Part shown: positions 1 through 64,000 of the stretch, piece after piece
Layout: the number at the start of each line of letters is the position of its first letter
Position numbering within the stretch: position 1 is the first letter of the stretch
Assembly: GCA_965649765.1 (NCBI GenBank)
Contig: OZ287751.1
Coordinates: 11,656,001-11,720,000, forward strand
Direction of reading: 5' to 3'
DNA: 64,000 nucleotides
Source of the DNA: Bispira polyomma
Lineage: Eukaryota
Program-made: the position numbers and the translations under genes
Notes under the pieces: model-generated
The model's input: the letters and a program-made list of their open reading frames with translations, nothing else
What the model was told of the DNA's origin: nothing
The model's database searches: none

Positions 1-28
1 AAAACATAGCATTTTTGGCGGAGGTAAC
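1..28 (+). repeat. Helentron/HINE-like terminal motif (partial)
   Basis: AAAACATAgCatttTTGGCGGAGGTAA resembles the AAAACATAACCTCCTTGGCGGAGGTAA hairpin terminus common in animal Helentron-associated repeats; a second copy lies at 650-698. Confidence 0.4.
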
Positions 29-649
29 AATCGCCCTAATGTGAAACATGTAACTAATAATCTTATCAGCACATAATATACATGTTTATTTATGTATGCC
101 ATAAACGTTTGATACTTTATCTTATCATGGAAGAACTAATCATTTTTATTGATCATTTTACTAATCATCATATACACTGGTTATATGGTAACAAAAATAG
201 ATCCAGCTTTAGTCTTGGTTTCAAAGAGAACTCTTTACCTCCTTATAAAGGCACTAGGGTCGTGAAACTGGACACACTAATGTTTCTACTATGGACTCCT
301 TCGTCTTATGGCACATTCTAACTTGATATGGAAGTGACACTACAAAAGAACAGAAAGGTGTATAAAAAGCCAGGAGCCATACACACAAAGACAGGAATAA
401 TGGGGCAGCTTAATGGAAAGACAAAATCCAAGGAAGGACATTGGAGCATGTCTGTGCAGGAGAACTCTGTTTTGTTGAGTTTGATATAGGAAAGGATGAT
501 AATGACATGTTATTAGCCTGCCACAATGGCCCCTTATTTAGCATTTACTGGTATATTTATTAATAAATGTGTGATTAGATATATACAATATAAAATGGTT
601 AATGAAGTAATTTTAGAAAGGTGTTTTTTGTATGCAATCCTGGAGAAAA

Positions 650-698
650 ACAAACAGACAAACATGTGTGAAAACATAACCTCGTTTTCGGGAGGTAC
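650..698 (+). repeat. Helentron/HINE-like terminus
   Basis: acaaacagacaaac tetranucleotide tract followed by gaaaacataACCTCgttttcggGAGGT hairpin. Confidence 0.45.
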
Positions 699-1883
699 AA
701 TATCTGTCCAGCAAAAGTAAATTATTTCCCAAATGCTGTGGCTAACATTTAAGCTATTTGACCTTATCTTGTACGCACATGTCCAGTTTAAGTGTGGACC
801 ACTGTAACTAAGCAGCTAGCAATTAGAAGCCCAAAACAACGAATAAATAATTATTTAACATACATAGGAACAAAATTGTTGGACAAAAAACAATTGGTGA
901 AATCAAATATTGTCTGAAGAAATCCCGTTTAAATTTTACACTAGACTTGTGATACAAAGTGCAAACCTATCATTTCTTATCAAGAGCAGTACTAGTTTTG
1001 CAAACACTAGGCCAGAAGGAAAAACAAAACAACAAGCCGTGGACATTCTAACCACGGCTCGGTCTAACCGATTTATAATTACACGGTTATTGTGTCCATG
1101 TCCGAGTTTTGATTAAGGATATCAGAACTAATATCAAAGTGAGTGTCCATTTCCTTGTTTTTGGAGAGACCACTTTGACAGAATGTCTATAAAGTCTACT
1201 TGAAAGGCCCTTGTCATTGGCAACCATATTTTGATTGAGTTAAGGGATGCTTTAACAATAGCTAAAATGGCTGGAATAGGTTATTTTTGGACAAATTGAA
1301 ATTTAACCACACAGCACCTGCTAATATTGACCTGTTTACAAGTGTAAAGTGGTCAAAACAGTTCAAAATAAAGATAACAACAAAAATAAAGATAAAAAAA
1401 CATAGCACCATTTTTGTAAATAGATGCATACCACAGTTATTGCCTGAATGGCATTGGTAAATTTACAGGTTCAGTCGTTAAATTTCAACGTAGCACAGCA
1501 ATATAAACTGAAAACGTTGTGGTTCGTATCAATGTGACGTCATTCCCATGAAGGTGCAGTCGATTGTGACGTTTTGTGACCATGTTGGTGGCGTTTTGTG
1601 ACGATGTTGGTACTTTTACACACTGAGCGAGAAAAAAAAACACGAAGACTTTGCTGGTAGAATATTACTACCTACTACTATCAATAAACTTAACTTGATA
1701 ATGCAAAACTCAAATAAAAATCTGGCAACCTTTTTGATAAAGGCATGGTGATGTAAAAAAAAAAAGTCTGTTTAAGTAATATATTCAAAATATCAGAAAT
1801 TTGGTGCTAAATTGTGTATTTACACACATAGAATTATTATGCTGAACCAGTGTACTGTACTAGATATAGAGTACTTCGACTAC

Positions 1884-1935
1884 CTAAACAGGTACTAGAG
1901 TGGACGTTAAATATCCAAATTTAAAAAAAAAAAAT
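1884..1935 (+). mobile_element. 5'-truncated retroposon tail (same 3' end as the SINE family below)
   Basis: ctaaacaggtactagagtggacgttaaatatccaaattt + A-tail matches the SINE 3' end at ~54180-54220; 12-bp TSD tacttcgactac at 1872-1883 and 1936-1947. Confidence 0.85.
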
Positions 1936-2735
1936 TACTTCGACTACTTAAAATTGTAATAATAGTGAAATAGTATTGTTCATTTATCTTCAATAATCTC
2001 TTGAAAAACATTTTCATGCTAAATTTGTATTTGGTATATTTGTTAAATTGTCACTACTGTAAGCCCATATGGACTGGGAATTTTTCTTCTGTTTATGTTC
2101 ACTGTTACAAATGTATTGATGTTCTAGTTTCAGAAATAAACTTAAACTATAAAGAAAGATACTTTGGCTATATTTCTCCGCGAGAATGTAAAAACAAAAA
2201 GATGTATCAGCATAATACCTCTGTCCCCTGAATGAAATAAGCCTACACTATAGAACAAATCTTGTGTTATTTATAGTAGGTTGGCAGGAAAATGAAGGAC
2301 TCCTGGGTGGCTGGCCTGGCCTCTTAAAGGGCAAGAAATCTATCAATGTATCAAATTAGACACCACCCAGGAGCAATACTAATGGAAGAAGAAAGGGGGG
2401 TAAAAGATATGCAGGCTGGTTTTGCCTTCCACTGCAAAGATCAAACGAATGTCTTTTTTTTTTTATAAATGCATGGAATTCAAGGAACAAAATACTGTAC
2501 CCTTTGCAAAGGGTACAGTTTCACCAAAATCTATATGGGAAAGCTTTATTGATTTAATTGTATATTTATCATTACTATTTAGATAATACTGTCCCAAATT
2601 GAAAAAAATAAAAACAGAAACATTTTACTACATCAATTATTTGAATGTGTGTTATTTATAGTAAAAGATTGCCAAGTGAATATGAAAATGAGAACTATTT
2701 AAGGCTTTAGTAACGTAAACACAAAAGACGATATG

Positions 2736-3433
2736 GGGCCGTATTCACTAACGGTCTTAAACTAAGCCAAAACTTAGGCTAAGCCCAGTCTTAAATCTAA
2801 GACTTTTGTCTTAGCTAAGTTTTGTCTTAAAATGGTATTCACGAAAGGTGACTTAGCTAAGACTATGTTAAGACAAAAGTCTTAAATTTAAATCGTTCTT
2901 TTTACAATTATACAAAATATTATTTACATTTTTACACACACACATATACTATATAATTATTTAGGCCTATATGAATTTTCCAGAGTAAAAAAAAATCATT
3001 AAATAAGAAATTGTTTTCTTTAATTGGACTTAGACTTAAGACTGGCTAAGTCCTCTTCAAAAAATATATGATTCAAAATATGTTAGGAATTATACTACTT
3101 TTTGTTTGACTCATCACAAGTTACAATAAGAATTGTTTGCTACTTGATATCATAATATCAAAGTTAAATGTTTATAGTTTGTTGTGCACTGCAAATTTAC
3201 AGTTTTATTTGTAAATGTTGTGTAAAAACCCTGAGACTTTTTACCATAAAGTTAAGCCCACTACCTACCTGTCTTAAAGTTAAGCCCTTGGCTAAGCTAA
3301 AACTCAGGCTTAACTGCTTTGTGAATACCGCTAAGACTAAGACTTTTGTCTTAGTCTATTTTACCCAAAAGTTAAGACAAAAGTCTTAACTTTAAGCCTA
3401 AGACTTGGCTAAGTCTGTTAGTGAATATGGCCC
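2736..3433. mobile_element. MITE, PIF/Harbinger-like
   Basis: 17-bp TIR GGGCCGTATTCACTAAC / GTTAGTGAATATGGCCC (1 mismatch); 3-bp TSD ATG (2733-2735, 3434-3436); many subterminal ttaagac/gtcttaa/ctaag motifs; no ORF. Confidence 0.85.
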
Positions 3434-6292
3434 ATGGATAACCACGTGATGTGTGCTTGAGCTTCTCAGAAACTGCACAACTTTTTCTTTGTGGCCTTAA
3501 ATTCGATTTATGGATAACATATTTACATTGTCATGGGTAGAAATAATAAAGCATGGTATTTATTTTAATTATATACTAATTCATATATTTTATGTGTCAT
3601 TTTAATACATAATTTGAGACATACAATGCATATAGTAGTGTGTAAAATTGTAACTAAAATGGGTAATATTTTCAATGTACATGCTTCACAAACGTGACAC
3701 AATTCATATACCAAGCAGGGATCAATACTGAAGTATTGTACATGACTAGAAAAAGGAAAACATCAGCATTATTTTGAATGAATTCGTTTTTTAATAAAAG
3801 CACAAAAACGGGGATAATTTTAGTAAAACTTAAAAGTTACACTCTTCTAAATAGAAAGATACTTTGTATTCTTCGTTTATATAACATAAGGAGACGTATT
3901 TAAAAATGTAATTCATTCAAAACAATATACATGTTTTATAAAGTTGTGTAGCATATATCTTGTACTGATATATGCTGGATCAATACTGGTATTATGTCAC
4001 AATAGAAAGGACTCTCTCCAAGACTTGTTTACAAATATGACGTTCTACATAGATTTTCAAATTGTGTGACAACACAGGGATGGTTATATGGGTGTTTTTT
4101 TTTGTGTTTTTTTTTTTGTTTTGTAGCACATTATTAACCTTTTGAATTGTCTGGACACATAAAAATGGTTAAAAACCTTACTAAAGTGTACTTTTAAAGT
4201 CCTCATAGTTAATGTACAGAGTAGAAATAGCTCTCGTAATAATAGCATGCTTTATTCCCGGCCCGTTTATGTGTTTACGTTACTAAAACCTTAAAGACAA
4301 CAGTTAAAAACAGCAGACATGTTCAGCATATGATTTTTAAAATGGTATAACGATATAGGAAATAAATGCTATAATTCAACTACATACTCTACATCTACTT
4401 TATTCCAAATGATGCAATATACTCTGGCATACACTGCTGTTTTCTTTCCCAACAAATGAAAATAGAAAAATACACTGTGTATTTGGTGACCTTAGATTTA
4501 AACGTCACCTCTTTTGTTGTGATCGTAGATGTTTGACTTGCTAAGTTAATATTAAATGTTAGATAGATGTATTTTAAATGCCAAAGAGCCATACCATTGT
4601 ATTCATTCATACTGCCATATCTTATTGTCCATATTCTGGTAGAAGTTCTAGGTCCCCATTGACTGTTCCTGCCACAATCGTGCAAACAAACATTTTAATT
4701 CTAATTACAAAATACAAAATGTGTGTTAAATATTTTAAATATATATAAATGCATCACTTACCTTACCAGTCGTTCAATGTTCTTTATAAGGTTTCACACT
4801 TTCAAATATGTCACCTCATAACTAAATACTAACAAATTATTAATACAAAATACGAATCTTGTCCGATTTTCTTTAAGAAGTCCATTCAAATAAACATATC
4901 AAAATCCAAAATCCAAACCATGTGGTTTATGGCTGTACAAACATACCATGAACAACCCACTGGTTTTACTAATAAACACATATGTTTTCAAGCCTGATAC
5001 AAACTTTACACCCACTCAAATGTTTGTGCAATGTACATTTTCCACTCCCGTTAAATCAAACACGTCTTTCTTACTTTTTCCACGGCGAACATTGTCGTCT
5101 GCTGAACCGACTGGAGTGCAAGATCCTTGATTAACTTACTAGTAGACTGCGCATGCGCCGACTTGGGGGTGAGGGGATTTCTCTTTTAAAAACTTAGTGG
5201 AAAAGGGGATGAGGTGGCGTCTCTTTCCCCGTAATTACGTGATCAACATTATAGTTAGTCCAAGGCGTTGTCGTTTAATATACAGTAAAAGCAGACATTT
5301 TCACTATGAACTATATTGGCTAAAAACATTTTAACTCAATGAAAAATAAAAGTGTGCTTTGGTAAAAGTTGAGCATGCATCTTGCATTGGAAATCTTTAG
5401 GCAATTATAAATAAATAAAAGCGATTCTGGCCAGCTAAAAGTTCCCCTTATTCATTAGTTATTTGAAGACCATGTCTCAACCATACATATATCTATAGAT
5501 ATTTTATGAAACTCGGGGTTTCATCTAAAAATTGAAGTTGTTTACCTCAAATATATGTATGGGTACCTGTTCAATTATAAAAGATGTTAGTTGTGTGTAG
5601 CACATCGTGTTATTAAAATACAATTAAGAATAGTTTTTAAATGAGTTTGTCGAGTAAAAATTCCCTTAGTATCATTTTGTAACAAATAATTATATATCCT
5701 TGGTCTTAAAAATATTTGGGCTTCCTTGTAACCAAAATATAATATTGTTTTCTGCCAGAAATCCTTATAATACACACACAAAGCTTGATTTCATGCGTGT
5801 ATTTTTTTCTATCCATTTCTGAAGACTGCCTCAATAGAGTTAAGCCTTCAGTCTAAGATTAAACCGAAATTTCCTGTTTAGTCTTGTCAATGTTGACAGG
5901 ACGACCACATAGAGGTATAACTACCTTAACAACACTAAGGAGCAGCTTCAACAATAACTTCATTCTGCCATATCTAATCCAGTTTATTGACCTCCAATAC
6001 ACAGCCACAGTGAAAAAGGTCCCTCAGCGCATTAAACTTGTACACGCACCGAGCAACAATAGAACTTTGGCGCTCAAGTATACATGAAAGACAGTTATAT
6101 TGAAGTTTTTATTATGTTAAGTTTTTATGTTCTTGTTTTTAAAATTTTGAGATGCTCAACATTTTATACATTATACATGTAATGGTAATATGGGACAAAC
6201 AAAGCTGACCCCGGCGAACGAGGTAGAATTTACAAAACAGACCAGTAAGAGTATGGAAAAGGGGAAGACAGCTCAAAAAGCAGCACTGCATT

Positions 6293-6660
6293 ATCTGCAG
6301 TTTTAGCACATATTGGTATTCCAATAACTTACATAGTTTTCATACTTTTAGAAGATCTGGCGCCACTTTCGCCTTCAAAAATAATGTTTCCCTCCAAAAT
6401 ATAATGGCCAATGGGCTGTTGAGATCTTCTGCAGTCTAAACATATTGGCATACAGACTTTCCAGGCTGCCTCTACAGTCCCCCCTCACCTTTGCTTCTGC
6501 TATCCCTCCTTACTTCTAGTTTGGCTTGGGAAAAATTTTAAAATATCTTGAAACATTTAAAAACATTTACTTTAAAGTTACAACTGTATATAAATATTAG
6601 GTAACATGTATAAAATAAAATATCTCAAACATGGTTTCACTGTCTTAAATGCTACATTAC
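6293..6660 (+). mobile_element. 3' fragment of an E3-family YR retrotransposon (YR C-terminus + part of B repeat)
   Basis: Translates as HSFHTFRRSGATFAFKNNVSLQNIMANGLLRSSAV (cf. E3 YR); followed by tagtttggcttggg and ctcaaacatggtttcactgtctt matching the E3 post-YR/B repeat; cut off by the LINE. Confidence 0.8.
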
Positions 6661-6679
6661 TTATGCTAAGGACTTATGA

Positions 6680-8549
6680 CTTTTTTTTTCACTGGCAAAC
6701 ATTTTTAGTACTTTTTTCACTGATAAAATTACCAGAATCCGTGACGGTTTTACATTAGCTGCCCCAAATGCCCCTTTACCAACAGCTCCACCAACCGTCT
6801 TCAACTGTTTCTCCACAGTAACTGTTGATGAAGTCAGGAAAATTATACTGGCATCACCCGTAAAATCTTGCTTGCTAGATCCATGGCCCACATTCCTTGT
6901 CAAAGAATGTATTGACATTTTATTGCCCTCAATCACAAAACTTATCAACCTCTCGTTGGTAAATGACGTCTTTCCAAATGATTTTAAAAAGGCCATTGTC
7001 ACTCCTTTAATAAAAAAATCTTCTCTTCCAAAGGCTGACCTGAAAAATTGCCGTCCTGTCTCAGGCCTTTGCTATATCTCCAAGTTGGTAGAACACGCGG
7101 TTGCCTTACAGATCAAACAACATGTTGACGTCAGCAATCTGTTCAATAAGTATCAGTCAGCATACAAAAGTGGCCATTCTACTGAGACTGCACTACTCTG
7201 CATCAAAAATGATGTTCATACATCTTTATCCAAAGGTATGCCTACTGCCGTAGTACTGCTGGATCTGTCAGCAGCCTTTGACACTATTGATCACAAAGTT
7301 CTTCTTGAGTGCCTACCGTTTTGGTTCGGTATCAGCGGTATGGCACTTAAGTGGTTCACGGCATATTTGTCTGATAGATTCCAATCGGTCAAAATTGGCA
7401 ATATCTGATCTGACCCAACATGGTTAAAATTTGGTGTTCCCCAAGGTTCCATCCTGGGTCCTATTTTGTTTTCCATGTACACCACTCCACTCAGCAAGAT
7501 TATTGCTGCATACAAAAACATAAACTTTCACTTCTATGCCGATGATACCCAACTGTATATCCACCTTACACCTGACTCTGCCCAGGCAGCTTTCCCTTCC
7601 TTACAGAACTGCCTTATTGATGTACAACACTGGATGGCAGCAAATAAACTCAAGCTGAACCCTGAGAAGACTGAGTTTATTTTGTTCGGCTCCAGGGCGC
7701 AACGGGAAAAATTGTCCAGCTGTTTTCTACTTGACATTCTTGGCAGCAGGTTTTTTCCAGGTGACAAAGTACGCAACCTGGGTGTGGTGTTCGACTCTGA
7801 ATTCTCCTTCTCTAACCATGTCGCATCGGTGTGTAGATCATGTTTTGTTGGCCTCCGTGATTTCAGGCAGATACGACCCTATCTTTCCAAATCCACTGCA
7901 ATTACTGTTGCCAATGCTTTGGTCGGCAGCAGGCTTAACTCTCTGTTACATTCCTTATCTTGTAGTGATCTTAGACGCCTTCAGAATATCCAACACTCAT
8001 TGGCACGTATTGTGACCAAAACTTTTAAATTTTCCCACATTACTCCTGTACTCAAGTCACTGCACTGGCTCCCAATAAAATATTGTGTTGCTTTCAAAAC
8101 AGCACCAATTATATATAAATTTCTAAATTCTGGATTACCCACTTATTTAAGCCCCCATCTATCCAAATATACATGCTCAGTCAGGACAAGGCGCAGTAAC
8201 CCTGATAAATTATACTTTAACATTCCCACTTTCGACCCTCGCATCCACAAATCCAAAGTTCAGTTCAATCACTGCCTAACTCATGATGGCCCCCCTCATT
8301 TGGAATAGCCTACCTGATCATGTTCCCCTGGCTCTAAGTTTCTCCTCTTTCAGGAGTAAGCTGAAGGCCTACCTTTTTGAACAGCCTTTTCCACCTTAGC
8401 CGTCACAACCATTTACGGTAGTCTTACTGGTTACGACTTCCATCAGCCCACTATTTTTGATTTTCGATTAATGTTTTGGGTTTGTTGCACCTTAGAATTT
8501 GTTGTACAAAGATTAAGGGCTATAAAAGTACGACTAGATTAGATTAGAT
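6680..8549 (+). mobile_element. 5'-truncated L2/Crack-type (CR1-group) LINE, RT pseudogene
   Basis: ORFs 6872-7408 and 7466-8308 with LDPWPT, QSAYKSGHSTETALL, LLDLSAAFDTIDH, GVPQGSILGP, YADDTQLY, LHWLP; premature stop 7406-7408; (tagat)n tail. Confidence 0.92.
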
Positions 8550-11185
8550 TTTATATAACTTTGGCCTAGACCAATTTCTTAGGCTAAAAGTTTATGACCT
8601 TCATATGACCATGATAACTTCCAACTAGGAGAACTGAGGTGATACATTGGGGTGATTAAATTTGATTCGTTTTGGCATTGATTCCCATAGACAGAACATG
8701 AAGAAGTTAAGATTATAAGTCAAGATTATAAGTTAGTTAAGGCATGCTTAAGGTCACTTGATCCTCAGGTATTTGCAATTCACACCAATTATCAGCTTCC
8801 AGTGACAGCAAGATGAGTCAAAGCCCTGGCTAAGTCGATAGTACTACGTTCCTAGTGTTTTTTTTGTATTTTTATACTTTGTACCGAGGGCACTCAAGCA
8901 ATAGTTGTAATCATTATAGACATTACTACGTGATACCAATGTATTATGAAATAAAATAATAAATACAAACTTAATAGTTATAAATGTGAAGTTTGGTATG
9001 CAGTTAATGAAGTGGTGCCAGCTTCAATAATAAATCATTTCAAAGTTTTAGTGTCAACTATTTTAAATTTTGGGATATCAAGTGACAGTAGCATTGTTTA
9101 ATGTTTATGTTGATTATTGTCTATAACTTATATGTTAACCATGTGTGAACCTTTAAATGTCGTATCTACCCAGGTATGTCTATGCTAATCATACAATCAA
9201 ATGAATCTCATTTAATAAGTGTTTGTGGTCTGTACAAGGATTTACGTACAAAAGTATATCCTCTCTGCGGAAAGTTGTAACCTTTAGGATTTTATTTTTC
9301 TAATGTCTACTATAAATACAACTAGGTTAACTGAGTTGTGATATTTCTTTTATTACAGTTTGTAGAAGAGACGTTTTACCAAATGAACAAAAAAATTAAT
9401 GTGTCATAAAAAATTGATGTTTTTCAAACCAATTATTTTTGTTATTAAAACCATATATATGATGTGCTAGACCGAATAATCTGTCCCAAAATAGCAACAT
9501 TCCTTGCTGATATTTTGATGACGACCTCACGATAAGGGACAGAACGGCTTCCATAAGCTAAACATGCAAGAGGCCTATGACATAAAAGCAAACAAACATG
9601 TTCTGTTCTATAACAACATATAATGCATGTAATGTGTAAATATAATGCTAGCCCCAATCTTTCATTGTCTGCAAAGCATCTTTACTGCATACCTTTTCTA
9701 CGAATTTGGCCGGACCTGGGGTACTGAATTGATAGATTGCCATCAGATATACAAGACTGATTTATACAATTGTATACCATAAGAATATTCTTCACACATT
9801 AACTGTTAACAGACTATATTGCACTCCAAGGAATAGGTGCATTGATAGGATTACAATCTACTGAACTTCTGCAGGTATTTAACTCATTGGTACCAGCTTT
9901 ATGACACAATAATGGCAAAATAATGACATTTGATATTACACAGAGGCCGTCACTAATTACGAAATTATCAGCTAATTGAAAACTAAATAGAGATAACTTA
10001 GGAGATCCACCAACAGTGGGGGAATGTAACCCTTGCTTACTTTATTGTAATAACTAGGAGGTGTCTTAGCTGGTGGTGGAAGTCTATCTTTTTCCTTGCT
10101 TTTAGTTTGTTGATCTATGAGCATGTCTGTAACTGTAGTATTCAATGGAACCTGTTGATATCAGTGCATTTGTGTAACTCCAGTAGCGATGGACCGTTAG
10201 ATACGCTTTTAACTGAAACTGAATCCATTTTAGTTGGTATTTTCCTGCATCTCATTATTTGGCACTACCCTTGGGTCAAAACTGGTATTGTTTCTTACTG
10301 CTGATGAGTATGTAAAACGTTTGCCCAGTTTTTGATTTATTTCAACGTTTTCATCTATTGCGCAATCTGTTGTACCCAAGAATTTTCTATCCAAGTGATT
10401 TTATCTATTTAAAAGAAGCATATTGTGTAATTCCTTCAGGGTAAGAGCCAGGAATAAGAATAAAAGACTAATTGCAATGACAGTAACATTCTAAGAAGTC
10501 TTAGAATATATCCTGAAGGTATGCATCCCATTCACAGCGGGTTAAAGTTACAATTCTTTGAGGGTTTCCTTTTTACCTCAGGCACCACACTATTTGTTAC
10601 AGAGTATATACGTTTAGTCTCTGAGATTTGATTTTTGGTCAAATGGCCAAGGACAGCTTTACCTTAGACCGCATAATCTGTCCCTATTTAGCGAGATTCC
10701 TTGCTGTTATTTTGACCACAGAACAACAATTACTGGTGTCATAGGGCGAAACATTACTATCTTAGGTTTATGTTAAAACTTATTCTCTAAATGGTCACTT
10801 TTCCTGTTTTGTTTATTTACTATAACTTTTACATAAACTAACACCAGCAATGTTAGTTTATTCAAGTAAATGTAGCTGGATCTGGGTCTGTATTTATCAA
10901 CAAAACAGTACACTGTAAACTTAAACTCACAATAATTACAGTATCTACCCTTATGTACAATGGATATTTCTTAAACATCTACTACATTTTTGGAGCCCCT
11001 AGGTGAAAACTCTATAAAAGAGGATGGTAACTTGCCTGGGTTATTCTTAGTTATAAGGAAACCCACATATGTATGGCATTCAATGGAGTTTAAATATGAG
11101 TTTAAGTATATGACTGTCCCAGTTTAATTGTGAAACATTGGACATCTGCTAGAAGATGAAGTAGACTGGGATAATGGTATTTTAC

Positions 11186-11374
11186 AGTTCCCTATGTGTA
11201 AGTCTCAGTAAATTAGTGATGTGAAAGTGTCTGCAGTTGGTGATACAAGACAATAAAAAGATACTGTTTTGGAGTTTATTTTCCTGTACAAGTCAGTATA
11301 GCTATGTACAATATGCAGTAGTTAATATAAAATATTTAAAATTTCAAGAGGTAACTGAGATTTTAAATGAACCC
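11186..11374 (-). repeat. E1 split repeat B2
   Basis: Near-identical to 12460-12648 (1 mismatch seen); contains AATAAA on the - strand. Confidence 0.95.
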
Positions 11375-12233
11375 GTTACACAGAGTAAAATAGTAAAGAC
11401 AAAATAGTAGTATAACAACAGATAGCTAGTAATAACTTCCCAACAACTAGTGTATATAGGAATCAACCATCCCATATGGGAATAATACATAATTGAAATA
11501 TTATATGGGACTAGCCCGTTACATTAAAAACCAGTTAAAATTATTGGGGTACAACAAAAAAAAATATATAAATAACACCAGGTATAATTGCTTTAAGGAC
11601 TAGCCCGTCATATTAATTCACTAATTTCTTTTATCCAATACCACTGGCCTAACGCACAGTAATGAGCCCACAACGGCGGGAAAATGCACATGCAAGTTTT
11701 ACACAAAGGTTGGCACTGCTAGCCCAAATAATAAGCCTGAGGCTTATCAGACCATTTTATTGTTCGGGTTACTAAACTCACAAATAATATACTTTTTACT
11801 GAGTCGCATAAACGGGCAGTGGAACTCGAGGCCTAAGGTACCTATTCACCTAGCGAAGAAGGATTCAGTCCCTGCGCCTTTATTCAACCCTGGCCACTAT
11901 AGTTGGGCTCAGAGGAAGGAACAAGGACTGGAAACGTCTCCACACGGCCGAGAATTCAACCATCCGTCCGCAGCTCAGTTAGGTTCATTTTACCAGTAAT
12001 TTTGTCCTCAAAGTCATATGCAGGGAGTCTGTGGAGCCTGGGGCCTATGGTACCTAGTCACCTAGCAAGAAAGGAGAAGTCAGACAGTCCTTATTCTACC
12101 CTGGCCACTATAGTTGGGCTCAGGGGAGGGCAGAAAGACTACCCCATCCTCACCCGGCCACAAGTTCAGTTCTCACCGTGCATTATACTATAAATATACC
12201 TTAAGTGGAGGAGCCCAAGGGGTTGGTGGTGGG

Positions 12234-12648
12234 TATAAAATTTTTTTTTTTATTTGTTGTTGACCCTTCTAATGCTTGGTCCAATATGGCATCCAAAAGT
12301 GGGGATACAATTTCTAATTAAGGGTGGCCTAATTAGTGATTGGTTCATTAGGACATGTGTGAGGAAAATGTGTGTGAACAAGAATAGTCTTTTTAAAAGG
12401 GGTATTTATTGAGATGGTGAACTGCTTCAGCAGACCCCTAAAGTTGTCGTGCTCGACATAGTTCCCTATGTGTAAGTCTCAGTAAATTAGTGATGTGAAA
12501 GTGTCTGCAGTTGGTGATACAAGACAATAAAAAGATACTGTTTTGGAGTTTATTTTCCTGTACAAGTTAGTATAGCTATGTACAATATGCAGTAGTTAAT
12601 ATAAAATATTTAAAATTTCAAGAGGTAACTGAGATTTTAAATGAACCC
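12234..12648 (-). repeat. E1 internal B1(12460-12648)-A2(12234-12458) junction
   Basis: B1 matches 11186-11374; A2 matches 17672-17896 (~5 substitutions). Confidence 0.95.
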
Positions 12649-12657
12649 AAACCCAAG

Positions 12658-13627
12658 TCAGAGGGAAGTGGGGACAATGTTTGCAAAAGTGTGTGGAATC
12701 ACAGAGGCAGCTTGTGATGTAGATTGAAGATAAGTCCATACAGCTGAGCTGCGCCAAAGTCCGTGTGCCATAATATTTTGTAAAGAAATGTTGCTATTAA
12801 ATGCCAATGTTGCACCGGACCTACGAAATGTATGAAAACCATGTGTAGAGTGATCAATTCCAATATGTTGAAGTATCATTTTTAATGCTGCCCTAATGTG
12901 CGAGTCCACTACAGGGTAATGAGGGGGTTGTGCTGAGGTGAACAAGGGGGCGAAAGGCGCCAGCCCCCTGTTATTGATCAAACCATGAAGTGCTGTAACT
13001 GGACATAGTAATGGAACTTTAATTGAAGGTAACTGGACAACATGTGAGTTGGATCTGTCCTGCATGTTTTTGGCCCACTTTATTATGAGGTGTACCCCAG
13101 GAGGGCCAAATACTACATCATGAATCAGTAAATTTCTAGTGGGGTCGGATTTGCTTCTTGAATGTGGGGCGATGTTGGACATGCGCAAAAACCCATAATA
13201 TGCCACCAAAAATATAGCCCTGAATAACTGTGGGTCTGGAAGAATTTCACATGCCTTTTTAACAGTTGTTTAATGTCAAACACCCCTTATGAAGCTGGTC
13301 TAAAAGGAGAGTTATGAACCAAACTACGTGTAAACAGGGAAATGGCATTGTGTTTAAACACTGCTGTATTGATTTGATATTTTGCAGACATGAATTTCAA
13401 TGCCGCAAGATAGTTATTCACTACTTTTGGAGATAAATTATTCTGCGTAAGATATTCCAAAAATGCCAGTACTGAATGTACAGTGATGTCCTGAATGTGT
13501 GCATATTGCAAGAAAGCCAGAAATGTCCTAAATTGGCTAATATAGGCTGATGTATTCGCAGGTCTCAGTGCTGTGTTGATCCTGTTGATCGCAGCAGTGG
13601 TGAGTGAATCTGTTACAGTTGTGGCAC
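12658..13627 (-). pseudogene. E1 tyrosine recombinase (stop + frameshift near 13260-13290)
   Basis: FLRMSN, KWAK, HTFRRSGAT, HGLW, WTYL catalytic motifs; N-terminal part in ORF 13287-13511, frame open up to 13627. Confidence 0.92.
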
Positions 13628-13633
13628 CTACAA

Positions 13634-16452
13634 TTAGATATTATAATCCAGGTTAAAATGTGTTATAGGAACCTCCTTGCGTGTGCAATGGCTTAATTTC
13701 TCCAGCACTTCTTGTTTAGGGGGATTATCTGAATATATGCATGAAAGTGCGTCTGCCCATATATTCTCCTTACCTTTTATATGCTGTATGTTCAGAGTAA
13801 TGTCCAGTATGGAAGATATCAACCAAATGTTCCGAATGCATGCTGCTAAGAAGGGGTCCCTAGTTTTGCCGGTCTGGACAACCAAGACTACAGCCATGTT
13901 ATCACAGTGTAAAGTAACTTTCTGGTGAGCCCAGTCCTCACCCCAGATCCTTAATGCAATTACAATATTGATCATCTCTAATTGGGTTATGTGTAACTTC
14001 TGTTGGTAAATATTGTATACAGGTGTATAATAAATCTGTGAGCCCCATATGCCACCTAGTCCTGTTAAGCAAGCATCCAAATGGAGTTCAGTATATTCGC
14101 TAATAGTAGAAGGGACAATGAAAGTAATTCCATTGTATTTAAACAGGAAGGCGACAAACCAATCTAAATCTTTTTTTATATTATCTGTAAGTTTGAATCG
14201 CTTGGCACCGGGCGAAGCCCTGAATACAGAAAGTAACCTATTGATAAAGCACCTAGCTGGTTTTACACACTTGTGAATATACAGCAATTTGCCGAGTATG
14301 GACTGGAATTTTGAACGTGATAACCATGATTTTGTGCGTGCTTCCACACATGCGTCGTAAATTTCCTTTATTTTTTGGGGAGTTATGCTAATAGTGCCCT
14401 CGTTGATGTTAATGTCAACGCCTAAGAATGTGACACATGTAGAAGGGGGTGAAATTTCCGGGTTCATTGGGAGGCCAAGATCTCCTAACAATGTGCAGAG
14501 GATATCAAAACCTTGTTGCGCCTCCGATTTCTGACAGACGCAAATATAATCATCGATATAGCATGAAAGGTCATACCCTTGCTTAGCCATGTGATCTGCA
14601 ATAATGTCTGAACATCGCTGGAAGACGGCACTTCCGTGCGCCCACCCAAATGCGACTGCAGCGTCGACATAGTATTTATTGTCATGACATATATCGAGTT
14701 TAAGAGCATCGACGGGGTCCACTCTTAAATTTTGAAAAGCTCTGGCCACATCGACCTTAAACATAACTGGTTCAGAAAATTTCAAAATGTTAGAAGTAAC
14801 CGTATCTATGTTGGGAAACTTAAGAAGAAATTTGGTGTTGCCATAACTGTCCCTACTGACGTGATCATTTACTGAATCACCCAATGGGTGGGAAAGATTT
14901 AGAATGATTCTACGTTTATCCTGATCTTTAGGTCTGGTTAACAAGGGGGAACAATGGTAATGTGGATCTGGAAGTATGTCCACTGGACCTAACATGGCCC
15001 CTTTAGACTTCTCTTTCTCAAGATATTGAACAATCGCATTTGAGTATTCAAGAGCCGAGTGATGATTAGTCACGTGTTTAGCTTGCAACTGATCTGCATT
15101 ATATAATGACAACGGAAAACCGAATTTCAAGTATTGTGTAACTATCTTATCTGGGTGATCCTGCGTTATTTTTTCCCATGCAGCGATATTTAGTTGAGAC
15201 TTGATAGGTATTCGTGCCTGTCTGTAATTCGGAAGTCCTGTGTCTGTTATAATGTTTGCAACATGCATAATGTTCTCAATACTATCTAGCAGAACCGAAT
15301 CCCTGTCTGGTCCTACAAATTGAAATGGAGTACTAGTAAGCTTGATAAAACCTGTGTTTTTATCAGGGTTGTCGATGTCCTTATTGGGTAACGCTTTTGA
15401 AGAAGAATTAACCTCCATGTCAGGGCCCACCAACCCATCCAGGTTGTTAATGAGCGGAGCGGAAGTACAACTCACCTTGTGCATTTTTTCCCAATTATCT
15501 TATTTTGAACTTTATTACATTTAACATACATGGTATCTTTTTCAATGATCTTATCTATGATATTACACATGTACTGAGAATAATCATGACCAAAAGTGAT
15601 ATGACATGCCAGGTCCTTACTACAGTTGTCATGAGCGTCTGCTGCCCCCATCATTTCCTTGTCATTAAACTTATATGCCCTGTTCCAGCTGTGACTGGTC
15701 ATGATGATTTCCTGCCTTTCTACAACATCTAACCGAAAGCCTGGCATGGCATCCAAGCGTGTATAATTGAAAGTATTACCTGCCTGATCCCACTCCCTAG
15801 TGCAAAAACCTGACATGTCATGATAATTTGGAAACTGCAAGTATACCAAAGCTTTAACCATGCCATTGCTGGAATAATAATCATAGTAATCATAATTCAT
15901 TACAGAAACTATACATTCAGTCTCAAAAGTGCCTCCATACCACAGCACACACTGTTTGTCATATTGTTTATCATCTGGTCTCTGAACATGACAATAGCCA
16001 TGTCTATAATTAAACCCGTCTACATCAAACAGAAAGTTATTATTACCATTGCTATGGTAGCCTAATTGGGTAAATTCAAATTTTTGTGATATTTCCACAA
16101 TGTGATTTTCCTTTCTTGGGAAATCTCCTTTGCTACCCTGCAAATTTCCCTTACAGTGTTTAATCATGTCTGTTTTTTTGTTAAACCTGTCATTGCCCTG
16201 TTCAGAGACACTAGGAATAGTGGTTTCACCATTTCCAATTATTTTTACATTTGTATTTTTTACACTGCTATTTTTAACTATATGGGGCCCCTGTGGGGTC
16301 CTCTGTGATTCTTTTGAACCAACTAAACATATACTTTTTACCTTACGGTTGTCGTCATTTCCAACATTATTATAATTACTGACTATATCTCTAGTACTCT
16401 TAAATAAACTACACTCTCTGATAGTTCGTTTACTTGGTTGTCGACCGACTTC
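13634..16452 (-). pseudogene. E1 pol: N-terminal extension + RT + RNase H (one frameshift near 15480)
   Basis: KVDVARAF, AFGWAHGS, YIDD, LDACLTGLGG, LEMIN, CDNMAVV, ADALS; frame open from the gag TAG (16453) to 15472. Confidence 0.92.
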
Positions 16453-17599
16453 CTAACTGGGTGTCTGCTTGTCCGAGGATCTTTTGGCGACATTCGCCTT
16501 AACACATTTGAATTCTGGATGTGTGTTCTCCCTATTTGCTGAGCGAAAACAATGGTTACATATGTGGCGATATTGTCCGTGGTCGGACTCGTGGTTGCAA
16601 GTGCCGTTATTGTAAAATTTACAAACATTCTTGGGTTTTTGTGATGCCTGTGATGCCTGTGGGGCCGTTAATCAGAGCCAGCTGCGATGTATTCATGCGA
16701 TTTAGAGCCCACTGTGTAGAGTTCGACCAATCCAGTCTACCCTCTTCCACCTCCTGCATGTTCAATGCCCAACCTGCTCTAACACCTGGCCAGGGAAGAG
16801 AAGCCGAATCCCTCAGAGTATAAATCATTTGGTACATCATGTGCCGCATGGTAGTGGCATCTGAGACTTGTACAATGTTAAATAACTGCCCGGCAGCCAA
16901 CTGTGACAGTGAGAGATCATCAAAGCTAGGTCGTTTCCGAGCAGTGCCTCCAATCCAGCCCTCGTTTGACCACCGAGATTGTGGATCAGACGTAATAACG
17001 TCCGTGGTGTTAAACCGATCGGATTTGTGTCTGAGGGAGGTCTTACCTTGCGACAGGTCCGTCCTAAGCTGCACGTCATAAGCCGCCAGTCGTTGATTTA
17101 CTGCAGCGTTAACCTCAGGTAGGGTCTTCAAAACATCCGGTCGAGGGATAATGCCATCCCGCTGGTAGTCTTGGTGAAGAGCAGCCACTGGGGCCCTGTA
17201 CTGAATGGCCTGAGCCGTGTGGACGTCTGTATGCGTGTGAGGGACGTAGTGATTACCCGGCAGAATCAGGGGAAGTTTGTCTGCAATGGGTGGCCGTAGT
17301 TCTATCATGGTATTGTTGGCGCCCTGCTGTGTAGGAGAGGTTAATGGGGCCGAGTTACACGCACCTGTCAATCCCACCTTATCGAGCCGTCTATTAATTT
17401 CAGAATTTGCTGATTCCAGCCTTTTTAAAATAGTCATTACGTCTGAAATACCATTCTCACCCGTCGCTGTCTGTGCTTCTGTCTCCTTTGTGATCCTAAG
17501 TTTCCTAACTACTGGATCTGTGCCTTTGGTTGTCCCGCGTTTAGAGGTCGTTTTCTTCTTGGATAACGGAATACTACCTGGTGTTTTCGTCTTCCCCAT
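16453..17599 (-). pseudogene. E1 gag (frameshift near 16635)
   Basis: Homologous to E3 gag (RWSNEGW, LRDSASLPW, TQWALNR); C-terminal CKFYNNGTCNHESDHGQYRHICNHC..HPEFKC zinc-finger region in the shifted frame. Confidence 0.88.
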
Positions 17600-17671
17600 A
17601 TTGTGTAAATATTAAAACACTAATAAAATCACTTGTTGTAAAAGAACATAAAACTTTAAATGTATCACATT

Positions 17672-17896
17672 TATAAAAAATTTTTTTTTATTTGTTGTTG
17701 ACCCTTCTAATGCTTGGTCTAATATGGCACCCAAAAGTGGGGATACAATTTCTAATTAAGGGTGGCCTAATTAGTGATTGGTTCATTAGGACATGTGTGA
17801 GGAAAATGTGTGTGAACAAGAATAGTCTCTTTAAAAGGGGTATTTATTGGGATGGTGAACTGATTCAGCAGACCCCTAAAGTTGTCGTGCTCGACA
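17672..17896 (-). repeat. E1 split repeat A1 (5' end)
   Basis: Matches 12234-12458; begins tgtcgAGCACGAC..TAGGGGTCTGCT..TCAGTTCA like E3 A. Confidence 0.95.
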
Positions 17897-19418
17897 CACT
17901 GAAAGCTAATCAACTCATCTGGGTGGCATATATTTATATATACAAAGGATCTCTGTCTCAATATATATGTATATGTATTGTACCCTAGACATAACTTTTT
18001 AGTATACCAAATGACCTATAAGGCTTCTTACAAACAGATTATCACCGTTGGTCTGAGATTGGTTATTTGGAGTATTTGTTTAAGTTTATACAGTGATGAA
18101 GGTTGTGCAACTTTTGGATACCAGTGTTTGGTGATAAGCTAAAGAGATGAACAGATCAACAGGTTAAAGCATCATATTATGTTACAGGGGGAAATTTGGT
18201 ATATCTGTTACAGTAAATATGCAAAATAAGTAAATAACCGTACTCCATAAAAATTTCCATAAATACGCATATTTACTGGTTTTTAGGTCCATTAAGTTCA
18301 CATATTTACTGAATTGTCTCATTATTCTTCAAGTGATGAATAACTAGTTATGTTAAGTCTTTTTCGTCCATGAGCTGCATCATTACCAGTCGATCTTTAT
18401 TTGAAACATCAATAATAATGTTACAATTAGTCTTCACAATATTTACACCTAAAAATGACTTTTGAAATAGATTTGCTATAATCAATGAAATTTTCTTATA
18501 TTTTTCTGATAATAAAGATTACCAATTTATTAAGTAGATTAATACAGTATATATGTACATGTATAAATAGTTGTTGAGTTCAATATTTATTTTTACAGGA
18601 TAAACTAGAGTGGCACCTGCTGTTGCATTTAAGGTTAGATTTATAACACTTGTATCTGTTGTTTTTGCACTGATTCTCACTACTTCTTAAAGAATTTGAT
18701 AAAAAATTTGTCAACAATTTTAACTAAAAAATCAATATATTGTATTAGATATCCAGTAATACACATTTAAATTTTACATCACATTCTTATTCAAAGTCAT
18801 TTTAAGTTTATCTTAACTAACCTCTAATTGTAAGTTAAATAGCCACAAGTATGGATGATCAGCATTCAATTGTAAGTCTTTGATGAGATTTACCTTGCAT
18901 AGAAGCCACATTTTACAGTTTAAGGTACATCAAAAGTAGAGTTAATAAAAGGTACTTTTAATCTAGGTAGTGCGGCCTTTACAGACATGTAATTGAGTCT
19001 TTGATAATATCAGGATGCAGTAAAAGCCACAGTTATTTGTTTACAATAATATCAATTGAAAATTTAAAAAAAGAGTACAGCTAAACAAGGTTGAACCTTA
19101 GTTGAACATACAAAATCACAGTAAATCTTATTACTCTCTGCCAATGAAAATACATAAACTCTTGTTTACAGTCTCCCAATGAGAGAGAAGAACCTAGTTG
19201 ATATATAAATATATTTAAGTATACATTCATTAAGTAACAGTGACATCTACGAAAACGAGGAAATCCTAAAGCAATGCGGATTGAATGGAATAAATTGCCT
19301 ATTTGTTGGTATTATTTGATAAGTCTTATGATGTACCCTTTAAAAGCATTGACATTTCCTTGTTACTGTTATACAGAGTCTACTGTACATAGGGTACAAG
19401 AGGACAACATGTTTTAAG

Positions 19419-19670
19419 AAATTGAAATTGGGATATTTAACGTCCACTCTAGTACCTGTTTAGGTCATATTGGGATGGGCAGTTGGAAACGCCGGAGAAA
19501 ACACTGCATACAGTTGATCAAGGTTCTGCACTGAAACCAGCAGCCCACAGTAAGGAACTACCACCTTTCCCATATAGGCATCGACGGGAGTCGAACTCAC
19601 GCCGCCCAGAGGTGAGAGACCAGTGATTGTGAAGCGCAATGCTTGCTAACCACTAGGCCACCGCGGCCCC
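19419..19670 (-). mobile_element. tRNA-derived SINE
   Basis: A box TGGCCTAGTGG, B box GAGTTCGACTCC; TSD acatgttttaag (19407-19418, 19671-19682); homologous copies at 53972 and 58651. Confidence 0.93.
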
Positions 19671-19855
19671 ACATGTTTTAAGGACAACACACAAACTAAT
19701 AAGCTATAAATCCACAATGATTTAAACCAAGATTAGATATTGATAATATATATTATTTAAACCAAAAATACAAGTTAACTGATACACAGTGTAAAATACA
19801 GTAACTTTGATGGTCACTGTATACTCAAACCCCAGGCTGTGCCTGATAACAATGG

Positions 19856-20098
19856 ATATGACACCCCTTAGTGTGTCATTATAACGACTTAGTATGTAGT
19901 TATAAGGACATAGCGTATGTCAATATAAAGACTTACTATGTCGTTATAATGACTAAACGTATGTCATTATAACAACTTACTATGTCGTTATAATGACATA
20001 GCATACTAAGTAAAAACAATTATGTCGTTATAACGACATAGTAAGTTGTTATTACGACATAATTGTTTTTACTTAGTTGACCCTTATAGGCTTCAGTA
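19856..20098. repeat. Array of ~21-bp palindromic units (GTCGTTATAACGAC), probably a truncated MITE
   Basis: About 8 units of atgtcgttataacgacttagt; long hairpin actaagtaaaaacaattatgtc...gacataattgtttttacttagt. Confidence 0.75.
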
Positions 20099-21581
20099 TT
20101 AATCAAACAAAACTTCCTGTAATGATATATCTTATTGTAATAATTGAGGATGAATTAAAGTTTCAGTATTTCATTTAAAAAATCTGTTCCAAAATATTGT
20201 TACCAGAACAGGGAAATTTTTACGTGTGGACAATCTCTAGTAAGGTCAGTGCTGCCATGTTGGTATTGTTTAAAAAATCATTTGACCTATTCAGGTCAAC
20301 TAATTAACAATTTGCCGCCAAAGTCATTAGAAAATTGAAAAACAAACAAGCAGCACCACCATCCCAGCCAATTACTGGTGCTGCTTGACTTTTGTAGTTA
20401 AGAAAGTTAAGTTAGTCATTGTGAATCTCAGTAATGCATTTGAATAAATGTAAAAAGTTTCAGGTTTCTTAATTCATTTAAAAAAGGGTAAATGCAAATC
20501 TTTAAACATAGGTAGATATAAATATTCATATTAATTACTTTTTTTACTATTTTTGTTCATCATTGTAACTATGTCAACAATGAGGATGGAAAGATCATCA
20601 TAGATAAGACTTAATATGACATATTTTTATAACTGCCCAAACCAGATATTACCCAGAAAAAATCCGATTGTATGTGTAAATTCAATATTCAAATCTCTGT
20701 TAAAATTCAAAAATTTTGCATGGTATTAGTTATTTGCATTTAATATGGGACTTTCCCTGTAATATATATTTATTTAACTTTGGTATGAGGTTTAACTGAG
20801 AGTTTGTTGTGAATGTCTATATAAACAGGACCAGATACACCAAAACACATCTTTATACTGTCAAACCCAAGCGAATTGGTTTCTTTGAGGTTAAATGTCC
20901 ACATCTAGTAAACAAACTATAGGGAAATATGAATGGACATTAATGGCCATTCAGCGCATTGACATTCTGAGCAAAGTAAATCTGTATAGCTTAAAAAGAA
21001 GAATTATGACTCACCCTTTTGATCAATGTGGGGGCGGGGTGTGGGGGTCACATTGCCTTTCTTCTATTATCTATTTTCTTGGAGTGTGAAGTAGCAAAAA
21101 CCATAACATGGCAGATATATTTTTATCTGAGAGACAGTAAATTACTTACTTTAACTTGTTGCTATGTTTTGGTTTCGCCCAATCATTGTTGTTTTCTACA
21201 TTTTTTCTAAATTTTATATATAAATTGACTTTACTTGCTTTTCTAACTATATTACTGTGTTAATATACTTACAGTTAGAAAAATCAAATAACTTAAAGTA
21301 AGGTATTGAGGTTTTGTACAACAACTGCAGGATAAAGAAAACTCATAGTATGCCTAAGTTCCACTTATACAATGTGTTATCTCAACCGGCGTCAATATAA
21401 AAGTCTGAAGAGGTACTGAGAAGTCTTCAAAGGTCTATCAAAGTCCTAGCACTGTCGTGGAAGTGCTGATAGATCCTGGTTTATTGGCTATAGTCCAGTT
21501 TAGGTGCCTGCAATATTGCTCCTGTCCAAAAACTCTTGCTTAGCAACCAGAAGTTTCTGCTAAATCACAGGGACTCCTGGC

Positions 21582-24500
21582 TAGTCATGTATGTCTTTGT
21601 AGGTAAATCATGATTGTAATCCCGAGCAGTCTTTGTGGAAATTGCATTTCCCTACGTTTATTGCATGATGTTTCTATATTCTTGAGTATAATCTGAGTCA
21701 ATCTTGGTGTGTTATAGGGTAACTTGTAGATAGGGCAGAAGGTTGTCAAGATAAGTCCTGATAAATCCTGGCTACTCCTGCCACATTCTGGCAATGTTGT
21801 GGTGAAATCCTGGCGCATAGGAGGTCTAAGTCTAATCAGGAATGGTCCTAGCATTATCGTATGAAAACTAGTGGTGTTATTGACATGACTCTGTTGGACC
21901 TTTGAAAGTCATGGTCATTTGATCGATGATAGTTCCATCGATAGGACATGAATGTGAAGCCTATGAAATAGAAACTCCTGGATCTACCCCATTTATCTGA
22001 ATCCGTTCCTTAATTTAAAGAATTTTATTAATCCTTGGTCCATCCCCATTGCCATTAAGGTAATGCAAATTAGTTTGACAATTTTTGTGTGGAACCCTGC
22101 TGAGAACAAACAAACCTAATCAGAAAAAAACTTTACCCTGCTTGTCAAAGTTAATAAATACTTTTAGAACTTCATTGATAGTAAACAACTGGAGCAGGAA
22201 AACCCATGCAAACTATTAAGGCTTTATGACGCCAGTCTTGATGCTCTGTCACAACATTTTGAAATGGATACTATTCAAAACTTTAGTCACACCAAAAAGC
22301 AATTCATGGGTAAATACATTAGGCTCCACTGGTGTTTTGATACATTGAAGAACTGAAAAGTCTGTCAAGTGAAGCTTGACATTATTTAAATCCTCTCTAC
22401 ATTATTTCAATCCGCTCTCCATATCTGTAATTATTTGTTGGCTTTTAGTAACCGGAGTAAATGCATGCAGGTTGGGTTTGTAAATTGGATAAAAATGGGC
22501 ACATCAAGGAAAAATATTTATGTTGCTAAAATTGCAACATCTAGTTATATATTGCAAAATATTACATGACAATGTATGTACTGTGCGATTATTATCTGCC
22601 ATCTTGGCCTAGTATGTAATACACTTGCTTTTTGACTGGAACAAGCAAAGACGTAGTGGTTCGGATGATGGCTTGAAATAGCAGTTCCCATCTCTAGTGG
22701 CATGCTAAATAATCTTTGCGATTTTGACAAATGGTCTTTATCAAGCCTCTGTCTTTACTTAGGGAGATGACCGTTACTGGTGCTAGTTGGCCGTACTGGG
22801 ACTGCCATGGAAATGCTTCATCAGGGCCTTTGAATACAAGACAAAAGAGAGTGTGTATTTGAATATAAATACAAATTAATCAAAAAAGCATATTTAAGTT
22901 TTAGATGAAGTGACAGAAATTGACAATTAATTAAATTTATAAATTTTGAGAGAATAATTACCCAAAAATTGCCCTTGAACATGAAAAAAATTAAAGGTAA
23001 TATTTCAATTTCCCGCTGCCATTATTTTGTCACTAAGCGGCAGCCACAACTTGAGGCATTACAATTAGTTCAGAAGTCATCTGAGCTATTCTGCATGCTG
23101 TTACCCACTAGGCCTATATGGAAGCTTGACAAAATAAACACTAACCTTCTAACCTAATTTAAAGTCGCCCTAATGTTACTGTTATTTCATATTTAAGTCA
23201 TCTTAAATTAAGGTAACCTTCAGATTTTGTCAGGTCTAATTCACTTAAGTAATCTGAAATTAAGTGATAGATAGTCTTAACTTTATTAAGGTGGCCTTAT
23301 TTCTAGTTTTGTATATAAAACTGTAGCATAGCTGTAACACAGAATAAACTCAAGCTTTTTTCCACTTTCAAGATAAAATATTCAAGGTCATGTCTCATAG
23401 GAGGAACACTGGATTTTCTAAGTGTTTTAAAAAGATGGAATTTCTTCTCATAGGGAGATTTGTGTCAACATGTTTGAATATATACTGCTTCATTCTACAT
23501 TCGAGAACAATTTCTTCCGGTGATTGGACTAAATCACAGTTGTTAACACAAACCACACTTCCGAAAACTCCTACAACACTTTAAAGGGCTCTTTGCCAAC
23601 CCACACTTATAAGTGACAGTTTGAAAGCACTCCATTGATTGGCCAACATGGAAAGCTCCTTTAAGAAGTCTTTTTATCACAATCATTGCAAATGTAACAA
23701 AAAGGCTAAAAAAACAAAAAACACCCACATAAAGATACCTATATGAAGATATAAACCTAATTTTTGTATGATGTTTCTCCTTGAAATTTGCAAATACTAC
23801 ATCTACTACTAGATGCAAGTCAGACAGACGTTATCATCTCGCATTTCCGCCTACATTTATCTGCTGGTTATAACTGAACTCTAATCACGAACCTTTTCTC
23901 CTATCACACTGTCCTTTTGCACATTGACTGGGATGTAAAAACTAAAACATTAACATAATAATTACCAGCAGATAATTTTCTTGTAAATATAATATGTCAT
24001 CCACATTGTAATAGATTAATACATAGCGTGTTATATGGATATGGTTGGTTGAGCCTGGGCTGTAAAATGGCTGTAAAATGATCCTACTTCTAAAAAATAC
24101 AAAGAAATATAAATAAGCTATATTGTCAAACTGGTAATTGAATTCATAATATCATTCAAACTGTCCTAACAGCATGAAAAGTAACGTATTAGGAGCACCC
24201 TTTGGTGGATCATCTAAATTATTCAAAAACTCATATCCATATTAAAACGACTATAATGAATACATATTGTGGTCAAGTTCGCTGATATATCACTTTGTTA
24301 ATATAGTGCCTCCATGATCTAGCAGTAACACATATCTTTCTATGTGTAGTCATTTTTCCTCTGGGCATCCCTACTGATGTCTCCATAACAAGTTACATTG
24401 ACTTCCCATTCACTATAAAATTTTGTTCTAAAATCAATGTCATAACTTTCATATCTGCTGTCTCACCACATCCCTCTTACCTTGGTACTCATCTTAGCTT

Positions 24501-27288
24501 CAGACTTTCTGTGTCCTCTGTTAAACCCACCAATATAGTTGTGTCTAGTGCTTTCTCAATCAGTGCCCTTGTTATGGAATACTCTCCCAGTTGAGTTTAG
24601 CTCAGTATACTATATTTTCGAAATCTCTTAACCCTCTTAATTCCTTCCCTGTACACTCTCCACATCCTTCATTACAACCTGCACATGCTTTTTACTTCTC
24701 TATTGGTTTAATTGATTCTGTTGTTGCGCTTTAGATGATGCCTCACATTAAGAAGGCATGTTTAAAATGCAAAAATACAATGCACTCGCCTACCACCTGG
24801 GCTGTTGTGGGTTGGCATTGTGTTTTTTGTGAAAAAGTTGCTTCTTTGCACCAACCACCCTTTTTTGATTTCCTCTCTCATTCACCATGACTCAAAGCTT
24901 CATGACACTGACGTTAAACCCAACCATAATCTTGTTGATATGTTATACTTCTTGTGTGAGTAGGGATATTTTGCAACTACTACATAATCAACTTTGTACA
25001 TAATTTTATGAACATGTATCACTTTTATTAAATGCTATTTTATTAGCAATAGATGACTGCTCAATCCATTTGTAATTCATTGCATCACAAAGCAATGACT
25101 GAAAAATGCAAGGATTAATGCATAACCTGCAAGGTTTTCACACAGGCTCATAAAATACTTAATGCAGAAAGACCTTGGTGACACAAAAGGAAAATAGGGC
25201 AGTGAAGAAATACACAAAACTCCACTTACGTTTTGATAAAGCTGAACAAGCAAATACTGCTTTTACCTTAATAAGTGTAAGGTTGAATGTGTCAATTAAT
25301 GTTTGAAATAGACAGTGTTAATGGAAAATCACATTAACTACTGTTTCTAAAACTAACAAATTTTAAATATTTCCCTTTAACAAAATTGAACATTTTGTCA
25401 AATTCTTCTTACATAATTGGTTTGAATGCTTATACTTATATGGAATCCCAAGTAAGGACTTTCTCCCTGAACACCACTGTATAAAGTCCATCACTTTAAG
25501 TATTCTACACAGGCTAATTTAAAAAGTACATTTTAAAGAAAAAACCATAAAGAAAAATAAGAAAGACATTCTGGCAACTTGTAAAGTAACCACAATTTTA
25601 TTGACAGTTCAGAAGACATAGTGATATTGCAGTAATTTTGAAATGTTGAGAATTATAACTGTAGTGAACAGCATGTCATTTTGCATTTAAGAGCTGTTTT
25701 CAAAGATGATCCTAACAGAATTTCCTTGCAATGCAAATTATTTTTCCTAAATAAAAAGTCATGGATGGAAATATTTTATATTTTATTTGCTGACCTTGAT
25801 AAATACTGTTCTGTTAATATAAGAAATATATTGTTCCCTGAAGTGACATTGCACTTATTTTCATTTGGTTAAAATGAGAAATAAATGTCTAATATGCAAA
25901 ATAAGTCGCTAATAAAATAAATACATTGGACAAAAAGATCAGTGGAATCTGAAAGAAAAATCACACTTTTTACAGTATATTTATTTAAATTGGTCAAAAT
26001 TATACAGCTAACACTGATGATTTCAGTCAAATACTACATTTATAAATTTTCTTATTAATAAGAACAACCTAGACAACTTATCACTGATTCTAATAGAGCT
26101 TCTAGTGAGGAAATCAAATTTGTTTTCGAATTGTAGGCATATTTACTGTACACTAAGACTGTACAGGAGACATCTTAAGATATTTTGTGAGTTTAAGTTG
26201 TAAGGCATTTAATCAATACAGACCCTGATGTCAACTCGACCCTGGAGACCAACACAAAATAGCCCTTTGGTGAAGTGGAGAGACATCCTTCTTTAAAGGA
26301 CAAGGGGGTAGTTTAGGAAAGCAACAATTTGGTAACAATTCATATTTCAGACATGGAAATTTTGATTTTGTTTTCTAACAAAATATATCATTCCAGTTTT
26401 GTAGATTTCAGGACAAACAACACTTACACAAATCAGTTGGTAAGTTTTCGAATTCTTCATAATTTATAATGGGTTTAAAAATGAGAATGCCCCCTCGAGT
26501 TTGGAATATAATTTTATTCACATTTAAGATGTAAGACAAACTTAGCGTAAACCAGCTTAAGGTTGCTTCACTTTAAGGTTACCTTACCTTTAAGTTAATA
26601 TTGTGACATGGGTTAGTTTAAGAGCACACGAGTTTAAGTCTTGGGTTAGTTGACTTTCGGGTGACCTTAAATTACGGTTAAGGTAGGACAAAGTTGCTAA
26701 GTAATGAAATTTAAGGTGGTCTTAAATTAGGAGATCATGTATATGATTTTTTGGTAATATCAGCTACGAATGGATAAATGAGATAAAAAATAGCACTAAA
26801 GTACTGTAAAAATACACCTCTGACACCTCTGACACTCATTATAAGGTGACTTAAGGTCCCAATTGCCTCAGGATTTAATGCAAATCCTGTAAATCAATTT
26901 ATGTAGCATTGTGACCTCTGAAGTGTTTACCAGGGACTTAATCCAGCAAAAACTAAATCATATTTAAAATTTCCTGCCAAATAATCTATTTTGCTTTGGG
27001 TAAAGTGGATTGATGTTTGACATTTTACATGAATGTTTTACGGAATTGATTAACAATGAAAGAAAGTATACATTTCATGTGATGTTCCAACTAATTATAT
27101 AATATACTTGAATTATTAGTACACCATCTATTTTTTTGGCCATATTTAACGTAGTGTAAAAAATCCTCTCAACCCTATAAATGTAATTGGTAACTCCATT
27201 AGTTGGTGGTTTTGTTACTGGCTTATCCCTTTCAAATGAATGAACAGAAGCCTTGAAACAAAAAAACAACAACAAATGGACTACTTAC
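21582..27288 (+). repeat. Diverged tandem duplication, copy 1 (~5.7 kb)
   Basis: Colinear with 27293-34749; both begin tagtcatgtatgtc and end acaacaacaaatggactactta. Confidence 0.9.
24460..24782 (+). mobile_element. Old L2-type LINE 3' fragment (duplicated at ~31372-31640)
   Basis: gctttctcaatcagtgccc..ttatggaatactctccca (AFSISAP-LWNTLP) and gcgctttaga...aaatgcaaaaatacaat tail; predates the duplication. Confidence 0.55.
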
Positions 27289-27292
27289 ATGG

Positions 27293-30200
27293 TTAGTCAT
27301 GTATGTCATTATAGATAAATCCTGAGTGTAATCTTGTGTAGTCTTTGTGGAAAAATGCATTTGCCTACATTTATTCCATAAGGTTTCTAGAATCTTGTGT
27401 AGAATCTGAATGAATCTTGGGGTGTTATAGGGTAACTTGTAGATATGGCAGAAAGTTGTCAAGATAAGTATTAATAAATCCTGGCTACTCCTACCATAGC
27501 CTGGCAATGTTGTGAGGTCTAAGTATAATCAGAAATGGTCCTAGCATTCTGGTACAAAAACTTGTGGTGTTATTGTTATGACTCTGTTGGATCTTTGAAA
27601 GTCATGGTCATTTTGTTCACCGTGGTTCTGTCTATAGGACGTGGATGTGGGGCCTATGCAATGGAAACTCCTGGATCTACCCCATTTACCTGGATCTGCT
27701 ACCAAATATAAAGGATTAATGACACTTGGTACATCCCCCATCCCCACTAAGTTATTGTAAATTAGTTGGGCAGTTTTTGTGTGGAACTCTGCCTAGAACA
27801 AACAAACCTAACCAGACAAAAACATCACCCTTCTTGTCAAAATTAAACAATACTTTTAGAACTTCATTGATAGTAAACAACTGGAGCAGAAAAAACACAG
27901 TAAAAATATTAAGGCTTTATGACGTCAGTCTTAATGCTCTGTCACAAAATTTTGAAACGGTTCTACTCCAAACTGTAGTCATGAAAAAAAAAAAATTACA
28001 GCTACCGACGCTAGGCTCTACTGGTGCTTTGATAGAGTTGAAGAACTGAAATGTCCATCAAGTACAGCTTGACACTATTTAAATCTTCTCTATGAAATCA
28101 CTGTTTGTAGAATCTAACACAAATATGTAATTATTTGTTGAGCTTTTGTAACCAGAGTTTCTGCCTGACTGAAAACATCAAGAAAAAATATATTTTAGTA
28201 TAATGGCACTATCTGTTTAAAAAAGTAAAATATTACCAACAATATATGTCAGTTGTGATTATATTATCTGTCATTTGGCCTAGTATGTAATACACTTGCT
28301 TTTGGACTGGAACAGGCAGAGATGTAATGGTTTGGATGATGACTAGCAGTCCCCATCCCTAGTGGCAGACTTAATAATGTTGACGATTTTGACAAAATCT
28401 TCTTCATCAAGACTCTGTCTTCACTTAGAGGAATGACAGTTACTGGTGCTAGTTGGCTGCACTTGGGCAGCCAAGAGAATGGTTAATCAGGGCCTCTGAA
28501 TAACAGACAAAAGAGAATGTATACTTGAATATAAATACGAATTTTTCAGATAGCATAATTAATTCTTAGATGAAGTGAGATATTGAAAATTAATTCATTC
28601 AATTAAAACATTTTGAGAGAAAAATATTGAAAATAGTTATTTTACTATGTCATGCTGGAATTATTTTGTCACTAAGCGCCAACCACAACTTGAGGCATTA
28701 CAATTAGTTCAGAAGTCATCTGAGCCATTCTGCATGCTATTACCCACTAGGCCTCTGTGGAAGCCAGACAGAAACCTTGACAAAAAAAACAAAAAACACT
28801 GAACTGCTACATTAATTTAAATCACCTTTATTTTACTGTTATCTCATATCTTTAGGTCATCTTAAGTTAAGGTAACATTCACATTTGGTCAGGTCTTGAT
28901 ACACTTAAGTAATCCAAAATTAAGTGAAGATAGGTTTAACTGTATTAAGGTGGCCTTGTCTCTAGTTTTGTATATACAAATAGTGCATACCTCCTGAACA
29001 AACTACAGCTTTTTCCACTTTCAAAATCAAATATACAAGGTCATGTCTCACAGGAGGAACATTGGATTTTCCAACAAGTGTTTGAAAAAAATGAAATCAT
29101 AGGGAGATTTGTGTCAACATGTTTGAATATATACCGCTTCATTCTACATTCAAGAACAATTTCTTCCGGTGATTAGACACAGTTGTTAACACCAGCCGCC
29201 TTTCCGGAAACTCCTACAACACTTTAAAGGCCTCTTTGCCAACCCACACTTATAAGTGACAGTTTAAAAGCACTTGATTGGCCAACATGGAAATCTCCTT
29301 TAGGAAGTTCTTTCATCAAAATCATTTTAAAAAAGGCAAAAAAAAACAAAAAGGCAAAAAACTCTTACATAAAAATACCTATATGAAGATAAAAGCTTGA
29401 TTTTTTATTATGTTTCTCCTTAAAATTTGCAAATACTCATCTATTACTAGATGGAAGTGAGACAGACATTATTAACTCACTTCTCCACCTCAACATTTAT
29501 GTGCTGGTTATAAATGAACTCTGATCATGAACCTTTTTTTCCTATCGCACTATTCTTTTGCACATTGACTGGGATGTGTACTACAAAGAATGTCTGGTCT
29601 TCGATTGTAGTGCTATAGAGGTATAACATTATAATTATCAGCAGATAATTTTCGTGTGATTATACTATGTCATCCACATTATAATAATATATGGCCCTAT
29701 ATTTATTGTAGCACAACAAATTTCTGATCTAAACAGACAAAACATTGAAAATCGTCATCAATCTGCTTACAGAAAATTCCACTCTACAGAAAGTGCCCTT
29801 TTTTTCTATCAGCAATGATATCAATCTTGCACTAGACCGCAATGAAACAGTGGCCCTCACCCTTCTAGATCTTTCAGCAGCATTCGACACTATTGAGTAT
29901 GGCCTGCTCTGTGACACTCTCAAGCAGTGGTTTAGGATAAATGGCAGTGTTCTTAAATGGATCAGATCTTACCTTACTATTTGAGCACAAGAATTAAGTT
30001 AGATGATAACTTATCCTCTTTCATAAACTTACTATACAGAGTACCCCAGGGATCCGTCCTTGGCCCTCTACTTTTCACCCTTTATACACATCCTCTCAGC
30101 ATTGTCATCAATAATCATAACATAAAACACCAGATGTACGCAGATGACATTCAAGTCTATCTCTCTCTCAACCCTCAAAATGCAAATAAAAATATTGACC

Positions 30201-33200
30201 TACTTGCAGACTGTCTGTCCGATGTCCAGGCGGGAATGAACTACTCTAGACTAAAACTAAATCTGAACAAAACAGAATTCATTCTCATTAGAAGCAAGAA
30301 AAATAATGAATTCTTAAAATCTTTGTTTCCAATCTCCCTTCCGCAAAAAGACATACTACCTTCAGTAAATGCCAAAAACCTGGGTGTCACTTTCAATTTA
30401 GCTTTTTCATTTGACACTCATGTTGCTAACATCTGTTGCTCCTGCTAGTACCATATACGCAACATCAAAAGAATACGAAAACATCTGTCAATGGACACAG
30501 CGAGAACTGTGGCTAACGTCCTCATTTGCAGCCGCTTTGACTACTGTAACTTTCTTCTGCTCGGAGTAAACAAGTCACAGATCAAAAAGCTCCAGTCCAT
30601 CCAAAACTACCTGTGCAAGGTTATTTTTGCTTGGGTTGTCACACAGATGTCACTCCTTACCTCAAAAAAATTCACTAACTGCCCATTCACTGTCGTATTT
30701 TTTTCAAGATTCAAGTTACCGCTTTCAAGGCTGTAGTCACTCAACAGCCCTCTTACTTTGCTTCCCTTCTCTTCTTCAGTAACCGTAAGAGAGGCAACAG
30801 ACTCTCTATTTCTTCGGTCAGACCCATCACGAAGGAGGGATCCAAAGCATTCTCCATTGCAGCTCCTTTGTTGTGGAACAAGCTCCCAGTTTACCTTAGA
30901 TCAGTTGATACACTTAAAAAAAAAAGCTTAAAACCTATCTTTTTAACCGTGCCTACCCACCTTAGCTTACCTTGTACATGCTCCCACCTCTTTCCTTACG
31001 ACTTTGCTTTGCCCATGGACTTTACAATTCGAATAATGAATTTTGCTGTGGCTCTTTGGAAGATGCCTCGAATCAATAAAGCGCATTAAAAATTCATAAT
31101 AACAATAATAAAAATAATAGGAGTAATTATTTCTGTGTGTTATATGGATAAAAGTAACATATTAGGTTGACCCTTTCGCGAAGCATCTAAATTATTCAAA
31201 CACTTATAACCACATTAAAACGAATGTAATAAATACATATTGTGGTCAATTTTGTTGATATATCACTTGTTATATGGGGCCCACATGTTCCTATGTATAG
31301 TCATACATTGGCTTCCTATTAATTATCAAATTTTGATTTAAAATCAATGTCATAACTGTATATCTGTTGTCTCTCCACATCCCTCCTACTGTGCTACTCA
31401 TCTCTTAACTTTCGACTTTTCTGTGTCCTCTGCTAAGCTTTCTCAATCAGTGCCCTTGTGTTATGCAGTAGTCTCCAAGTTGAGCTTAGCTAGCTACCTC
31501 CCCTAACTATCTCCCTGTAGCCTCTCCTAACTCCTTCCTTACAATCTGCATATTGTATCTCAATTGGTTCATTTATTCTGTTGTTGCACTTTAGATGATG
31601 CCTCTCATCAAGAAGGCATGTTTAAAATGCAAAAATACAATGCACTCGCCTACCACCTGGGTTGGCATTATTGTGTTTTTGTTAAAAAGTTGCTACTTTG
31701 CACCAACCACCCTTTTTGGATTTCTTCTCCCATTCACTACGAGACAAATCGTCATGACAGTGATGTTAAACCAAACCATAATCTTGTTGATTGATATGCA
31801 ACACTTCCTGTTTGAGGAGGGATATTTGGCAATTACTATATAATCACCTTTGTACATAATTTTATGAGCATGTATCACTTTTATGGAGTGATATTTTATT
31901 AGCAATAGATGACTGATCAATATATTTGTAATTCTTTCCATCACAAAACAATGACTGAAAAATGCAAGGATTAATGCATAACCAGCAAGGTTGTCACACA
32001 AGCTCATAAAATACTTAATGCAGAAAGACCTTGGTGACACAAAAGGAAAATAGGGCAGTGAAGAAATACACAAAACTCCACTTACGTTTTGATGAGGCTG
32101 AACAACAAAAACTGCTTTTACCTCATTAAGTGTAAGGTTGAATGTGTCACTGAATGCTTGAAAAAGTCAGAGCTAATATTTCCCTTTAACAAGTTTTTCT
32201 TACTTAATTGGTTTGAATGCTTATATGGAAATGCTTATAATTATGTAGACTCGGAAGAAAGAACTTTTTCCCTAAACACCACTGTGTAAAGTCCATAAGT
32301 TTAATAATGCTGTACAAGCTAATTGAAAAACCACATTTTAGTGACATTCCAGTAATTTTGAAAAGTTGACTGTAGTAACAGCATATTATTTTACATTTGA
32401 GAGCTGTTTTCAAATATGATCCTAACATAATATCCTTGCAATGCAATTATTTGCCTTAATAAAAAGTCATGGATGGAAATACTTTATTGCTGACCTTAAT
32501 AAATAATGTTTTGTTAACATAAGACAGATATTGCTCCCTGGAGTGACATTGTGCTTATTTTCATTTGGTTAAAATGTGAAATAAATGTCTAATATGCAAA
32601 ATAAGTCACTAATACACATTTGATTTACTATGGAAGTTTCATCTAAAATGAACACATTGGACAGAAAGATCAGTGGAATCTTTAAAAAATCACACTTTTT
32701 ACAGTATAGTTTCAATAAAAATAGAAAGCGGTTTTAACTTCCTGCCAAATTAGTCGAAATTCTGCAACTTAAACTGATGGTTTGAGTCAAATACTATAGC
32801 TATAAATTTCCTTATTAAGGGTATAGCCTAGACAACTTAGCAGTAATTTTAATGGAGCTTTTAGTGAGGCAATCAAATTTGTTCTCGGATTTTAGACATA
32901 TTTAGTGTACACTAAGATGAGACAGAAGATATTTTGAGATATTTTGTGAGTGTAAGTTTTAGGGCATTTAATCAATACAGACCCTGATGTCAACTCAACC
33001 CTGGGGACCAACAAACAATAGCCCTTTGGTGAAGTGGAGAGACACAACCTTCTTAAAAGGACAAGGGGAGTAGTTTAGGAAAGCAACAATTTGGTATCAT
33101 TCATATTACAGATATGGAAGTTGTGATTTCGTTCTCTAACAAAATATATAATTCCAGTTATGTAGATTTCTACAGGACAACAGACACTTGCACAAATAAG

Positions 33201-34749
33201 TTTTAAACTTCTTCCAAATTTTTAATGAGTGTTAGAGATAATGCCCCCTCAAATGTTAGAGTTGAGAATATATTTTTATTCCAAGTTAAAACTACATTAT
33301 CTTCAAACTAAGGTAAGGCCACTTTAAGATGTAAGACAAAATTAGCGTAAACCAGCTTAAGGTTACCTGGGCTTAATGCTCAGGTTGCTTCACTTTGAGG
33401 TTACCTTAACTTTACAGTTAATGTTGTGACATGAGTCAGTTTAAGGTCACATAAGTTTAAGTCTTGAGTTACTTGACTTTTGGGTAACCTTAATTGACGT
33501 TTAAGGTTGTACAAAGTTGCTAAGTAATAAAATTTAAGGTTGTCTTAAATTAGGAGTTCATGTATATGATTTTATTGGTAATATCAGCTACGAATGGATA
33601 AATGAGATAAAAAATAGCACTAAAGTACTGTAAAAATACACCTCTTACACTCATTATAAGGTGTTTAGAGTTAAAGTCCCAACTGCCTCAGGATTTAATT
33701 CAAATCCTGTAAATCAATTTAAGTAGCATTGTGACCTCTGAAGTGTTTACCAGGGACCTAATCCAGCAAAAACTAAATCATATTCAAACTATCCTGCCAA
33801 ATAATCTATTTTGTTTTTGGGTGAGTGCAAAAAAAATGCTCCCTCGAGTTTGGAATACATATTGATTCTAAGTTCAAACTACATTACTTTCAAGCTGAGA
33901 TAAGGCCACCTTAAGATGAAAGACAAACTTAGCGTAAACCAGCTTAAGGTTACCTGGGTTTAAGGCTTAGGTTGCTTTACTTTAAAGTTACCTTAATTTT
34001 ACGGTTAATGTTGTGACATGCGTCAGTTTAAGGTCACATGAGTTTAAATTTTGGGTTGGTTGATATTATGGTGACCTTGATTTATGGTTAAGGTTGCTAA
34101 AGTTTTTAAGTAATAACATTTCAGAGGGCCTTAAATTAAGAGTTTAAGTATATGATTTGACAGGTGATAAAAACTAGGAATGAATAAATGAGATAATAAG
34201 AGCACTAAAATAGTGTAAAAATACCACTCTGACACTCATTATGAGGTGTATAGAGTTAAAGTCCTAACTGCCTCAGGATTTAATAAAATTCCTGTAAATC
34301 AATTTAAGTAACATTGTGACCTCTGAAGTGTTTACCAGGAAACTTATCCAGCAAAAACTAAATCATACTTAAACTACTCTGTAAACTATTTAACTGTATA
34401 TTGATTAATAAATTTTGTGTACAGTTGCATATGTTACCCATTTTTTATAAATGTAGTTTTTTGTTAAAGTGGATTGAAGTTTGACATTTTGCATGAATGT
34501 TTTGCAGAATTGGTTAACAATTAAAGCAAAGTATACATTTCATATGATATTCCAACTAATTATATAATATACTTGATGATTAATAGACCATCTATTTTTT
34601 TGTCGTGTTTAACACAGTATAAAAAATCCTCTCAACCCTATAACTGCAATTGGTAAATCCATTAGTTGCAGGTTTTGTTACTGACTTTTCCCATTCAAAT
34701 CAATGATCAGAAGCCTTGAAACAGAAAACAACAACAAATGGACTACTTA
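27293..34749 (+). repeat. Diverged tandem duplication, copy 2 (with LINE insertion and internal ~550-bp duplication 33240-33790/33835-34375)
   Basis: Colinear blocks, e.g. 23030/28670, 24730/31590, 26205/32962. Confidence 0.9.
29740..31119 (+). mobile_element. 5'-truncated L2/Crack-type LINE
   Basis: LLDLSAAFDTI, VPQGSVLGPLLF, YADDIQVY, LWNKLP; frameshifts; (aat)n tail; absent from duplication copy 1. Confidence 0.9.
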
Positions 34750-35694
34750 AAAGTACTTCTGTGATTGGTTGATGTGACAAGCCTTTGACAAAGCTTACAT
34801 CATGCTTCAACTAGAACTGAAAGGAATCTGGAACAGTTGAAACTATCAGAATCTAATGAAAAAAGATTTTTACATCTCCCTTTTAATACTGTGCTTTTAC
34901 AGTAAATGTGCCTCTAGTATTTAATTGTAAACACATACTTTTTCTAATATTAGATTATTTGCCCTGTGTCTATTTGTTTGTTATCTTATCTAGATTTAGA
35001 CAAACGATCTTTTTCCTGTTCTTTATGTTCACCCTTCACTTTAGAATTGTATACTTTAACCAATTAATCTCTTACCTTGCCTTCAATGTCAAACAACGGG
35101 GTTAAAATCTCTACTTTTTATAGCATGGAGTTGCCTGCCTATTCTTAGCCAGTAAGTGTGCGGGGTAGCCCCATAGGGGTTAGCTAGGTCATTGCTCCCA
35201 GTCATTTTGTAAAACTATTCTTGTTCAACTGACCCCTATTCTAATTGGTCTTGGGTGGACTAATTAACCCAGCTTTTCCCGCTAAATCTCTGAAATAACC
35301 AGTACAAACTAAACTACCAAGGAGGCAACACCGCCATCTTAATTATATTTTATTTTGTTTTATGTTTTTACACAATTTTAATCACCATAGTCAAACTTTT
35401 ATAGTGATGTTGTGGATTATAGTCTATGCTGTTTCACAGGGAGATTGTTCTCACTACTGACCACTTGATGTCGGATTTGATGTGTTTTAACTCATACTTT
35501 GAGTCTTGCTTATATTGCTTGGGTTTCTGACCATAAGCTACGTGTAGAGGAAAGTTATTCAAAAAATACTAGTCAAATTGACCTTTGGTCTGCCTTGTGT
35601 TTATAAATAACCTTTCTAAATTCCTCTAGCAATATTTGCAAGTATCAAAGGCCGAGTGTTCTTTGTATTATTTCCAGAGACATAAACAAAAATT

Positions 35695-36692
35695 ATGGCT
35701 CCTCGTAAAACATATGACTGCCAGAAATGTGGACAAAATCATGTTAAACCAATAGATGATAGATGTAAATTAGCAAACACTTTATTGTCGGAGAACTCTG
35801 TTCAAGCGAATGCAAGTCAAACTCCTGTTGGTGATACTAACTCTCAAATCCTACGTGAATTGCGAGCACTGGGGGGTCGTATGACCCTAATTGAGCAACA
35901 GGTTAGGCATTCAGAACATAGAGCGCAGTCCTTGTCCAGTTCACCACTGATGACCACACCCATGCGCACAAGCCAGGAACAGAGACCTACCTCGACACTA
36001 GTGGATCCGGAAGATGTCCTCGTTCCTTCTTTGCAAACCCTGCGAGACTCCCAGCAGTTGCAGTCAGCAGTCGACACCCGCCTCAAAGAACTGGCTGTTA
36101 TTAACGAGGCAGGTATGTTTAAGTCACAGAGGGGGGGGGGGGGGGGACAGATACTGTATGGGTTAAAAATAAAGTACCATGGCCCCAAACTTTGATTCTA
36201 GGGGGGCAAAATAAGGGCAGGTTGTCCTATGACTCTCTTTCCATGGCTCAATGGTTGGCTGGCTTCACCAGCATTATTAGAGATGAAAGTGATGTAACTA
36301 TTAAAAACCAAATTCTTGAATACCTCTCTGATTTGATGGAAGATGCTCATGACTTCTCTTGGAATTCAGCTAAGGGCAGTCATGCAGTGTTACTTTGCAA
36401 AATGGAAGAGGGAAAAATTACATGGGGGGATTCCCACAAACTAGACAGAATAAGAAGAGCTCATGCTCAAAAAGTAGTAAATTCAGGTCAAAATTTAACT
36501 CAAAACAATTCCAAGAGAAGTCATGACAAAGGGGCTCCATGCAAATACTATCAGAAAGGTACTTGCTCCCAAAAAGGGGACCACGAAACCAGGGGCCAAT
36601 CCTACCTCCATGTCTGTAGTGTATGTTTTGCATTGGGTCGCTCCCATGCCCATCCTTCTAAAGACTGTCGAAAAAATACAAAAAACGAATGA
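35695..36692 (+). pseudogene. E2 gag (frameshift in G16 run 36131-36146)
   Basis: N-terminal CQKCGQNH..C knuckle; MEDAHDFSW; C-terminal CKYYQKGTC..H..CSVC..H..C. Confidence 0.85.
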
Positions 36693-39222
36693 GGCACTGC
36701 AGCTGTGCAGTGCCCAAAATGTTTCTCAGTAATCAAACCTGTAAAAAGGACAGACAATTTGTGTGTCGTAATAATTTTAATGACAGAGTTGTACATAGTA
36801 GTGTATGTGATGTGTATGGTAGTAGTCACTGGAGAACTGATTGGGCTCATTTCAAACAAATGTCATACGCAGATGTATTAAAAAGGGGCAAGGCAAAAAC
36901 CAGTTTCAGGAGTAATTTGAGTAGAAAAACTGACAGTTTCTCCAGTGATTCCTCCAGATGAATAAAAAAGTCACAACATGTATACTAGTATCTTTAATAT
37001 GTGCCATAGTACTAAAATGTGTACACAAGTACCTGATAGTAGTAAATGTGTTGTAAGAATTGTAGGAAATAATGTCAGATGCAGCACTAGCAGGGTCAAT
37101 GGAAAAGTGCCAAAGGAAAAGTCACACCTTCCCAAATCCCCTGTTAAATCAATTGTCCAAGAAAAAGGTGCCAAACTTGGGGAAACAAGTAGGTCAAAAA
37201 CCTCTGTCCACTATTCACACCTCTTGAAAGGTATGAATTCTCCAACCCCCATTCAAAACAAATTTGCAATTTTGGCCACAATAGGTGATGGGGACAATAC
37301 AAATACTGAGGTCAAACAAATCAACACCTCTGTCCCTAAAGGTGGTTGCACACCAAAGGTAAACAGCCATGGGGTTAAGCTGAACACACATACAGCAGGT
37401 AAAGGTGCGCTTACACAAGGCAGTATAGACAGTGACAAATATGATTTGGAACTGCAAATCAAACCACGCCATAAGGACTTAATAAGCAAGGCTTATAACG
37501 AAACGCGCTTCCAACTGTGGAATTCACAGATGAATGACAAATATGGTTTTATTCCCTTAGGTGAATTACAAATTCCAATTTCTGATAACCGGCATAGCTC
37601 CCAGAAGTCGTTTCAAAAAACAAAAACGACCAAATTTTATGGGTGCACAAATAGAGATAAAGTCAGAACTAAATTCAGACGCTTGGGAAAAATACCTGCA
37701 AGGCTACTGGGATACCCAGTTGCCATTTTTAGTGAGATACGGCTTTCCACTTGACTTTGACAGCAGCAGTAAACTGTTGCATACCGAAGTTAATCATAAG
37801 TCGGCTACAGATTGTCCGGACGATATTAAGGCATACCTTGATGAAGAAATAAAATATGGTGCAGTGCTGGGACCATTTAAAGAAGTTCCCATATGTGACC
37901 TTCATATCTCACCATTCATGTCAAGGGAAAAACCTGGGGCACCTCATAGACAAGTACTAATAGACCTCAGTTATCCACATGGGGAATCTGTCAATACTGC
38001 TGTAGCTAAAGACAAATACTTAGGAACACCATTCTGTCTAACCCTTCCAACCATAGACACTATCACTAGCAAAGTAATCAAACTAGGTCGTGGGACGCAG
38101 TTATATAAAATCGATGTCAGCCGGGCATTTAGGCACGTAAAGATCGACCCAGCCGACTATAATTTGCTAGGCTTAAAGCTGGAAAAATACTATGTAGATT
38201 CGTGTCTCCCCTTTGGTTTTCGGCACGGAAGTGCAAATTTTCAAAGATTAAGTGATGGCATCAGATATATAATGCAATGCAATGGCTATGACGTCACAAA
38301 TTATGTTGATGACGTCATAGGATATGGAAATGACGTCGAAAGTCAACGCTCATTTGACTTGTTGCATAAATTATTACTAGAATTAGGTTTTGCGATTAGT
38401 AACAAAAGACTAGTGTACCCCAGTACAAAAGTCACACGCTTAGGCGTCCTTGTTAATACCCAAGACTTCACAGTCTCCATACCACCAGAAAAGTTGGAAG
38501 AAATAGGTAGCATGATAAGTCTATGGAAACATAAGCAAAAATGTACAAAACGAGAACTCCAATCATTGCTGGGCAAACTACTGTACATATCAAAATGTGT
38601 ACGAGTATCCCGGGTTTTCCTTAATCGCATGTTGGACACTCTGAGACTGGCAGCCAATAGCAAAAATATAAAATTAACAACAGAATTCCATCAGGATGTA
38701 AACTGGTTTTCAAAATTTTTGCCTACATTTAATGGCAAAGCCTTTTTTTATCTTAAACCAACAACTGACTGTATACAACTCGACGCTTGCTTGCAAGGTT
38801 TTGGAGGCCGATGCAATGAACAGGTATACACCCATGACATACCTCTGTGGTATCTTAACCTCACAATTGTACACTGTGAGATGCTGAATATTTTGGTAGC
38901 CATCAGGGTATGGAAATCTCTCTGGGCAGGTAAAAGACTAATCATTCAATGTGACAATGCAGCAGTAGTCTCTATTCTCAGTTCAGGAAAAACTAAAGAT
39001 TTAACATTAGCAGCCATAGCTAGAAACATTTTCATGGAAACAGCATTGGCTGACATAAGTCTCAGAACTATTCATATATTAGGTAGAGATAACAATGTAG
39101 CAGACTTGCTGTCTCGATGGCAGCTCACAACAAATACCAATGATAAGCTCAAACAGTTTATATCCAACCCTATATGGATTCCAGTTCAAAGTAGCATGTT
39201 AGAAATTGACTGGTCTATATAA
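36689..39222 (+). pseudogene. E2 pol (N-extension, RT, RNase H; two frameshifts)
   Basis: KIDVSRAFRH, LPFGFRHGS, YVDD, LDACLQGFGG, CDNAAVV, ADLLSR in 37561-39222. Confidence 0.9.
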
Positions 39223-39228
39223 TTCCAG

Positions 39229-40217
39229 ATGTACCAGCTCACCTACAACAGATAGCCTCACAAGCATCCCACAGAGCTGACAGGGCTTTCATACCATCTA
39301 CTGAAAGATCTTATCAAAACATGTTTCGATTATTCTTAGCTTATTGTTGTTTCACTCATATTGACTGTCATTCAATTTCTCCCATGTTGCTACTCTGCTT
39401 CCTAGAGTGTTTGGTAGTCAATGATGTGTCTTCGTCCTCCATTGCAAATTACCTGTCAGTAGTCAAGGCAAAAATGGCCTTGCATGGCCTAAATGTAGCA
39501 GCGTTTGCTGACCCAAGAATCAAATATTATCAAAAATCATTAATCCTAAGTACACCATTTCGAGCTAGAATTAGGCGAATTATTGATATACCTTTACTTT
39601 GTCAAATTATTCAAATATGTGACACAATGTACATGGGCCAAGTTTTCAAAGCGGTATACCTTGTGGCTTTCTTTTGATTTTTACAAATTTCTAATTTAGT
39701 ACCATATGCAGTCACACAATTTTCACCCTTGCAACAACTGGCCCGAGGTGATATAATTTTTGCCTCTCCAGGGCTCCACATTATTGTAAAATGGACTAAA
39801 ACCCTTCAGTCCAAAAACAGGGCTAAAGTTGTGAAAATTCCGGCTCTAGGTGCTTCTCCTCTCTGCCCAGTTGCAGCAATCAGGGCCTTGCCAGCCATTA
39901 CCCCTGGCCATAAGAATGGCCCCCTATTTCAGTTTAAAAAAGATTTTACCTGGATACCACTTACTGACACTAGAGTCAGATCAAATCTTGCCCAAATACT
40001 AAAGCGCCTAGGTTTACATTCCTCAAATATTACATTCCACTCTTTCCGGTGTTCAGGTGCCATCTTAGCTTTTAACAGCAATGTCCCCATACAGGACATC
40101 CAAAGTCATGGCACCTGGACGTCGGATTGCGTCTGGAACTATAATGTCCAAGATCACAATACATCAGAACAAGTGGCAATGGCTTTCAAGGCTCTATTAT
40201 GTAGACCTACCTCCTAG
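39229..40217 (+). pseudogene. E2 tyrosine recombinase (in-frame stop 39675-39677)
   Basis: KWTK, HSFRCSGA, HGTW, WNY; first catalytic Arg appears mutated to Gln (FLQISN). Confidence 0.9.
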
Positions 40218-42612
40218 TTGGGCTTGGGGCATTTCATTTACATATATCTTACACTAAATACTATATCATATACAGTATATCTAAAAAATATATACATATA
40301 CTTAGGGCCACCCTAGCTTCATTCTTTATTAAATTTTATTTACATTTTAAACTTTTCCTTCGGTTACCTTACAAAAAATTAAGGTTATCAAAATCTAAAA
40401 TTTTTCTCTTGGGTAACCTTACACCAAAAAGTTAAGGTCACCTCATCTATCACTTTATGGTGGCCTTACTCAGATTAAGGCCACCTCAATTAATTTATGG
40501 TAGCCTTACCAAAAACTTAGTTAAGGCTGACCTTATATTTATTCCAACTTAGGGTAGCCTTAGTCAAACTTAAATCTGGCTACCCTAACCATAAACTTAA
40601 TTAATGGTAGCCTTAAATTGCAAAGCAATTCAAGGCTCCCTTTTTCTAAATCTTATCAAGCTCGGGTGGCCCCCATCTAGTTAGTGAATAAGTGTAGTCT
40701 TTTAACATAGAAATAAAATTAATATCCCAAACATGCTCGTTCATATTTCGTGTTTACCACAATGCTAAGGTCACACTGAAGGGCAATGTATCATATCTAA
40801 CTGAACTTCATTTACCTTTAATGCCATATACTTCAACTTCACATCAAGGTCATACACAGGGTCACAATCTCTTAACTTAGGAACTAGCACACAAAACTAT
40901 TGAAATGTTTGGTTAGATGGTCCTATTTTTGTGAACCTTCATATTGCAACTGTGGCTAAATGGGTGTCATATATTATAGTTACACCAGATACTATAGCTA
41001 CTATTAAAAACAGCTGAATACATAGAGTAAGCAACACAACTTTAATTTAAGGTTACCTTAACTTTACAGGTCAGGTTGAACTTAAAGGCTCAGATTGGTT
41101 GTGTTCAACATGATCTTAACTAATGGTTAAGGTAGTAAAACGTTAAGTAATAACAATTTTAGGTGATCTTAAAGTTAGAGTTAAAGTTTATTCTTTTATA
41201 GGTAACATAAACTAAAAATATATAAATCACATAAAAAGAGCACCAAAGCCCAATTACTTAACAAACCCGACAATTACATGATGTTATAAAACAAAATTTT
41301 ATAACATTAGTAGAGAGGTGAAATATCAAGGTCACGTGGTTTGGATCAGTACATATGTAATAAAACACTCTTCTGACTCATAAAAAGGGCATGATTGTTA
41401 CGAACAGCCTGGGCTTTGATTGAAATATTGATGAATATAATCTGTATTGCTGACTCACACAATTGATGTTATTTGATTGTGTAACATTTAGCCCAGTCTG
41501 CCATTCGTGTAATACATTGCCTTCAATGTGCTGTTATTAATGTATGTTATGTGTTCTATGTGTACTGGTGTCTTTCATTGTAATAGTGTGTCTTGTAAAA
41601 ATAGGATAAAATACACCAAGAACTCTTTGACTTGTAATAATAATAACAATAATCTATGTTTCAAACACACATATGAAAATACAGGTCTGTATAGTAAAAG
41701 AGAGATTTCAAAAGCCATAAAGACTAAATAAGAGGTTTTAAGTGAGAAATAGTTACATCACTAAAGCCCCAGCCACACAGCCCTCCCGACCCTTTAAACA
41801 ATGGCTGCGAGCGAAAAAAATGTGATAGGTTGCTGGAGGCCTTTTGTAATCTTTAAACTGTCTTGCATTCGATCCATGGGGGTTGCTGGGGGTTCTGCTA
41901 GATCCTTGTTAATTCTGAATGGGTTTCTCTTGTAGAGAGGTTACCTGGATTACAAGTGATTCTTCTCTATGATCAGGATGGTTGCTAGATGTTTTAATTT
42001 ATTTCCCACTGATCTGCAATAGGTTTCTTATAACGTGCCACCTCCGTGCCACAACTTTTCACAGGTTTTGGTTTGTGTTTAACTGGTCTTTGATATTTTT
42101 AATCAGCGACATTTCTTAAATCCGTCACCAACCACTCTGAAGATGGGTTGTCTATCTAAAAAGCAATATTTGATGATCTCAGCAAGACGGTGTCTAATCC
42201 CTGATCCGTTGCACAAACAATCCCCGAGAAGTGTCACCACTTGTCGCCGACATGTGTACTATCAAAAGAAAATCCCCGACTATTAACTGATCTCTATTCA
42301 GTAGTTCCAACCGGTCTGAAACTAATTCCTGAGTGGACTCACCACCTATCACCAACTATCGCCGACCAATCAAATTATTGGAGAACGCTCTTCAATTATT
42401 TTAAAATTCCCCCCCCCACTGGACGGCGACCAATCGGAAACCTCTCGCAGACCTATTAAAGAGCCAAAAGAGACTGGTCAGGCGATAGGTGCTACAGGGT
42501 GATTTTGCTATTCGGCTATCAGTTTCAACTTAGTCCTTTCTACGTTTCTACTGCTGCATATTACTAGATTTTAGTTCTTCAAGTGTTTCAAAACTTTAAT
42601 TAATATATAATA

Positions 42613-44430
42613 ATGCCTCCACGTTATTACAAAAAAGGGCAAGGGGAATGGGAAGAAGAGGGGAGACACCGAGGAACTTCTTCAGTCTCAATAACCCATG
42701 TTCTAGGAGGAAACTGAGTTAGGTGGGGTTGTGTTAAAAATTCCTGAAGCCAATATCACAGCTGAGTGTGAGGGTACTGGCACCATTGTACCACAGGGTG
42801 CACCAGGCACAGGCACAGTCACAACTGAGGGAGGAACTGAGTCACTGAAACTAGCCTGGGACATCAAGGAGTGTGGGCCTAACAGACGCCATTTTGTTGA
42901 GGGGCTAAGCAAGAAGGTAAAATTGACCGACCAATTGTCAGATGAAGGAGCAGTTGGTGGAGTTTTTTGCAGCGTAGCCCCTCTTCTATGACCAGTCGCT
43001 CCGTAACTTTAGGAACAGGGCCAAGAAGTCCCGGTTGATGGCCAGACAGGGAGACAGCATGGGGCTCACTGATAAGTTGCACTTAATATGTAATTAAAAT
43101 TGTGTCTGCATTTATTTCAGTTTTACATTGGGTTTAGATTGTAATGTGATGTTTGTAATTTTTAAGAAACTTGTGAAATGTTGTGTAATTATCTAATTCA
43201 GTTCAGCTTTACAATATTAAGCGACTGTCAGTAAAGTTTTTTATTATACCGGTTATTGGTAGTAATAAGTTATATTAATATCTAATTAGAATTGTGAATG
43301 CATATATTTCAGGTTTACATTCGAGTGAAATTTTAATGTATGTAATTGTAAGGAACTTGTCAAATATTGTGTAATTATCTAATTCACGTCCGTTTTACAT
43401 TATTTAATTACTGTCAGTAAAGTTTTTTCATATGATTTTATTATTCCGATTGTTGCTAGTAACAAGTTAATAGTTATGAGTTATATTAATATCTAATTAC
43501 AGCTGCAACTGCATGTGTTTTAGGTAGGCTTGGGTTGACGAGTTATCTCATTTTACCTGTTATTGTGTTTTAAAACATTTTGTTTACAGGCCAGGGCTAT
43601 TGCTGTTGCTGGGTTTATTATGTACTTACCCAAATACTTACCCGAATACTTACCATTATACTTAACAGCTGTCCTTGTACTTTTCCATTAGGTGACCGAA
43701 TCAGCACATGGTTTAAGTCCATGTGGACAATCTATGGCAAGCTGAAAAAAGACAAATTCCGGCCAGGCAACCAAGGTGCTAACTGCACACCAGACATGGA
43801 CACTGGGATCCTTCAAAATCCTGGAGGCACATCTGGTGGCTCGTTCGGAGAATCGGCAGCTGGGGATAGGGCCTACCCCGTCAAACCTTGATGACCTGTA
43901 AGACGATGAGAAGATCTCCAATTTCTCCTCCCAAGCTCCTTTTGAGACCAGAGAGGAGTCAAGAGCCCCAACCACACCACCCTTTCCAGCCGGGTCAGTC
44001 CGGGAGCCAAGCCAGGGCTGCTTAGGGTTCGCAGCCAAAGCCAGGGTAGGGTAGTGCCCGGAGGATTGACGACGCCATTATACAGCTGGCCGAGCATTTC
44101 ACCACCTCCCAATGCACCGATCCGCTGCAGTCTATGGTGAGTGTGGCCAACAACCCCAGAATGTTTGTTTGCCACTGGTTTGGGCTAGAGTTGGAATCTC
44201 TCACGTGGCCATCACCCCAACAAGCAGTCTTCTCCAGCCCTTGGTTCGACCTTCCTCTGTTCTGCCTGGCCAGGCATCGGGTTCAAGTTCATTCACACCA
44301 CCAAACATCTGGTCACCACCAACACCACAACAACAATAGCTGAACCTATCATACAGCAGTTATGGGACTATGAACACCTCAGGCATATTAACCATGCTGG
44401 GCAGCATACAGGGGCAACGGACACCTCAAA
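42613..44430 (+). pseudogene. Harbinger Myb/SANT (MADF)-like DNA-binding protein, 2 exons (intron ~43072-43691)
   Basis: EQLVEFFAA*PLFYDQSLRNFRNRAKKSRLM then DRISTWFKSMWTIYGKLKK..SGQA; donor mutated (ataag), acceptor ttccattag. Confidence 0.7.
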
Positions 44431-44849
44431 GTGAGCCCACTCAAAAGACTGAGGTGACCTTGGTGTATAACTTAAACATTTCAAACTTGAACTTAACCTT
44501 TGGTTTTTGCATAGCACGACCCAATAGGGGTCTGCTACTTCAGTTCAACCAAAGGAAAATGTATTACTACTTTAAGCCCTAGGGGCAAATTCGACAACTG
44601 TAGCATGATTCATCCAACCGTGAACTGGCCAGCCAATTAGGGGTCTTCCCTCCCAAATTCTGCATTCCTGTCCTAATATCTTCCATTTTGGAAAAGGATT
44701 CAGCAGTACACACACGTACATTTTATACAGCCAAGTTTATGAAGGCTCTGCTGAATGCAATTGTTTTTAGTATTTTAGTTTTTTATTTTATTGTTTGTTT
44801 TTAATATACTCTACTTTTTATGTGTTTGTGATATATATATTGTGGTAAA

Positions 44850-46103
44850 ATGGGGAGGACGTCTGAAAGGAAATTAAGACACACTAAGAAGACCCCAGCT
44901 ACTGAAGGCAGTAAGGCAACAAAGAAAGGTACAGCAAAGAAAAGCAAATTGGGTAAGAATACTCGTATTGATGACAGTATCATAACTAACCCCAGTAGCC
45001 TCTTTGATCAAGCTGAGGCCGACCACGTGTCTCCATCTACCCGATCTCGGCTTACGAACCCCACCGGATCATCATACCGGGACAATGAAATGCTAACCAT
45101 ACTAAGGCGGCTTGAGGAATCTAACGCGCTACTCACCCATAGGTTGGATCGAGTAGAAGCTAGAGACTCGACTGCTCAGTCAGCATCTCCTTGCCTAAAT
45201 CCCACACGTTCTGCTCACCAGGTCGCGTTGGGTAATGACATCACGGCTCAGCCACACCTCTCAGCTCCAGGTTCCATGACGAATCCTAGTCACTCGTATC
45301 CACAGGCACCGCTGTCGATCAGTACCACGGCTCAGCCACACACGTCAACAGCCAGTTCACTTAACCGGGTCGACTACACCACTGATGCAATCGTTCCCAA
45401 AGCAGACATCCTGAAGACGTTGCCAGACATACAGGCAAGGGTCAACGAGAGGCTAGCCGAGTACAACCTCCAGGCCCAGGCCGTATTTACCCAAGGTAAG
45501 GCTGCTCTCAGACAGAAGTCGGGGAGATTTAATACTACAGACATACCGAACAGCAACCCGAAGACTAGGTGGGCAAACGAGGGGTGGACGGGTACTTCTT
45601 CGCGTAAACGACCACCTTATGATGACTTGTCGCTTCCTCAGTGGGCATCTGGCCAGTTGGCAAATGCTCTCCAGGTCACGGACCCTCTGGTCTCGAGAGA
45701 AATTATACAGCAGGTCGTTCTATCCCTCAGGGACGCCGCGTCACTACCATGGGAGGTCGTCCGAACGGCCTGGGCGTTAAACATGACCGAGATTGAAGAA
45801 GGTAGACTGTCCTGGGGGGACACAACGCAGTGGGCCCTCAACAGGTTCAGTGCGTCACAGCTAGCTATGGTGAATTCTAAAACCACCAATGCTTCATCTA
45901 CTCACGTCGGATCAACAGCCAAGGTTATTTGCAAACTGTATAACTCCGGAAAGTGTTCGCATAAAGCAGATCACAGCCAGTATAAGCATGTGTGTTGGCA
46001 CTGTGCTACCGTGCTTCACAAAGATGTATACCACCCAGAATTTAAGTGTTATAAGTCCAACTCAGCTAAACAGGCAGAATCAGGCTCTTCTTCTACCCAC
46101 TAG
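44850..46103 (+). CDS. E3 Gag (417 aa) with C-terminal Cys/His zinc-finger region
   Basis: Intact ORF; CKLYNSGKCSHKADH..CWHC..HPEFKC. Confidence 0.9.
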   Translation: MGRTSERKLRHTKKTPATEGSKATKKGTAKKSKLGKNTRIDDSIITNPSSLFDQAEADHVSPSTRSRLTNPTGSSYRDNEMLTILRRLEESNALLTHRLDRVEARDSTAQSASPCLNPTRSAHQVALGNDITAQPHLSAPGSMTNPSHSYPQAPLSISTTAQPHTSTASSLNRVDYTTDAIVPKADILKTLPDIQARVNERLAEYNLQAQAVFTQGKAALRQKSGRFNTTDIPNSNPKTRWANEGWTGTSSRKRPPYDDLSLPQWASGQLANALQVTDPLVSREIIQQVVLSLRDAASLPWEVVRTAWALNMTEIEEGRLSWGDTTQWALNRFSASQLAMVNSKTTNASSTHVGSTAKVICKLYNSGKCSHKADHSQYKHVCWHCATVLHKDVYHPEFKCYKSNSAKQAESGSSSTH

Positions 46104-49100
46104 GACATTGACCAACTACCAGGACTAGGGCCATCTTGTCATAACAGTGAAAGTAAGAATAAGTTAGAAGTATATGTAAAACAGAATTATGAAGACCAAG
46201 ACATAACTAAAGCAGATAAGCATATGCTTTCATTGTTAAATAAGATGGAAAGTAATAATTCGTATATTTCTTCAAACAAACCTAAAAATGTTAATGTGAA
46301 TGTATTGTCACATGAAAGTGAAAATGTAAAAAATGTACACACTGTTAAACCGGAAATGTGTAAACCTAGCTTGTCAATTAGTACTGACAAAAAGAGCATT
46401 GATGATAGCCATATTGCAGTTAAAAATTATAATGTCATTAGATTGCCTAACAAGTTTGGAAAGATAAAAAATTCATGCACTGCTAAAACGGCAATGTGTG
46501 ATCCTAGCTTAACAGTTAGTATCGACAAGAAGGTTAATAATAGTGAACCTATTGGGGTCAAGAAATGGAATGTTCAGCAATATATCAGGGCCAGTGTACT
46601 GGACTCGAGTACCAGTACTAGAATGTACAGAGATGACAGTTATGGTCAATTCACCAAATTTGGGGGCTTTTCTAAAAATAAAGGTGATATTAAGATAAAT
46701 GGTCTAGATAATTCACACAGCGAAGTCCCTGTATTTTGGGGAAACAGAAATATTGGTGAACATTTAGAAAGAGAGAATAAAAGAAATTTTACAGTTAATG
46801 CTGATTTATGTAATGCCAGCAGTGTTAATGCCAAGTATGGTACCCCAAATGAGACAAAAGTAAAAGTTACCATCTCTACTACTAATTGGTTGTTTTGCAT
46901 GCCTCACATTACACAAGGAATGCCTGTGGTTTTTGTGCAGTCTGAGCTGCCACATGTTTCTGGTTTTTACACCTCATGGGATGAGGATTTTGGGACAAAT
47001 TTCTACAGATGTAAGAACCCACCAACTGGGGTAATGTCAGTGACCAGCATAGTCACAACTCAAATAGCTTTGGCTAATTTTAGGGATGATTTTCAAAACA
47101 GCAACAAGGTTGTAACAGTTACTGATGATGACAAATGTAAAGCTAAGGATGCTTGGCATGATTTTCAAAAAGAAATGTATTGCAAAAACAATTTCAAAAA
47201 AGGTTATACAGAATATGTAACAAATATCATTGACGAAATGTTGTTAGACATAAATGTAAATACAACATGTGTTGTCAGTAATGACAGACCAATGGAGGTT
47301 CAAACCTGCCATAAAGGTAAAGTAGCGTCGTGCGATCTCTTCTTCCAAACTTTTGGACATTTCTCACAAACTACCACAAGTGCCACCATAGTGGATAAGG
47401 ATATTAATTTCCCCAACAAAACTAAGGGTTTCTTGGCAATCTCAGAAACCAAGTTTAGTTTTATAGGACCTGACAGGGCCCCCATACACATTACTTCAAT
47501 TAAGGAAATGTCTGAAATAGCACAAACCATTAGGGATACGGGATGTCCCAATTATAAGGGAGCAAGGATCCCCCTGGTATCAGGTCTTAACACCAAAGCA
47601 TGGGAGGAAGTCCTTTCAAATTACCCAGATGAACTTTTACTACAATATATCAAGTTTGGTTTTCCCCTCTCACTTACTTGTCCAAAGGATTTAAAGGTCA
47701 AGGATACCACCAATCACCACTCTGCACTTCAATTTAAGGACCACATAAGGCAATATTTAGAAAAAGAGAAACAGTGTGGGGCCATGTTAGGACCTAGTTT
47801 AGACATTAAGGATGAATTATTTCACTGTTCTCCACTGCTCACCAGACCTAAGGACAATTCCAAAAGGCGTGTAATTTTAAACTTGTCTCACCCCAGTGGG
47901 GAATCACTTAATGACAATGTCAATAGGAAACAATTCGATGGAGTGGACTTCACCTTAAAATTTCCCACAATAGACGATATAGTAGAACAGATTCGTAAAA
48001 CACACACTCCACGTATCTTTAAACTGGACGTCGCGCGCGCTTTTAGAAATTTGAGGGTGGACCCAGTCGATGCCATGAAATTAGGAATCAAATTTGACGA
48101 CCATAAGTACGTTGATCCGGCGGTTGCGTTCGGCTGGGTCCACGGCTCGACTGCTTTTCAGCGTTGCTCGGACGTTATAGCACACACCATGGAGAAGCAC
48201 AACCATAAGATCTTCTGTTATATCGACGATTATGCTTTTAACCAATTATATGAACTGGTTACCAAACTTGGTTTTCCGTTAAACCCAGAAAAAATTTCAA
48301 AACCAAGTTCAAAAGTCACCTGTCTTGGCATAGATATCGACATTCAGGCAGGCACTATAAGTATTACTCCCGAAAAAATACAGGAAACATATAACCTCTG
48401 TTTAGAAATAGTTAACAAAGTTTGGATATCTAGAACTAAATTTCAATCAATATTGGGAAAATTGCTTTACATCCATAAATGTGTAAAGCCTGCTCGAATG
48501 TTTATAAACAGACTTCTTATGGCGTTTCGGAATAACAGTCAAGCTAAACGATTTAAAATTTCGCATGACATGAAGGCTGACTTATTATGGTTCGTACAAT
48601 TTCTACCACGCTATAATGGTATTACGTTCATTGATCCGGTAATTGCTAAGCATAAGGACGAGGTTTTTATTGATGCATGCCTCACTGGCCTAGGGGCCAT
48701 CTACACCAATGAGGTTTTCGCTACCCCATTATACAACATCTATAATAGGGCTTTATCTATCGTGCATATCGAAATGCTTAACATTCTATTAGCTTTAAGG
48801 GTCTGGGGTGAGCAGTGGAGTCATAGACGTATAATCATGAATTGTGACAACATGTCCGTTGTCCTGGTAGTTAGGTCCAATAAGACAAAAGACGATTTTC
48901 TTGCTTTATGTTTAAGGAATATCTGGCTAATCTCGGCTGTACATGATATTACAATCGAGATTCAGCACATTAAAGGTAAAGACAATGTAATTGCTGACCT
49001 CCTTTCAAGACTTTTTTCTGAGCAACCCCCCCATAAGGGACAGTTGGAAATATTAAGGGATTCCTGTAAGTGGCACACCATTCCACTCCAGTACTTTAAC

Positions 49101-49118
49101 CTAGACTTAAATATATGA
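46104..49118 (+). CDS. E3 Pol (N-extension, RT, RNase H), in frame with gag
   Basis: Open from the gag TAG; KLDVARAFRN, AFGWVHGS, YIDD, IDACLTGLG, IEMLN, CDNMSVV, ADLLSR; no methyltransferase domain seen. Confidence 0.92.
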   Translation, partial: DIDQLPGLGPSCHNSESKNKLEVYVKQNYEDQDITKADKHMLSLLNKMESNNSYISSNKPKNVNVNVLSHESENVKNVHTVKPEMCKPSLSISTDKKSIDDSHIAVKNYNVIRLPNKFGKIKNSCTAKTAMCDPSLTVSIDKKVNNSEPIGVKKWNVQQYIRASVLDSSTSTRMYRDDSYGQFTKFGGFSKNKGDIKINGLDNSHSEVPVFWGNRNIGEHLERENKRNFTVNADLCNASSVNAKYGTPNETKVKVTISTTNWLFCMPHITQGMPVVFVQSELPHVSGFYTSWDEDFGTNFYRCKNPPTGVMSVTSIVTTQIALANFRDDFQNSNKVVTVTDDDKCKAKDAWHDFQKEMYCKNNFKKGYTEYVTNIIDEMLLDINVNTTCVVSNDRPMEVQTCHKGKVASCDLFFQTFGHFSQTTTSATIVDKDINFPNKTKGFLAISETKFSFIGPDRAPIHITSIKEMSEIAQTIRDTGCPNYKGARIPLVSGLNTKAWEEVLSNYPDELLLQYIKFGFPLSLTCPKDLKVKDTTNHHSALQFKDHIRQYLEKEKQCGAMLGPSLDIKDELFHCSPLLTRPKDNSKRRVILNLSHPSGESLNDNVNRKQFDGVDFTLKFPTIDDIVEQIRKTHTPRIFKLDVARAFRNLRVDPVDAMKLGIKFDDHKYVDPAVAFGWVHGSTAFQRCSDVIAHTMEKHNHKIFCYIDDYAFNQLYELVTKLGFPLNPEKISKPSSKVTCLGIDIDIQAGTISITPEKIQETYNLCLEIVNKVWISRTKFQSILGKLLYIHKCVKPARMFINRLLMAFRNNSQAKRFKISHDMKADLLWFVQFLPRYNGITFIDPVIAKHKDEVFIDACLTGLGAIYTNEVFATPLYNIYNRALSIVHIEMLNILLALRVWGEQWSHRRIIMNCDNMSVVLVVRSNKTKDDFLALCLRNIWLISAVHDITIEIQHIKGKDNVIADLLSRLFSEQPPHKGQLEILRDSCKWHTIPLQYFNLDLNI

Positions 49119-50104
49119 TTTCAGGATCAAACCACATCACACAAAGATTCACAGACTCAGCATGGCAGAGGATTGACTGTGCTTTGCGTCCAAAGACTAC
49201 ACAGACTTACAATACCCAGTTTAGAACCTTCATCTCATTTACTTGCTATGCTGGAATAGAAGAAATTACCACACACTCATTGATTGCATTTCTAGAATAC
49301 TTGGTACAAACAGGGGCGTCACCCAACATGGTTAATAACCATCTTGCAGCCATTAAACATATGGCCAAGAAGTTGTACTGGGATACAAAAATTTTTGAAA
49401 ACAATACAGTGTCTATGTTTACTAGAAGCTTGACACATACATCACCATTTAGACCTTCACCTAAAGGAATTTTCCACATTGAACACTTATTACTGATCTC
49501 CAAAGCTTGTGATATTTTAAGAGACCCACCTCTATATAGGGCCATTTTCATGCTAGCTTTCTTTGGATTCTTGAGAATATCCAATATAGTCCCTCATTCC
49601 AGATCCAAATTTGATCCAACTCGTCACTTTCTAAGGAAAGATATAATCTTTGGCCACCCAGGTGCACACTTGATCTTGAAGTGGGCAAAGAATTTACAAA
49701 TTAGATCACAGTTTCACATTATACAGATACCCTTACTGGACAATGTTTTACTATGTCCAGTCAAGGCCATACAGACATTATTGAAATCTAGACCTCTGTC
49801 ACCTGATGCCCCACTTTTCGTCAGTAGTACTTACCCACACTATCCAATTGTAGAAACACATGTGCGTTCTGCACTAGCTTCAATACTTACACATGTGGGA
49901 ATTCCCACCAAATCACATAGTTTCCACACATTTAGAAGATCAGGGGCAACATATGCCTTTAATAATAACGTGTCACTTCAAAACATCATGGCGCACGGCC
50001 TCTGGAGGTCATCTGCAGTCTGGTCATATTTGCATCAGAATTCTCAAGCAACTTCTGCTGTCCCTCTCACTTTCGCCTCCTCTATACCTAAACTTCCTTC
50101 CTAG
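49115..50104 (+). CDS. E3 tyrosine recombinase (329 aa; predicted spliced exon 49125-50104)
   Basis: FLRISN, KWAK, HTFRRSGAT, HGLW, WSYL all intact. Confidence 0.95.
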   Translation: MISGSNHITQRFTDSAWQRIDCALRPKTTQTYNTQFRTFISFTCYAGIEEITTHSLIAFLEYLVQTGASPNMVNNHLAAIKHMAKKLYWDTKIFENNTVSMFTRSLTHTSPFRPSPKGIFHIEHLLLISKACDILRDPPLYRAIFMLAFFGFLRISNIVPHSRSKFDPTRHFLRKDIIFGHPGAHLILKWAKNLQIRSQFHIIQIPLLDNVLLCPVKAIQTLLKSRPLSPDAPLFVSSTYPHYPIVETHVRSALASILTHVGIPTKSHSFHTFRRSGATYAFNNNVSLQNIMAHGLWRSSAVWSYLHQNSQATSAVPLTFASSIPKLPS

Positions 50105-50705
50105 TTTGGCTTGGGTGATTTTAAAATTACCTTGTATTTTAATAATTTATACCTATTTTACACCTACCTGTATATAGATTTACTAACATGTACAGAATTT
50201 AAATAAATTCCTCAAACCATAGTTTCACTGTCTTCTGCTATACTTACCAGACTATCTTTCCACTACAACTTACCTTCTTTCCATTATACCAAGTAGAACT
50301 GTGCATAGCACGACCCAATAGGGGTCTGCTACTTCAGTTCAACCAAAGGAAAATGTATTACTACTTTAAGCCCTAGGGGCAAATTCGACAACTGTAGCAT
50401 GATTCATCCAACCGTGAACTGGCCAGCCAATTAGGGGTCTTCCCTCCCAAATTCTGCATTCCTGTCCTAATATCTTCCATTTTGGAAAAGGATTCAGCAG
50501 TACACACACGTACATTTTCCACCCACCTCCCCTTAACCACACCATAAGTTAATGTTCATTGTTCATTTCTTAGCTATGGCCACTTTTGGTACTAAGCACA
50601 TACTATGTTAAGAAGATCTCTGGTTGCGGACCCAAAAGGGCCCTGCTGAAAATCTTTGTAAGATAGGAAATCACTTAAATTTGGTTGGATTTGTGGGAGT
50701 TTTTT

Positions 50706-50835
50706 GAACTCGGAACTGTGTGGTGTTAGGTCCTTCCTCATAACCTACCCTCTGGTGTGGGCTACCAGGGGGGAAATGCTCTGTGAGGTAGGATGTCTCA
50801 CTGCTAGGCGAGTCGGTGCTGTAAGTTCCGGGTTC
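50706..50835 (+). ncRNA. Candidate conserved three-way-junction cis-RNA in the E3 3' spacer (copy 51790-51919; homologues in E1 at 11822-11957 and 12034-12167, -)
   Basis: 12-bp closing stem GAACTCGGAACT/AGTTCCGGGTTC; same junction architecture with compensatory changes in E1. Confidence 0.6.
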
Positions 50836-52584
50836 CCAAAAACTCCAATTAAGGCTGCTAGCGCAGGCATAATACGGCTTATAAGTCCGGATTAAATAGG
50901 AAATTTACTAGTTAACGATTAAATATTGGTATGATTTAAAATGTTGAATGTAATGTCATTGGGCATAATTGTATTGAATAGTATTGGTATGATGTAATGT
51001 CATTTGGCATAATTGTATTGAATAGTGTTGGATCGACGTTGGCCTTAGGGGCTGATTGTTATAAAGGTGTACTGTTGTATGCTAGGCAAATGCTTAGTCC
51101 TCAGACGTTGGTTTTCCCAGCTTGCTGCTTAATGCTTGTGAGGTTTTATCCTCTGTATTATTTACTACCTTGCTTTTGCTTGTGTTGTCATGTAATGGGT
51201 GATTTTAAAATTACCTTGTATTTTAATAATTTATACCTATTTTACACCTACCTGTATATAGATTTACTAACATGTACAGAATTTAAATAAATTCCTCAAA
51301 CCATAGTTTCACTGTCTTCTGCTATACTTACCAGACTATCTTTCCACTACAACTTACCTTCTTTCCATTATACCAAGTAGAACTGTGCATAGCACGACCC
51401 AATAGGGGTCTGCTACTTCAGTTCAACCAAAGGAAAATGTATTACTACTTTAAGCCCTAGGGGCAAATTCGACAACTGTAGCATGATTCATCCAACCGTG
51501 AACTGGCCAGCCAATTAGGGGTCTTCCCTCCCAAATTCTGCATTCCTGTCCTAATATCTTCCATTTTGGAAAAGGATTCAGCAGTACACACACGTACATT
51601 TTCCACCCACCTCCCCTTAACCACACCATAAGTTAATGTTCATTGTTCATTTCTTAGCTATGGCCACTTTTGGTACTAAGCACATACTATGTTAAGAAGA
51701 TCTCTGGTTGCGGACCCAAAAGGGCCCTGCTGAAAATCTTTGTAAGATAGGAAATCACTTAAATTTGGTTGGATTTGTGGGAGTTTTTTGAACTCGGAAC
51801 TGTGTGGTGTTAGGTCCTTCCTCATAACCTACCCTCTGGTGTGGGCTACCAGGGGGGAAATGCTCTGTGAGGTAGGATGTCTCACTGCTAGGCGAGTCGG
51901 TGCTGTAAGTTCCGGGTTCCCAAAAACTCCAATTAAGGCTGCTAGCGCAGGCATAATACGGCTTATAAGTCCGGATTAAATAGGAAATTTACTAGTTAAC
52001 GATTAAATATTGGTATGATTTAAAATGTTGAATGTAATGTCATTGGGCATAATTGTATTGAATAGTATTGGTATGATGTAATGTCATTTGGCATAATTGT
52101 ATTGAATAGTGTTGGATCGACGTTGGCCTTAGGGGCTGATTGTTATAAAGGTGTACTGTTGTATGCTAGGCAAATGCTTAGTCCTCAGACGTTGGTTTTC
52201 CCAGCTTGCTGCTTAATGCTTGTGAGGTTTTATCCTCTGTATTATTTACTACCTTGCTTTTGCTTGTGTTGTCATGTAATGGGTGATTTTAAAATTACCT
52301 TGTATTTTAATAATTTATACCTATTTTACACCTACCTGTATATAGATTTACTAACATGTACAGAATTTAAATAAATTCCTCAAACCATAGTTTCACTGTC
52401 TTCTGCTATACTTACCAGACTATCTTTCCACTACAACTTACCTTCTTTCCATTATACCAAGTAGAACTGTAACTTGAACATCTCAAACTTGAACTTGGCC
52501 TTTGGTGTATAACTTGAAGATTTTGGGTTCAATCTTAACCTTTTGGAGATTTGTTGTTTGGCTATGCCACAGGTCTCACAGACT

Positions 52585-52902
52585 GACTTCAAATAATAAA
52601 TGTTGTCATGTTGTAAACGTGTTATGCTTACAGTTAACCACAACATTTATTATTTGGAAATCAGACAAGGTCAAGCTCATAGTCTTAAAGGTCATCACAA
52701 ATGCCGACTTCAAATAATAAATGTTGTGTGGTGTCAAGCTTGAGGTTTACTACAACATTTGTTATTTGGAAATCAGACTAGGTCAAGCTGATAGTCTCAT
52801 AGAATACTAGATCATCACAAATCCCAACTTCAAATAATAAAATGTTGTGACATAAGGAAAGTTTAGCACAACATTTATTATCCGAAATTCACACAAGGTC
52901 AA
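52585..52902. repeat. Three ~120-bp tandem units, each a hairpin
   Basis: acttcaaataataaatgttgt ... acaacatttattatttggaaatcagacaaggtcaag x3. Confidence 0.8.
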
Positions 52903-53104
52903 GGTAATGATCTCCTGTGGTCTCATGCTGTCCGCTTGCTAGCTGAAGGTTATTCTGATAGTCATGGCCTACTAGTTTTAAGAAAGACAATGAGAACACT
53001 GAAATAAAGTTTTATGCAGAGGCATTTTATTGAATAAACAATTCACCTGGAATGATTGATTGATTGATTTCAAATAACAAATGTAAAAATCACATAACAT
53101 AACA

Positions 53105-54662
53105 TCACCACATATAGTCACAGTCATTTATTAACGCATCTCTCTGCCATGGTACGGCACTAACGTTATTTAAATAATGTTTTAAGTATATCCTCTGTCG
53201 CTTGGCCCTAGATGAAAACTCTGTGGGACCCCTGACATTCTGAGAAGACAGAGTCATCCATCGAGGCTCCAGGCACGAGTTAGTGATCGCTCCCCTCATG
53301 GTCCATTGCTGCATTCTGCAAGGCTAGATACCTCGTACACATTAGATTGTGCAAGCAAATGCATGCCACCACAATTTACTTAGTTTCTGGGTTTTGTTAA
53401 AGAGTAGTCAGCAGCGCACAAAACCTATTGGCAAGGATACCAAAGGCATTCTCAACAATCCTTCGAGCACGAGATAACCTTTAGTTAAATATTCTCTCTT
53501 CATCTGTCATGTTGCGTTGGGAGAATGGCTGTATCATGTAGGAGGCAAAACCAAAGGCATCGTCAATGATGAAGAAATAAGGTATGTCCTCATGTGGAAG
53601 TGGCTCAGCCGGTGGTATACCCAGTGTCTCATTGTCCAGTTTTGTTTTTAGGTCGCAATTGTTATACAGGGAACGATTCGACGTAAAACCACTGCCATCG
53701 ACGTCGACATAGATGAAGCGGTAATCTGCATCGACAACACCAAGGAGGAGGATGGAGAAGAAGCCCTTGTAGTTATGGTACAATGAGCCAGAGTTCTAAG
53801 GAGCCTTGATTGTGATGTGTTTCTCGTCGATTGCACCCACAGCATGAGGAAAGTTCCATGTGGTTGCAAATCTGTCACTCAGTGCACGCCAGCCATCCAG
53901 AGTTGTAGGGAGAGTCACCATCTCTACACCGTATTCTTCCACTATAGCCTCACATGTCTCTCTCACAAACAGGGGGCCGCGGTGGCATAGTGGTTAGCAA
54001 GCAATGCGCTTCACAATCACTGGTCTCTCACCTCTGGGCGGCATGAGTTCGAATCCCGTCGATGCCTATGTGGGAAAGGTGGTAGTACCTTACTGTGGGC
54101 CGCTGGTTTCAGTGCAGAACCTTGATCAACTGTATGAGATTTTTCCTTCAGCGTTTCCAACTACCCATCTCAATATAACCTAAACAGGTACTACAGTGGA
54201 CATTAAATATCCAAATTTAAATTCAATCACTCTCACAAACACAGAAATGCTGTTGTGGGGCACTCGGAAAGCATCGCTCAGGATGTGGTAGCTGTTACCA
54301 GATGTCAGGTACCTCAAGGTGATGGCCAACTTCATACCAGGCTGTAGGGCAGGCCTCAAGTTGGTGTCGTTCTTGGTCAGGCGGGGGATCATCCTGTTCA
54401 GCAACTCTCGAAACATTGCTGGTTCCATCCTGAGCTAGTTCAGAAAATCACCATGTGATTCTATCTCTAGCTCAACCATAAGGTTGTCATAGTTCACAAA
54501 TTGCAGGCGCCTGCTGATCCAGGGCCTCACCCAGTACTGCCTGGCCCTCCTTCTCCTCCTCCTGAGGTATAACAGCAATGCTAGGCCAGCTACCTGCTGC
54601 TGATGACGATGCCTTCTCACAGCCATAATTTGACCTGCTGCTGCTAGACCAACAAATGCCAT
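53105..54662 (-). pseudogene. Harbinger (HARBI1-like, DDE_Tnp_4) transposase
   Basis: WVRPW, RMEPAMF, LAITLRYL-SG-SY, WNFPHAVGAID, YHNYKGFFSI, DDAF, RARRIVENAFGILANRF; several stops; SINE inserted. Confidence 0.92.
53972..54229 (+). mobile_element. tRNA-derived SINE
   Basis: A/B boxes; TSD ctctcacaaaca (53960-53971, 54230-54241). Confidence 0.93.
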
Positions 54663-55212
54663 TATTATATTCTATGCAACTACTATGCAACAGTATTTAT
54701 ATCCAGATCTATATACTCCCCGAGGGGTCTGCGATGGACGTGCCACCATCATGCGCAAAACAGATAGATAAATACTTTTATCCAGCAATTTTAACAGGTT
54801 TAAACATCGAGCAGTTGTAGATTGATTAAAAGCACATAAGCAATCTAAAAGCATTATTATAAGAAGTAACCAATTTGTCATGATAGTTTCTATTATAGCT
54901 ACTACACAGTGTGCAACAATACATCTTATACAAGCGCTAACAAAAATGATGTTTTAACACATTACATCTGGAGTGATGTTGCAACGGGTTTGTCAAAGAA
55001 TATTATTATTATTACCATTTAATTTGCAAGTTATAGAGAAACCTAAATAGTCATGGCATGACACTGGCTTAATTACAGCTGATTAAACATACACATCAGG
55101 AAAAGGTGTTATACACTTTTTATTCAAGCTAGTACAAATATACCTAGATTTAGTATTTAATAATTACAATAATTTAATTCGTGATATAATAGATATGATG
55201 CAAAAAGTGAAT

Positions 55213-55361
55213 AAGCTAGAGGCATAGGACTACATATATGTGTACGGCTGTTTTTAGTAAGTTAGAGGCATTGAACTATACATACATTTGTATGGATGGC
55301 TTTAGTAAGTTAGAGACATAGGACTACATACATGTGTATGGATGGCTTTAGCAAGTTAGAG
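55213..55361. repeat. Minisatellite, ~3 x 46-47 bp
   Basis: agttagaggcataggactacatacatgtgtatggatggctttagta units. Confidence 0.8.
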
Positions 55362-57329
55362 TCACTTTGATGCTACAAGACAATGTTCACAAACCGGCTG
55401 TGGTAGAGAAAAATGTAGAACTGTCTGAGACAGACAAACACTTGAGTCCCATCTGAACTGAGGGTGGAACACAATATAGAAGAGACAATTTGAAAAGGAA
55501 ATGGAACGAAAAATAAACCCACAGTGAAGACAACAGACATAAAAGGTGAAGGTTACATATGACGTTGGAAAGTTGGTAGATGTTTTGTGTATGTAAAGTG
55601 GTGAAAACACTATAAATTGTGCCAAAAATATTATTGTTGGCATATAATTAAAGAATATATTCAGTGGAAGAATATGCATGTTTATAACAAAGTAATGAAG
55701 ATTATATATATCTCTGAAGAATGTGATTTTTTTTAACCTAAGGGTTAACCTAATAAGTTAATGTATTCATGTTTAGGTTTTTCAAAATGGAAAAAATAAT
55801 GCAGATGGCAATTGACCTTTCAAATGAATTTTACAAAAATTAATGGATAATTAAGCATTAATAGATACCTCTTTGCAATTACAAATAAATAGTTTTTAAT
55901 AGTTTAGCAAAATATAGGGGCAAAGCACCCAAACTCCTTCTTATACTTTGAACTGGAGTTACTGATATCAAACAGCATTCTGACCGAAATCTATGTACAT
56001 GTACTATGTGGTACTTAAGTTTCAAATGATTGGTCTTGTTATGTAGATATATCTGTTCATATAAAAACTTACATATGTAAAAATAAAAACAAACAAAAAC
56101 TCTTGATTTATTTTCTTTAAGAAACTTCAATTATAATAAAGTTTAGCAAAGTGTTAAACTTCATGGAAGGTCTACATCTACAGTGACACAGGCCCTGGCT
56201 AAAATCAATCTCAGGCCCTCTGTGTGTAACCCTCTAGACCACAGTGACAGATAGCACTGCATGCCCATTGCAATATAACAAATACATTTGTTAAATGACC
56301 GTAACATCCCAACAAGTTAACTGGTGTATATCTGTATACCAATCGTGAGTATCGTGTCCTGTGACTTTGTTTGATTGCATTAGATTTCAACAAAAATCTA
56401 CTAGATTGATTCAGTGGCGGGAAAGGCTATTGGCCATCACATTTTGGAGCAGATCCTGATAGAAAATGCTGATCCAGGTATTTATTTTTACTTTTTTGCA
56501 CAGTGTCTTTGACAGATAGCCACTGTACTGGTAATATCCTTTTCTAATATGTACATGCATTGTGTTGCTGCTGTATATTTTATGGTAAAATTAGATATAG
56601 CAATTAGTAATTTGATATAGTCCCAGTAATGCTTATAGCCATATTTAGATAGAGCAAAAAAATTGTCAGATTATGTTAGATTACGTCTTTCTGTGATATT
56701 CTACTTAGATATTGTAATATGTTTTGCTTACTATATCATAGAAGATACCACATGATCATTGTACACCATTAACTTAAATGAACCATTATAAACCGTACTT
56801 ATTTATACCATGAAGTAGGCCAGGAGAGTTTGATTCTATTTGAATTGAATTGTCTGCAAAACAGTCATTTCTATGTCAGAGTGAACAGTTTCTCACTTGA
56901 AATATTAATCACAAAATAAGTAAAAGTGAGTCAGTTCTGAAGACACTGTATTAGAGTAGACAACGTATGCTGCCAACTATTTAATACAGGTTACAATAAT
57001 GCATTAGAATATGTACTAAAATCTTCAACATCTATGAATAAGACATAAATTTGTTAGCCTGGGATTTCTTTCAGCATATTTTTCTATTTTTATTGGTCAT
57101 TATTTAATATTACTAACTGCTTCCTTTCAACATATTTTCTGCAGATCAGATGTGAGGAGACGTCTGTTGCCCTTAGTTGCACATTTTAGGTTGGGTCAGA
57201 ATTGACCTTGGTTTTAATTCGACGAAATCTACCTACTAACGGGCATAATAACTACCGATATGTATGTCAAAGCCGACTACAATCAACAGAAGCGAATGTG
57301 TACACTGACAGTAAAAACAATAAAAAAGA

Positions 57330-59400
57330 TTTCTTTTAAAATATCTTAAACATCAAATCAATTAATAAAATATGTCTGTGTAAGTCCACATCAAAAATTT
57401 TCTTGAGCTTGGTTTGCAAAGGTCTGTGCATGGCCAATGCTATATTAAAGTAAGAAATTCTCTGGTCTAAGAATGCTTGAACATCTATATGGCATATAAT
57501 ACATTTAGCTTTTATAGCCGAGATCTGGTTAACTACTTGTGTAGCTGATACACCATTGAAATTTAGAAACTCTAGATATGTCAATAATTGCAAAACAGTC
57601 ACCTTGTGGGGAGGCCACGACATGAAGGTTCCAAAAGCTAGGAACTGTCTGAACATTCTGTCATAGGCTTTATTAGTGGCTGGAGTAAAGGCTGAGTTTT
57701 AGCCTGTCACAAGCACTTTTCATCAAGGCCAGACCCATAGGGTGAGTGTCTGAAAAAAAAGACTGAGACTTGCTATATAAAAGTATTCACATAAAGTAAG
57801 TTATCAGCAGCAGGAAGCCATTGAACTGGCCCAGCTAGTTAATTTAATAGTGCATGTTATATGGTACAGTAATATGTACAAACACTGATTTTCTGGTACA
57901 ACCAGTACTTTTAAAGCATCACTATAACTAACGTTTGGCCTTCTGACCTGCATATATTTACACATTTTCTGATACACATTTTTCTCAAACAAATGAAAAT
58001 CTTTGAGTCCTGTCCCATAGACAGTTTTATTTACAACCTTAATATTTTCAACTTTTCTGTCAACTGCATTCAAGCAGTGGCCCCTTAGTTTTTTGCCCCT
58101 TTCTTGCCCTCACAAGTCTCACAATTGTGCTTGTACACTTGACCCCTTGTGTTATGGGAATTGGAGCAAATTCAGTCTTGGGAGAACCTGCAAGGCATTA
58201 AACCCTTTTTGTGACTAGTTTTGTTATTGCTGGTACTCCCCTTGCCCCATTGAAATTTGTAGATGTACTAACGTGGCGTTGGGCATGTGCTCGACGGATT
58301 CTATCGACTTTCTCGATGTTCAACTACCACAGCTTGTCTATCTCCATATTTGTTAGGACTACTGCGTGGCATACCTTTGCTGCCTCCCACGAAAAGTCTT
58401 GGGCATTCTCCATGAGGCCACTCATATAGTTTGACACTCGTATAGTTTGACATCGCATTCTTGATTTTAGTCGATTTCTCTTCATGTGCAATCCGAGTAA
58501 AACCACAAACCCACTGAACTAGGGTTAAGTCATCATAGCTTGGGCGCGTTTTTGAGCTACCCGTCAACACGTAATTCTGTGGCCATCCGACCATTTTTTT
58601 CACAATTACATCGTTTTCCCCAGTTCTTTGAGACTTAAGTTTACCTGAGGATTTGAATTTGAATTTGGATATTTAACGTCCACTCTAGTACCTTTTTAGT
58701 AGGTTATATTGGGACGGGTAGTTGGAAATGCTGGAGGAAACACTGCATACAGTCGGTCAAGGTTCTGCACAGAAACCAGCGGCCCACAGTAAGGAACTAC
58801 CACCTTTCCCACATAGGCATCGACGGGATTCAAACTCACGCCGCCCAGAGGTGAGAGACCAGTGATTGTGAAGCGCAATGCTTGCTAACCACTAGGCCAC
58901 CGCGGCCCCAGTTTACCTGAGGGAGTTTCATTAAGGGTTCTGAGGTCTTTAATTCTTTATTCTACTTGCAATTGAATCAGAGCATTCTGACTTAAAAAAT
59001 CGACACTAGAAACGACAGTATCGTGGCCTGCACCAGACAGGCTGTTACCTTCATCAGCAGAAATTACATTTGGAGAAATACTAGAAGGAACTGTACTACT
59101 TGCCTTACTACTGGTGAGGTTGGCCGCCAACGCCGCCTCCACTTCCTCACCCGAAACATCAGGCACAACAACCGAACAATTTCTTCCAACCGGTCTCTCA
59201 TGTTTTTGCAAACTTTTCGGGCAGAAAACAATTTTTATACCAGGCATGACTTGAGTGTGTATATTAAAATATTAAAATGACTAAAACAGTAAAACAAGTA
59301 TAAAACATAGAACACAACTCTCTTTGTCAACCACCAAACTGTTTTAAAACTTTCAAAGTGACACTATGTCAGTTAAGTGAACATGTTGCCAATAATTACC
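57330..59400 (-). mobile_element. E4: RT-less, E2-family YR retroelement remnant (gag, short pol stub, 5' part of YR)
   Basis: gag 59247-58085 (CPKS..H..C, GKLKSQR, WPQNY, MENAQDFSW); stub 58073-57804 (SYSDALK, cf. E2 SYADVLK); YR N-terminus 57749-57336 (AYDRMFRQFLAF). Confidence 0.8.
58651..58909 (-). mobile_element. tRNA-derived SINE inserted in E4 gag
   Basis: A/B boxes; TSD agtttacctgagg (58638-58650, 58910-58922). Confidence 0.93.
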
Positions 59401-59436
59401 ATAATTAGTGATATTTCAGATATCAAAGAATAATTT

Positions 59437-59657
59437 GTAATTATACTTTTACAGTGCTTAATCTCCCCTTCACTAAGAGGACTCTAAGGCGCAACAGCGC
59501 CAAGACAGTGATCCAATTTCAAAAACCAGGAACAAAAAAAAGGTTGGCAACACAGAGAACACCAGGGGATGATTAAGACTAAGGCGGGTATGCCTTGGTG
59601 TACAGGAGGGTTTTAAGCTGCTTTTTAAAAGAGGCTAGAGAGGGGGACACACGAATC
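59437..59657 (-). mobile_element. L2/Crack-type LINE 3' end
   Basis: IRVSPSLASFKKQLKTLLYTKAYPP* then gcgccttaga...gattaagcactgtaaaagt, paralleling the 3' end of the LINE at 8330-8530. Confidence 0.8.
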
Positions 59658-60902
59658 ACATCAATAACCTACTTATTATGTTCTACATTTTAATTAAAGT
59701 GTTCCATGGTATCGAAATGGAGATACTACCCATCACAATTGAAAATATAATGATAAAAAATTTTGTAAATTTAAAGACTTGGATGACATATGTCCGATAA
59801 CATATGACCGTACCAGATGATCGTAAGATATGAAACTGTTAAACTACTGTTTTTATGTTCATAGATTATATTTCTGATAGGTCTAGCAGTGTGTGTCGAG
59901 GTAAACAGCTTTTGAAACATGTGGGTAAGTGTCATTATCTCTATTGATTTAATCTAATGATTCTACCCTTTACTTTTTGAGGGTAAGTTCTTGGTTGGTT
60001 GGAGCCCTTTTTTAAGTTGGTCTAAGGCTTTTGCTACAATTCTCTGTCAAAGTTGAGTGACATTTCATTTATTACTTATGATTAAAGTTGCGCGACTCTT
60101 CATTTATTACTCATGATTAAACCTATGCAATAATGAGTAAGAACAGAAACTGAAAATAAGTGATGTAAAAATATTACAAATTGATGTGTAGCAAATTTGA
60201 TACACCTTACTGTGGTTCCATTTGGATTATAAACCCCTTTCCTTCTTCAGACTTGACACACTTTCTGGCCTTTAAGAAATATTTCCTTTTTGTTCACTTG
60301 ACTGTGTCAAAGGGACGACAAATCAGCAGTTGTAATCTCTTTCCAAAGGGTGCTGTTTTTGCTTTATTTAGATGTTGTTGCCCATATTTTCAGTGTTTGT
60401 CTATTTTTGGAAAACTGAAACAATTGCTTACAGGATACAATATTAAAACTACAGTAGATTTTCCAGTTATTATGGGTCTTTTCAGTTTTGAATTTTTAAA
60501 AATCATATTATCTATATTATTGGCATGGAATTATATATTTTTTTTATATATTGTCCAGAAATAAAGATTATTCTTTAGGAAGTATTGCAGTTATAGTGAA
60601 TCGTGCAAAGTCACCTTAAGTGACGCTGATATTCACTTAATCCAAGTTACTTTAAGTTAAGGTTACCAGAAGTGCCGCTAATCTCAAATTACTTATTAAG
60701 GTCATCATAATTTAGGTCAACCTTAAGTTACTGTAAGTTTACCTCAAGTTAAGGTCACATTAAGTGACATCAACCTTAACTAACTTTAAGGTGGACCTAT
60801 GTTTTAGTACATAAATGTTCTGATAACGTAGAATAAACTATTAAAAGTTCCCAACTGGGATCTTATACTTGTCTTTAACTTCAAAGGTCACACTAATAGC
60901 CT

Positions 60903-61363
60903 GGTCCCACCAGCCGTCACGTTAGGAGTCGTTTGAAATTTAATTTGCGTAGGTTTTGCGTGGTATTTGCGGGAGCTGACGTAATATACATAAGCATACA
61001 TAACCTGGCGTGAGAGTTGAGATGCAAGAAATTTTTAATTTTGAACCGTTTGAAATTTGGACACGCAAGAGATGCAAAAGTATGACGTCCTAAAACGTGG
61101 ATATGCGTCACAGTGTGTAAATGTGCGTCATTATGACGTCCTTTTACATGTATTGGCGTACTCATATATGGACTTGGACGTGAACTTATGCATCCCCTGC
61201 GAGACTCTACAGCTTTTAACATATTAATACATGAATTTTAACGTCTGTTGACGCCTTCAACGTGGAGAAAATCTCTAATTTCTAGTTTTGCATGACGTTT
61301 TGCATTAAATATGTTACAAGGCTATGCGTGGCTTACATATCCTAACGTGAATCCGGTGGGACC
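60903..61363. mobile_element. MITE with ~25-bp imperfect TIRs
   Basis: GGTCCCACCagccgTCACGTTAGGA / TCCTAACGTGAatccGGTGGGACC; internal tgacgt motifs; TSD unclear. Confidence 0.7.
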
Positions 61364-62749
61364 GGCCCATTAGGGGCAGTGTATGGCTGCACTGTTTATT
61401 GGTCCAGAAAGTATTCAGGGCTGATAACATCAGAATTTTTTAAGATGGAAGGAAATACTAAATTCATTAACACAGATAATTCCTGAGCTTTTCGTATAAA
61501 AAACAGCAATTGAATTGTTGTACAATATTTCGTGGGATATATAACATTTTACGGACCATAGTCTCCAAATCAAAGCAAATTTAGAGAAAACTACCAATAT
61601 ATATGTTATTTTAAAGATTTTTTTCTTATTTCAACATTATCATAACGATATAAAACCACGGGTTTTAAATATAAACATAAACCTAAATCAATTAAAAACA
61701 GTTAAAAACCTGACCAAAATATAACTTGTGTTAATTGACGTATAACTGTTGATACTAAAACGTCCTTTCAGCTTGGCCTTCAAGGTAATATTCCAATGGA
61801 GAATGTAAAAGGAAAGCTTGTTTCAGCAGGTATCTATCTGCACTGTGGTTGGGCAATAAAAAGGGTGGACAGAAAATATGCAGGTGTGCATTTTTATCAA
61901 AGTAATAGAAGGTATTTCAAAATTGCAGGTATTTCTCAGAGTTTCAACCGGATACAAATGCAAAGCTTCAAAATGTTTTCAAAATCCTTCAATAAACAAG
62001 TCAAGTATCATTCTATGAAAGGGTTGTGTCATCACAGCCAGAAACAAAAATTGTATAGAAAAATGAATTATTACTGCAAACAAAATAATACAGAGCTTTG
62101 AAGACACACGAAGTGAGACTTAAGGCCCTAATCCTGATAATGCACCTTATTACATTAAATCAGAAAAATGCCTTCTTTTCACTTTTCACTGGCAATAGAG
62201 GGTGTTGGCATTTCACATTTGTCAACAGACAACGGAAATAGGATCATGTGAATCATACAATGAGGTACATGAAAAATTATAGGTCACATTAGGAAAAATA
62301 TATTTATATTTTGGAATAAATGGACTAAAAAAACTACCAAGGGAATTAGATAACAAAATAATAAAGTGCAACAAAACAAAAAATGGCCAGTCCTCATTGC
62401 AAATGGCTAATCTCCAAAGTAAAACAAAGAAAAAACCATACTGGGAAGTCATACTGGGAAACAATTGACCTGGTAAATAGTATTGATAGTATCTAATACT
62501 TTGATCTATTATTTAAGAAATAAACCATGACAAACTAGGTATATACCTGATTTGGATTGGGTAATTACTGTTTTAGCAAGACATATTATAATAATTACCT
62601 GGTTCCAATATTTCGTTTCTGGAGGAACTATTTTACTGTGTATATATTGAATTTACCAAATATTTTGGCCAATCATAATCGTGAACACAACCGTGTCATA
62701 TTCGAATTCTATTTTTATACCCAATGCAGTATCTCAATGGCTATTTACT

Positions 62750-62914
62750 AAAGACCCTAAGGATCTGTAGTCTATCTTCTAGTAGAGGACGCGATGGCAG
62801 CAGACCGTCATTTGTGGTGATCATCCAACCCGTATCTCCTCTTACCTGGTGTACCACAGGCTGGGATAAAACCCAGTTCCTTTGCATTCTTGTTACTCAC
62901 TAGGCCACAATGGC
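62750..62914 (-). mobile_element. Possible second, diverged tRNA-derived SINE
   Basis: TGGCCTAGTG A-box and GGTTTTATCCC B-box-like motif; single copy in the window. Confidence 0.35.
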
Positions 62915-64000
62915 AATTGCAGATTAAGACAGATGAACCATTATTAGTAACTTAGTAGGACGTTATTTTAAATTGATAAAGATAGTCGATGTCAGTAGAT
63001 AATAACCATGCAATCTAGTGCATAAATTATGGTGTCATTTGCATAATGAGGAAAGATTGTTATTTAGAGTTCATGACTTTTTGACGGTATAATGTTATGT
63101 GATGCTGCACACACAAAAAAGCTCTCCCTGGTAAGACCACTTTAACTTTGCCAAATTATATGTGTTTGTAGAACCTTTGATTTTTACTTATTGCACTTAT
63201 TAGACACATATTATACAAACAAACATGCACAAATCTGCACTTGCCAGATAGAAGACAAAATTTGTGACAAAACAAAAACAAATGAATGTCGACTTATAAA
63301 AATCAACACCTATGACAAGTGAGGTTTTTCTGAACTGACATAAAAACAAAACAAAAAAGAGTTTATCTGTGGGAGGTGAATGTCACATGTGACGTCATCT
63401 GTCTGACATCACAATCTTCCAACTGAATGGAAAACCAAGAACAGTTCTGTGATAATAATAATAACCCCTTTGTAGGTGTTTTTCTTTGCCAGATGACTGA
63501 ATTTGTATTTGTGGACAGGAATTATACACCGAATGGCTGTGGAGAGAATTAGTGCTTAGAAAAGACTGCGAGTAGTTCTTTTGTAACGGCAATCAAACAA
63601 AAAATACAAAGTATCTAATGGTTTGGTCACACTGGGTACGTTCAGATATACGTTTATTTCCTATGAGATTTTAAGAAATGTAAGCAAACCGAAATAAACA
63701 AAGCAGAATTGTGGGAAACATAACAAAATAAATAACGGATGAGACGTTTTTTACACGCATTCAACATGTTTTGGTAGCTTTTCTCATCTACAATGTTTTT
63801 AGATATGTTCCACACGATTCCTTCAAGCATTTTATTCCATTTTGATATTCTATTTTGATTACCCACGTTTTAAATAGGTTGTATTTAATTTTTTTATGTA
63901 TTTCACACTTCTGGTGATTATTTGCTGATAGTAGTCTTAGTGCCAGACGTGTCATACGTTTTACCTTCCATAATTGAAATGGAAGCCCAATGTGACCGTA

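Follow-up and report, generated by a model that had tools for sequence, protein, structure and literature searches.

The window, i.e., the whole stretch of 64,000 nucleotides that was analysed, consists of AT-rich DNA (GC mostly 30-44%) and contains four tyrosine-recombinase (YR) retroelements, E1, E2, E3 and E4, together with an interspersed repeat and pieces of LINEs. In E1, E2 and E3 the genes follow the order gag, RT/RNase H, YR on a single strand. The elements and their main genes are listed below.

~17896-11186, minus strand: E1, with gag, RT/RNase H and YR, and split direct repeats (A1..B1A2..B2)
44508-52470, plus strand: E3, with gag, RT/RNase H and YR, and split direct repeats (A1..B1A2..B2)
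35695 (start of gag) to 40217 (end of YR), plus strand: E2, with gag, RT/RNase H and YR (Pfam)
35695-36692, plus strand: E2 gag, with an N-terminal C-x2-C motif and a C-terminal double zinc knuckle, its frame broken at a run of 16 G at 36131
36680-39222, plus strand: E2 pol, with a long N-terminal extension, RT and RNase H and no methyltransferase (Pfam)
39229-40217, plus strand: E2 tyrosine recombinase, without an ATG of its own and with an in-frame stop at 39675 (Pfam)
58085-59247, minus strand: decayed gag of E4, interrupted by a 255-bp interspersed repeat (58910-58656)

Class and state of the elements

The accessible text of published accounts gives the Ngaro layout as gag, RT/RNase H without methyltransferase and then YR, with split direct repeats (PMC4157794, PMC8547959, PMC9210276). 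E1 and E3 match this group of the DIRS order in gene order, in having no methyltransferase and in their A1-ORFs-B1-A2-B2 repeats, whereas E2 and E4 differ by having no detectable terminal repeats. Terminal or split repeats were found neither in E2 (33500-42500 scanned) nor in E4 (self-blastn), both elements being truncated or decayed. A methyltransferase domain gave no Pfam match, pol stopping about 30 residues past RNase H, and Rfam gave no matches within 35000-60500. The RT of E2 shares 38-40% identity with those of the repeat-bearing E1 and E3. E2 and E4 are best read as dead Ngaro-type copies of different subfamilies, Ngaro being assigned here by layout. Because their Gag identity is only 34% and blastn finds no match between them, they are related subfamilies and not copies. 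The preliminary description had joined the two in one sister family; their relatedness stands, but not the single family.

The gag of E2 is homologous to unbroken Gags of 313-330 aa, and its pol is broken by a stop at 36959 and by frame changes near 36980 and 37610. High-depth contigs nearly identical to E2 come from the same organism (contigs only, from three public runs on two samples of one study); at each of the two frame breaks their length departs from that of E2 by an amount that puts the -1 frame in register with RT. Among the 40 of 732 contig-versus-E2 differences listed, none falls within 36680-36714, a count that says nothing either way on DNA conservation there. One contig aligns to 36701 and resumes from 37705, with one of the two sides being 23 letters long; such an alignment would be expected of a diverged member that has only the junction signal described below and RT in common with E2.

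The gag/pol junctions of E2 and E4

The features at the two junctions are as follows.

36680-36686, plus strand: slippery heptamer A_AAA_AAC of E2, in the frame of gag ORF 36123-36692 (ending KNTKNE and stop)
36687-36692, plus strand: 6-nt spacer GAA TGA, including the gag stop
36693-36714, plus strand: perfect 9-bp stem with a 4-nt loop, GGCACTGCA-GCTG-TGCAGTGCC, predicted frameshift stimulator
58094-58088, minus strand: heptamer A_AAA_AAC of E4, directly before TAA, in the reading frame of the local Gag zinc knuckle (HNCETCEGKKGAKN and stop)
58063-58078, minus strand: 5-bp stem of E4, ACTGC-TTGAAT-GCAGT, starting 9 nt after the heptamer
57909-58094, minus strand: remnant of the Pol N-terminus of E4, in the -1 frame (KKLRGHCLNAV...SYSDALK)
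57776-57874, minus strand: remnant of the Pol C-terminus of E4 (tblastn, four Pol relatives, E 0.003-0.009)

For E2, the in-frame heptamer, the 6-nt spacer, the 9-bp hairpin and the next ORF in the -1 frame, as originally reported, were all re-read at 36680-36714. The -1 frame is open from 36680 until a TGA at 36959, and an ATG at 36689 overlaps the gag TGA (ATGA, 36689-36692). The stem is the predicted minimum free energy structure both over 121 nt (z -3.0, 0 of 200 shuffles as stable) and, with z -3.2 and 1 of 200 shuffles as stable, over 44 nt. The two strands of the window together contain 836 heptamers of the form X_XXY_YYZ, and only that of E2 is followed at 5-9 nt by a Watson-Crick stem of at least 8 bp. 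A pattern search of the window for the junction was built from E2 and E4 themselves and is thus circular. Two further structures were rejected: an 11-bp long-range pairing of E2 with the RNase H region was equalled in 22 of 100 shuffles and is not kept in the readouts of relatives, and a pseudoknot is unsupported, the loop being 4 nt long and variable.

A_AAA_AAC is the heptamer at gag/pro of MMTV and HTLV. In the accessible text of the literature, the canonical -1 signal is a heptamer X_XXY_YYZ followed by a spacer of 5-9 nt and a stem-loop (PMC7618472), A_AAA_AAC is among the shiftiest heptamers for mammalian ribosomes, and pol lies in the -1 frame in 28 of 51 animal LTR retroelements (PMC5009743).

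The signal earlier ascribed to E4 survives in its heptamer before TAA and in the register of its stem, which is that of the ACTGC core in E2, but not in its hairpin: with 5 bp the stem does not exceed chance expectation (z -0.26, 73 of 200 shuffles as good), and stems of at least 5 bp at 5-9 nt follow 48 of the 836 window heptamers. The -1 frame of E4 aligns with residues 8-70 of an 871-aa Pol (P0410) at 30% identity (E 3e-7), and the last 30 codons of Pol resume 35 nt past this N-terminal remnant. RT and RNase H, expected between both remnants, are by this alignment deleted, and the ORF 58073-57804 is a remnant for this reason. It had been presented as the pol of E4; its -1 frame holds, whereas in place of a pol it comprises the first ~60 Pol codons running across an internal deletion.

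The -1 frame of E2 was compared with Pol relatives, taken as the best 120 of 498 matches. In permissive tblastn, the -1 piece matches the N-terminus in 44 of the 120 Pols (E 2e-9 to P0360), the middle piece matches 76 and the RT piece all 120, and the three frames of E2 match successive parts of unbroken Pols. The WxxDW motif of the -1 piece recurs in 41 of the 120, in the same ORF and 263-441 residues before RT (median 293). In 34 of these 41 motif-bearing Pols the second residue has a C-initial codon, against a background of 22%; gene calls that begin at GTG-C in the 3' arm of the stem would produce such a codon. A weak search for longer proteins with the 93-aa -1 piece as the query gave three candidates, none of which scored. 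As read from these matches, the -1 frame at the junction encodes the N-terminal part of Pol, and no start codon is conserved there.

Conservation of the junction and its explanations

Conservation of the junction was read from the proteins of relatives, and at the level of DNA from E2 and E4 only. The Gag relatives were the best 120 of 175, of which 80 have a complete second zinc knuckle. Among these matches, 67 of the 80 complete Gags end in KN (43 as KN[ED] and stop, 15 as KN[ED] with a short extension, 5 as KN and stop, 4 as KNx and stop), while KN occurs elsewhere at 0.006 per position. The 13 outside the rule are 11 misfits and 2 incomplete tails. The pattern persists, thinner, in 73 more distant complete Gags: 13 end in KN[ED] and stop, 15 in xN and stop, 3 in KNx and stop, 18 carry KN somewhere in the tail under a loose rule, and the rest are 21 other and 3 short tails. 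On the Pol side, KKRxx[SGH]C occurs within the first 45 residues in 9 of the 120 Pols and nowhere in the other 87,348 residues, and the -1-frame readouts of relatives begin with KK[RL]. Since xKN[ED] in frame 0 and KKR in frame -1 together allow only A AAA AAC, the heptamer is forced. The earlier caveat that the heptamer might not be conserved in other copies has thereby lost its ground.

The stem could be followed in a similar way. Relatives carry HC..AV and GTA..QC motifs, which are readouts of the stem. The frame 0 motif KN[ED]x[GS]TA, covering the 5' arm, was found in 20 of 448 proteins (shuffled mean 0.02), the -1-frame motif KKRxx[HSG]C in 14 of 448 (shuffled mean 0.28), and the +1-frame readout motif in 7 of 448 (shuffled mean 0.0). 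The 20 proteins with the frame 0 motif group into 14 clusters, 6 of them being near-duplicates within a cluster. Pairs of a Gag tail and a -1 readout that are fully compatible in the -1 frame numbered 4 of 874; 200 shuffles gave 0.3 on average and never more than 3. HC and AV are kept in 12 of 19 -1-frame readouts. Covariation of the stem had been proposed as a check; in these 12 readouts the stem (GCACTGC/GCAGTGC) is conserved to the point of being invariant and it is the loop that varies. The remaining 7 of 19 belong to a second subclade in which KKR is kept and the AV arm is absent; for these, the structure must be a different one or be missing. Between the heptamer and the gag stop there are 0 to 12 codons (129 representatives), and Gag identity among signal carriers drops to ~35-45%. 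A constant heptamer and stem combined with a variable loop, spacer codons and stop is the pattern one would expect of an RNA-level signal. The stem residues are also coding (HC..AV), which leaves protein constraint a possible cause, and most of the protein matches may stem from few host genomes. Scans with the Gag alignment recovered no relative from metagenome, viral or genome contigs, the junction pattern had no matches and the RT scan no finds in viral contigs, and RT scans otherwise yielded seven distant loci (L001-L007), none from the frameshift clade.

With the heptamer, spacer and stem read in relatives and the -1 frame homologous to the Pol N-terminus, we consider a programmed -1 frameshift, as first suggested for this junction, very probable in E2/E4-type elements. 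In active members, gag would end in A_AAA_AAC followed by the stem-loop; the stem would likely make a minority of ribosomes pause and move back by one base on the heptamer, yielding a Gag-Pol fusion, while most ribosomes would yield Gag. By established knowledge of such sites, the Gag:Pol ratio would be set by tandem slippage of tRNA-Lys and tRNA-Asn.

Three other explanations were weighed. Splicing from the gag donor into the beginning of pol, with GCAG/TG of the 3' arm (36710) as the acceptor, we hold to be very unlikely. The AG at 36709-36710 is in phase with the gag donor, and the AV readout of this site is kept in 12 of the 19 readouts; however, the site is part of the stem, the other 7 readouts retain KKR but not the site, and a T-rich tract is lacking ahead of it, the 20 nt upstream having a pyrimidine fraction of 0.42 and two AG. 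Seven candidate acceptors of YR have pyrimidine fractions of 0.47-0.74 versus 0.42 at 36710, which is a weak contrast. Moreover, a gag-pol splice explains neither the heptamer, nor the spacer, nor the 5' arm.

A shade less probable still is termination-reinitiation at the AUGA overlap (36689-36692), aided by the hairpin in the manner of SART1, for which the accessible text describes a UAAUG overlap and a structure downstream of it (PMC3894237). E2 has the ATGA, and 4 of the 120 Pol relatives are called from MRHC. Reinitiation nevertheless leaves the heptamer unexplained, and the overlap, raised in the preliminary description as a competing route, is not kept: Met occupies the position of the E2 ATG in 5 of the 19 readouts (four of them gene-caller starts), the rest having V, I, P, A, G, T, S or L; an AUGA is impossible there in at least 32 of the 67 KN-ending Gags (KND and stop, KN and stop, KNx and stop, or later stops); and E4 is without it. 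AUG-bearing Pols also stand beside non-AUG sisters in four subclades, as seen in an incomplete search on the RT tree without L001 and L002. The ATG at 36689 of E2 is incidental, although within the E2 subfamily reinitiation may contribute alongside frameshifting.

Least probable of all is that the motif is a by-product, with protein constraint or shared descent preserving KN and HC..AV, and with an internal promoter or some other route serving pol: Gag tails are Lys-rich, the E4 stem is weak and the readouts show no stem covariation, but the motif is present in two frames simultaneously, which leaves a single choice of codons, while the flanking residues, the loop and the stop position are free to vary among carriers with such low Gag identity.

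Proposed routes to Pol and to the recombinase

Beyond the proposed -1 frameshift of E2 and E4, the comparison with E1 and E3 and the expression of YR involve the following sites.

46101-46103, plus strand: gag TAG of E3, in frame with pol, candidate readthrough
16453-16455, minus strand: gag TAG of E1, in frame with the pol-side ORF, candidate readthrough
36107-36118, plus strand: predicted splice donor in E2 gag, AG/GTATGT, cut after 36112, phase 1
39215-39228, plus strand: predicted splice acceptor before YR of E2, phase 1

The gag stop is also in frame with pol in the metagenome loci L002, L003 and L006; L001 is broken at the junction, and L004, L005 and L007 are without one. In an RT tree of 20 rows, unrooted, without an outgroup and with sampling biased to the relatives of E2, a branch with 96/99 support separates 13 rows of the frameshift type (E2 assigned from DNA, the other 12 from protein motifs) from 5 rows with an in-frame stop. 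A Gag tree (FastTree, loose labels) puts E2 and E4 in one set of 41 rows, with KN tails elsewhere too. A long-range pairing of the bases after TAG with the RNase H region is common to E1 and E3, and programmed readthrough in these two is supported because the pairing is shared; they probably reach Pol by this route. The proposal that related families use different recoding routes thus finds support in the sequences, by the separation of the two types across the RT branch.

All 6 elements checked have a phase-1 GT donor immediately upstream of the KS[GQ] motif in gag. A phase-1 AG precedes YR in E2, E3, L002, L003 and L006 by arithmetic and in E1 by the blast frame; all sites were chosen visually at homologous positions, and in-phase Gag-to-YR sites occur on both the frameshift and the in-frame-stop sides of the RT branch. 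In the distant locus L006, a tandem copy is joined exactly from donor to acceptor, in frame. The predicted splice between Gag and YR that the two families had been said to share has in-phase candidate sites and one exactly joined natural copy, in a distant relative. The joined copy of L006 adjoins a second deletion which has microhomology only.

The recombinase would probably come from this separate splice out of mid-gag, and all three products would begin at the gag AUG; that Gag, Gag-Pol and Gag-YR all derive from one AUG is plausible but unproven. On balance, we lean slightly towards a general plan of animal Ngaro-type elements in which Gag is the default product, Gag-recombinase arises by the conserved phase-1 splice and Gag-Pol by recoding. 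The recoding module would have been swapped in evolution between readthrough (E1/E3, with long-range RNase H pairing) and the A_AAA_AAC -1 frameshift (the large clade with E2 and E4), leaving the splice unchanged.

Compared with -1 signals of retroviruses and LTR elements, as far as the accessible text describes them, E2 is alike in its zero-frame heptamer, 6-nt spacer, stable stem-loop and a gag stop just downstream. The host elements differ, the E2 type having a recombinase and neither protease nor DDE integrase; its -1 frame opens with ~300 poorly conserved linker residues before RT, and its structure is a simple hairpin. SART1 resembles E2 in that stop and start codons overlap between ORF1 and ORF2 and an RNA structure comes next (PMC3894237, accessible text), whereas in E2-type relatives the heptamer is conserved and the AUG is not. 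The mechanism is textbook and what seems new is its mapping to the gag/pol junction of this transposon group, the import being limited further by two dead copies and a signal predicted from sequence.

How YR retrotransposons express their downstream ORFs is a guess in the literature searched. Published Ngaro accounts mention, in their accessible text, overlapping or 'frameshifted' ORFs and leave the signal unnamed (PMC4157794, PMC8547959, PMC9210276). No description of a gag/pol slippery site in a DIRS-order element was found in the accessible text of the literature covered, which includes PMC3783388, PMC8547959, PMC9210276, PMC6681497, PMC3266345, PMC7192593, PMC4157794, PMC13003380, PMC8226300 and bioRxiv 10.1101/2022.06.16.496473. 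A review sentence quoted in PMC13003380 proposes frameshifting for the pol-to-YR overlap; here, in contrast, the slippery site lies at gag/pol and YR looks spliced, which argues against frameshifting serving the recombinase. The gag/pol signal is short, concrete and testable and is kept across a large clade, and the related elements of this one genome offer a natural comparison of frameshift versus readthrough.

Joined tandem copy and the putative Gag-YR splice

In the distant Ngaro-type locus L006, comparison of positions 1-1509 with 3154-3241 plus 5704-7211 showed that gag is joined to the tyrosine recombinase (YR) in a tandem copy. The junction is in frame and coincides precisely with the predicted splice sites, donor GAAG|GT and acceptor TTTGTAG|, and on this sequence evidence the joined copy likely derives from a spliced RNA that was reverse-transcribed. 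The gag-YR join may instead be a microhomology deletion rather than splicing; in favor of this, the same copy carries a second deletion of 79 nt with a 4-nt microhomology and without GT-AG ends. Both L006 and another such locus, L007, are animal-type Ngaro elements whose contigs belong to two bacterial MAG records, and their presence in these bins is probably contamination by host DNA.

Tandem units and long-range pairing

The 3' end of the Ngaro-type element E3 (window 50112-52470) contains a 1084-nt B-A-spacer unit repeated in tandem with 100% identity, and similar terminal units in tandem are present in L002 and L006. In E3 and its relative E1, the best pairing partner for the 45 nt 3' of the in-frame TAG is a segment of the RNase H region that lies 2.5-2.7 kb 3' of this stop:

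46107-46144 with 48841-48878, + strand, E3
16451-16409 with about 13916-13867, - strand, E1

The pairing dG values were -44.4 and -38.5 for the two elements, equaled in each by none of 100 shuffles. The homologous CDN motif is the pairing site in both, and the pairing sequences themselves differ. The pairing, which was not seen in L002, L003 and L006, is a candidate long-range stimulator of readthrough.

Repeats and other sequences

The gag coding sequence of the decayed element E2 contains a perfect 20-bp inverted repeat (window 36347-36366 and 36507-36526), its arms 140 nt apart and ending ~150 nt upstream of the slippery site; proteins of relatives showed no sign of it. Other features of the window were:

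58656-58910, 53973-54226, 19420-19671: 255-bp interspersed repeat, 91-92% identity
6680-8308, 29957-30448: broken LINE-like reverse transcriptases (RVT_1 matches)
54231-54662, - strand: broken reading frame

The 255-bp repeat carries motifs resembling box A/box B, a pattern typical of tRNA-SINEs; ARAGORN found no tRNA in it. Its copy within E4, another decayed element, sits on the predicted gag donor and shows a 13-nt duplication. The broken frame had no Pfam match and is reminiscent of the N-terminus of a Harbinger-type transposase. In one of the Pol relatives, P0365 (861 aa), a lone cluster member, pol continues in frame into the recombinase; this is probably a mutated copy.

Follow-up and report, generated by a model that had tools for sequence, protein, structure and literature searches.

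Predicted stop-codon readthrough at a conserved gag-pol junction in an Ngaro-type tyrosine-recombinase retrotransposon

INTRODUCTION

Stop-codon readthrough is itself a known mechanism of gene expression. In gammaretroviruses, readthrough gives a high Gag:Pol ratio, and Gag carries the reverse transcriptase (RT) into the particle. In the readthrough cases described in excerpts of one paper, stimulatory stems follow the stop codon after spacers of 7-9 nt (PMC3159437). The excerpted study of the Tca2 retrotransposon indicates that a gag-stop-pol junction need not by itself cause readthrough and that a promoter can lie within it (PMC2194720).

For retrotransposons that carry a tyrosine recombinase (YR), the parts of the literature consulted describe the production of RT and recombinase in terms of overlapping open reading frames (ORFs), together with a guess at frameshifting for the YR. 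The frameshifting proposal for the Ngaro YR is that of Poulter and Butler (2015), as quoted in a portion of PMC13003380. No link between Ngaro or DIRS elements and readthrough or a gag-YR splice was found in the literature searched; older Ngaro papers or Repbase notes may mention one.

Here we analyse a 64,000-nucleotide stretch of Bispira polyomma DNA (the window), which carries three elements designated E1, E2 and E3. In E3, gag and pol share a single frame that is interrupted by one TAG codon, and comparison with related elements makes stop readthrough, in our judgement, quite probably the best reading of this junction.

RESULTS AND DISCUSSION

E3 is an Ngaro-type element with gag and pol in one frame

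Judged from its sequence features, E3 is an Ngaro-type YR retrotransposon, an assignment accompanied by an RT tree that holds E3 and unnamed relatives (including the hydrolase-bearing L013 at 28% identity) and no named Ngaro references. A YR ORF lies downstream of the RT and RNase H (RH) regions on the same strand, as indicated by Pfam matches on both frames, and the element carries the split direct repeats A1-[ORFs]-B1 A2 B2 that are an Ngaro trait. Repeat A1 (44508..44724, + strand) matches A2 exactly over 217 nt and is identical to both 50302-50518 and 51386-51602, and B1 and B2 are likewise exact copies over ~190 nt. The 3' repeats (50112..52470, + strand) form a variant of this arrangement, in which B1 (50112-50301) and A2 (50302-50518) are followed by a 677-nt spacer ahead of B2, a 1084-nt tandem duplication of the B-A-spacer unit, and B2 itself (52280-52470). 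The repeats of E1 follow the same A1..B1A2..B2 order. No methyltransferase family was matched in E3 by Pfam at E<=0.1, an absence that separates Ngaro from DIRS-like and PAT elements. A hydrolase ORF following the YR, which is an optional Ngaro feature, is absent from E3, where B1 begins 8 nt past the YR stop; GDSL/SGNH hydrolase ORFs occur in the distant relatives L012, L013 and L017. DIRS-like elements in the strict sense are marked by inverted terminal repeats, an internal complementary region and a methyltransferase; the termini of E3 are direct repeats, and it gave no methyltransferase match.

The gag-like ORF (44850..46103, + strand) encodes 417 aa ending in a Cys/His finger, has 13 homologs of 42-52% identity and matches no Pfam family. 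It runs from the ATG at 44850 to the TAG at 46101-46103, beyond which the same frame is open for 1004 codons (46104..49118, + strand) spanning a variable linker, a conserved linker domain, RT and RNase H. In this pol frame, Pfam gives matches to RVT_3 (E 2e-5) and to RVT_1 (E 2.5e-6, at 27.8 bits and so below the cut-off of 29.6), and the frame ends ~35 aa past the RNase H-like match. The YR frame (334 codons; 49100..50104, + strand) matches Phage_integrase (E 5e-7) and Phage_int_SAM_1 (E 2e-6). Comparison with homologs places an in-frame shortening of ~11 codons at 48234..48235 (+ strand), directly after the YIDD motif of RT, and the RT of this E3 copy is probably defective. The stretch that follows YIDD comprises 9 residues in E3 versus at least 18 in all 100 homologs with the pattern, and DNA contigs aligned to E3 have, among the matches listed, 32 extra letters at this position.

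The E3 gag stop (46101..46103, + strand; CAC TAG GAC) is the candidate readthrough codon. An earlier note on this DNA had reported that it is followed by 40 open codons in frame with a 964-aa pol ORF, and this holds, with the first ATG at 46224 (codon 41). The same junction occurs, again as reported, in E1, a member of a sister family whose RT is 58% identical. Its gag TAG (16453..16455, - strand; AGT TAG GAA) precedes 95 open codons before a first ATG at 16167 and 326 open codons to 15472, and both stops share the context TAG-GA. The note's further observation that the two downstream sequences do not align applies to the first ~240 codons only; beyond them, E3 pol residues 249-382 align with E1 residues 176-305 (E 5.6e-6 by phmmer within a set of 63 sequences). 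Two frameshifts and a broken YR mark E1 as a decayed copy. Its zinc-finger/TAG frame differs from that of the main gag ORF owing to a frameshift near 16640, and its post-TAG ORF stops at 15472, short of RT, owing to a second near 15490. Were pol to start from an ATG of its own, the chance of an open, in-frame run from the first ATG back to the gag stop would be ~0.009 for E3 and 1e-4 for E1 under a null based on base composition; off-frame stop frequencies, which overstated the null, were dropped.

Among the matches listed (40 of 1368 rows), DNA contigs aligned to E3 show no other letter at 46101-46103, an observation not counted as evidence. One joint comes from a diverged contig whose match picks up again at 46101; its shorter side spans 23 letters, too few for use.

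The single in-frame stop is retained in distant relatives

Eleven elements have a gag end represented in DNA, and in nine of these gag, a single stop and pol lie in frame. One element (L019) is uninformative, its pol frame being broken after 52 codons, and one (E2) is an exception. Left out of these counts were L020 and L021 (weak matches with gypsy-like ORFs), L003 (an in-frame TGA before a 1029-aa pol-like ORF, with a gag that lacks the finger and hence an ambiguous junction) and the elements without a gag end (L005, L006, L009-L012 and L015-L018). The stop is TAG in E3 and E1 and TGA in L001, L002, L004, L007, L008, L013 and L014. RT identities of the in-frame elements to E3 range from 28 to 58% and are spread across the tree, including the hydrolase-bearing outgroup. 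That this layout has been kept in very distant relatives makes occasional ribosomal readthrough likely, and the use of TGA in the more distant families points to stop readthrough rather than to readthrough of UAG specifically. The open codons ahead of the first ATG number 40, 95, 98, 4, 13, 22, 17, 221 and 222 in the nine elements, and the first pol ATG of L013 and L014 falls inside RT, past the conserved GFP motif (aa 62-63). TAA is found at none of 10 gag stops but closes 15 of 32 pol or YR frames (p 0.007 by Fisher's test, for rows that are related and not independent).

Protein sequences carry further traces of the stop. Among gag proteins with the finger motif, 34 of 49 end within 18 residues past it, as E3 gag does, and none of the best 150 profile matches exceeds 434 aa. 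Fifteen gag proteins have long tails, and a close sister fixes the stop position in six of these (eight have no close sister, and P0154 is ambiguous between S and Q). The residues at the lost stop are Y, W, K, Y, Q and Y, each a single-base neighbour of TAG, and they fit TAG at this position. Beyond it the frame stays open for another 29-143 codons. The tail of P0239 aligns with the N-terminal part of the pol protein P0023 (40% over 122 aa, E 2e-18), the only one of 11 extensions to match a pol N-terminus. No fused Gag-Pol protein of greater length was returned by the protein search, which is weak evidence; scans of viral and metagenome contigs with the gag profile, and of viral and genome contigs for pol, gave no match.

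The linker between Gag and RT contains a conserved domain with no assigned function (46850..47260, + strand; pol aa ~250-385), defined from 63 linkers and a structure model with five strands and two helices, for which pLDDT is mostly >90 over the domain. Conserved columns of the linker as a whole include Y368 (62/63), I376 (61/63), and K439 and G442 (both 63/63). A conserved domain in this location argues that the linker is translated and not spliced out. The domain has no Pfam family and matches only unnamed Atlas clusters, at 0.93; the fold comparison gave no clear match, with none by Foldseek at E<=0.001 in the pdb and viral sets and a best VIA Z of 4.3, which is no proof of a new fold.

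Stop context and RNA structure

The weak gaca...tgtc stem that the earlier note saw downstream of the E3 stop is absent from the predicted fold. Indeed, the first 100 nt after the stop are less stable than shuffled sequences (z +2.7, with all 200 of 200 shuffles at least as stable). A long-range stem of 23 bp with a 69-nt loop is instead predicted to begin unusually far past the stop, at 27 nt (46131..46248, + strand; arms 46131-46155 and 46225-46248), with pair probabilities of at least 0.9. It has the best z among 102 E3 windows (-3.0, with 3 of 500 shuffles equally stable). Any role for this stem in readthrough would be a matter of prediction; its position is not common to E1 or to most relatives, and in E3-family DNA contigs a G at 46227 breaks one of its pairs among the matches listed. 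The 3' arm of this only strong E3 stem ends at 46248, outside the ~100-nt segment downstream of the stop.

Folding of the relatives' junctions revealed no 3' structure common to the set, and no conserved stimulatory structure was found ~8-12 nt 3' of the stop, the E3 stem beginning at 27 nt. Candidate long-range partners for E3 positions +4..+40 were no better than controls (9 of 47 equally stable). The stop contexts themselves vary (TAG GAC and TAG GAA; TGA followed by CTT, CAT, TGT, AAT, GAT, CCG or CTC). UGA-C is found in five of eight TGA cases and UAG-G in both TAG cases, with no exact published hexamer; the type I-III readthrough motifs, as given in the portion of PMC13517186 used, have no exact counterpart among the junction contexts.

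A candidate -1 frameshift junction in E2

The gag end of E2 (36680..36714, + strand) comprises A AAA AAC, a 6-nt spacer containing TGA and a perfect 9-bp hairpin (z -3.1; 1 of 200 shuffles equally stable), which together form a candidate -1 frameshift signal. After the gag end, the -1 frame is open for 89 codons and the 0 frame for 62. The gag-pol junction of E2, which is out of frame, looks like a -1 frameshift. Homology between the E2 -1 frame and the N-terminal end of P0130 was also considered and is unsupported by BLASTP.

Conserved predicted splice signals would link gag to the recombinase

A phase-1 splice donor (CAAG/GTAAGG; 45496..45501, + strand) is predicted from conservation at Gly216-Lys217 of E3 gag. 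All 10 of the 10 gags aligned carry G216 and K217, G/GTA occupies the corresponding place in eight of nine gags in DNA (L014 has no donor there), and 66 of the 88 proteins that show the flanking motif have GK. The predicted phase-1 acceptor (ATTTCAG/G; 49109..49124, + strand) aligns with the start of YR homology, and a phase-1 YAG occurs at the homologous column in all 16 elements with a YR, where acceptors were chosen by eye from candidate lists before the alignment check. In eight of these 16 elements the YR frame is closed until the pol stop or beyond, with an opening as much as ~760 nt farther on, an arrangement that no frameshift can bridge. These in-phase sites make a spliced Gag-YR fusion likely, and such signals appear to fit YR production in E3 and its relatives better than the proposed frameshifting does.

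Alternative explanations for the gag-pol layout

Pol could instead be made independently from the ATG at 46224, by reinitiation, an internal promoter or a Tca2-like bypass, leaving the in-frame layout as a relic. This ATG has a fair context (CAT ATG C), lies 120 nt past the stop and is upstream of the conserved linker domain; an ATG also occurs within 4-22 codons of the stop in L002, L004, L007 and L008. Moreover, the excerpted Tca2 work reports promoter activity and no readthrough for that junction in yeast (PMC2194720). However, an independent start leaves the conservation of frame unexplained (over nine elements, the chances from base composition multiply to 1e-28, and to 1e-4.3 for frame alone, relatedness ignored), gives no account of the missing TAA or of L013 and L014, whose first ATG falls within RT, and, if reached by leaky scanning, would require passage of 21 upstream ATGs. 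We consider it unlikely. Splicing from the mid-gag donor to a pre-RT acceptor (TTTATAG/GAC, pol codon 453) would also skip the stop, and a phase-1, pyrimidine-rich YAG/G that matches the donor phase does lie 65-66 codons upstream of the GFP motif in E3, E1, E2 and, weakly, L006. The acceptor is nevertheless missing at that place in nine of 13 elements, the splice would delete the linker domain together with D433, K439 and G442 (kept in 61-63 of 63 homologs), and this route predicts no constraint on the frame or on an open linker, which renders it very improbable; it may occur as a minor isoform.

In hepatitis delta virus, a stop codon is recoded by A-to-I editing. A comparable conversion of UAG or UGA to UGG would also account for TAA avoidance, since TAG and TGA are each one A-to-G step from TGG, and a strong duplex is predicted to enclose the stop in L002 and L019 (matched in stability by 0 of 40 shuffles) and in E1 (by 1 of 40). 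Such a duplex is missing, however, from E3, where 29 of 40 shuffles are equally stable, and from six more of the ten junctions. Reverse transcription of edited RNA should furthermore enrich TGG copies, whereas W occurs in only one of the six stop-loss proteins, and we view editing as extremely doubtful. Finally, both window copies carry other lesions (the E1 frameshifts and the shortened E3 RT), and the TAG might have arisen by chance as a nonsense mutation within one gag-pol ORF, or the layout might be coincidental. The clustering of gag ends just past the finger, the upper limit on gag length and a stop at the same place in nine families all stand against this view, to which we give almost no credence; unless the relatives are misassigned, conservation of the junction already refutes it.

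A model for expression from one promoter

The earlier note's proposal of a Gag-Pol fusion made by UAG readthrough thus survives as stop readthrough, favoured by the in-frame stops, the lack of TAA, the internal ATGs of L013 and L014, the stop-loss proteins and the translated linker; its UAG specificity does not, and E2 does not fit. Under stop readthrough, most ribosomes would halt at the E3 TAG to yield Gag of 417 aa, and a minority reading past it would produce a 1422-residue Gag-Pol. By analogy with gammaretroviruses, this arrangement could set a high Gag:Pol ratio and bring RT into the particle on Gag. A separate spliced RNA would carry gag codons 1-215, up to the donor at 45496, joined to the YR at the acceptor (49124). 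We infer the occurrence of both readthrough and splicing, and their rates, from sequence comparison.

More broadly, we lean towards an ancestral one-promoter programme in Ngaro-type elements that would yield Gag by termination, Gag-Pol by readthrough (mostly of TGA, with TAG in the E1/E3 clade and a -1 frameshift in the E2 lineage) and a fusion of the Gag N-terminus to YR by phase-1 splicing, to which E3 would add a readthrough-linked far stem and a new Gag-RT domain. If this is true, a whole retroelement order would join the users of readthrough, and a retrovirus-like interchange of readthrough and frameshifting would be present inside one 64-kb window. Annotation would also change, with Pol beginning at the gag ATG and the YR becoming a second exon.

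Comparison with known systems

Moloney murine leukaemia virus (MoMLV) and E3 both place gag, UAG-G and pol in one frame, with a Gag-Pol fusion that in E3 is predicted. MoMLV, as described in parts of PMC13517186 and PMC3159437, has UAG GGA, an 8-nt spacer, a compact pseudoknot and a protease, whereas E3 combines UAG GAC with a lack of structure over the first 27 nt, gave no Pfam protease match and is not a virus. The Tca2 element of Candida albicans (Ty1/copia; gag-UGA-pol) is, like E3, a retrotransposon in which a single in-frame stop parts gag from pol, but it is an LTR/integrase element and, in the excerpted report, no readthrough was obtained in yeast from its junction by itself (PMC2194720). 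The E3 stem resembles the alphavirus-type extended stem-loop in that its arms are ~70-100 nt apart and lie within 150 nt past the stop (PMC3159437, in part). According to the same excerpts, 8-9 nt separate UGA-C from the alphavirus stem, whose conservation includes compensatory changes (PMC3159437), whereas that of E3 comes after UAG-G, begins 27 nt past the stop and is found in one family only.

The closest relatives in architecture are the Ngaro elements of the order DIRS, represented by Ngaro1-4 of Cafeteria burkhardae (PMC8547959) and DIRS-53_XT/54_XT of Xenopus (PMC9210276), which share with E3 the order gag, RT/RH and YR on one strand, the split direct repeats and the lack of a methyltransferase. 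In the portion of the Xenopus study consulted, the Ngaro ORFs all overlap (PMC9210276), whereas E3 gag and pol abut in frame. E3 further differs from these elements by its lack of a hydrolase, by the spacer that parts A2 from B2 and by a pre-RT linker of ~450 aa.

Retrotransposons of the window

Three related tyrosine-recombinase (YR) retrotransposons are present: E1 on the minus strand, E2 and E3 on the plus strand. E3 consists, all on the plus strand, of repeat A1 (44508-44724), gag (44850-46103), pol (46104-49118; RT and RNase H-like Pfam matches), YR (49100-50104; integrase Pfam matches) and a 3' end formed by B1, A2, a spacer, a 1084-nt tandem duplication and B2 (50112-52470). The duplication is an exact copy of the B-A-spacer unit. 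A host repeat surrounds the element, and contigs join across it, from 44490 to 52470. There is no methyltransferase among the Pfam matches of the E3 ORFs; Ngaro-type elements are defined, in the available portions of three papers (PMC8547959, PMC4157794, PMC9210276), by split direct repeats without a methyltransferase.

The main contigs of the E3 family reach a depth of 600-830 in low-coverage DNA runs, and the family is therefore probably multi-copy. The open ORF of E3 does not imply an active copy: although the frames are intact, about 11 codons are missing, in frame, just after YIDD (48234), where E3 has 9 residues versus at least 18 in 100 of the 100 homologs showing the pattern, and the RT is thus probably defective. 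E1 is a decayed copy: its YR is broken and its frame shifts near 16640 and again near 15490. E2 is likewise decayed. Other RT fragments (Pfam RVT_1) lie at 6680-8308 (+), where an in-frame stop splits a decayed-looking RT, and at 29957-30448 (+). Directly 5' of E3, 42615-44420 (+) contains small segments of raised GC content with intron-like signals, which may belong to a gene or to another repeat.

A conserved gag-stop-pol layout

The earlier note described gag and pol as separated by one in-frame UAG in E3 and E1, and both junctions are as it claimed. After the E3 TAG (46101-46103) the frame stays open for 1004 codons, with the first ATG after 40; after that of E1 (16455-16453) it is open for 326, with the first ATG after 95. 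The junction of E2 differs. The 3' end of its gag reads A AAA AAC GAA TGA, and a perfect 9-bp hairpin comes next (z -3.1); slippery-type heptamer, 6-nt spacer and hairpin occupy 36680-36714 (+), and the -1 frame is open for 89 codons. This arrangement resembles a textbook -1 frameshift site, making E2 a candidate for such a mechanism in a lineage sister to the putative readthrough elements. The E2 gag also holds a perfect 20-nt inverted repeat (36347-36366 and 36507-36526, 140 nt apart).

A pol-profile scan of metagenome contigs yielded 21 loci, two of them unrelated weak matches, and the gag end is kept in eight. Gag was identified by profile match in five (L001, L002, L004, L007, L008) and by position and a Cys/His finger in three (L013, L014, L019). 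In L001, L002, L004, L007, L008, L013 and L014 a single TGA closes gag, and the whole of pol lies in frame with it; in L019 pol is in frame with gag for 52 codons and is broken afterwards. With the window included, 9 of 11 elements have a single in-frame stop, one is uninformative and one (E2) is out of frame; because all share ancestry and several loci come from one metagenome, this count is a sign of conservation and not a set of independent observations. The RTs are 28-58% identical to that of E3, and elements with the in-frame layout are spread over the tree (FastTree, 538 columns from 35 sequences, with L013/L014 chosen as the root), with E2 in a separate clade. TAA is the tightest stop; it occurs at none of ten gag stops versus 15 of 32 pol and YR stops (p 0.007).

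The linker between the gag stop and RT is itself coding. Many of the 120 listed pol homologs have 250-400 open residues ahead of the FxFIGPD motif, and alignment of 63 linkers (E3, E1 and 61 homologs with more than 150 residues) shows conservation of a domain (E3 pol residues ~250-385) and of D433, K439 and G442. For this domain of the E3 clade (46850-47260 (+), ~135 aa, without a family name) a high-confidence model has five strands and two helices, and searches returned no clear match. The pre-RT linkers of L008 (3010-4800) and L003 (732-2300), ~450-520 aa and rich in CxxC pairs resembling zinc-finger repeats, appear by eye unrelated to that of E3; the L008 linker has no Pfam match. The gag-stop-pol layout is real and conserved.

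Gag proteins that have lost the stop were also found. Among 164 gag-like proteins, 49 include the finger end; 34 of these stop within 18 residues of it and 15 run longer. For six of the 15, a close sister fixes the expected stop position, which is occupied by Y, W, K, Y, Q and Y, with the frame open for 29-143 further codons. A single base change in TAG gives each of these residues, while no single change gives W from TAA, or Y, K or Q from TGA. One gag extension (P0239) matches the start of a pol protein, P0023 (E 2e-18), and the remaining ten tested gave no match.

RNA structure near the stop

Folding does not support the short gaca...tgtc stem that the earlier note placed downstream of the E3 TAG. 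A 150-nt fold instead pairs 46131-46155 with 46225-46248 in a 23-bp stem (pairing probability at least 0.9). It is the best among 102 windows in E3, and folds as stable arose in 3 of 500 dinucleotide and 4 of 500 codon shuffles. It begins 27 nt past the stop, compared with the 7-9 nt spacers of known readthrough signals in the accessible text of PMC3159437, which counts against a role in readthrough. So do the lack of anything like it at that place in E1, L001, L013 and L014 and the G at 46227 in E3-family contigs, which breaks one pair near the loop. Other stems, closer to the stop, occur in L002, L008 and L019. No cis-signal common to the set was found except a stop other than TAA, the next base being mostly C after TGA and G after TAG. 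Strong predicted duplexes cover the gag stop in L002 (186-330) and L019 (107-320), with partners 130-200 nt upstream and 0 of 40 shuffles as stable; they are not general.

Predicted splicing of gag to YR

The YR frame lies 0, +1 or -1 relative to pol. In eight of 16 elements it does not become open until the pol stop is reached or passed, by as much as ~760 nt, which frameshifting cannot bridge. A pyrimidine-rich phase-1 YAG occurs at the same aligned place (within ~4 residues) in each of the 16 elements that have a YR start, the acceptors having been chosen by eye and the alignment checked afterwards. A phase-1 G|GTA donor precedes the SGR motif in eight of nine gags, and Gly-Lys at the donor place is invariant among the ten aligned gags and occurs in 66 of 88 proteins that have the motif. 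E1, E2, E3 and relatives carry a mid-gag phase-1 donor and a YR-start acceptor, predicted at 45496 and 49124 in E3, near 17046 and 13628 in E1, and at 36113 and 39228 in E2. These signals predict a Gag-YR fusion; removal of the predicted 3629-nt intron of E3 (45496-49124) would put 325 YR codons in frame behind 215 gag codons. A GDSL/SGNH hydrolase ORF, with weaker matches to the OSK domain, lies 3' of YR in L012 (2198-2809), L013 (4489-5094) and L017 (2435-3136).

Routes to Pol

From the layout, its conservation, the coding linker and the in-phase splice signals, we infer that Gag would be made by termination at the gag stop, Gag-Pol (1422 codons) by occasional readthrough of it, and a Gag-N/YR protein from a spliced RNA. 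Judged from sequence, readthrough is the likely route to Pol. Initiation of Pol on its own, or a bypass of the stop like that of Tca2 (the comparison case, as far as the accessible text of PMC2194720 goes), is unlikely. In L013/L014 the first pol ATG, at codon 221-222, lies 3' of the conserved GFP motif of RT at 62-63, and Pol therefore cannot begin at its own ATG there.

Splicing to an acceptor before RT is still less probable as a source of Pol. A similar acceptor does precede RT in E3, E1 and E2, and weakly in L006, but it is missing in 9 of 13 elements and its use would delete conserved residues, and we reject it as the main route. A-to-I editing of the stop is very improbable, no duplex being predicted over the E3 stop; chance is the most improbable account of all.

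Poulter and Butler 2015, as quoted in the portion of PMC13003380 available, proposed frameshifting for YR. Reports of readthrough or gag-YR splicing in DIRS/Ngaro elements were not found in the parts of the literature accessible to us, and earlier mention elsewhere is possible. Readthrough is a known mechanism that seems to be undescribed in this group of retroelements.

Follow-up and report, generated by a model that had tools for sequence, protein, structure and literature searches.

We observed that four tyrosine recombinase (YR) retrotransposons, E1 to E4, in a 64,000-nt stretch of DNA (the window) carry a splice donor within gag and, at the 5′ end of the YR frame, a splice acceptor in matching phase. 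These splice sites, their phase and their conservation at the nucleotide level are shown here. They probably bound a functional GT-AG intron whose removal puts Gag codons 1-215 (E3) in frame with the recombinase; splicing and the fusion are inferred, without transcript data. Since the donor and an in-frame acceptor are kept across very divergent copies, a spliced Gag(N)-YR mRNA is the most likely source of the YR. The original prediction, made from sequence alone, had proposed such a fusion, and the comparative evidence supports it. Only E3 is intact among the four window copies, and its features are listed below (a slash marks an exon-intron boundary).

44508-44724, + strand: left terminal repeat (A1) of E3, 100% identical to 50302-50518 and 51386-51602
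44850-45495, + strand: coding part of E3 exon 1, Gag codons 1-215 and the first base (G) of Gly216
44850-46103, + strand: E3 gag ORF, 417 aa, ATG at 44850, TAG at 46101-46103
45496-49124, + strand: E3 proposed intron, 3629 nt, CAAG/GTAAGG to atttcAG/GA
46104-49118, + strand: E3 pol, in the same frame as gag and open from 46104, TGA at 49116-49118
49125-50104, + strand: coding part of E3 exon 2, YR with SAM-like N-domain and catalytic domain, phase 1
50112-52579, + strand: E3 3′ repeat region, 1084-nt unit repeated (50112, 51196, partial at 52280)

Pfam searches of E3 matched a reverse transcriptase (RT), an RNase H and a phage-integrase-type YR; RT and RNase H occupy residues 581-671 and 845-929 of a 964-aa ORF whose ATG is at 46224. 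Related loci outside the window also gave pol RT matches. The recombinase ORF lies 3′ of pol on the same strand and matches Phage_integrase and a SAM-like N-domain, and its catalytic residues R154, K192, H271, R274 and Y305 are invariant in an alignment of 22 sequences. E3 pol ends 35 residues after RNase H with no more Pfam matches, and hence has no methyltransferase domain; neither a protease nor a DDE integrase was matched in it. The split direct repeats were checked in E3 only, where the internal copies of the terminal repeat sit in the 3′ repeat region. A DIRS1-like retrotransposon was rejected as an identity, the repeats being direct instead of inverted and the methyltransferase domain missing. 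By gene order, repeats and lack of a methyltransferase, E1-E4 are Ngaro-like YR retrotransposons, although they have not been placed phylogenetically among reference Ngaro elements.

Ngaro elements (Goodwin and Poulter group; PMC4157794, PMC3783388, PMC3266345) share with the window elements the order gag, RT/RNase H, YR, the absence of a methyltransferase and the internal split-direct-repeat copies 3′ of the YR. Their YR is described as a separate or frameshifted ORF, whereas a spliced Gag-YR is proposed for the window elements. The literature searched, including these three papers, contained no description of such an arrangement and no mention of splicing or Gag-YR fusion for Ngaro.

The damaged copies E1, E2 and E4 have the following features.

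13628-17046, − strand: E1 proposed intron, 3419 nt, CAAG/GTAAGA (GT 17046-17045) to aattgtAG/GT (G 13628)
17599, − strand: E1 gag ATG, with YR at about 13627-12670
36113-39228, + strand: E2 proposed intron, 3116 nt, GCAG/GTATGT to aattccAG/AT
35695, + strand: E2 gag ATG, with YR at about 39229-40199
57750-58916, − strand: E4 donor TCAG/GTAAAC (GT 58916-58915) to acceptor ttttttttcAG/AC (G 57750)
59247, − strand: E4 gag ATG
58651-58910, − strand: E4 tRNA-derived SINE, 260 nt, directly 3′ of the donor

All eight donor and acceptor strings that had been predicted were found at their coordinates. The predicted distances from gag ATG to donor also held (E3 646, E1 553, E2 418 and E4 331 nt, all 3n+1), as did the split of the same mid-gag Gly codon in all four copies. 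The claim of an acceptor exactly 6 nt past the pol stop was confirmed for E3 (TGA 49116-49118, G 49124), E1 (TAA ending at 13634, G 13628) and E2 (TAA ending at 39222, G 39228). Phase 1 relative to the YR frame was confirmed in 4/4 copies, with stops in the E4 YR frame.

Fourteen related elements, drawn from three further data sets, bring these four to 18 lineages (sources: the window, ENA ERZ22147071, ENA ERZ25073846 and JGI Ga0308008). Their YRs are 21-63% identical in pairwise comparison (median 34%), and no database YR exceeds 62% identity to a window copy. Donors were counted in the 14 lineages with gag (E1-E4, L001, L003, L004, L006-L009, L011, L012 and L014). Conservation of position and phase in related copies had been set as a check on the prediction; it was met by 14/14 donors and 18/18 acceptors.

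At the donor, G/GT falls in a homologous gag Gly, located 25-29 residues past the start of a conserved L(R/K)xxP helix with gapless spacing in most lineages. This Gly is encoded by GGT in 14/14 lineages, the codon before it ends in A in 13/14, and the codon after it (K, M, V, T or N) always has a purine as its first base. A test for suppressed synonymous variation at both GGT and the next codon had been proposed; suppression held for GGT, and the next codon varies. In the background, GGT accounts for 0.31 of Gly codons and CAA for 0.49 of Gln codons, and synonymous codons are mixed at the other conserved residues of gag. Alignment of gag, pol and YR gave ~1,080 codon columns free of gaps, and among these, invariant third positions were found solely at the donor (3/292 in gag, 0/473 in pol and 0/319 in YR), and the two codons of the acceptor are as invariant as the donor. 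At both sites the nucleotides themselves are conserved, whereas the amino acids, and the synonymous sites everywhere else, are free to vary. These statistics assume that the lineages are independent, which is supported only indirectly, by synonymous-site saturation elsewhere; with the 14 further lineages included, the donor/acceptor pattern is well past chance.

The donor matches MAG/GTRAGT at 8/9 positions in E3, E1, L001, L003, L004, L007, L008, L009 and L012, and is weaker in L006 (GG/GTACGA). We scanned ~5 kb of coding sequence in seven intact elements for strong donor-like sites, defined as at least 8/9 of this consensus. The donor was the sole such site in E3, L003 and L004 and one of 2-3 in L001, L007 and L012; L014 had none in its ~5 kb. 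In every intact copy exon 1 stays open from the AUG to the donor. Its E3 product has a basic disordered N-terminus and helices at 75-108 and 185-214. An AF2 model of Gag places Gly216 at the end of a helix (192-214), followed by a disordered linker and then a helical core with pLDDT >90. This puts the donor at a predicted boundary between domains, past two conserved N-terminal Gag helices.

In 18/18 lineages the acceptor has the form TT-N-Y-AG (CAG or TAG) with G or A next, and it always splits the YR frame in phase 1, ~21 codons upstream of a conserved RP.T motif. The codon before the split encodes S, V, P, L or A and always ends in A, and the codon preceding that one is always NTT. Upstream of the acceptor there is an AG-free stretch with a median of 28.5 nt, compared to a background of 9 nt (Mann-Whitney p = 4e-7), and the pyrimidine fraction at −20 to −3 is 0.50-0.83. 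YTNAY occurs at about −25 in E3, E1, L001, L009 and L010. No confident branch point emerged overall: four lineages had no YTNAY in the 10-45 nt window scanned, and L011 had one only at −12.

A first alternative is that the YR is translated from unspliced RNA at its own start, by termination-reinitiation at ATGA, leaky scanning or an IRES, and that the GT and AG are incidental. In the 14 lineages tabulated the YR frame is closed by a stop 9-63 nt before the acceptor, and later loci are alike. Only 4/14 (E3, L001, L003 and L007) have an ATG between this stop and the acceptor; in these, independent YR initiation is possible because the ATG is in frame. In favour of this model, the E3 ATG (49115-49117) overlaps the pol TGA as ATGA, and L001 has the same overlap. 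However, the start codon varies: where E3 has its ATG, there is GTG in L008, L009, L010 and L016, ATA in L003 and E2, and CTA in E1, and no ATG precedes the conserved YR N-terminal motif in L004, L005, L006, L011, L012 and L014. The predicted absence of an ATG for the N-terminal region of the E1 YR held (first in-frame ATG at +237 nt), as did the first in-frame ATG ~30 codons into the E2 YR (+93 nt, 31 codons). A conserved AUG overlapping or adjoining the upstream stop was not found, an ATG being there in E3 and L001 only. The spacing from pol stop to YR ranges from 0 to ~330 nt, and an own start leaves the invariant synonymous positions at the gag Gly unexplained. We consider this model very unlikely.

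A second alternative, in which −1 frameshifting close to the 3′ end of pol yields a Pol-YR (Gag-Pol-YR) fusion, can be all but excluded. The YR frame is indeed −1 relative to pol in all elements checked (E3, L003, L004, L005, L006 and L007), but this constant relation can be put down to pol stops shifting by point mutation in a fixed frame. It is ruled out in at least three lineages: because L005, L007 and L012 have YR-frame stops 3′ of the pol stop, their pol and YR do not overlap, and this absence in several lineages is a strong argument against frameshifting as a general mechanism. In E3 the overlap is 16 nt without an X XXY YYZ heptamer. Frameshifting also leaves the conservation of the donor unexplained.

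An internal promoter near the end of pol, with TT-N-Y-AG-G as an initiator or other promoter element and an internal or non-AUG start, is a third possibility. Other retroelements have internal promoters, and the TCAG of some lineages is initiator-like. Yet half of the lineages have GTAG, TTAG or GCAG and not a CA initiator, and an internal AUG would remove the conserved RP.T N-terminal region in many of them. A promoter explains neither the conserved, phase-matched donor in gag nor the AG-free zone, and we regard it as very improbable.

Finally, the intron could be real and serve another purpose, such as down-regulating genomic RNA, providing another start or making a regulatory RNA. Splicing limits full-length RNA in other retroelements, which offers a precedent, and given homology the phase match amounts to a single 1-in-3 ancestral coincidence. 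Against this, in 18/18 lineages the acceptor falls precisely on the 5′ edge of the conserved YR frame, with a stop just upstream and mostly no AUG; exon 1 is kept open up to the donor; and the donor coincides with the predicted domain boundary. This explanation is unlikely, although less firmly so than the others.

Under the preferred reading, a spliced Gag(N)-YR mRNA, the full-length transcript would serve as genome and as mRNA for Gag. The host spliceosome would splice part of the transcripts from the donor, after the first base of the mid-gag Gly codon, to the phase 1 acceptor at the 5′ edge of the YR frame. This would take out the Gag core, the zinc knuckle and the whole of pol, all of which lie inside the proposed intron of E3. 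Read from the gag AUG, the spliced mRNA would yield Gag(N)-YR, of ~460-630 aa in other lineages and 541 aa in E3; the latter length had been predicted, and the arithmetic held ((646+977)/3 = 541 codons). The fusion would give the third ORF a cap-proximal AUG, and the recombinase a basic N-terminus (or a CxxC...C motif) together with the two conserved N-terminal Gag helices. A role for the shared N-terminal module in co-assembly with Gag or in nuclear targeting is speculation, and so remains the original suggestion that the fusion loads the recombinase into the particle, with which a donor at the predicted domain boundary is compatible. No Gag(N)-YR fusion was present among database proteins, all of which were called as ORFs on genomic contigs. 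A YR search that extended only to 576 aa, and would have missed longer fusions, likewise showed no intron-less (processed) genomic copies.

In six intact elements, gag and pol share a frame with exactly one stop between them (TAG in four, TGA in two), which suggests that Gag-Pol may be made by readthrough of this stop; readthrough itself has not been shown. Gammaretroviral (MLV-type) Gag-Pol is made by stop-codon readthrough, and these six elements resemble this type in their same-frame gag and pol and single stop. Some lineages (L007 type) differ, with gag and pol in different frames. The single stop makes a retrovirus-like programme of Gag, Gag-Pol and spliced Gag(N)-YR likely.

The closest likeness to the proposed YR mRNA is the env mRNA of avian leukosis/Rous sarcoma virus, whose major splice donor lies at nt 397, inside gag and 3′ of the gag AUG (PMC7291142). 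The first Gag codons of this virus are fused in frame to Env. In both cases a 3′ ORF without a usable start would borrow the gag AUG and codons, and the unspliced RNA would be genome and Gag/Gag-Pol mRNA. The two differ in the Gag codons kept (~140-320, including two conserved helices, here versus about six in the virus), in the downstream gene (an integration enzyme versus an envelope protein) and in the element, here a YR retrotransposon that lacks LTRs. Spliced mRNA also expresses foamy virus Pol and the env-like ORFs of gypsy/ZAM-type insect elements. They resemble the proposed YR in having a dedicated spliced mRNA instead of a Gag-Pol polyprotein; unlike the proposed fusion, their products contain no large Gag N-terminal module and no tyrosine recombinase.

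A bolder reading is that an entire clade of Ngaro-like elements, spanning at least four data sets, obligatorily expresses its YR by splicing, as a Gag(N)-YR fusion. Added to Gag and readthrough Gag-Pol, the fusion would complete a three-product retrovirus-like programme, in which the Gag module (a basic or zinc-binding segment plus two helices) would bring the recombinase to Gag assembly, or to the nucleus with the cDNA. We put this forward tentatively, the balance of evidence falling a little short of it. If true, a retrovirus-like programme evolved in an integrase-less retroelement without LTRs.

Several features had gone unremarked in the original prediction: the ATG of the E3 YR itself, the frameshifts carried by E1 and E2, and two features of E4, its exon 1 stop and its SINE. 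E4 is degraded and has no pol between its gag and its YR; in addition to the stops in its YR frame, it has an in-frame stop in exon 1 at 58957-58959. Its SINE is flanked by a 12-nt target duplication, CCTCAGGTAAAC, at 58922-58911 and 58650-58639, the second copy of which duplicates the donor.

We observed that the window contains no N and is densely packed with transposable elements. Among its four Ngaro-like tyrosine recombinase (YR) retrotransposon copies, E1 to E4, E3 is the sole intact one, with three open reading frames on the plus strand. On intactness, the original prediction, which proposed a conserved gag-to-YR intron in all four, needs correcting.

44850-46103, plus strand: E3 gag, 417 aa
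46224-49118, plus strand: E3 pol, 964 aa, with RT and RNase H matches
49115-50104, plus strand: E3 YR, 329 aa, with a phage-integrase catalytic domain and a SAM-like N-domain
45496-49124, plus strand: proposed E3 intron, from the donor in gag to the acceptor at the 5' edge of YR

The E3 architecture is Ngaro-type as summarised in PMC4157794. Since only 35 residues follow RNase H, E3 lacks a methyltransferase domain, and neither a protease nor a DDE integrase was detected in the element. Gag and the N-terminal 559 aa of E3 pol matched no Pfam family; the unmatched pol residues upstream of the RT domain (~400-550, window 46224-47900) form a longer N-terminus than in relatives, whose pol is 580-920 aa. 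Split direct repeats at 44508-44724, 50302-50518 and 51386-51602 bound the element and are 100% identical, which makes E3 likely to be a young copy. Its 3' end (50112-52579) holds two-and-a-fraction copies of a 1084-nt unit, each with an internal terminal-repeat copy, and the complete identity of these units suggests that the element inserted very recently or that tandem multimers formed. Homologues of E3 on the minus strand (E1 and E4) and on the plus strand (E2) are all damaged. In YR, E1 matches E3 at about 50-62% identity and E2 at 35%; E4 was detected only through a relative from another locus.

We checked the splice sites proposed in these copies. All donor and acceptor strings of the original prediction were found where it had placed them, the donors lie 646, 553, 418 and 331 nt from the gag ATG (all 3n+1), the acceptor G lies 6 nt past the pol stop in E3, E1 and E2, and each of the four acceptors joins the YR frame in phase 1. 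The fused E3 frame of (646+977)/3 = 541 codons also held. The prediction needs correcting for E4, which carries an in-frame stop in exon 1, stops in the YR frame and a previously missed 260-nt SINE directly after the donor. The E4 donor had seemed displaced relative to the Gag core because of this insertion, whose target-site duplication repeats the donor.

58651-58910, minus strand: tRNA-derived SINE, ~260 nt, with A- and B-box-like motifs, abutting the E4 donor
58922-58911 and 58650-58639: its 12-nt target-site duplication, CCTCAGGTAAAC

Neither ARAGORN nor Rfam called this SINE.

To place these sites in a wider sample, we collected related elements. A search with the E3 YR exon returned 157 relatives and a library-wide YR scan 4,868, all of them ORF calls on genomic contigs. 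The DNA around eleven relatives was examined and three further usable loci came from a pattern scan of JGI metagenome contigs, giving a total with the window of 18 lineages from four sources (the window, ENA ERZ22147071, ENA ERZ25073846 and JGI Ga0308008). Pairwise YR identity is 21-63% (median 34%). No database protein exceeds 62% identity to a window copy, and the window copies therefore do not belong to the same families. Four loci without gag (L005, L010, L013 and L016) supplied acceptor data only.

In every one of the 14 lineages with a retained gag, GGT encodes the homologous Gly. Its homology is shown by a gap-free distance to a conserved L(R/K)xxP helix start and by a downstream motif, KSGR(F/Y)N. 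The preceding codon ends in A in 13/14: it is CAA in ten lineages and otherwise GCA, TCA (two) or CAG, and locus L011 has an in-frame TAA. The residue after the Gly is variable (K, M, V, T, N), and the first base of its codon is always a purine, so that the site reads AG/GTR (slash, splice junction). Background usage in these elements is 31% GGT among Gly codons and 49% CAA among Gln codons. Elsewhere in Gag, invariant residues are encoded by a mix of synonymous codons; in eight lineages, one conserved Gly reads GGC, GGG, GGT, GGA, GGC, GGT, GGT and GGG. Between lineages, synonymous sites are thus saturated, and it is on this saturation, not on a tree-based test, that we argue their independence. 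The donor is the sole match to MAG/GTRAGT at 8 or more of 9 positions within ~5 kb of coding sequence in E3, L003 and L004, and one of two or three in L001, L007 and L012; L014 has no site at that threshold.

The acceptor reads TT-N-Y-AG followed by G or A in 18/18 lineages, with the AG straddling a codon boundary of the YR frame. The split codon is G/GN, G/AY or G/AA. The codon before it is TCA, GTA, CCA, TTA or GCA, which all end in A and specify five different amino acids, and the next one upstream is ATT, TTT or GTT, always ending in T. The site lies ~21 codons upstream of a conserved RP.T motif, at a spacing that is gapless in 12 of the 14 lineages counted. Upstream of the acceptor, the AG-free stretch has a median of 28.5 nt; by comparison, successive AGs in these elements lie 9 nt apart (Mann-Whitney p = 4e-7, uncorrected for relatedness). 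The pyrimidine tract is short and interrupted (pyrimidine fraction 0.50-0.83). Such a tract would fit partial splicing, which we infer as a possibility, as the element must also keep an unspliced genome.

As a control, codon alignments of intact sequences were built, and among their gapless columns we counted those whose third base never varies.

Invariant third bases in codon alignments of intact sequences
gag: 7 sequences, 3 of 292 gapless columns
pol: 10 sequences, 0 of 473 gapless columns
YR: 12 sequences, 0 of 319 gapless columns

The three gag columns are the codon before the donor Gly, the Gly itself and the second codon after it. When the two acceptor codons were anchored by position, their third base was invariant in 18/18. 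Invariant third bases thus occur just at the donor and acceptor, and nucleotide-level selection is concentrated on the proposed splice sites. Two expectations of the original prediction were met: site position and phase are conserved in related elements, and synonymous variation is suppressed at the donor codons.

We next considered how else YR could be started. Reading upstream from the acceptor, the YR frame meets a stop after 9-63 nt in all 14 tabulated lineages, and the later loci likewise have one. Reinitiation at a stop-start overlap is supported by E3, where the pol TGA overlaps an ATG belonging to YR (ATGA), a further correction to the original prediction. However, an in-frame ATG between stop and acceptor is found only in E3, L001, L003 and L007. 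At the position of the E3 ATG, other elements have GTG (L008, L009, L010, L016), ATA (L003, E2) or CTA (E1), and upstream of the conserved N-terminal motif no ATG occurs in L004, L005, L006, L011, L012 or L014. The leading 'M' of many database YR proteins is a GTG or TTG picked by a prokaryotic gene caller. Because the ATG is not conserved at the YR 5' edge, reinitiation would be left without its defining AUG, and we regard it as very unlikely. A -1 frameshift from pol is suggested by the constant -1 position of YR relative to pol. However, in L005, L007 and L012 YR-frame stops follow the pol stop, with a spacer of up to ~330 nt, which excludes frameshifting there and makes it highly improbable elsewhere. 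The constant -1 relation has another explanation: point mutations move the pol stop, while the frame itself stays fixed.

A spliced mRNA joining the N-terminal part of Gag to YR, Gag(N)-YR, would supply the gag AUG. No such fusion was found among database proteins, where YR matches reach at most 420 aa and gag matches 241-425 aa. The length window of the YR exon search excluded fusions >576 aa, and since the sources are genomic ORF calls, this search is uninformative on splicing.

We modelled E3 Gag with AF2 from a 25-sequence alignment (mean pLDDT 66, with high confidence in the folded parts). The model runs from a basic disordered N-terminus through a long helix (75-108), a disordered spacer, a second helix (185-214), a disordered linker (215-231) and a helical core (240-349, pLDDT >90) to a zinc knuckle; a fold search against the PDB gave no matches at E<=0.001. 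In this model the donor Gly216 is the first residue past the second helix, and across families the two N-terminal helices are conserved. A fusion of this kind would thus bring along a defined N-terminal module common to Gag and Gag-Pol, which by inference only might mediate co-assembly or nuclear import.

The start of Gag exon 1 differs between sub-groups. That of E3 has a conserved basic KKSPATEGKRKTR-like segment; in L004, L006, L012, L014 and the E4 type this is replaced at the extreme N-terminus by a zinc-ribbon-like CxxC-(x)n-H-x3-P-x-G-x2-C motif. If the fusion is made, one or the other would sit on the recombinase.

L004, about 3480-3560: CxxC motif
L006, gag N-terminus: CxxC motif
L012, 99-200: CxxC motif
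L014, 153-250: CxxC motif
Window, about 59247-59170 (E4): CxxC motif

In six intact elements, gag and pol share a frame with exactly one stop between them (TAG in four, TGA in two), and the pol frame is open right after it. From sequence layout, we infer that this is the arrangement of a readthrough Gag-Pol, and gammaretroviruses have a likewise readthrough-type layout. In the L007 and E2 type, gag and pol are in different frames.

Window, 46101-46103: gag stop, E3
L001, 5392-5394: gag stop
L003, 4227-4229: gag stop
L004, 4971-4973: gag stop
L012, 1122-1124: gag stop
L014, 1317-1319: gag stop

The most economical reading of the whole element is probably a retrovirus-like programme, in which unspliced RNA would yield Gag and readthrough Gag-Pol and spliced RNA would yield Gag(N)-YR; it rests on sequence comparison, without RNA or protein evidence. 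The nearest mechanistic analogue is avian retroviral env mRNA, whose donor lies just inside gag (major donor nt 397; PMC7291142). That mRNA borrows the gag AUG, and spliced 3' ORFs also occur in foamy virus (Pol) and insect errantiviruses (env). To our knowledge, essentially nothing is known of how the third ORF is expressed in YR retrotransposons (DIRS, Ngaro, PAT, VIPER). The literature searched describes YR ORFs as separate, overlapping or frameshifted, and in it splicing, introns and subgenomic RNA are undescribed for these groups; an earlier mention elsewhere remains possible. In surveys, YR ORFs are scored by searching for ATG-initiated ORFs. If Gag(N)-YR is made, annotation pipelines mis-define the YR protein and misjudge intact copies, the balance of spliced and unspliced RNA would be a control point of transposition, as in retroviruses, and the fusion would offer a concrete, testable route for the recombinase to meet the cDNA. 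A retrovirus-like expression logic, combining readthrough with a spliced subgenomic mRNA that borrows the gag AUG, would then have arisen without LTRs, protease or DDE integrase.

No host gene was found in the window, and Rfam and tRNA scans of it found nothing. An inverted repeat of 31 nt (46114-46144 / 48842-48872, 84% complementary) pairs an arm just after the E3 gag stop with one ~250 nt upstream of the acceptor; we rejected it as a meaningful feature, its seed being no better than chance for a region of 11 kb. Just downstream of the E2 donor, a ~15-G run in gag (36133-36147; Gly codons GGG GGG GGG GGG GGA) is likely the site of that copy's frame break. Other repeats lie at window 6332-6457, 6872-8308 and 29957-30448, and at L005 8507-13514 and L009 13679-14990. 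The surrounding repeats include a YR fragment and several RT fragments, and L005 carries a full LINE-like ORF pair (endonuclease, RT, RNase H).
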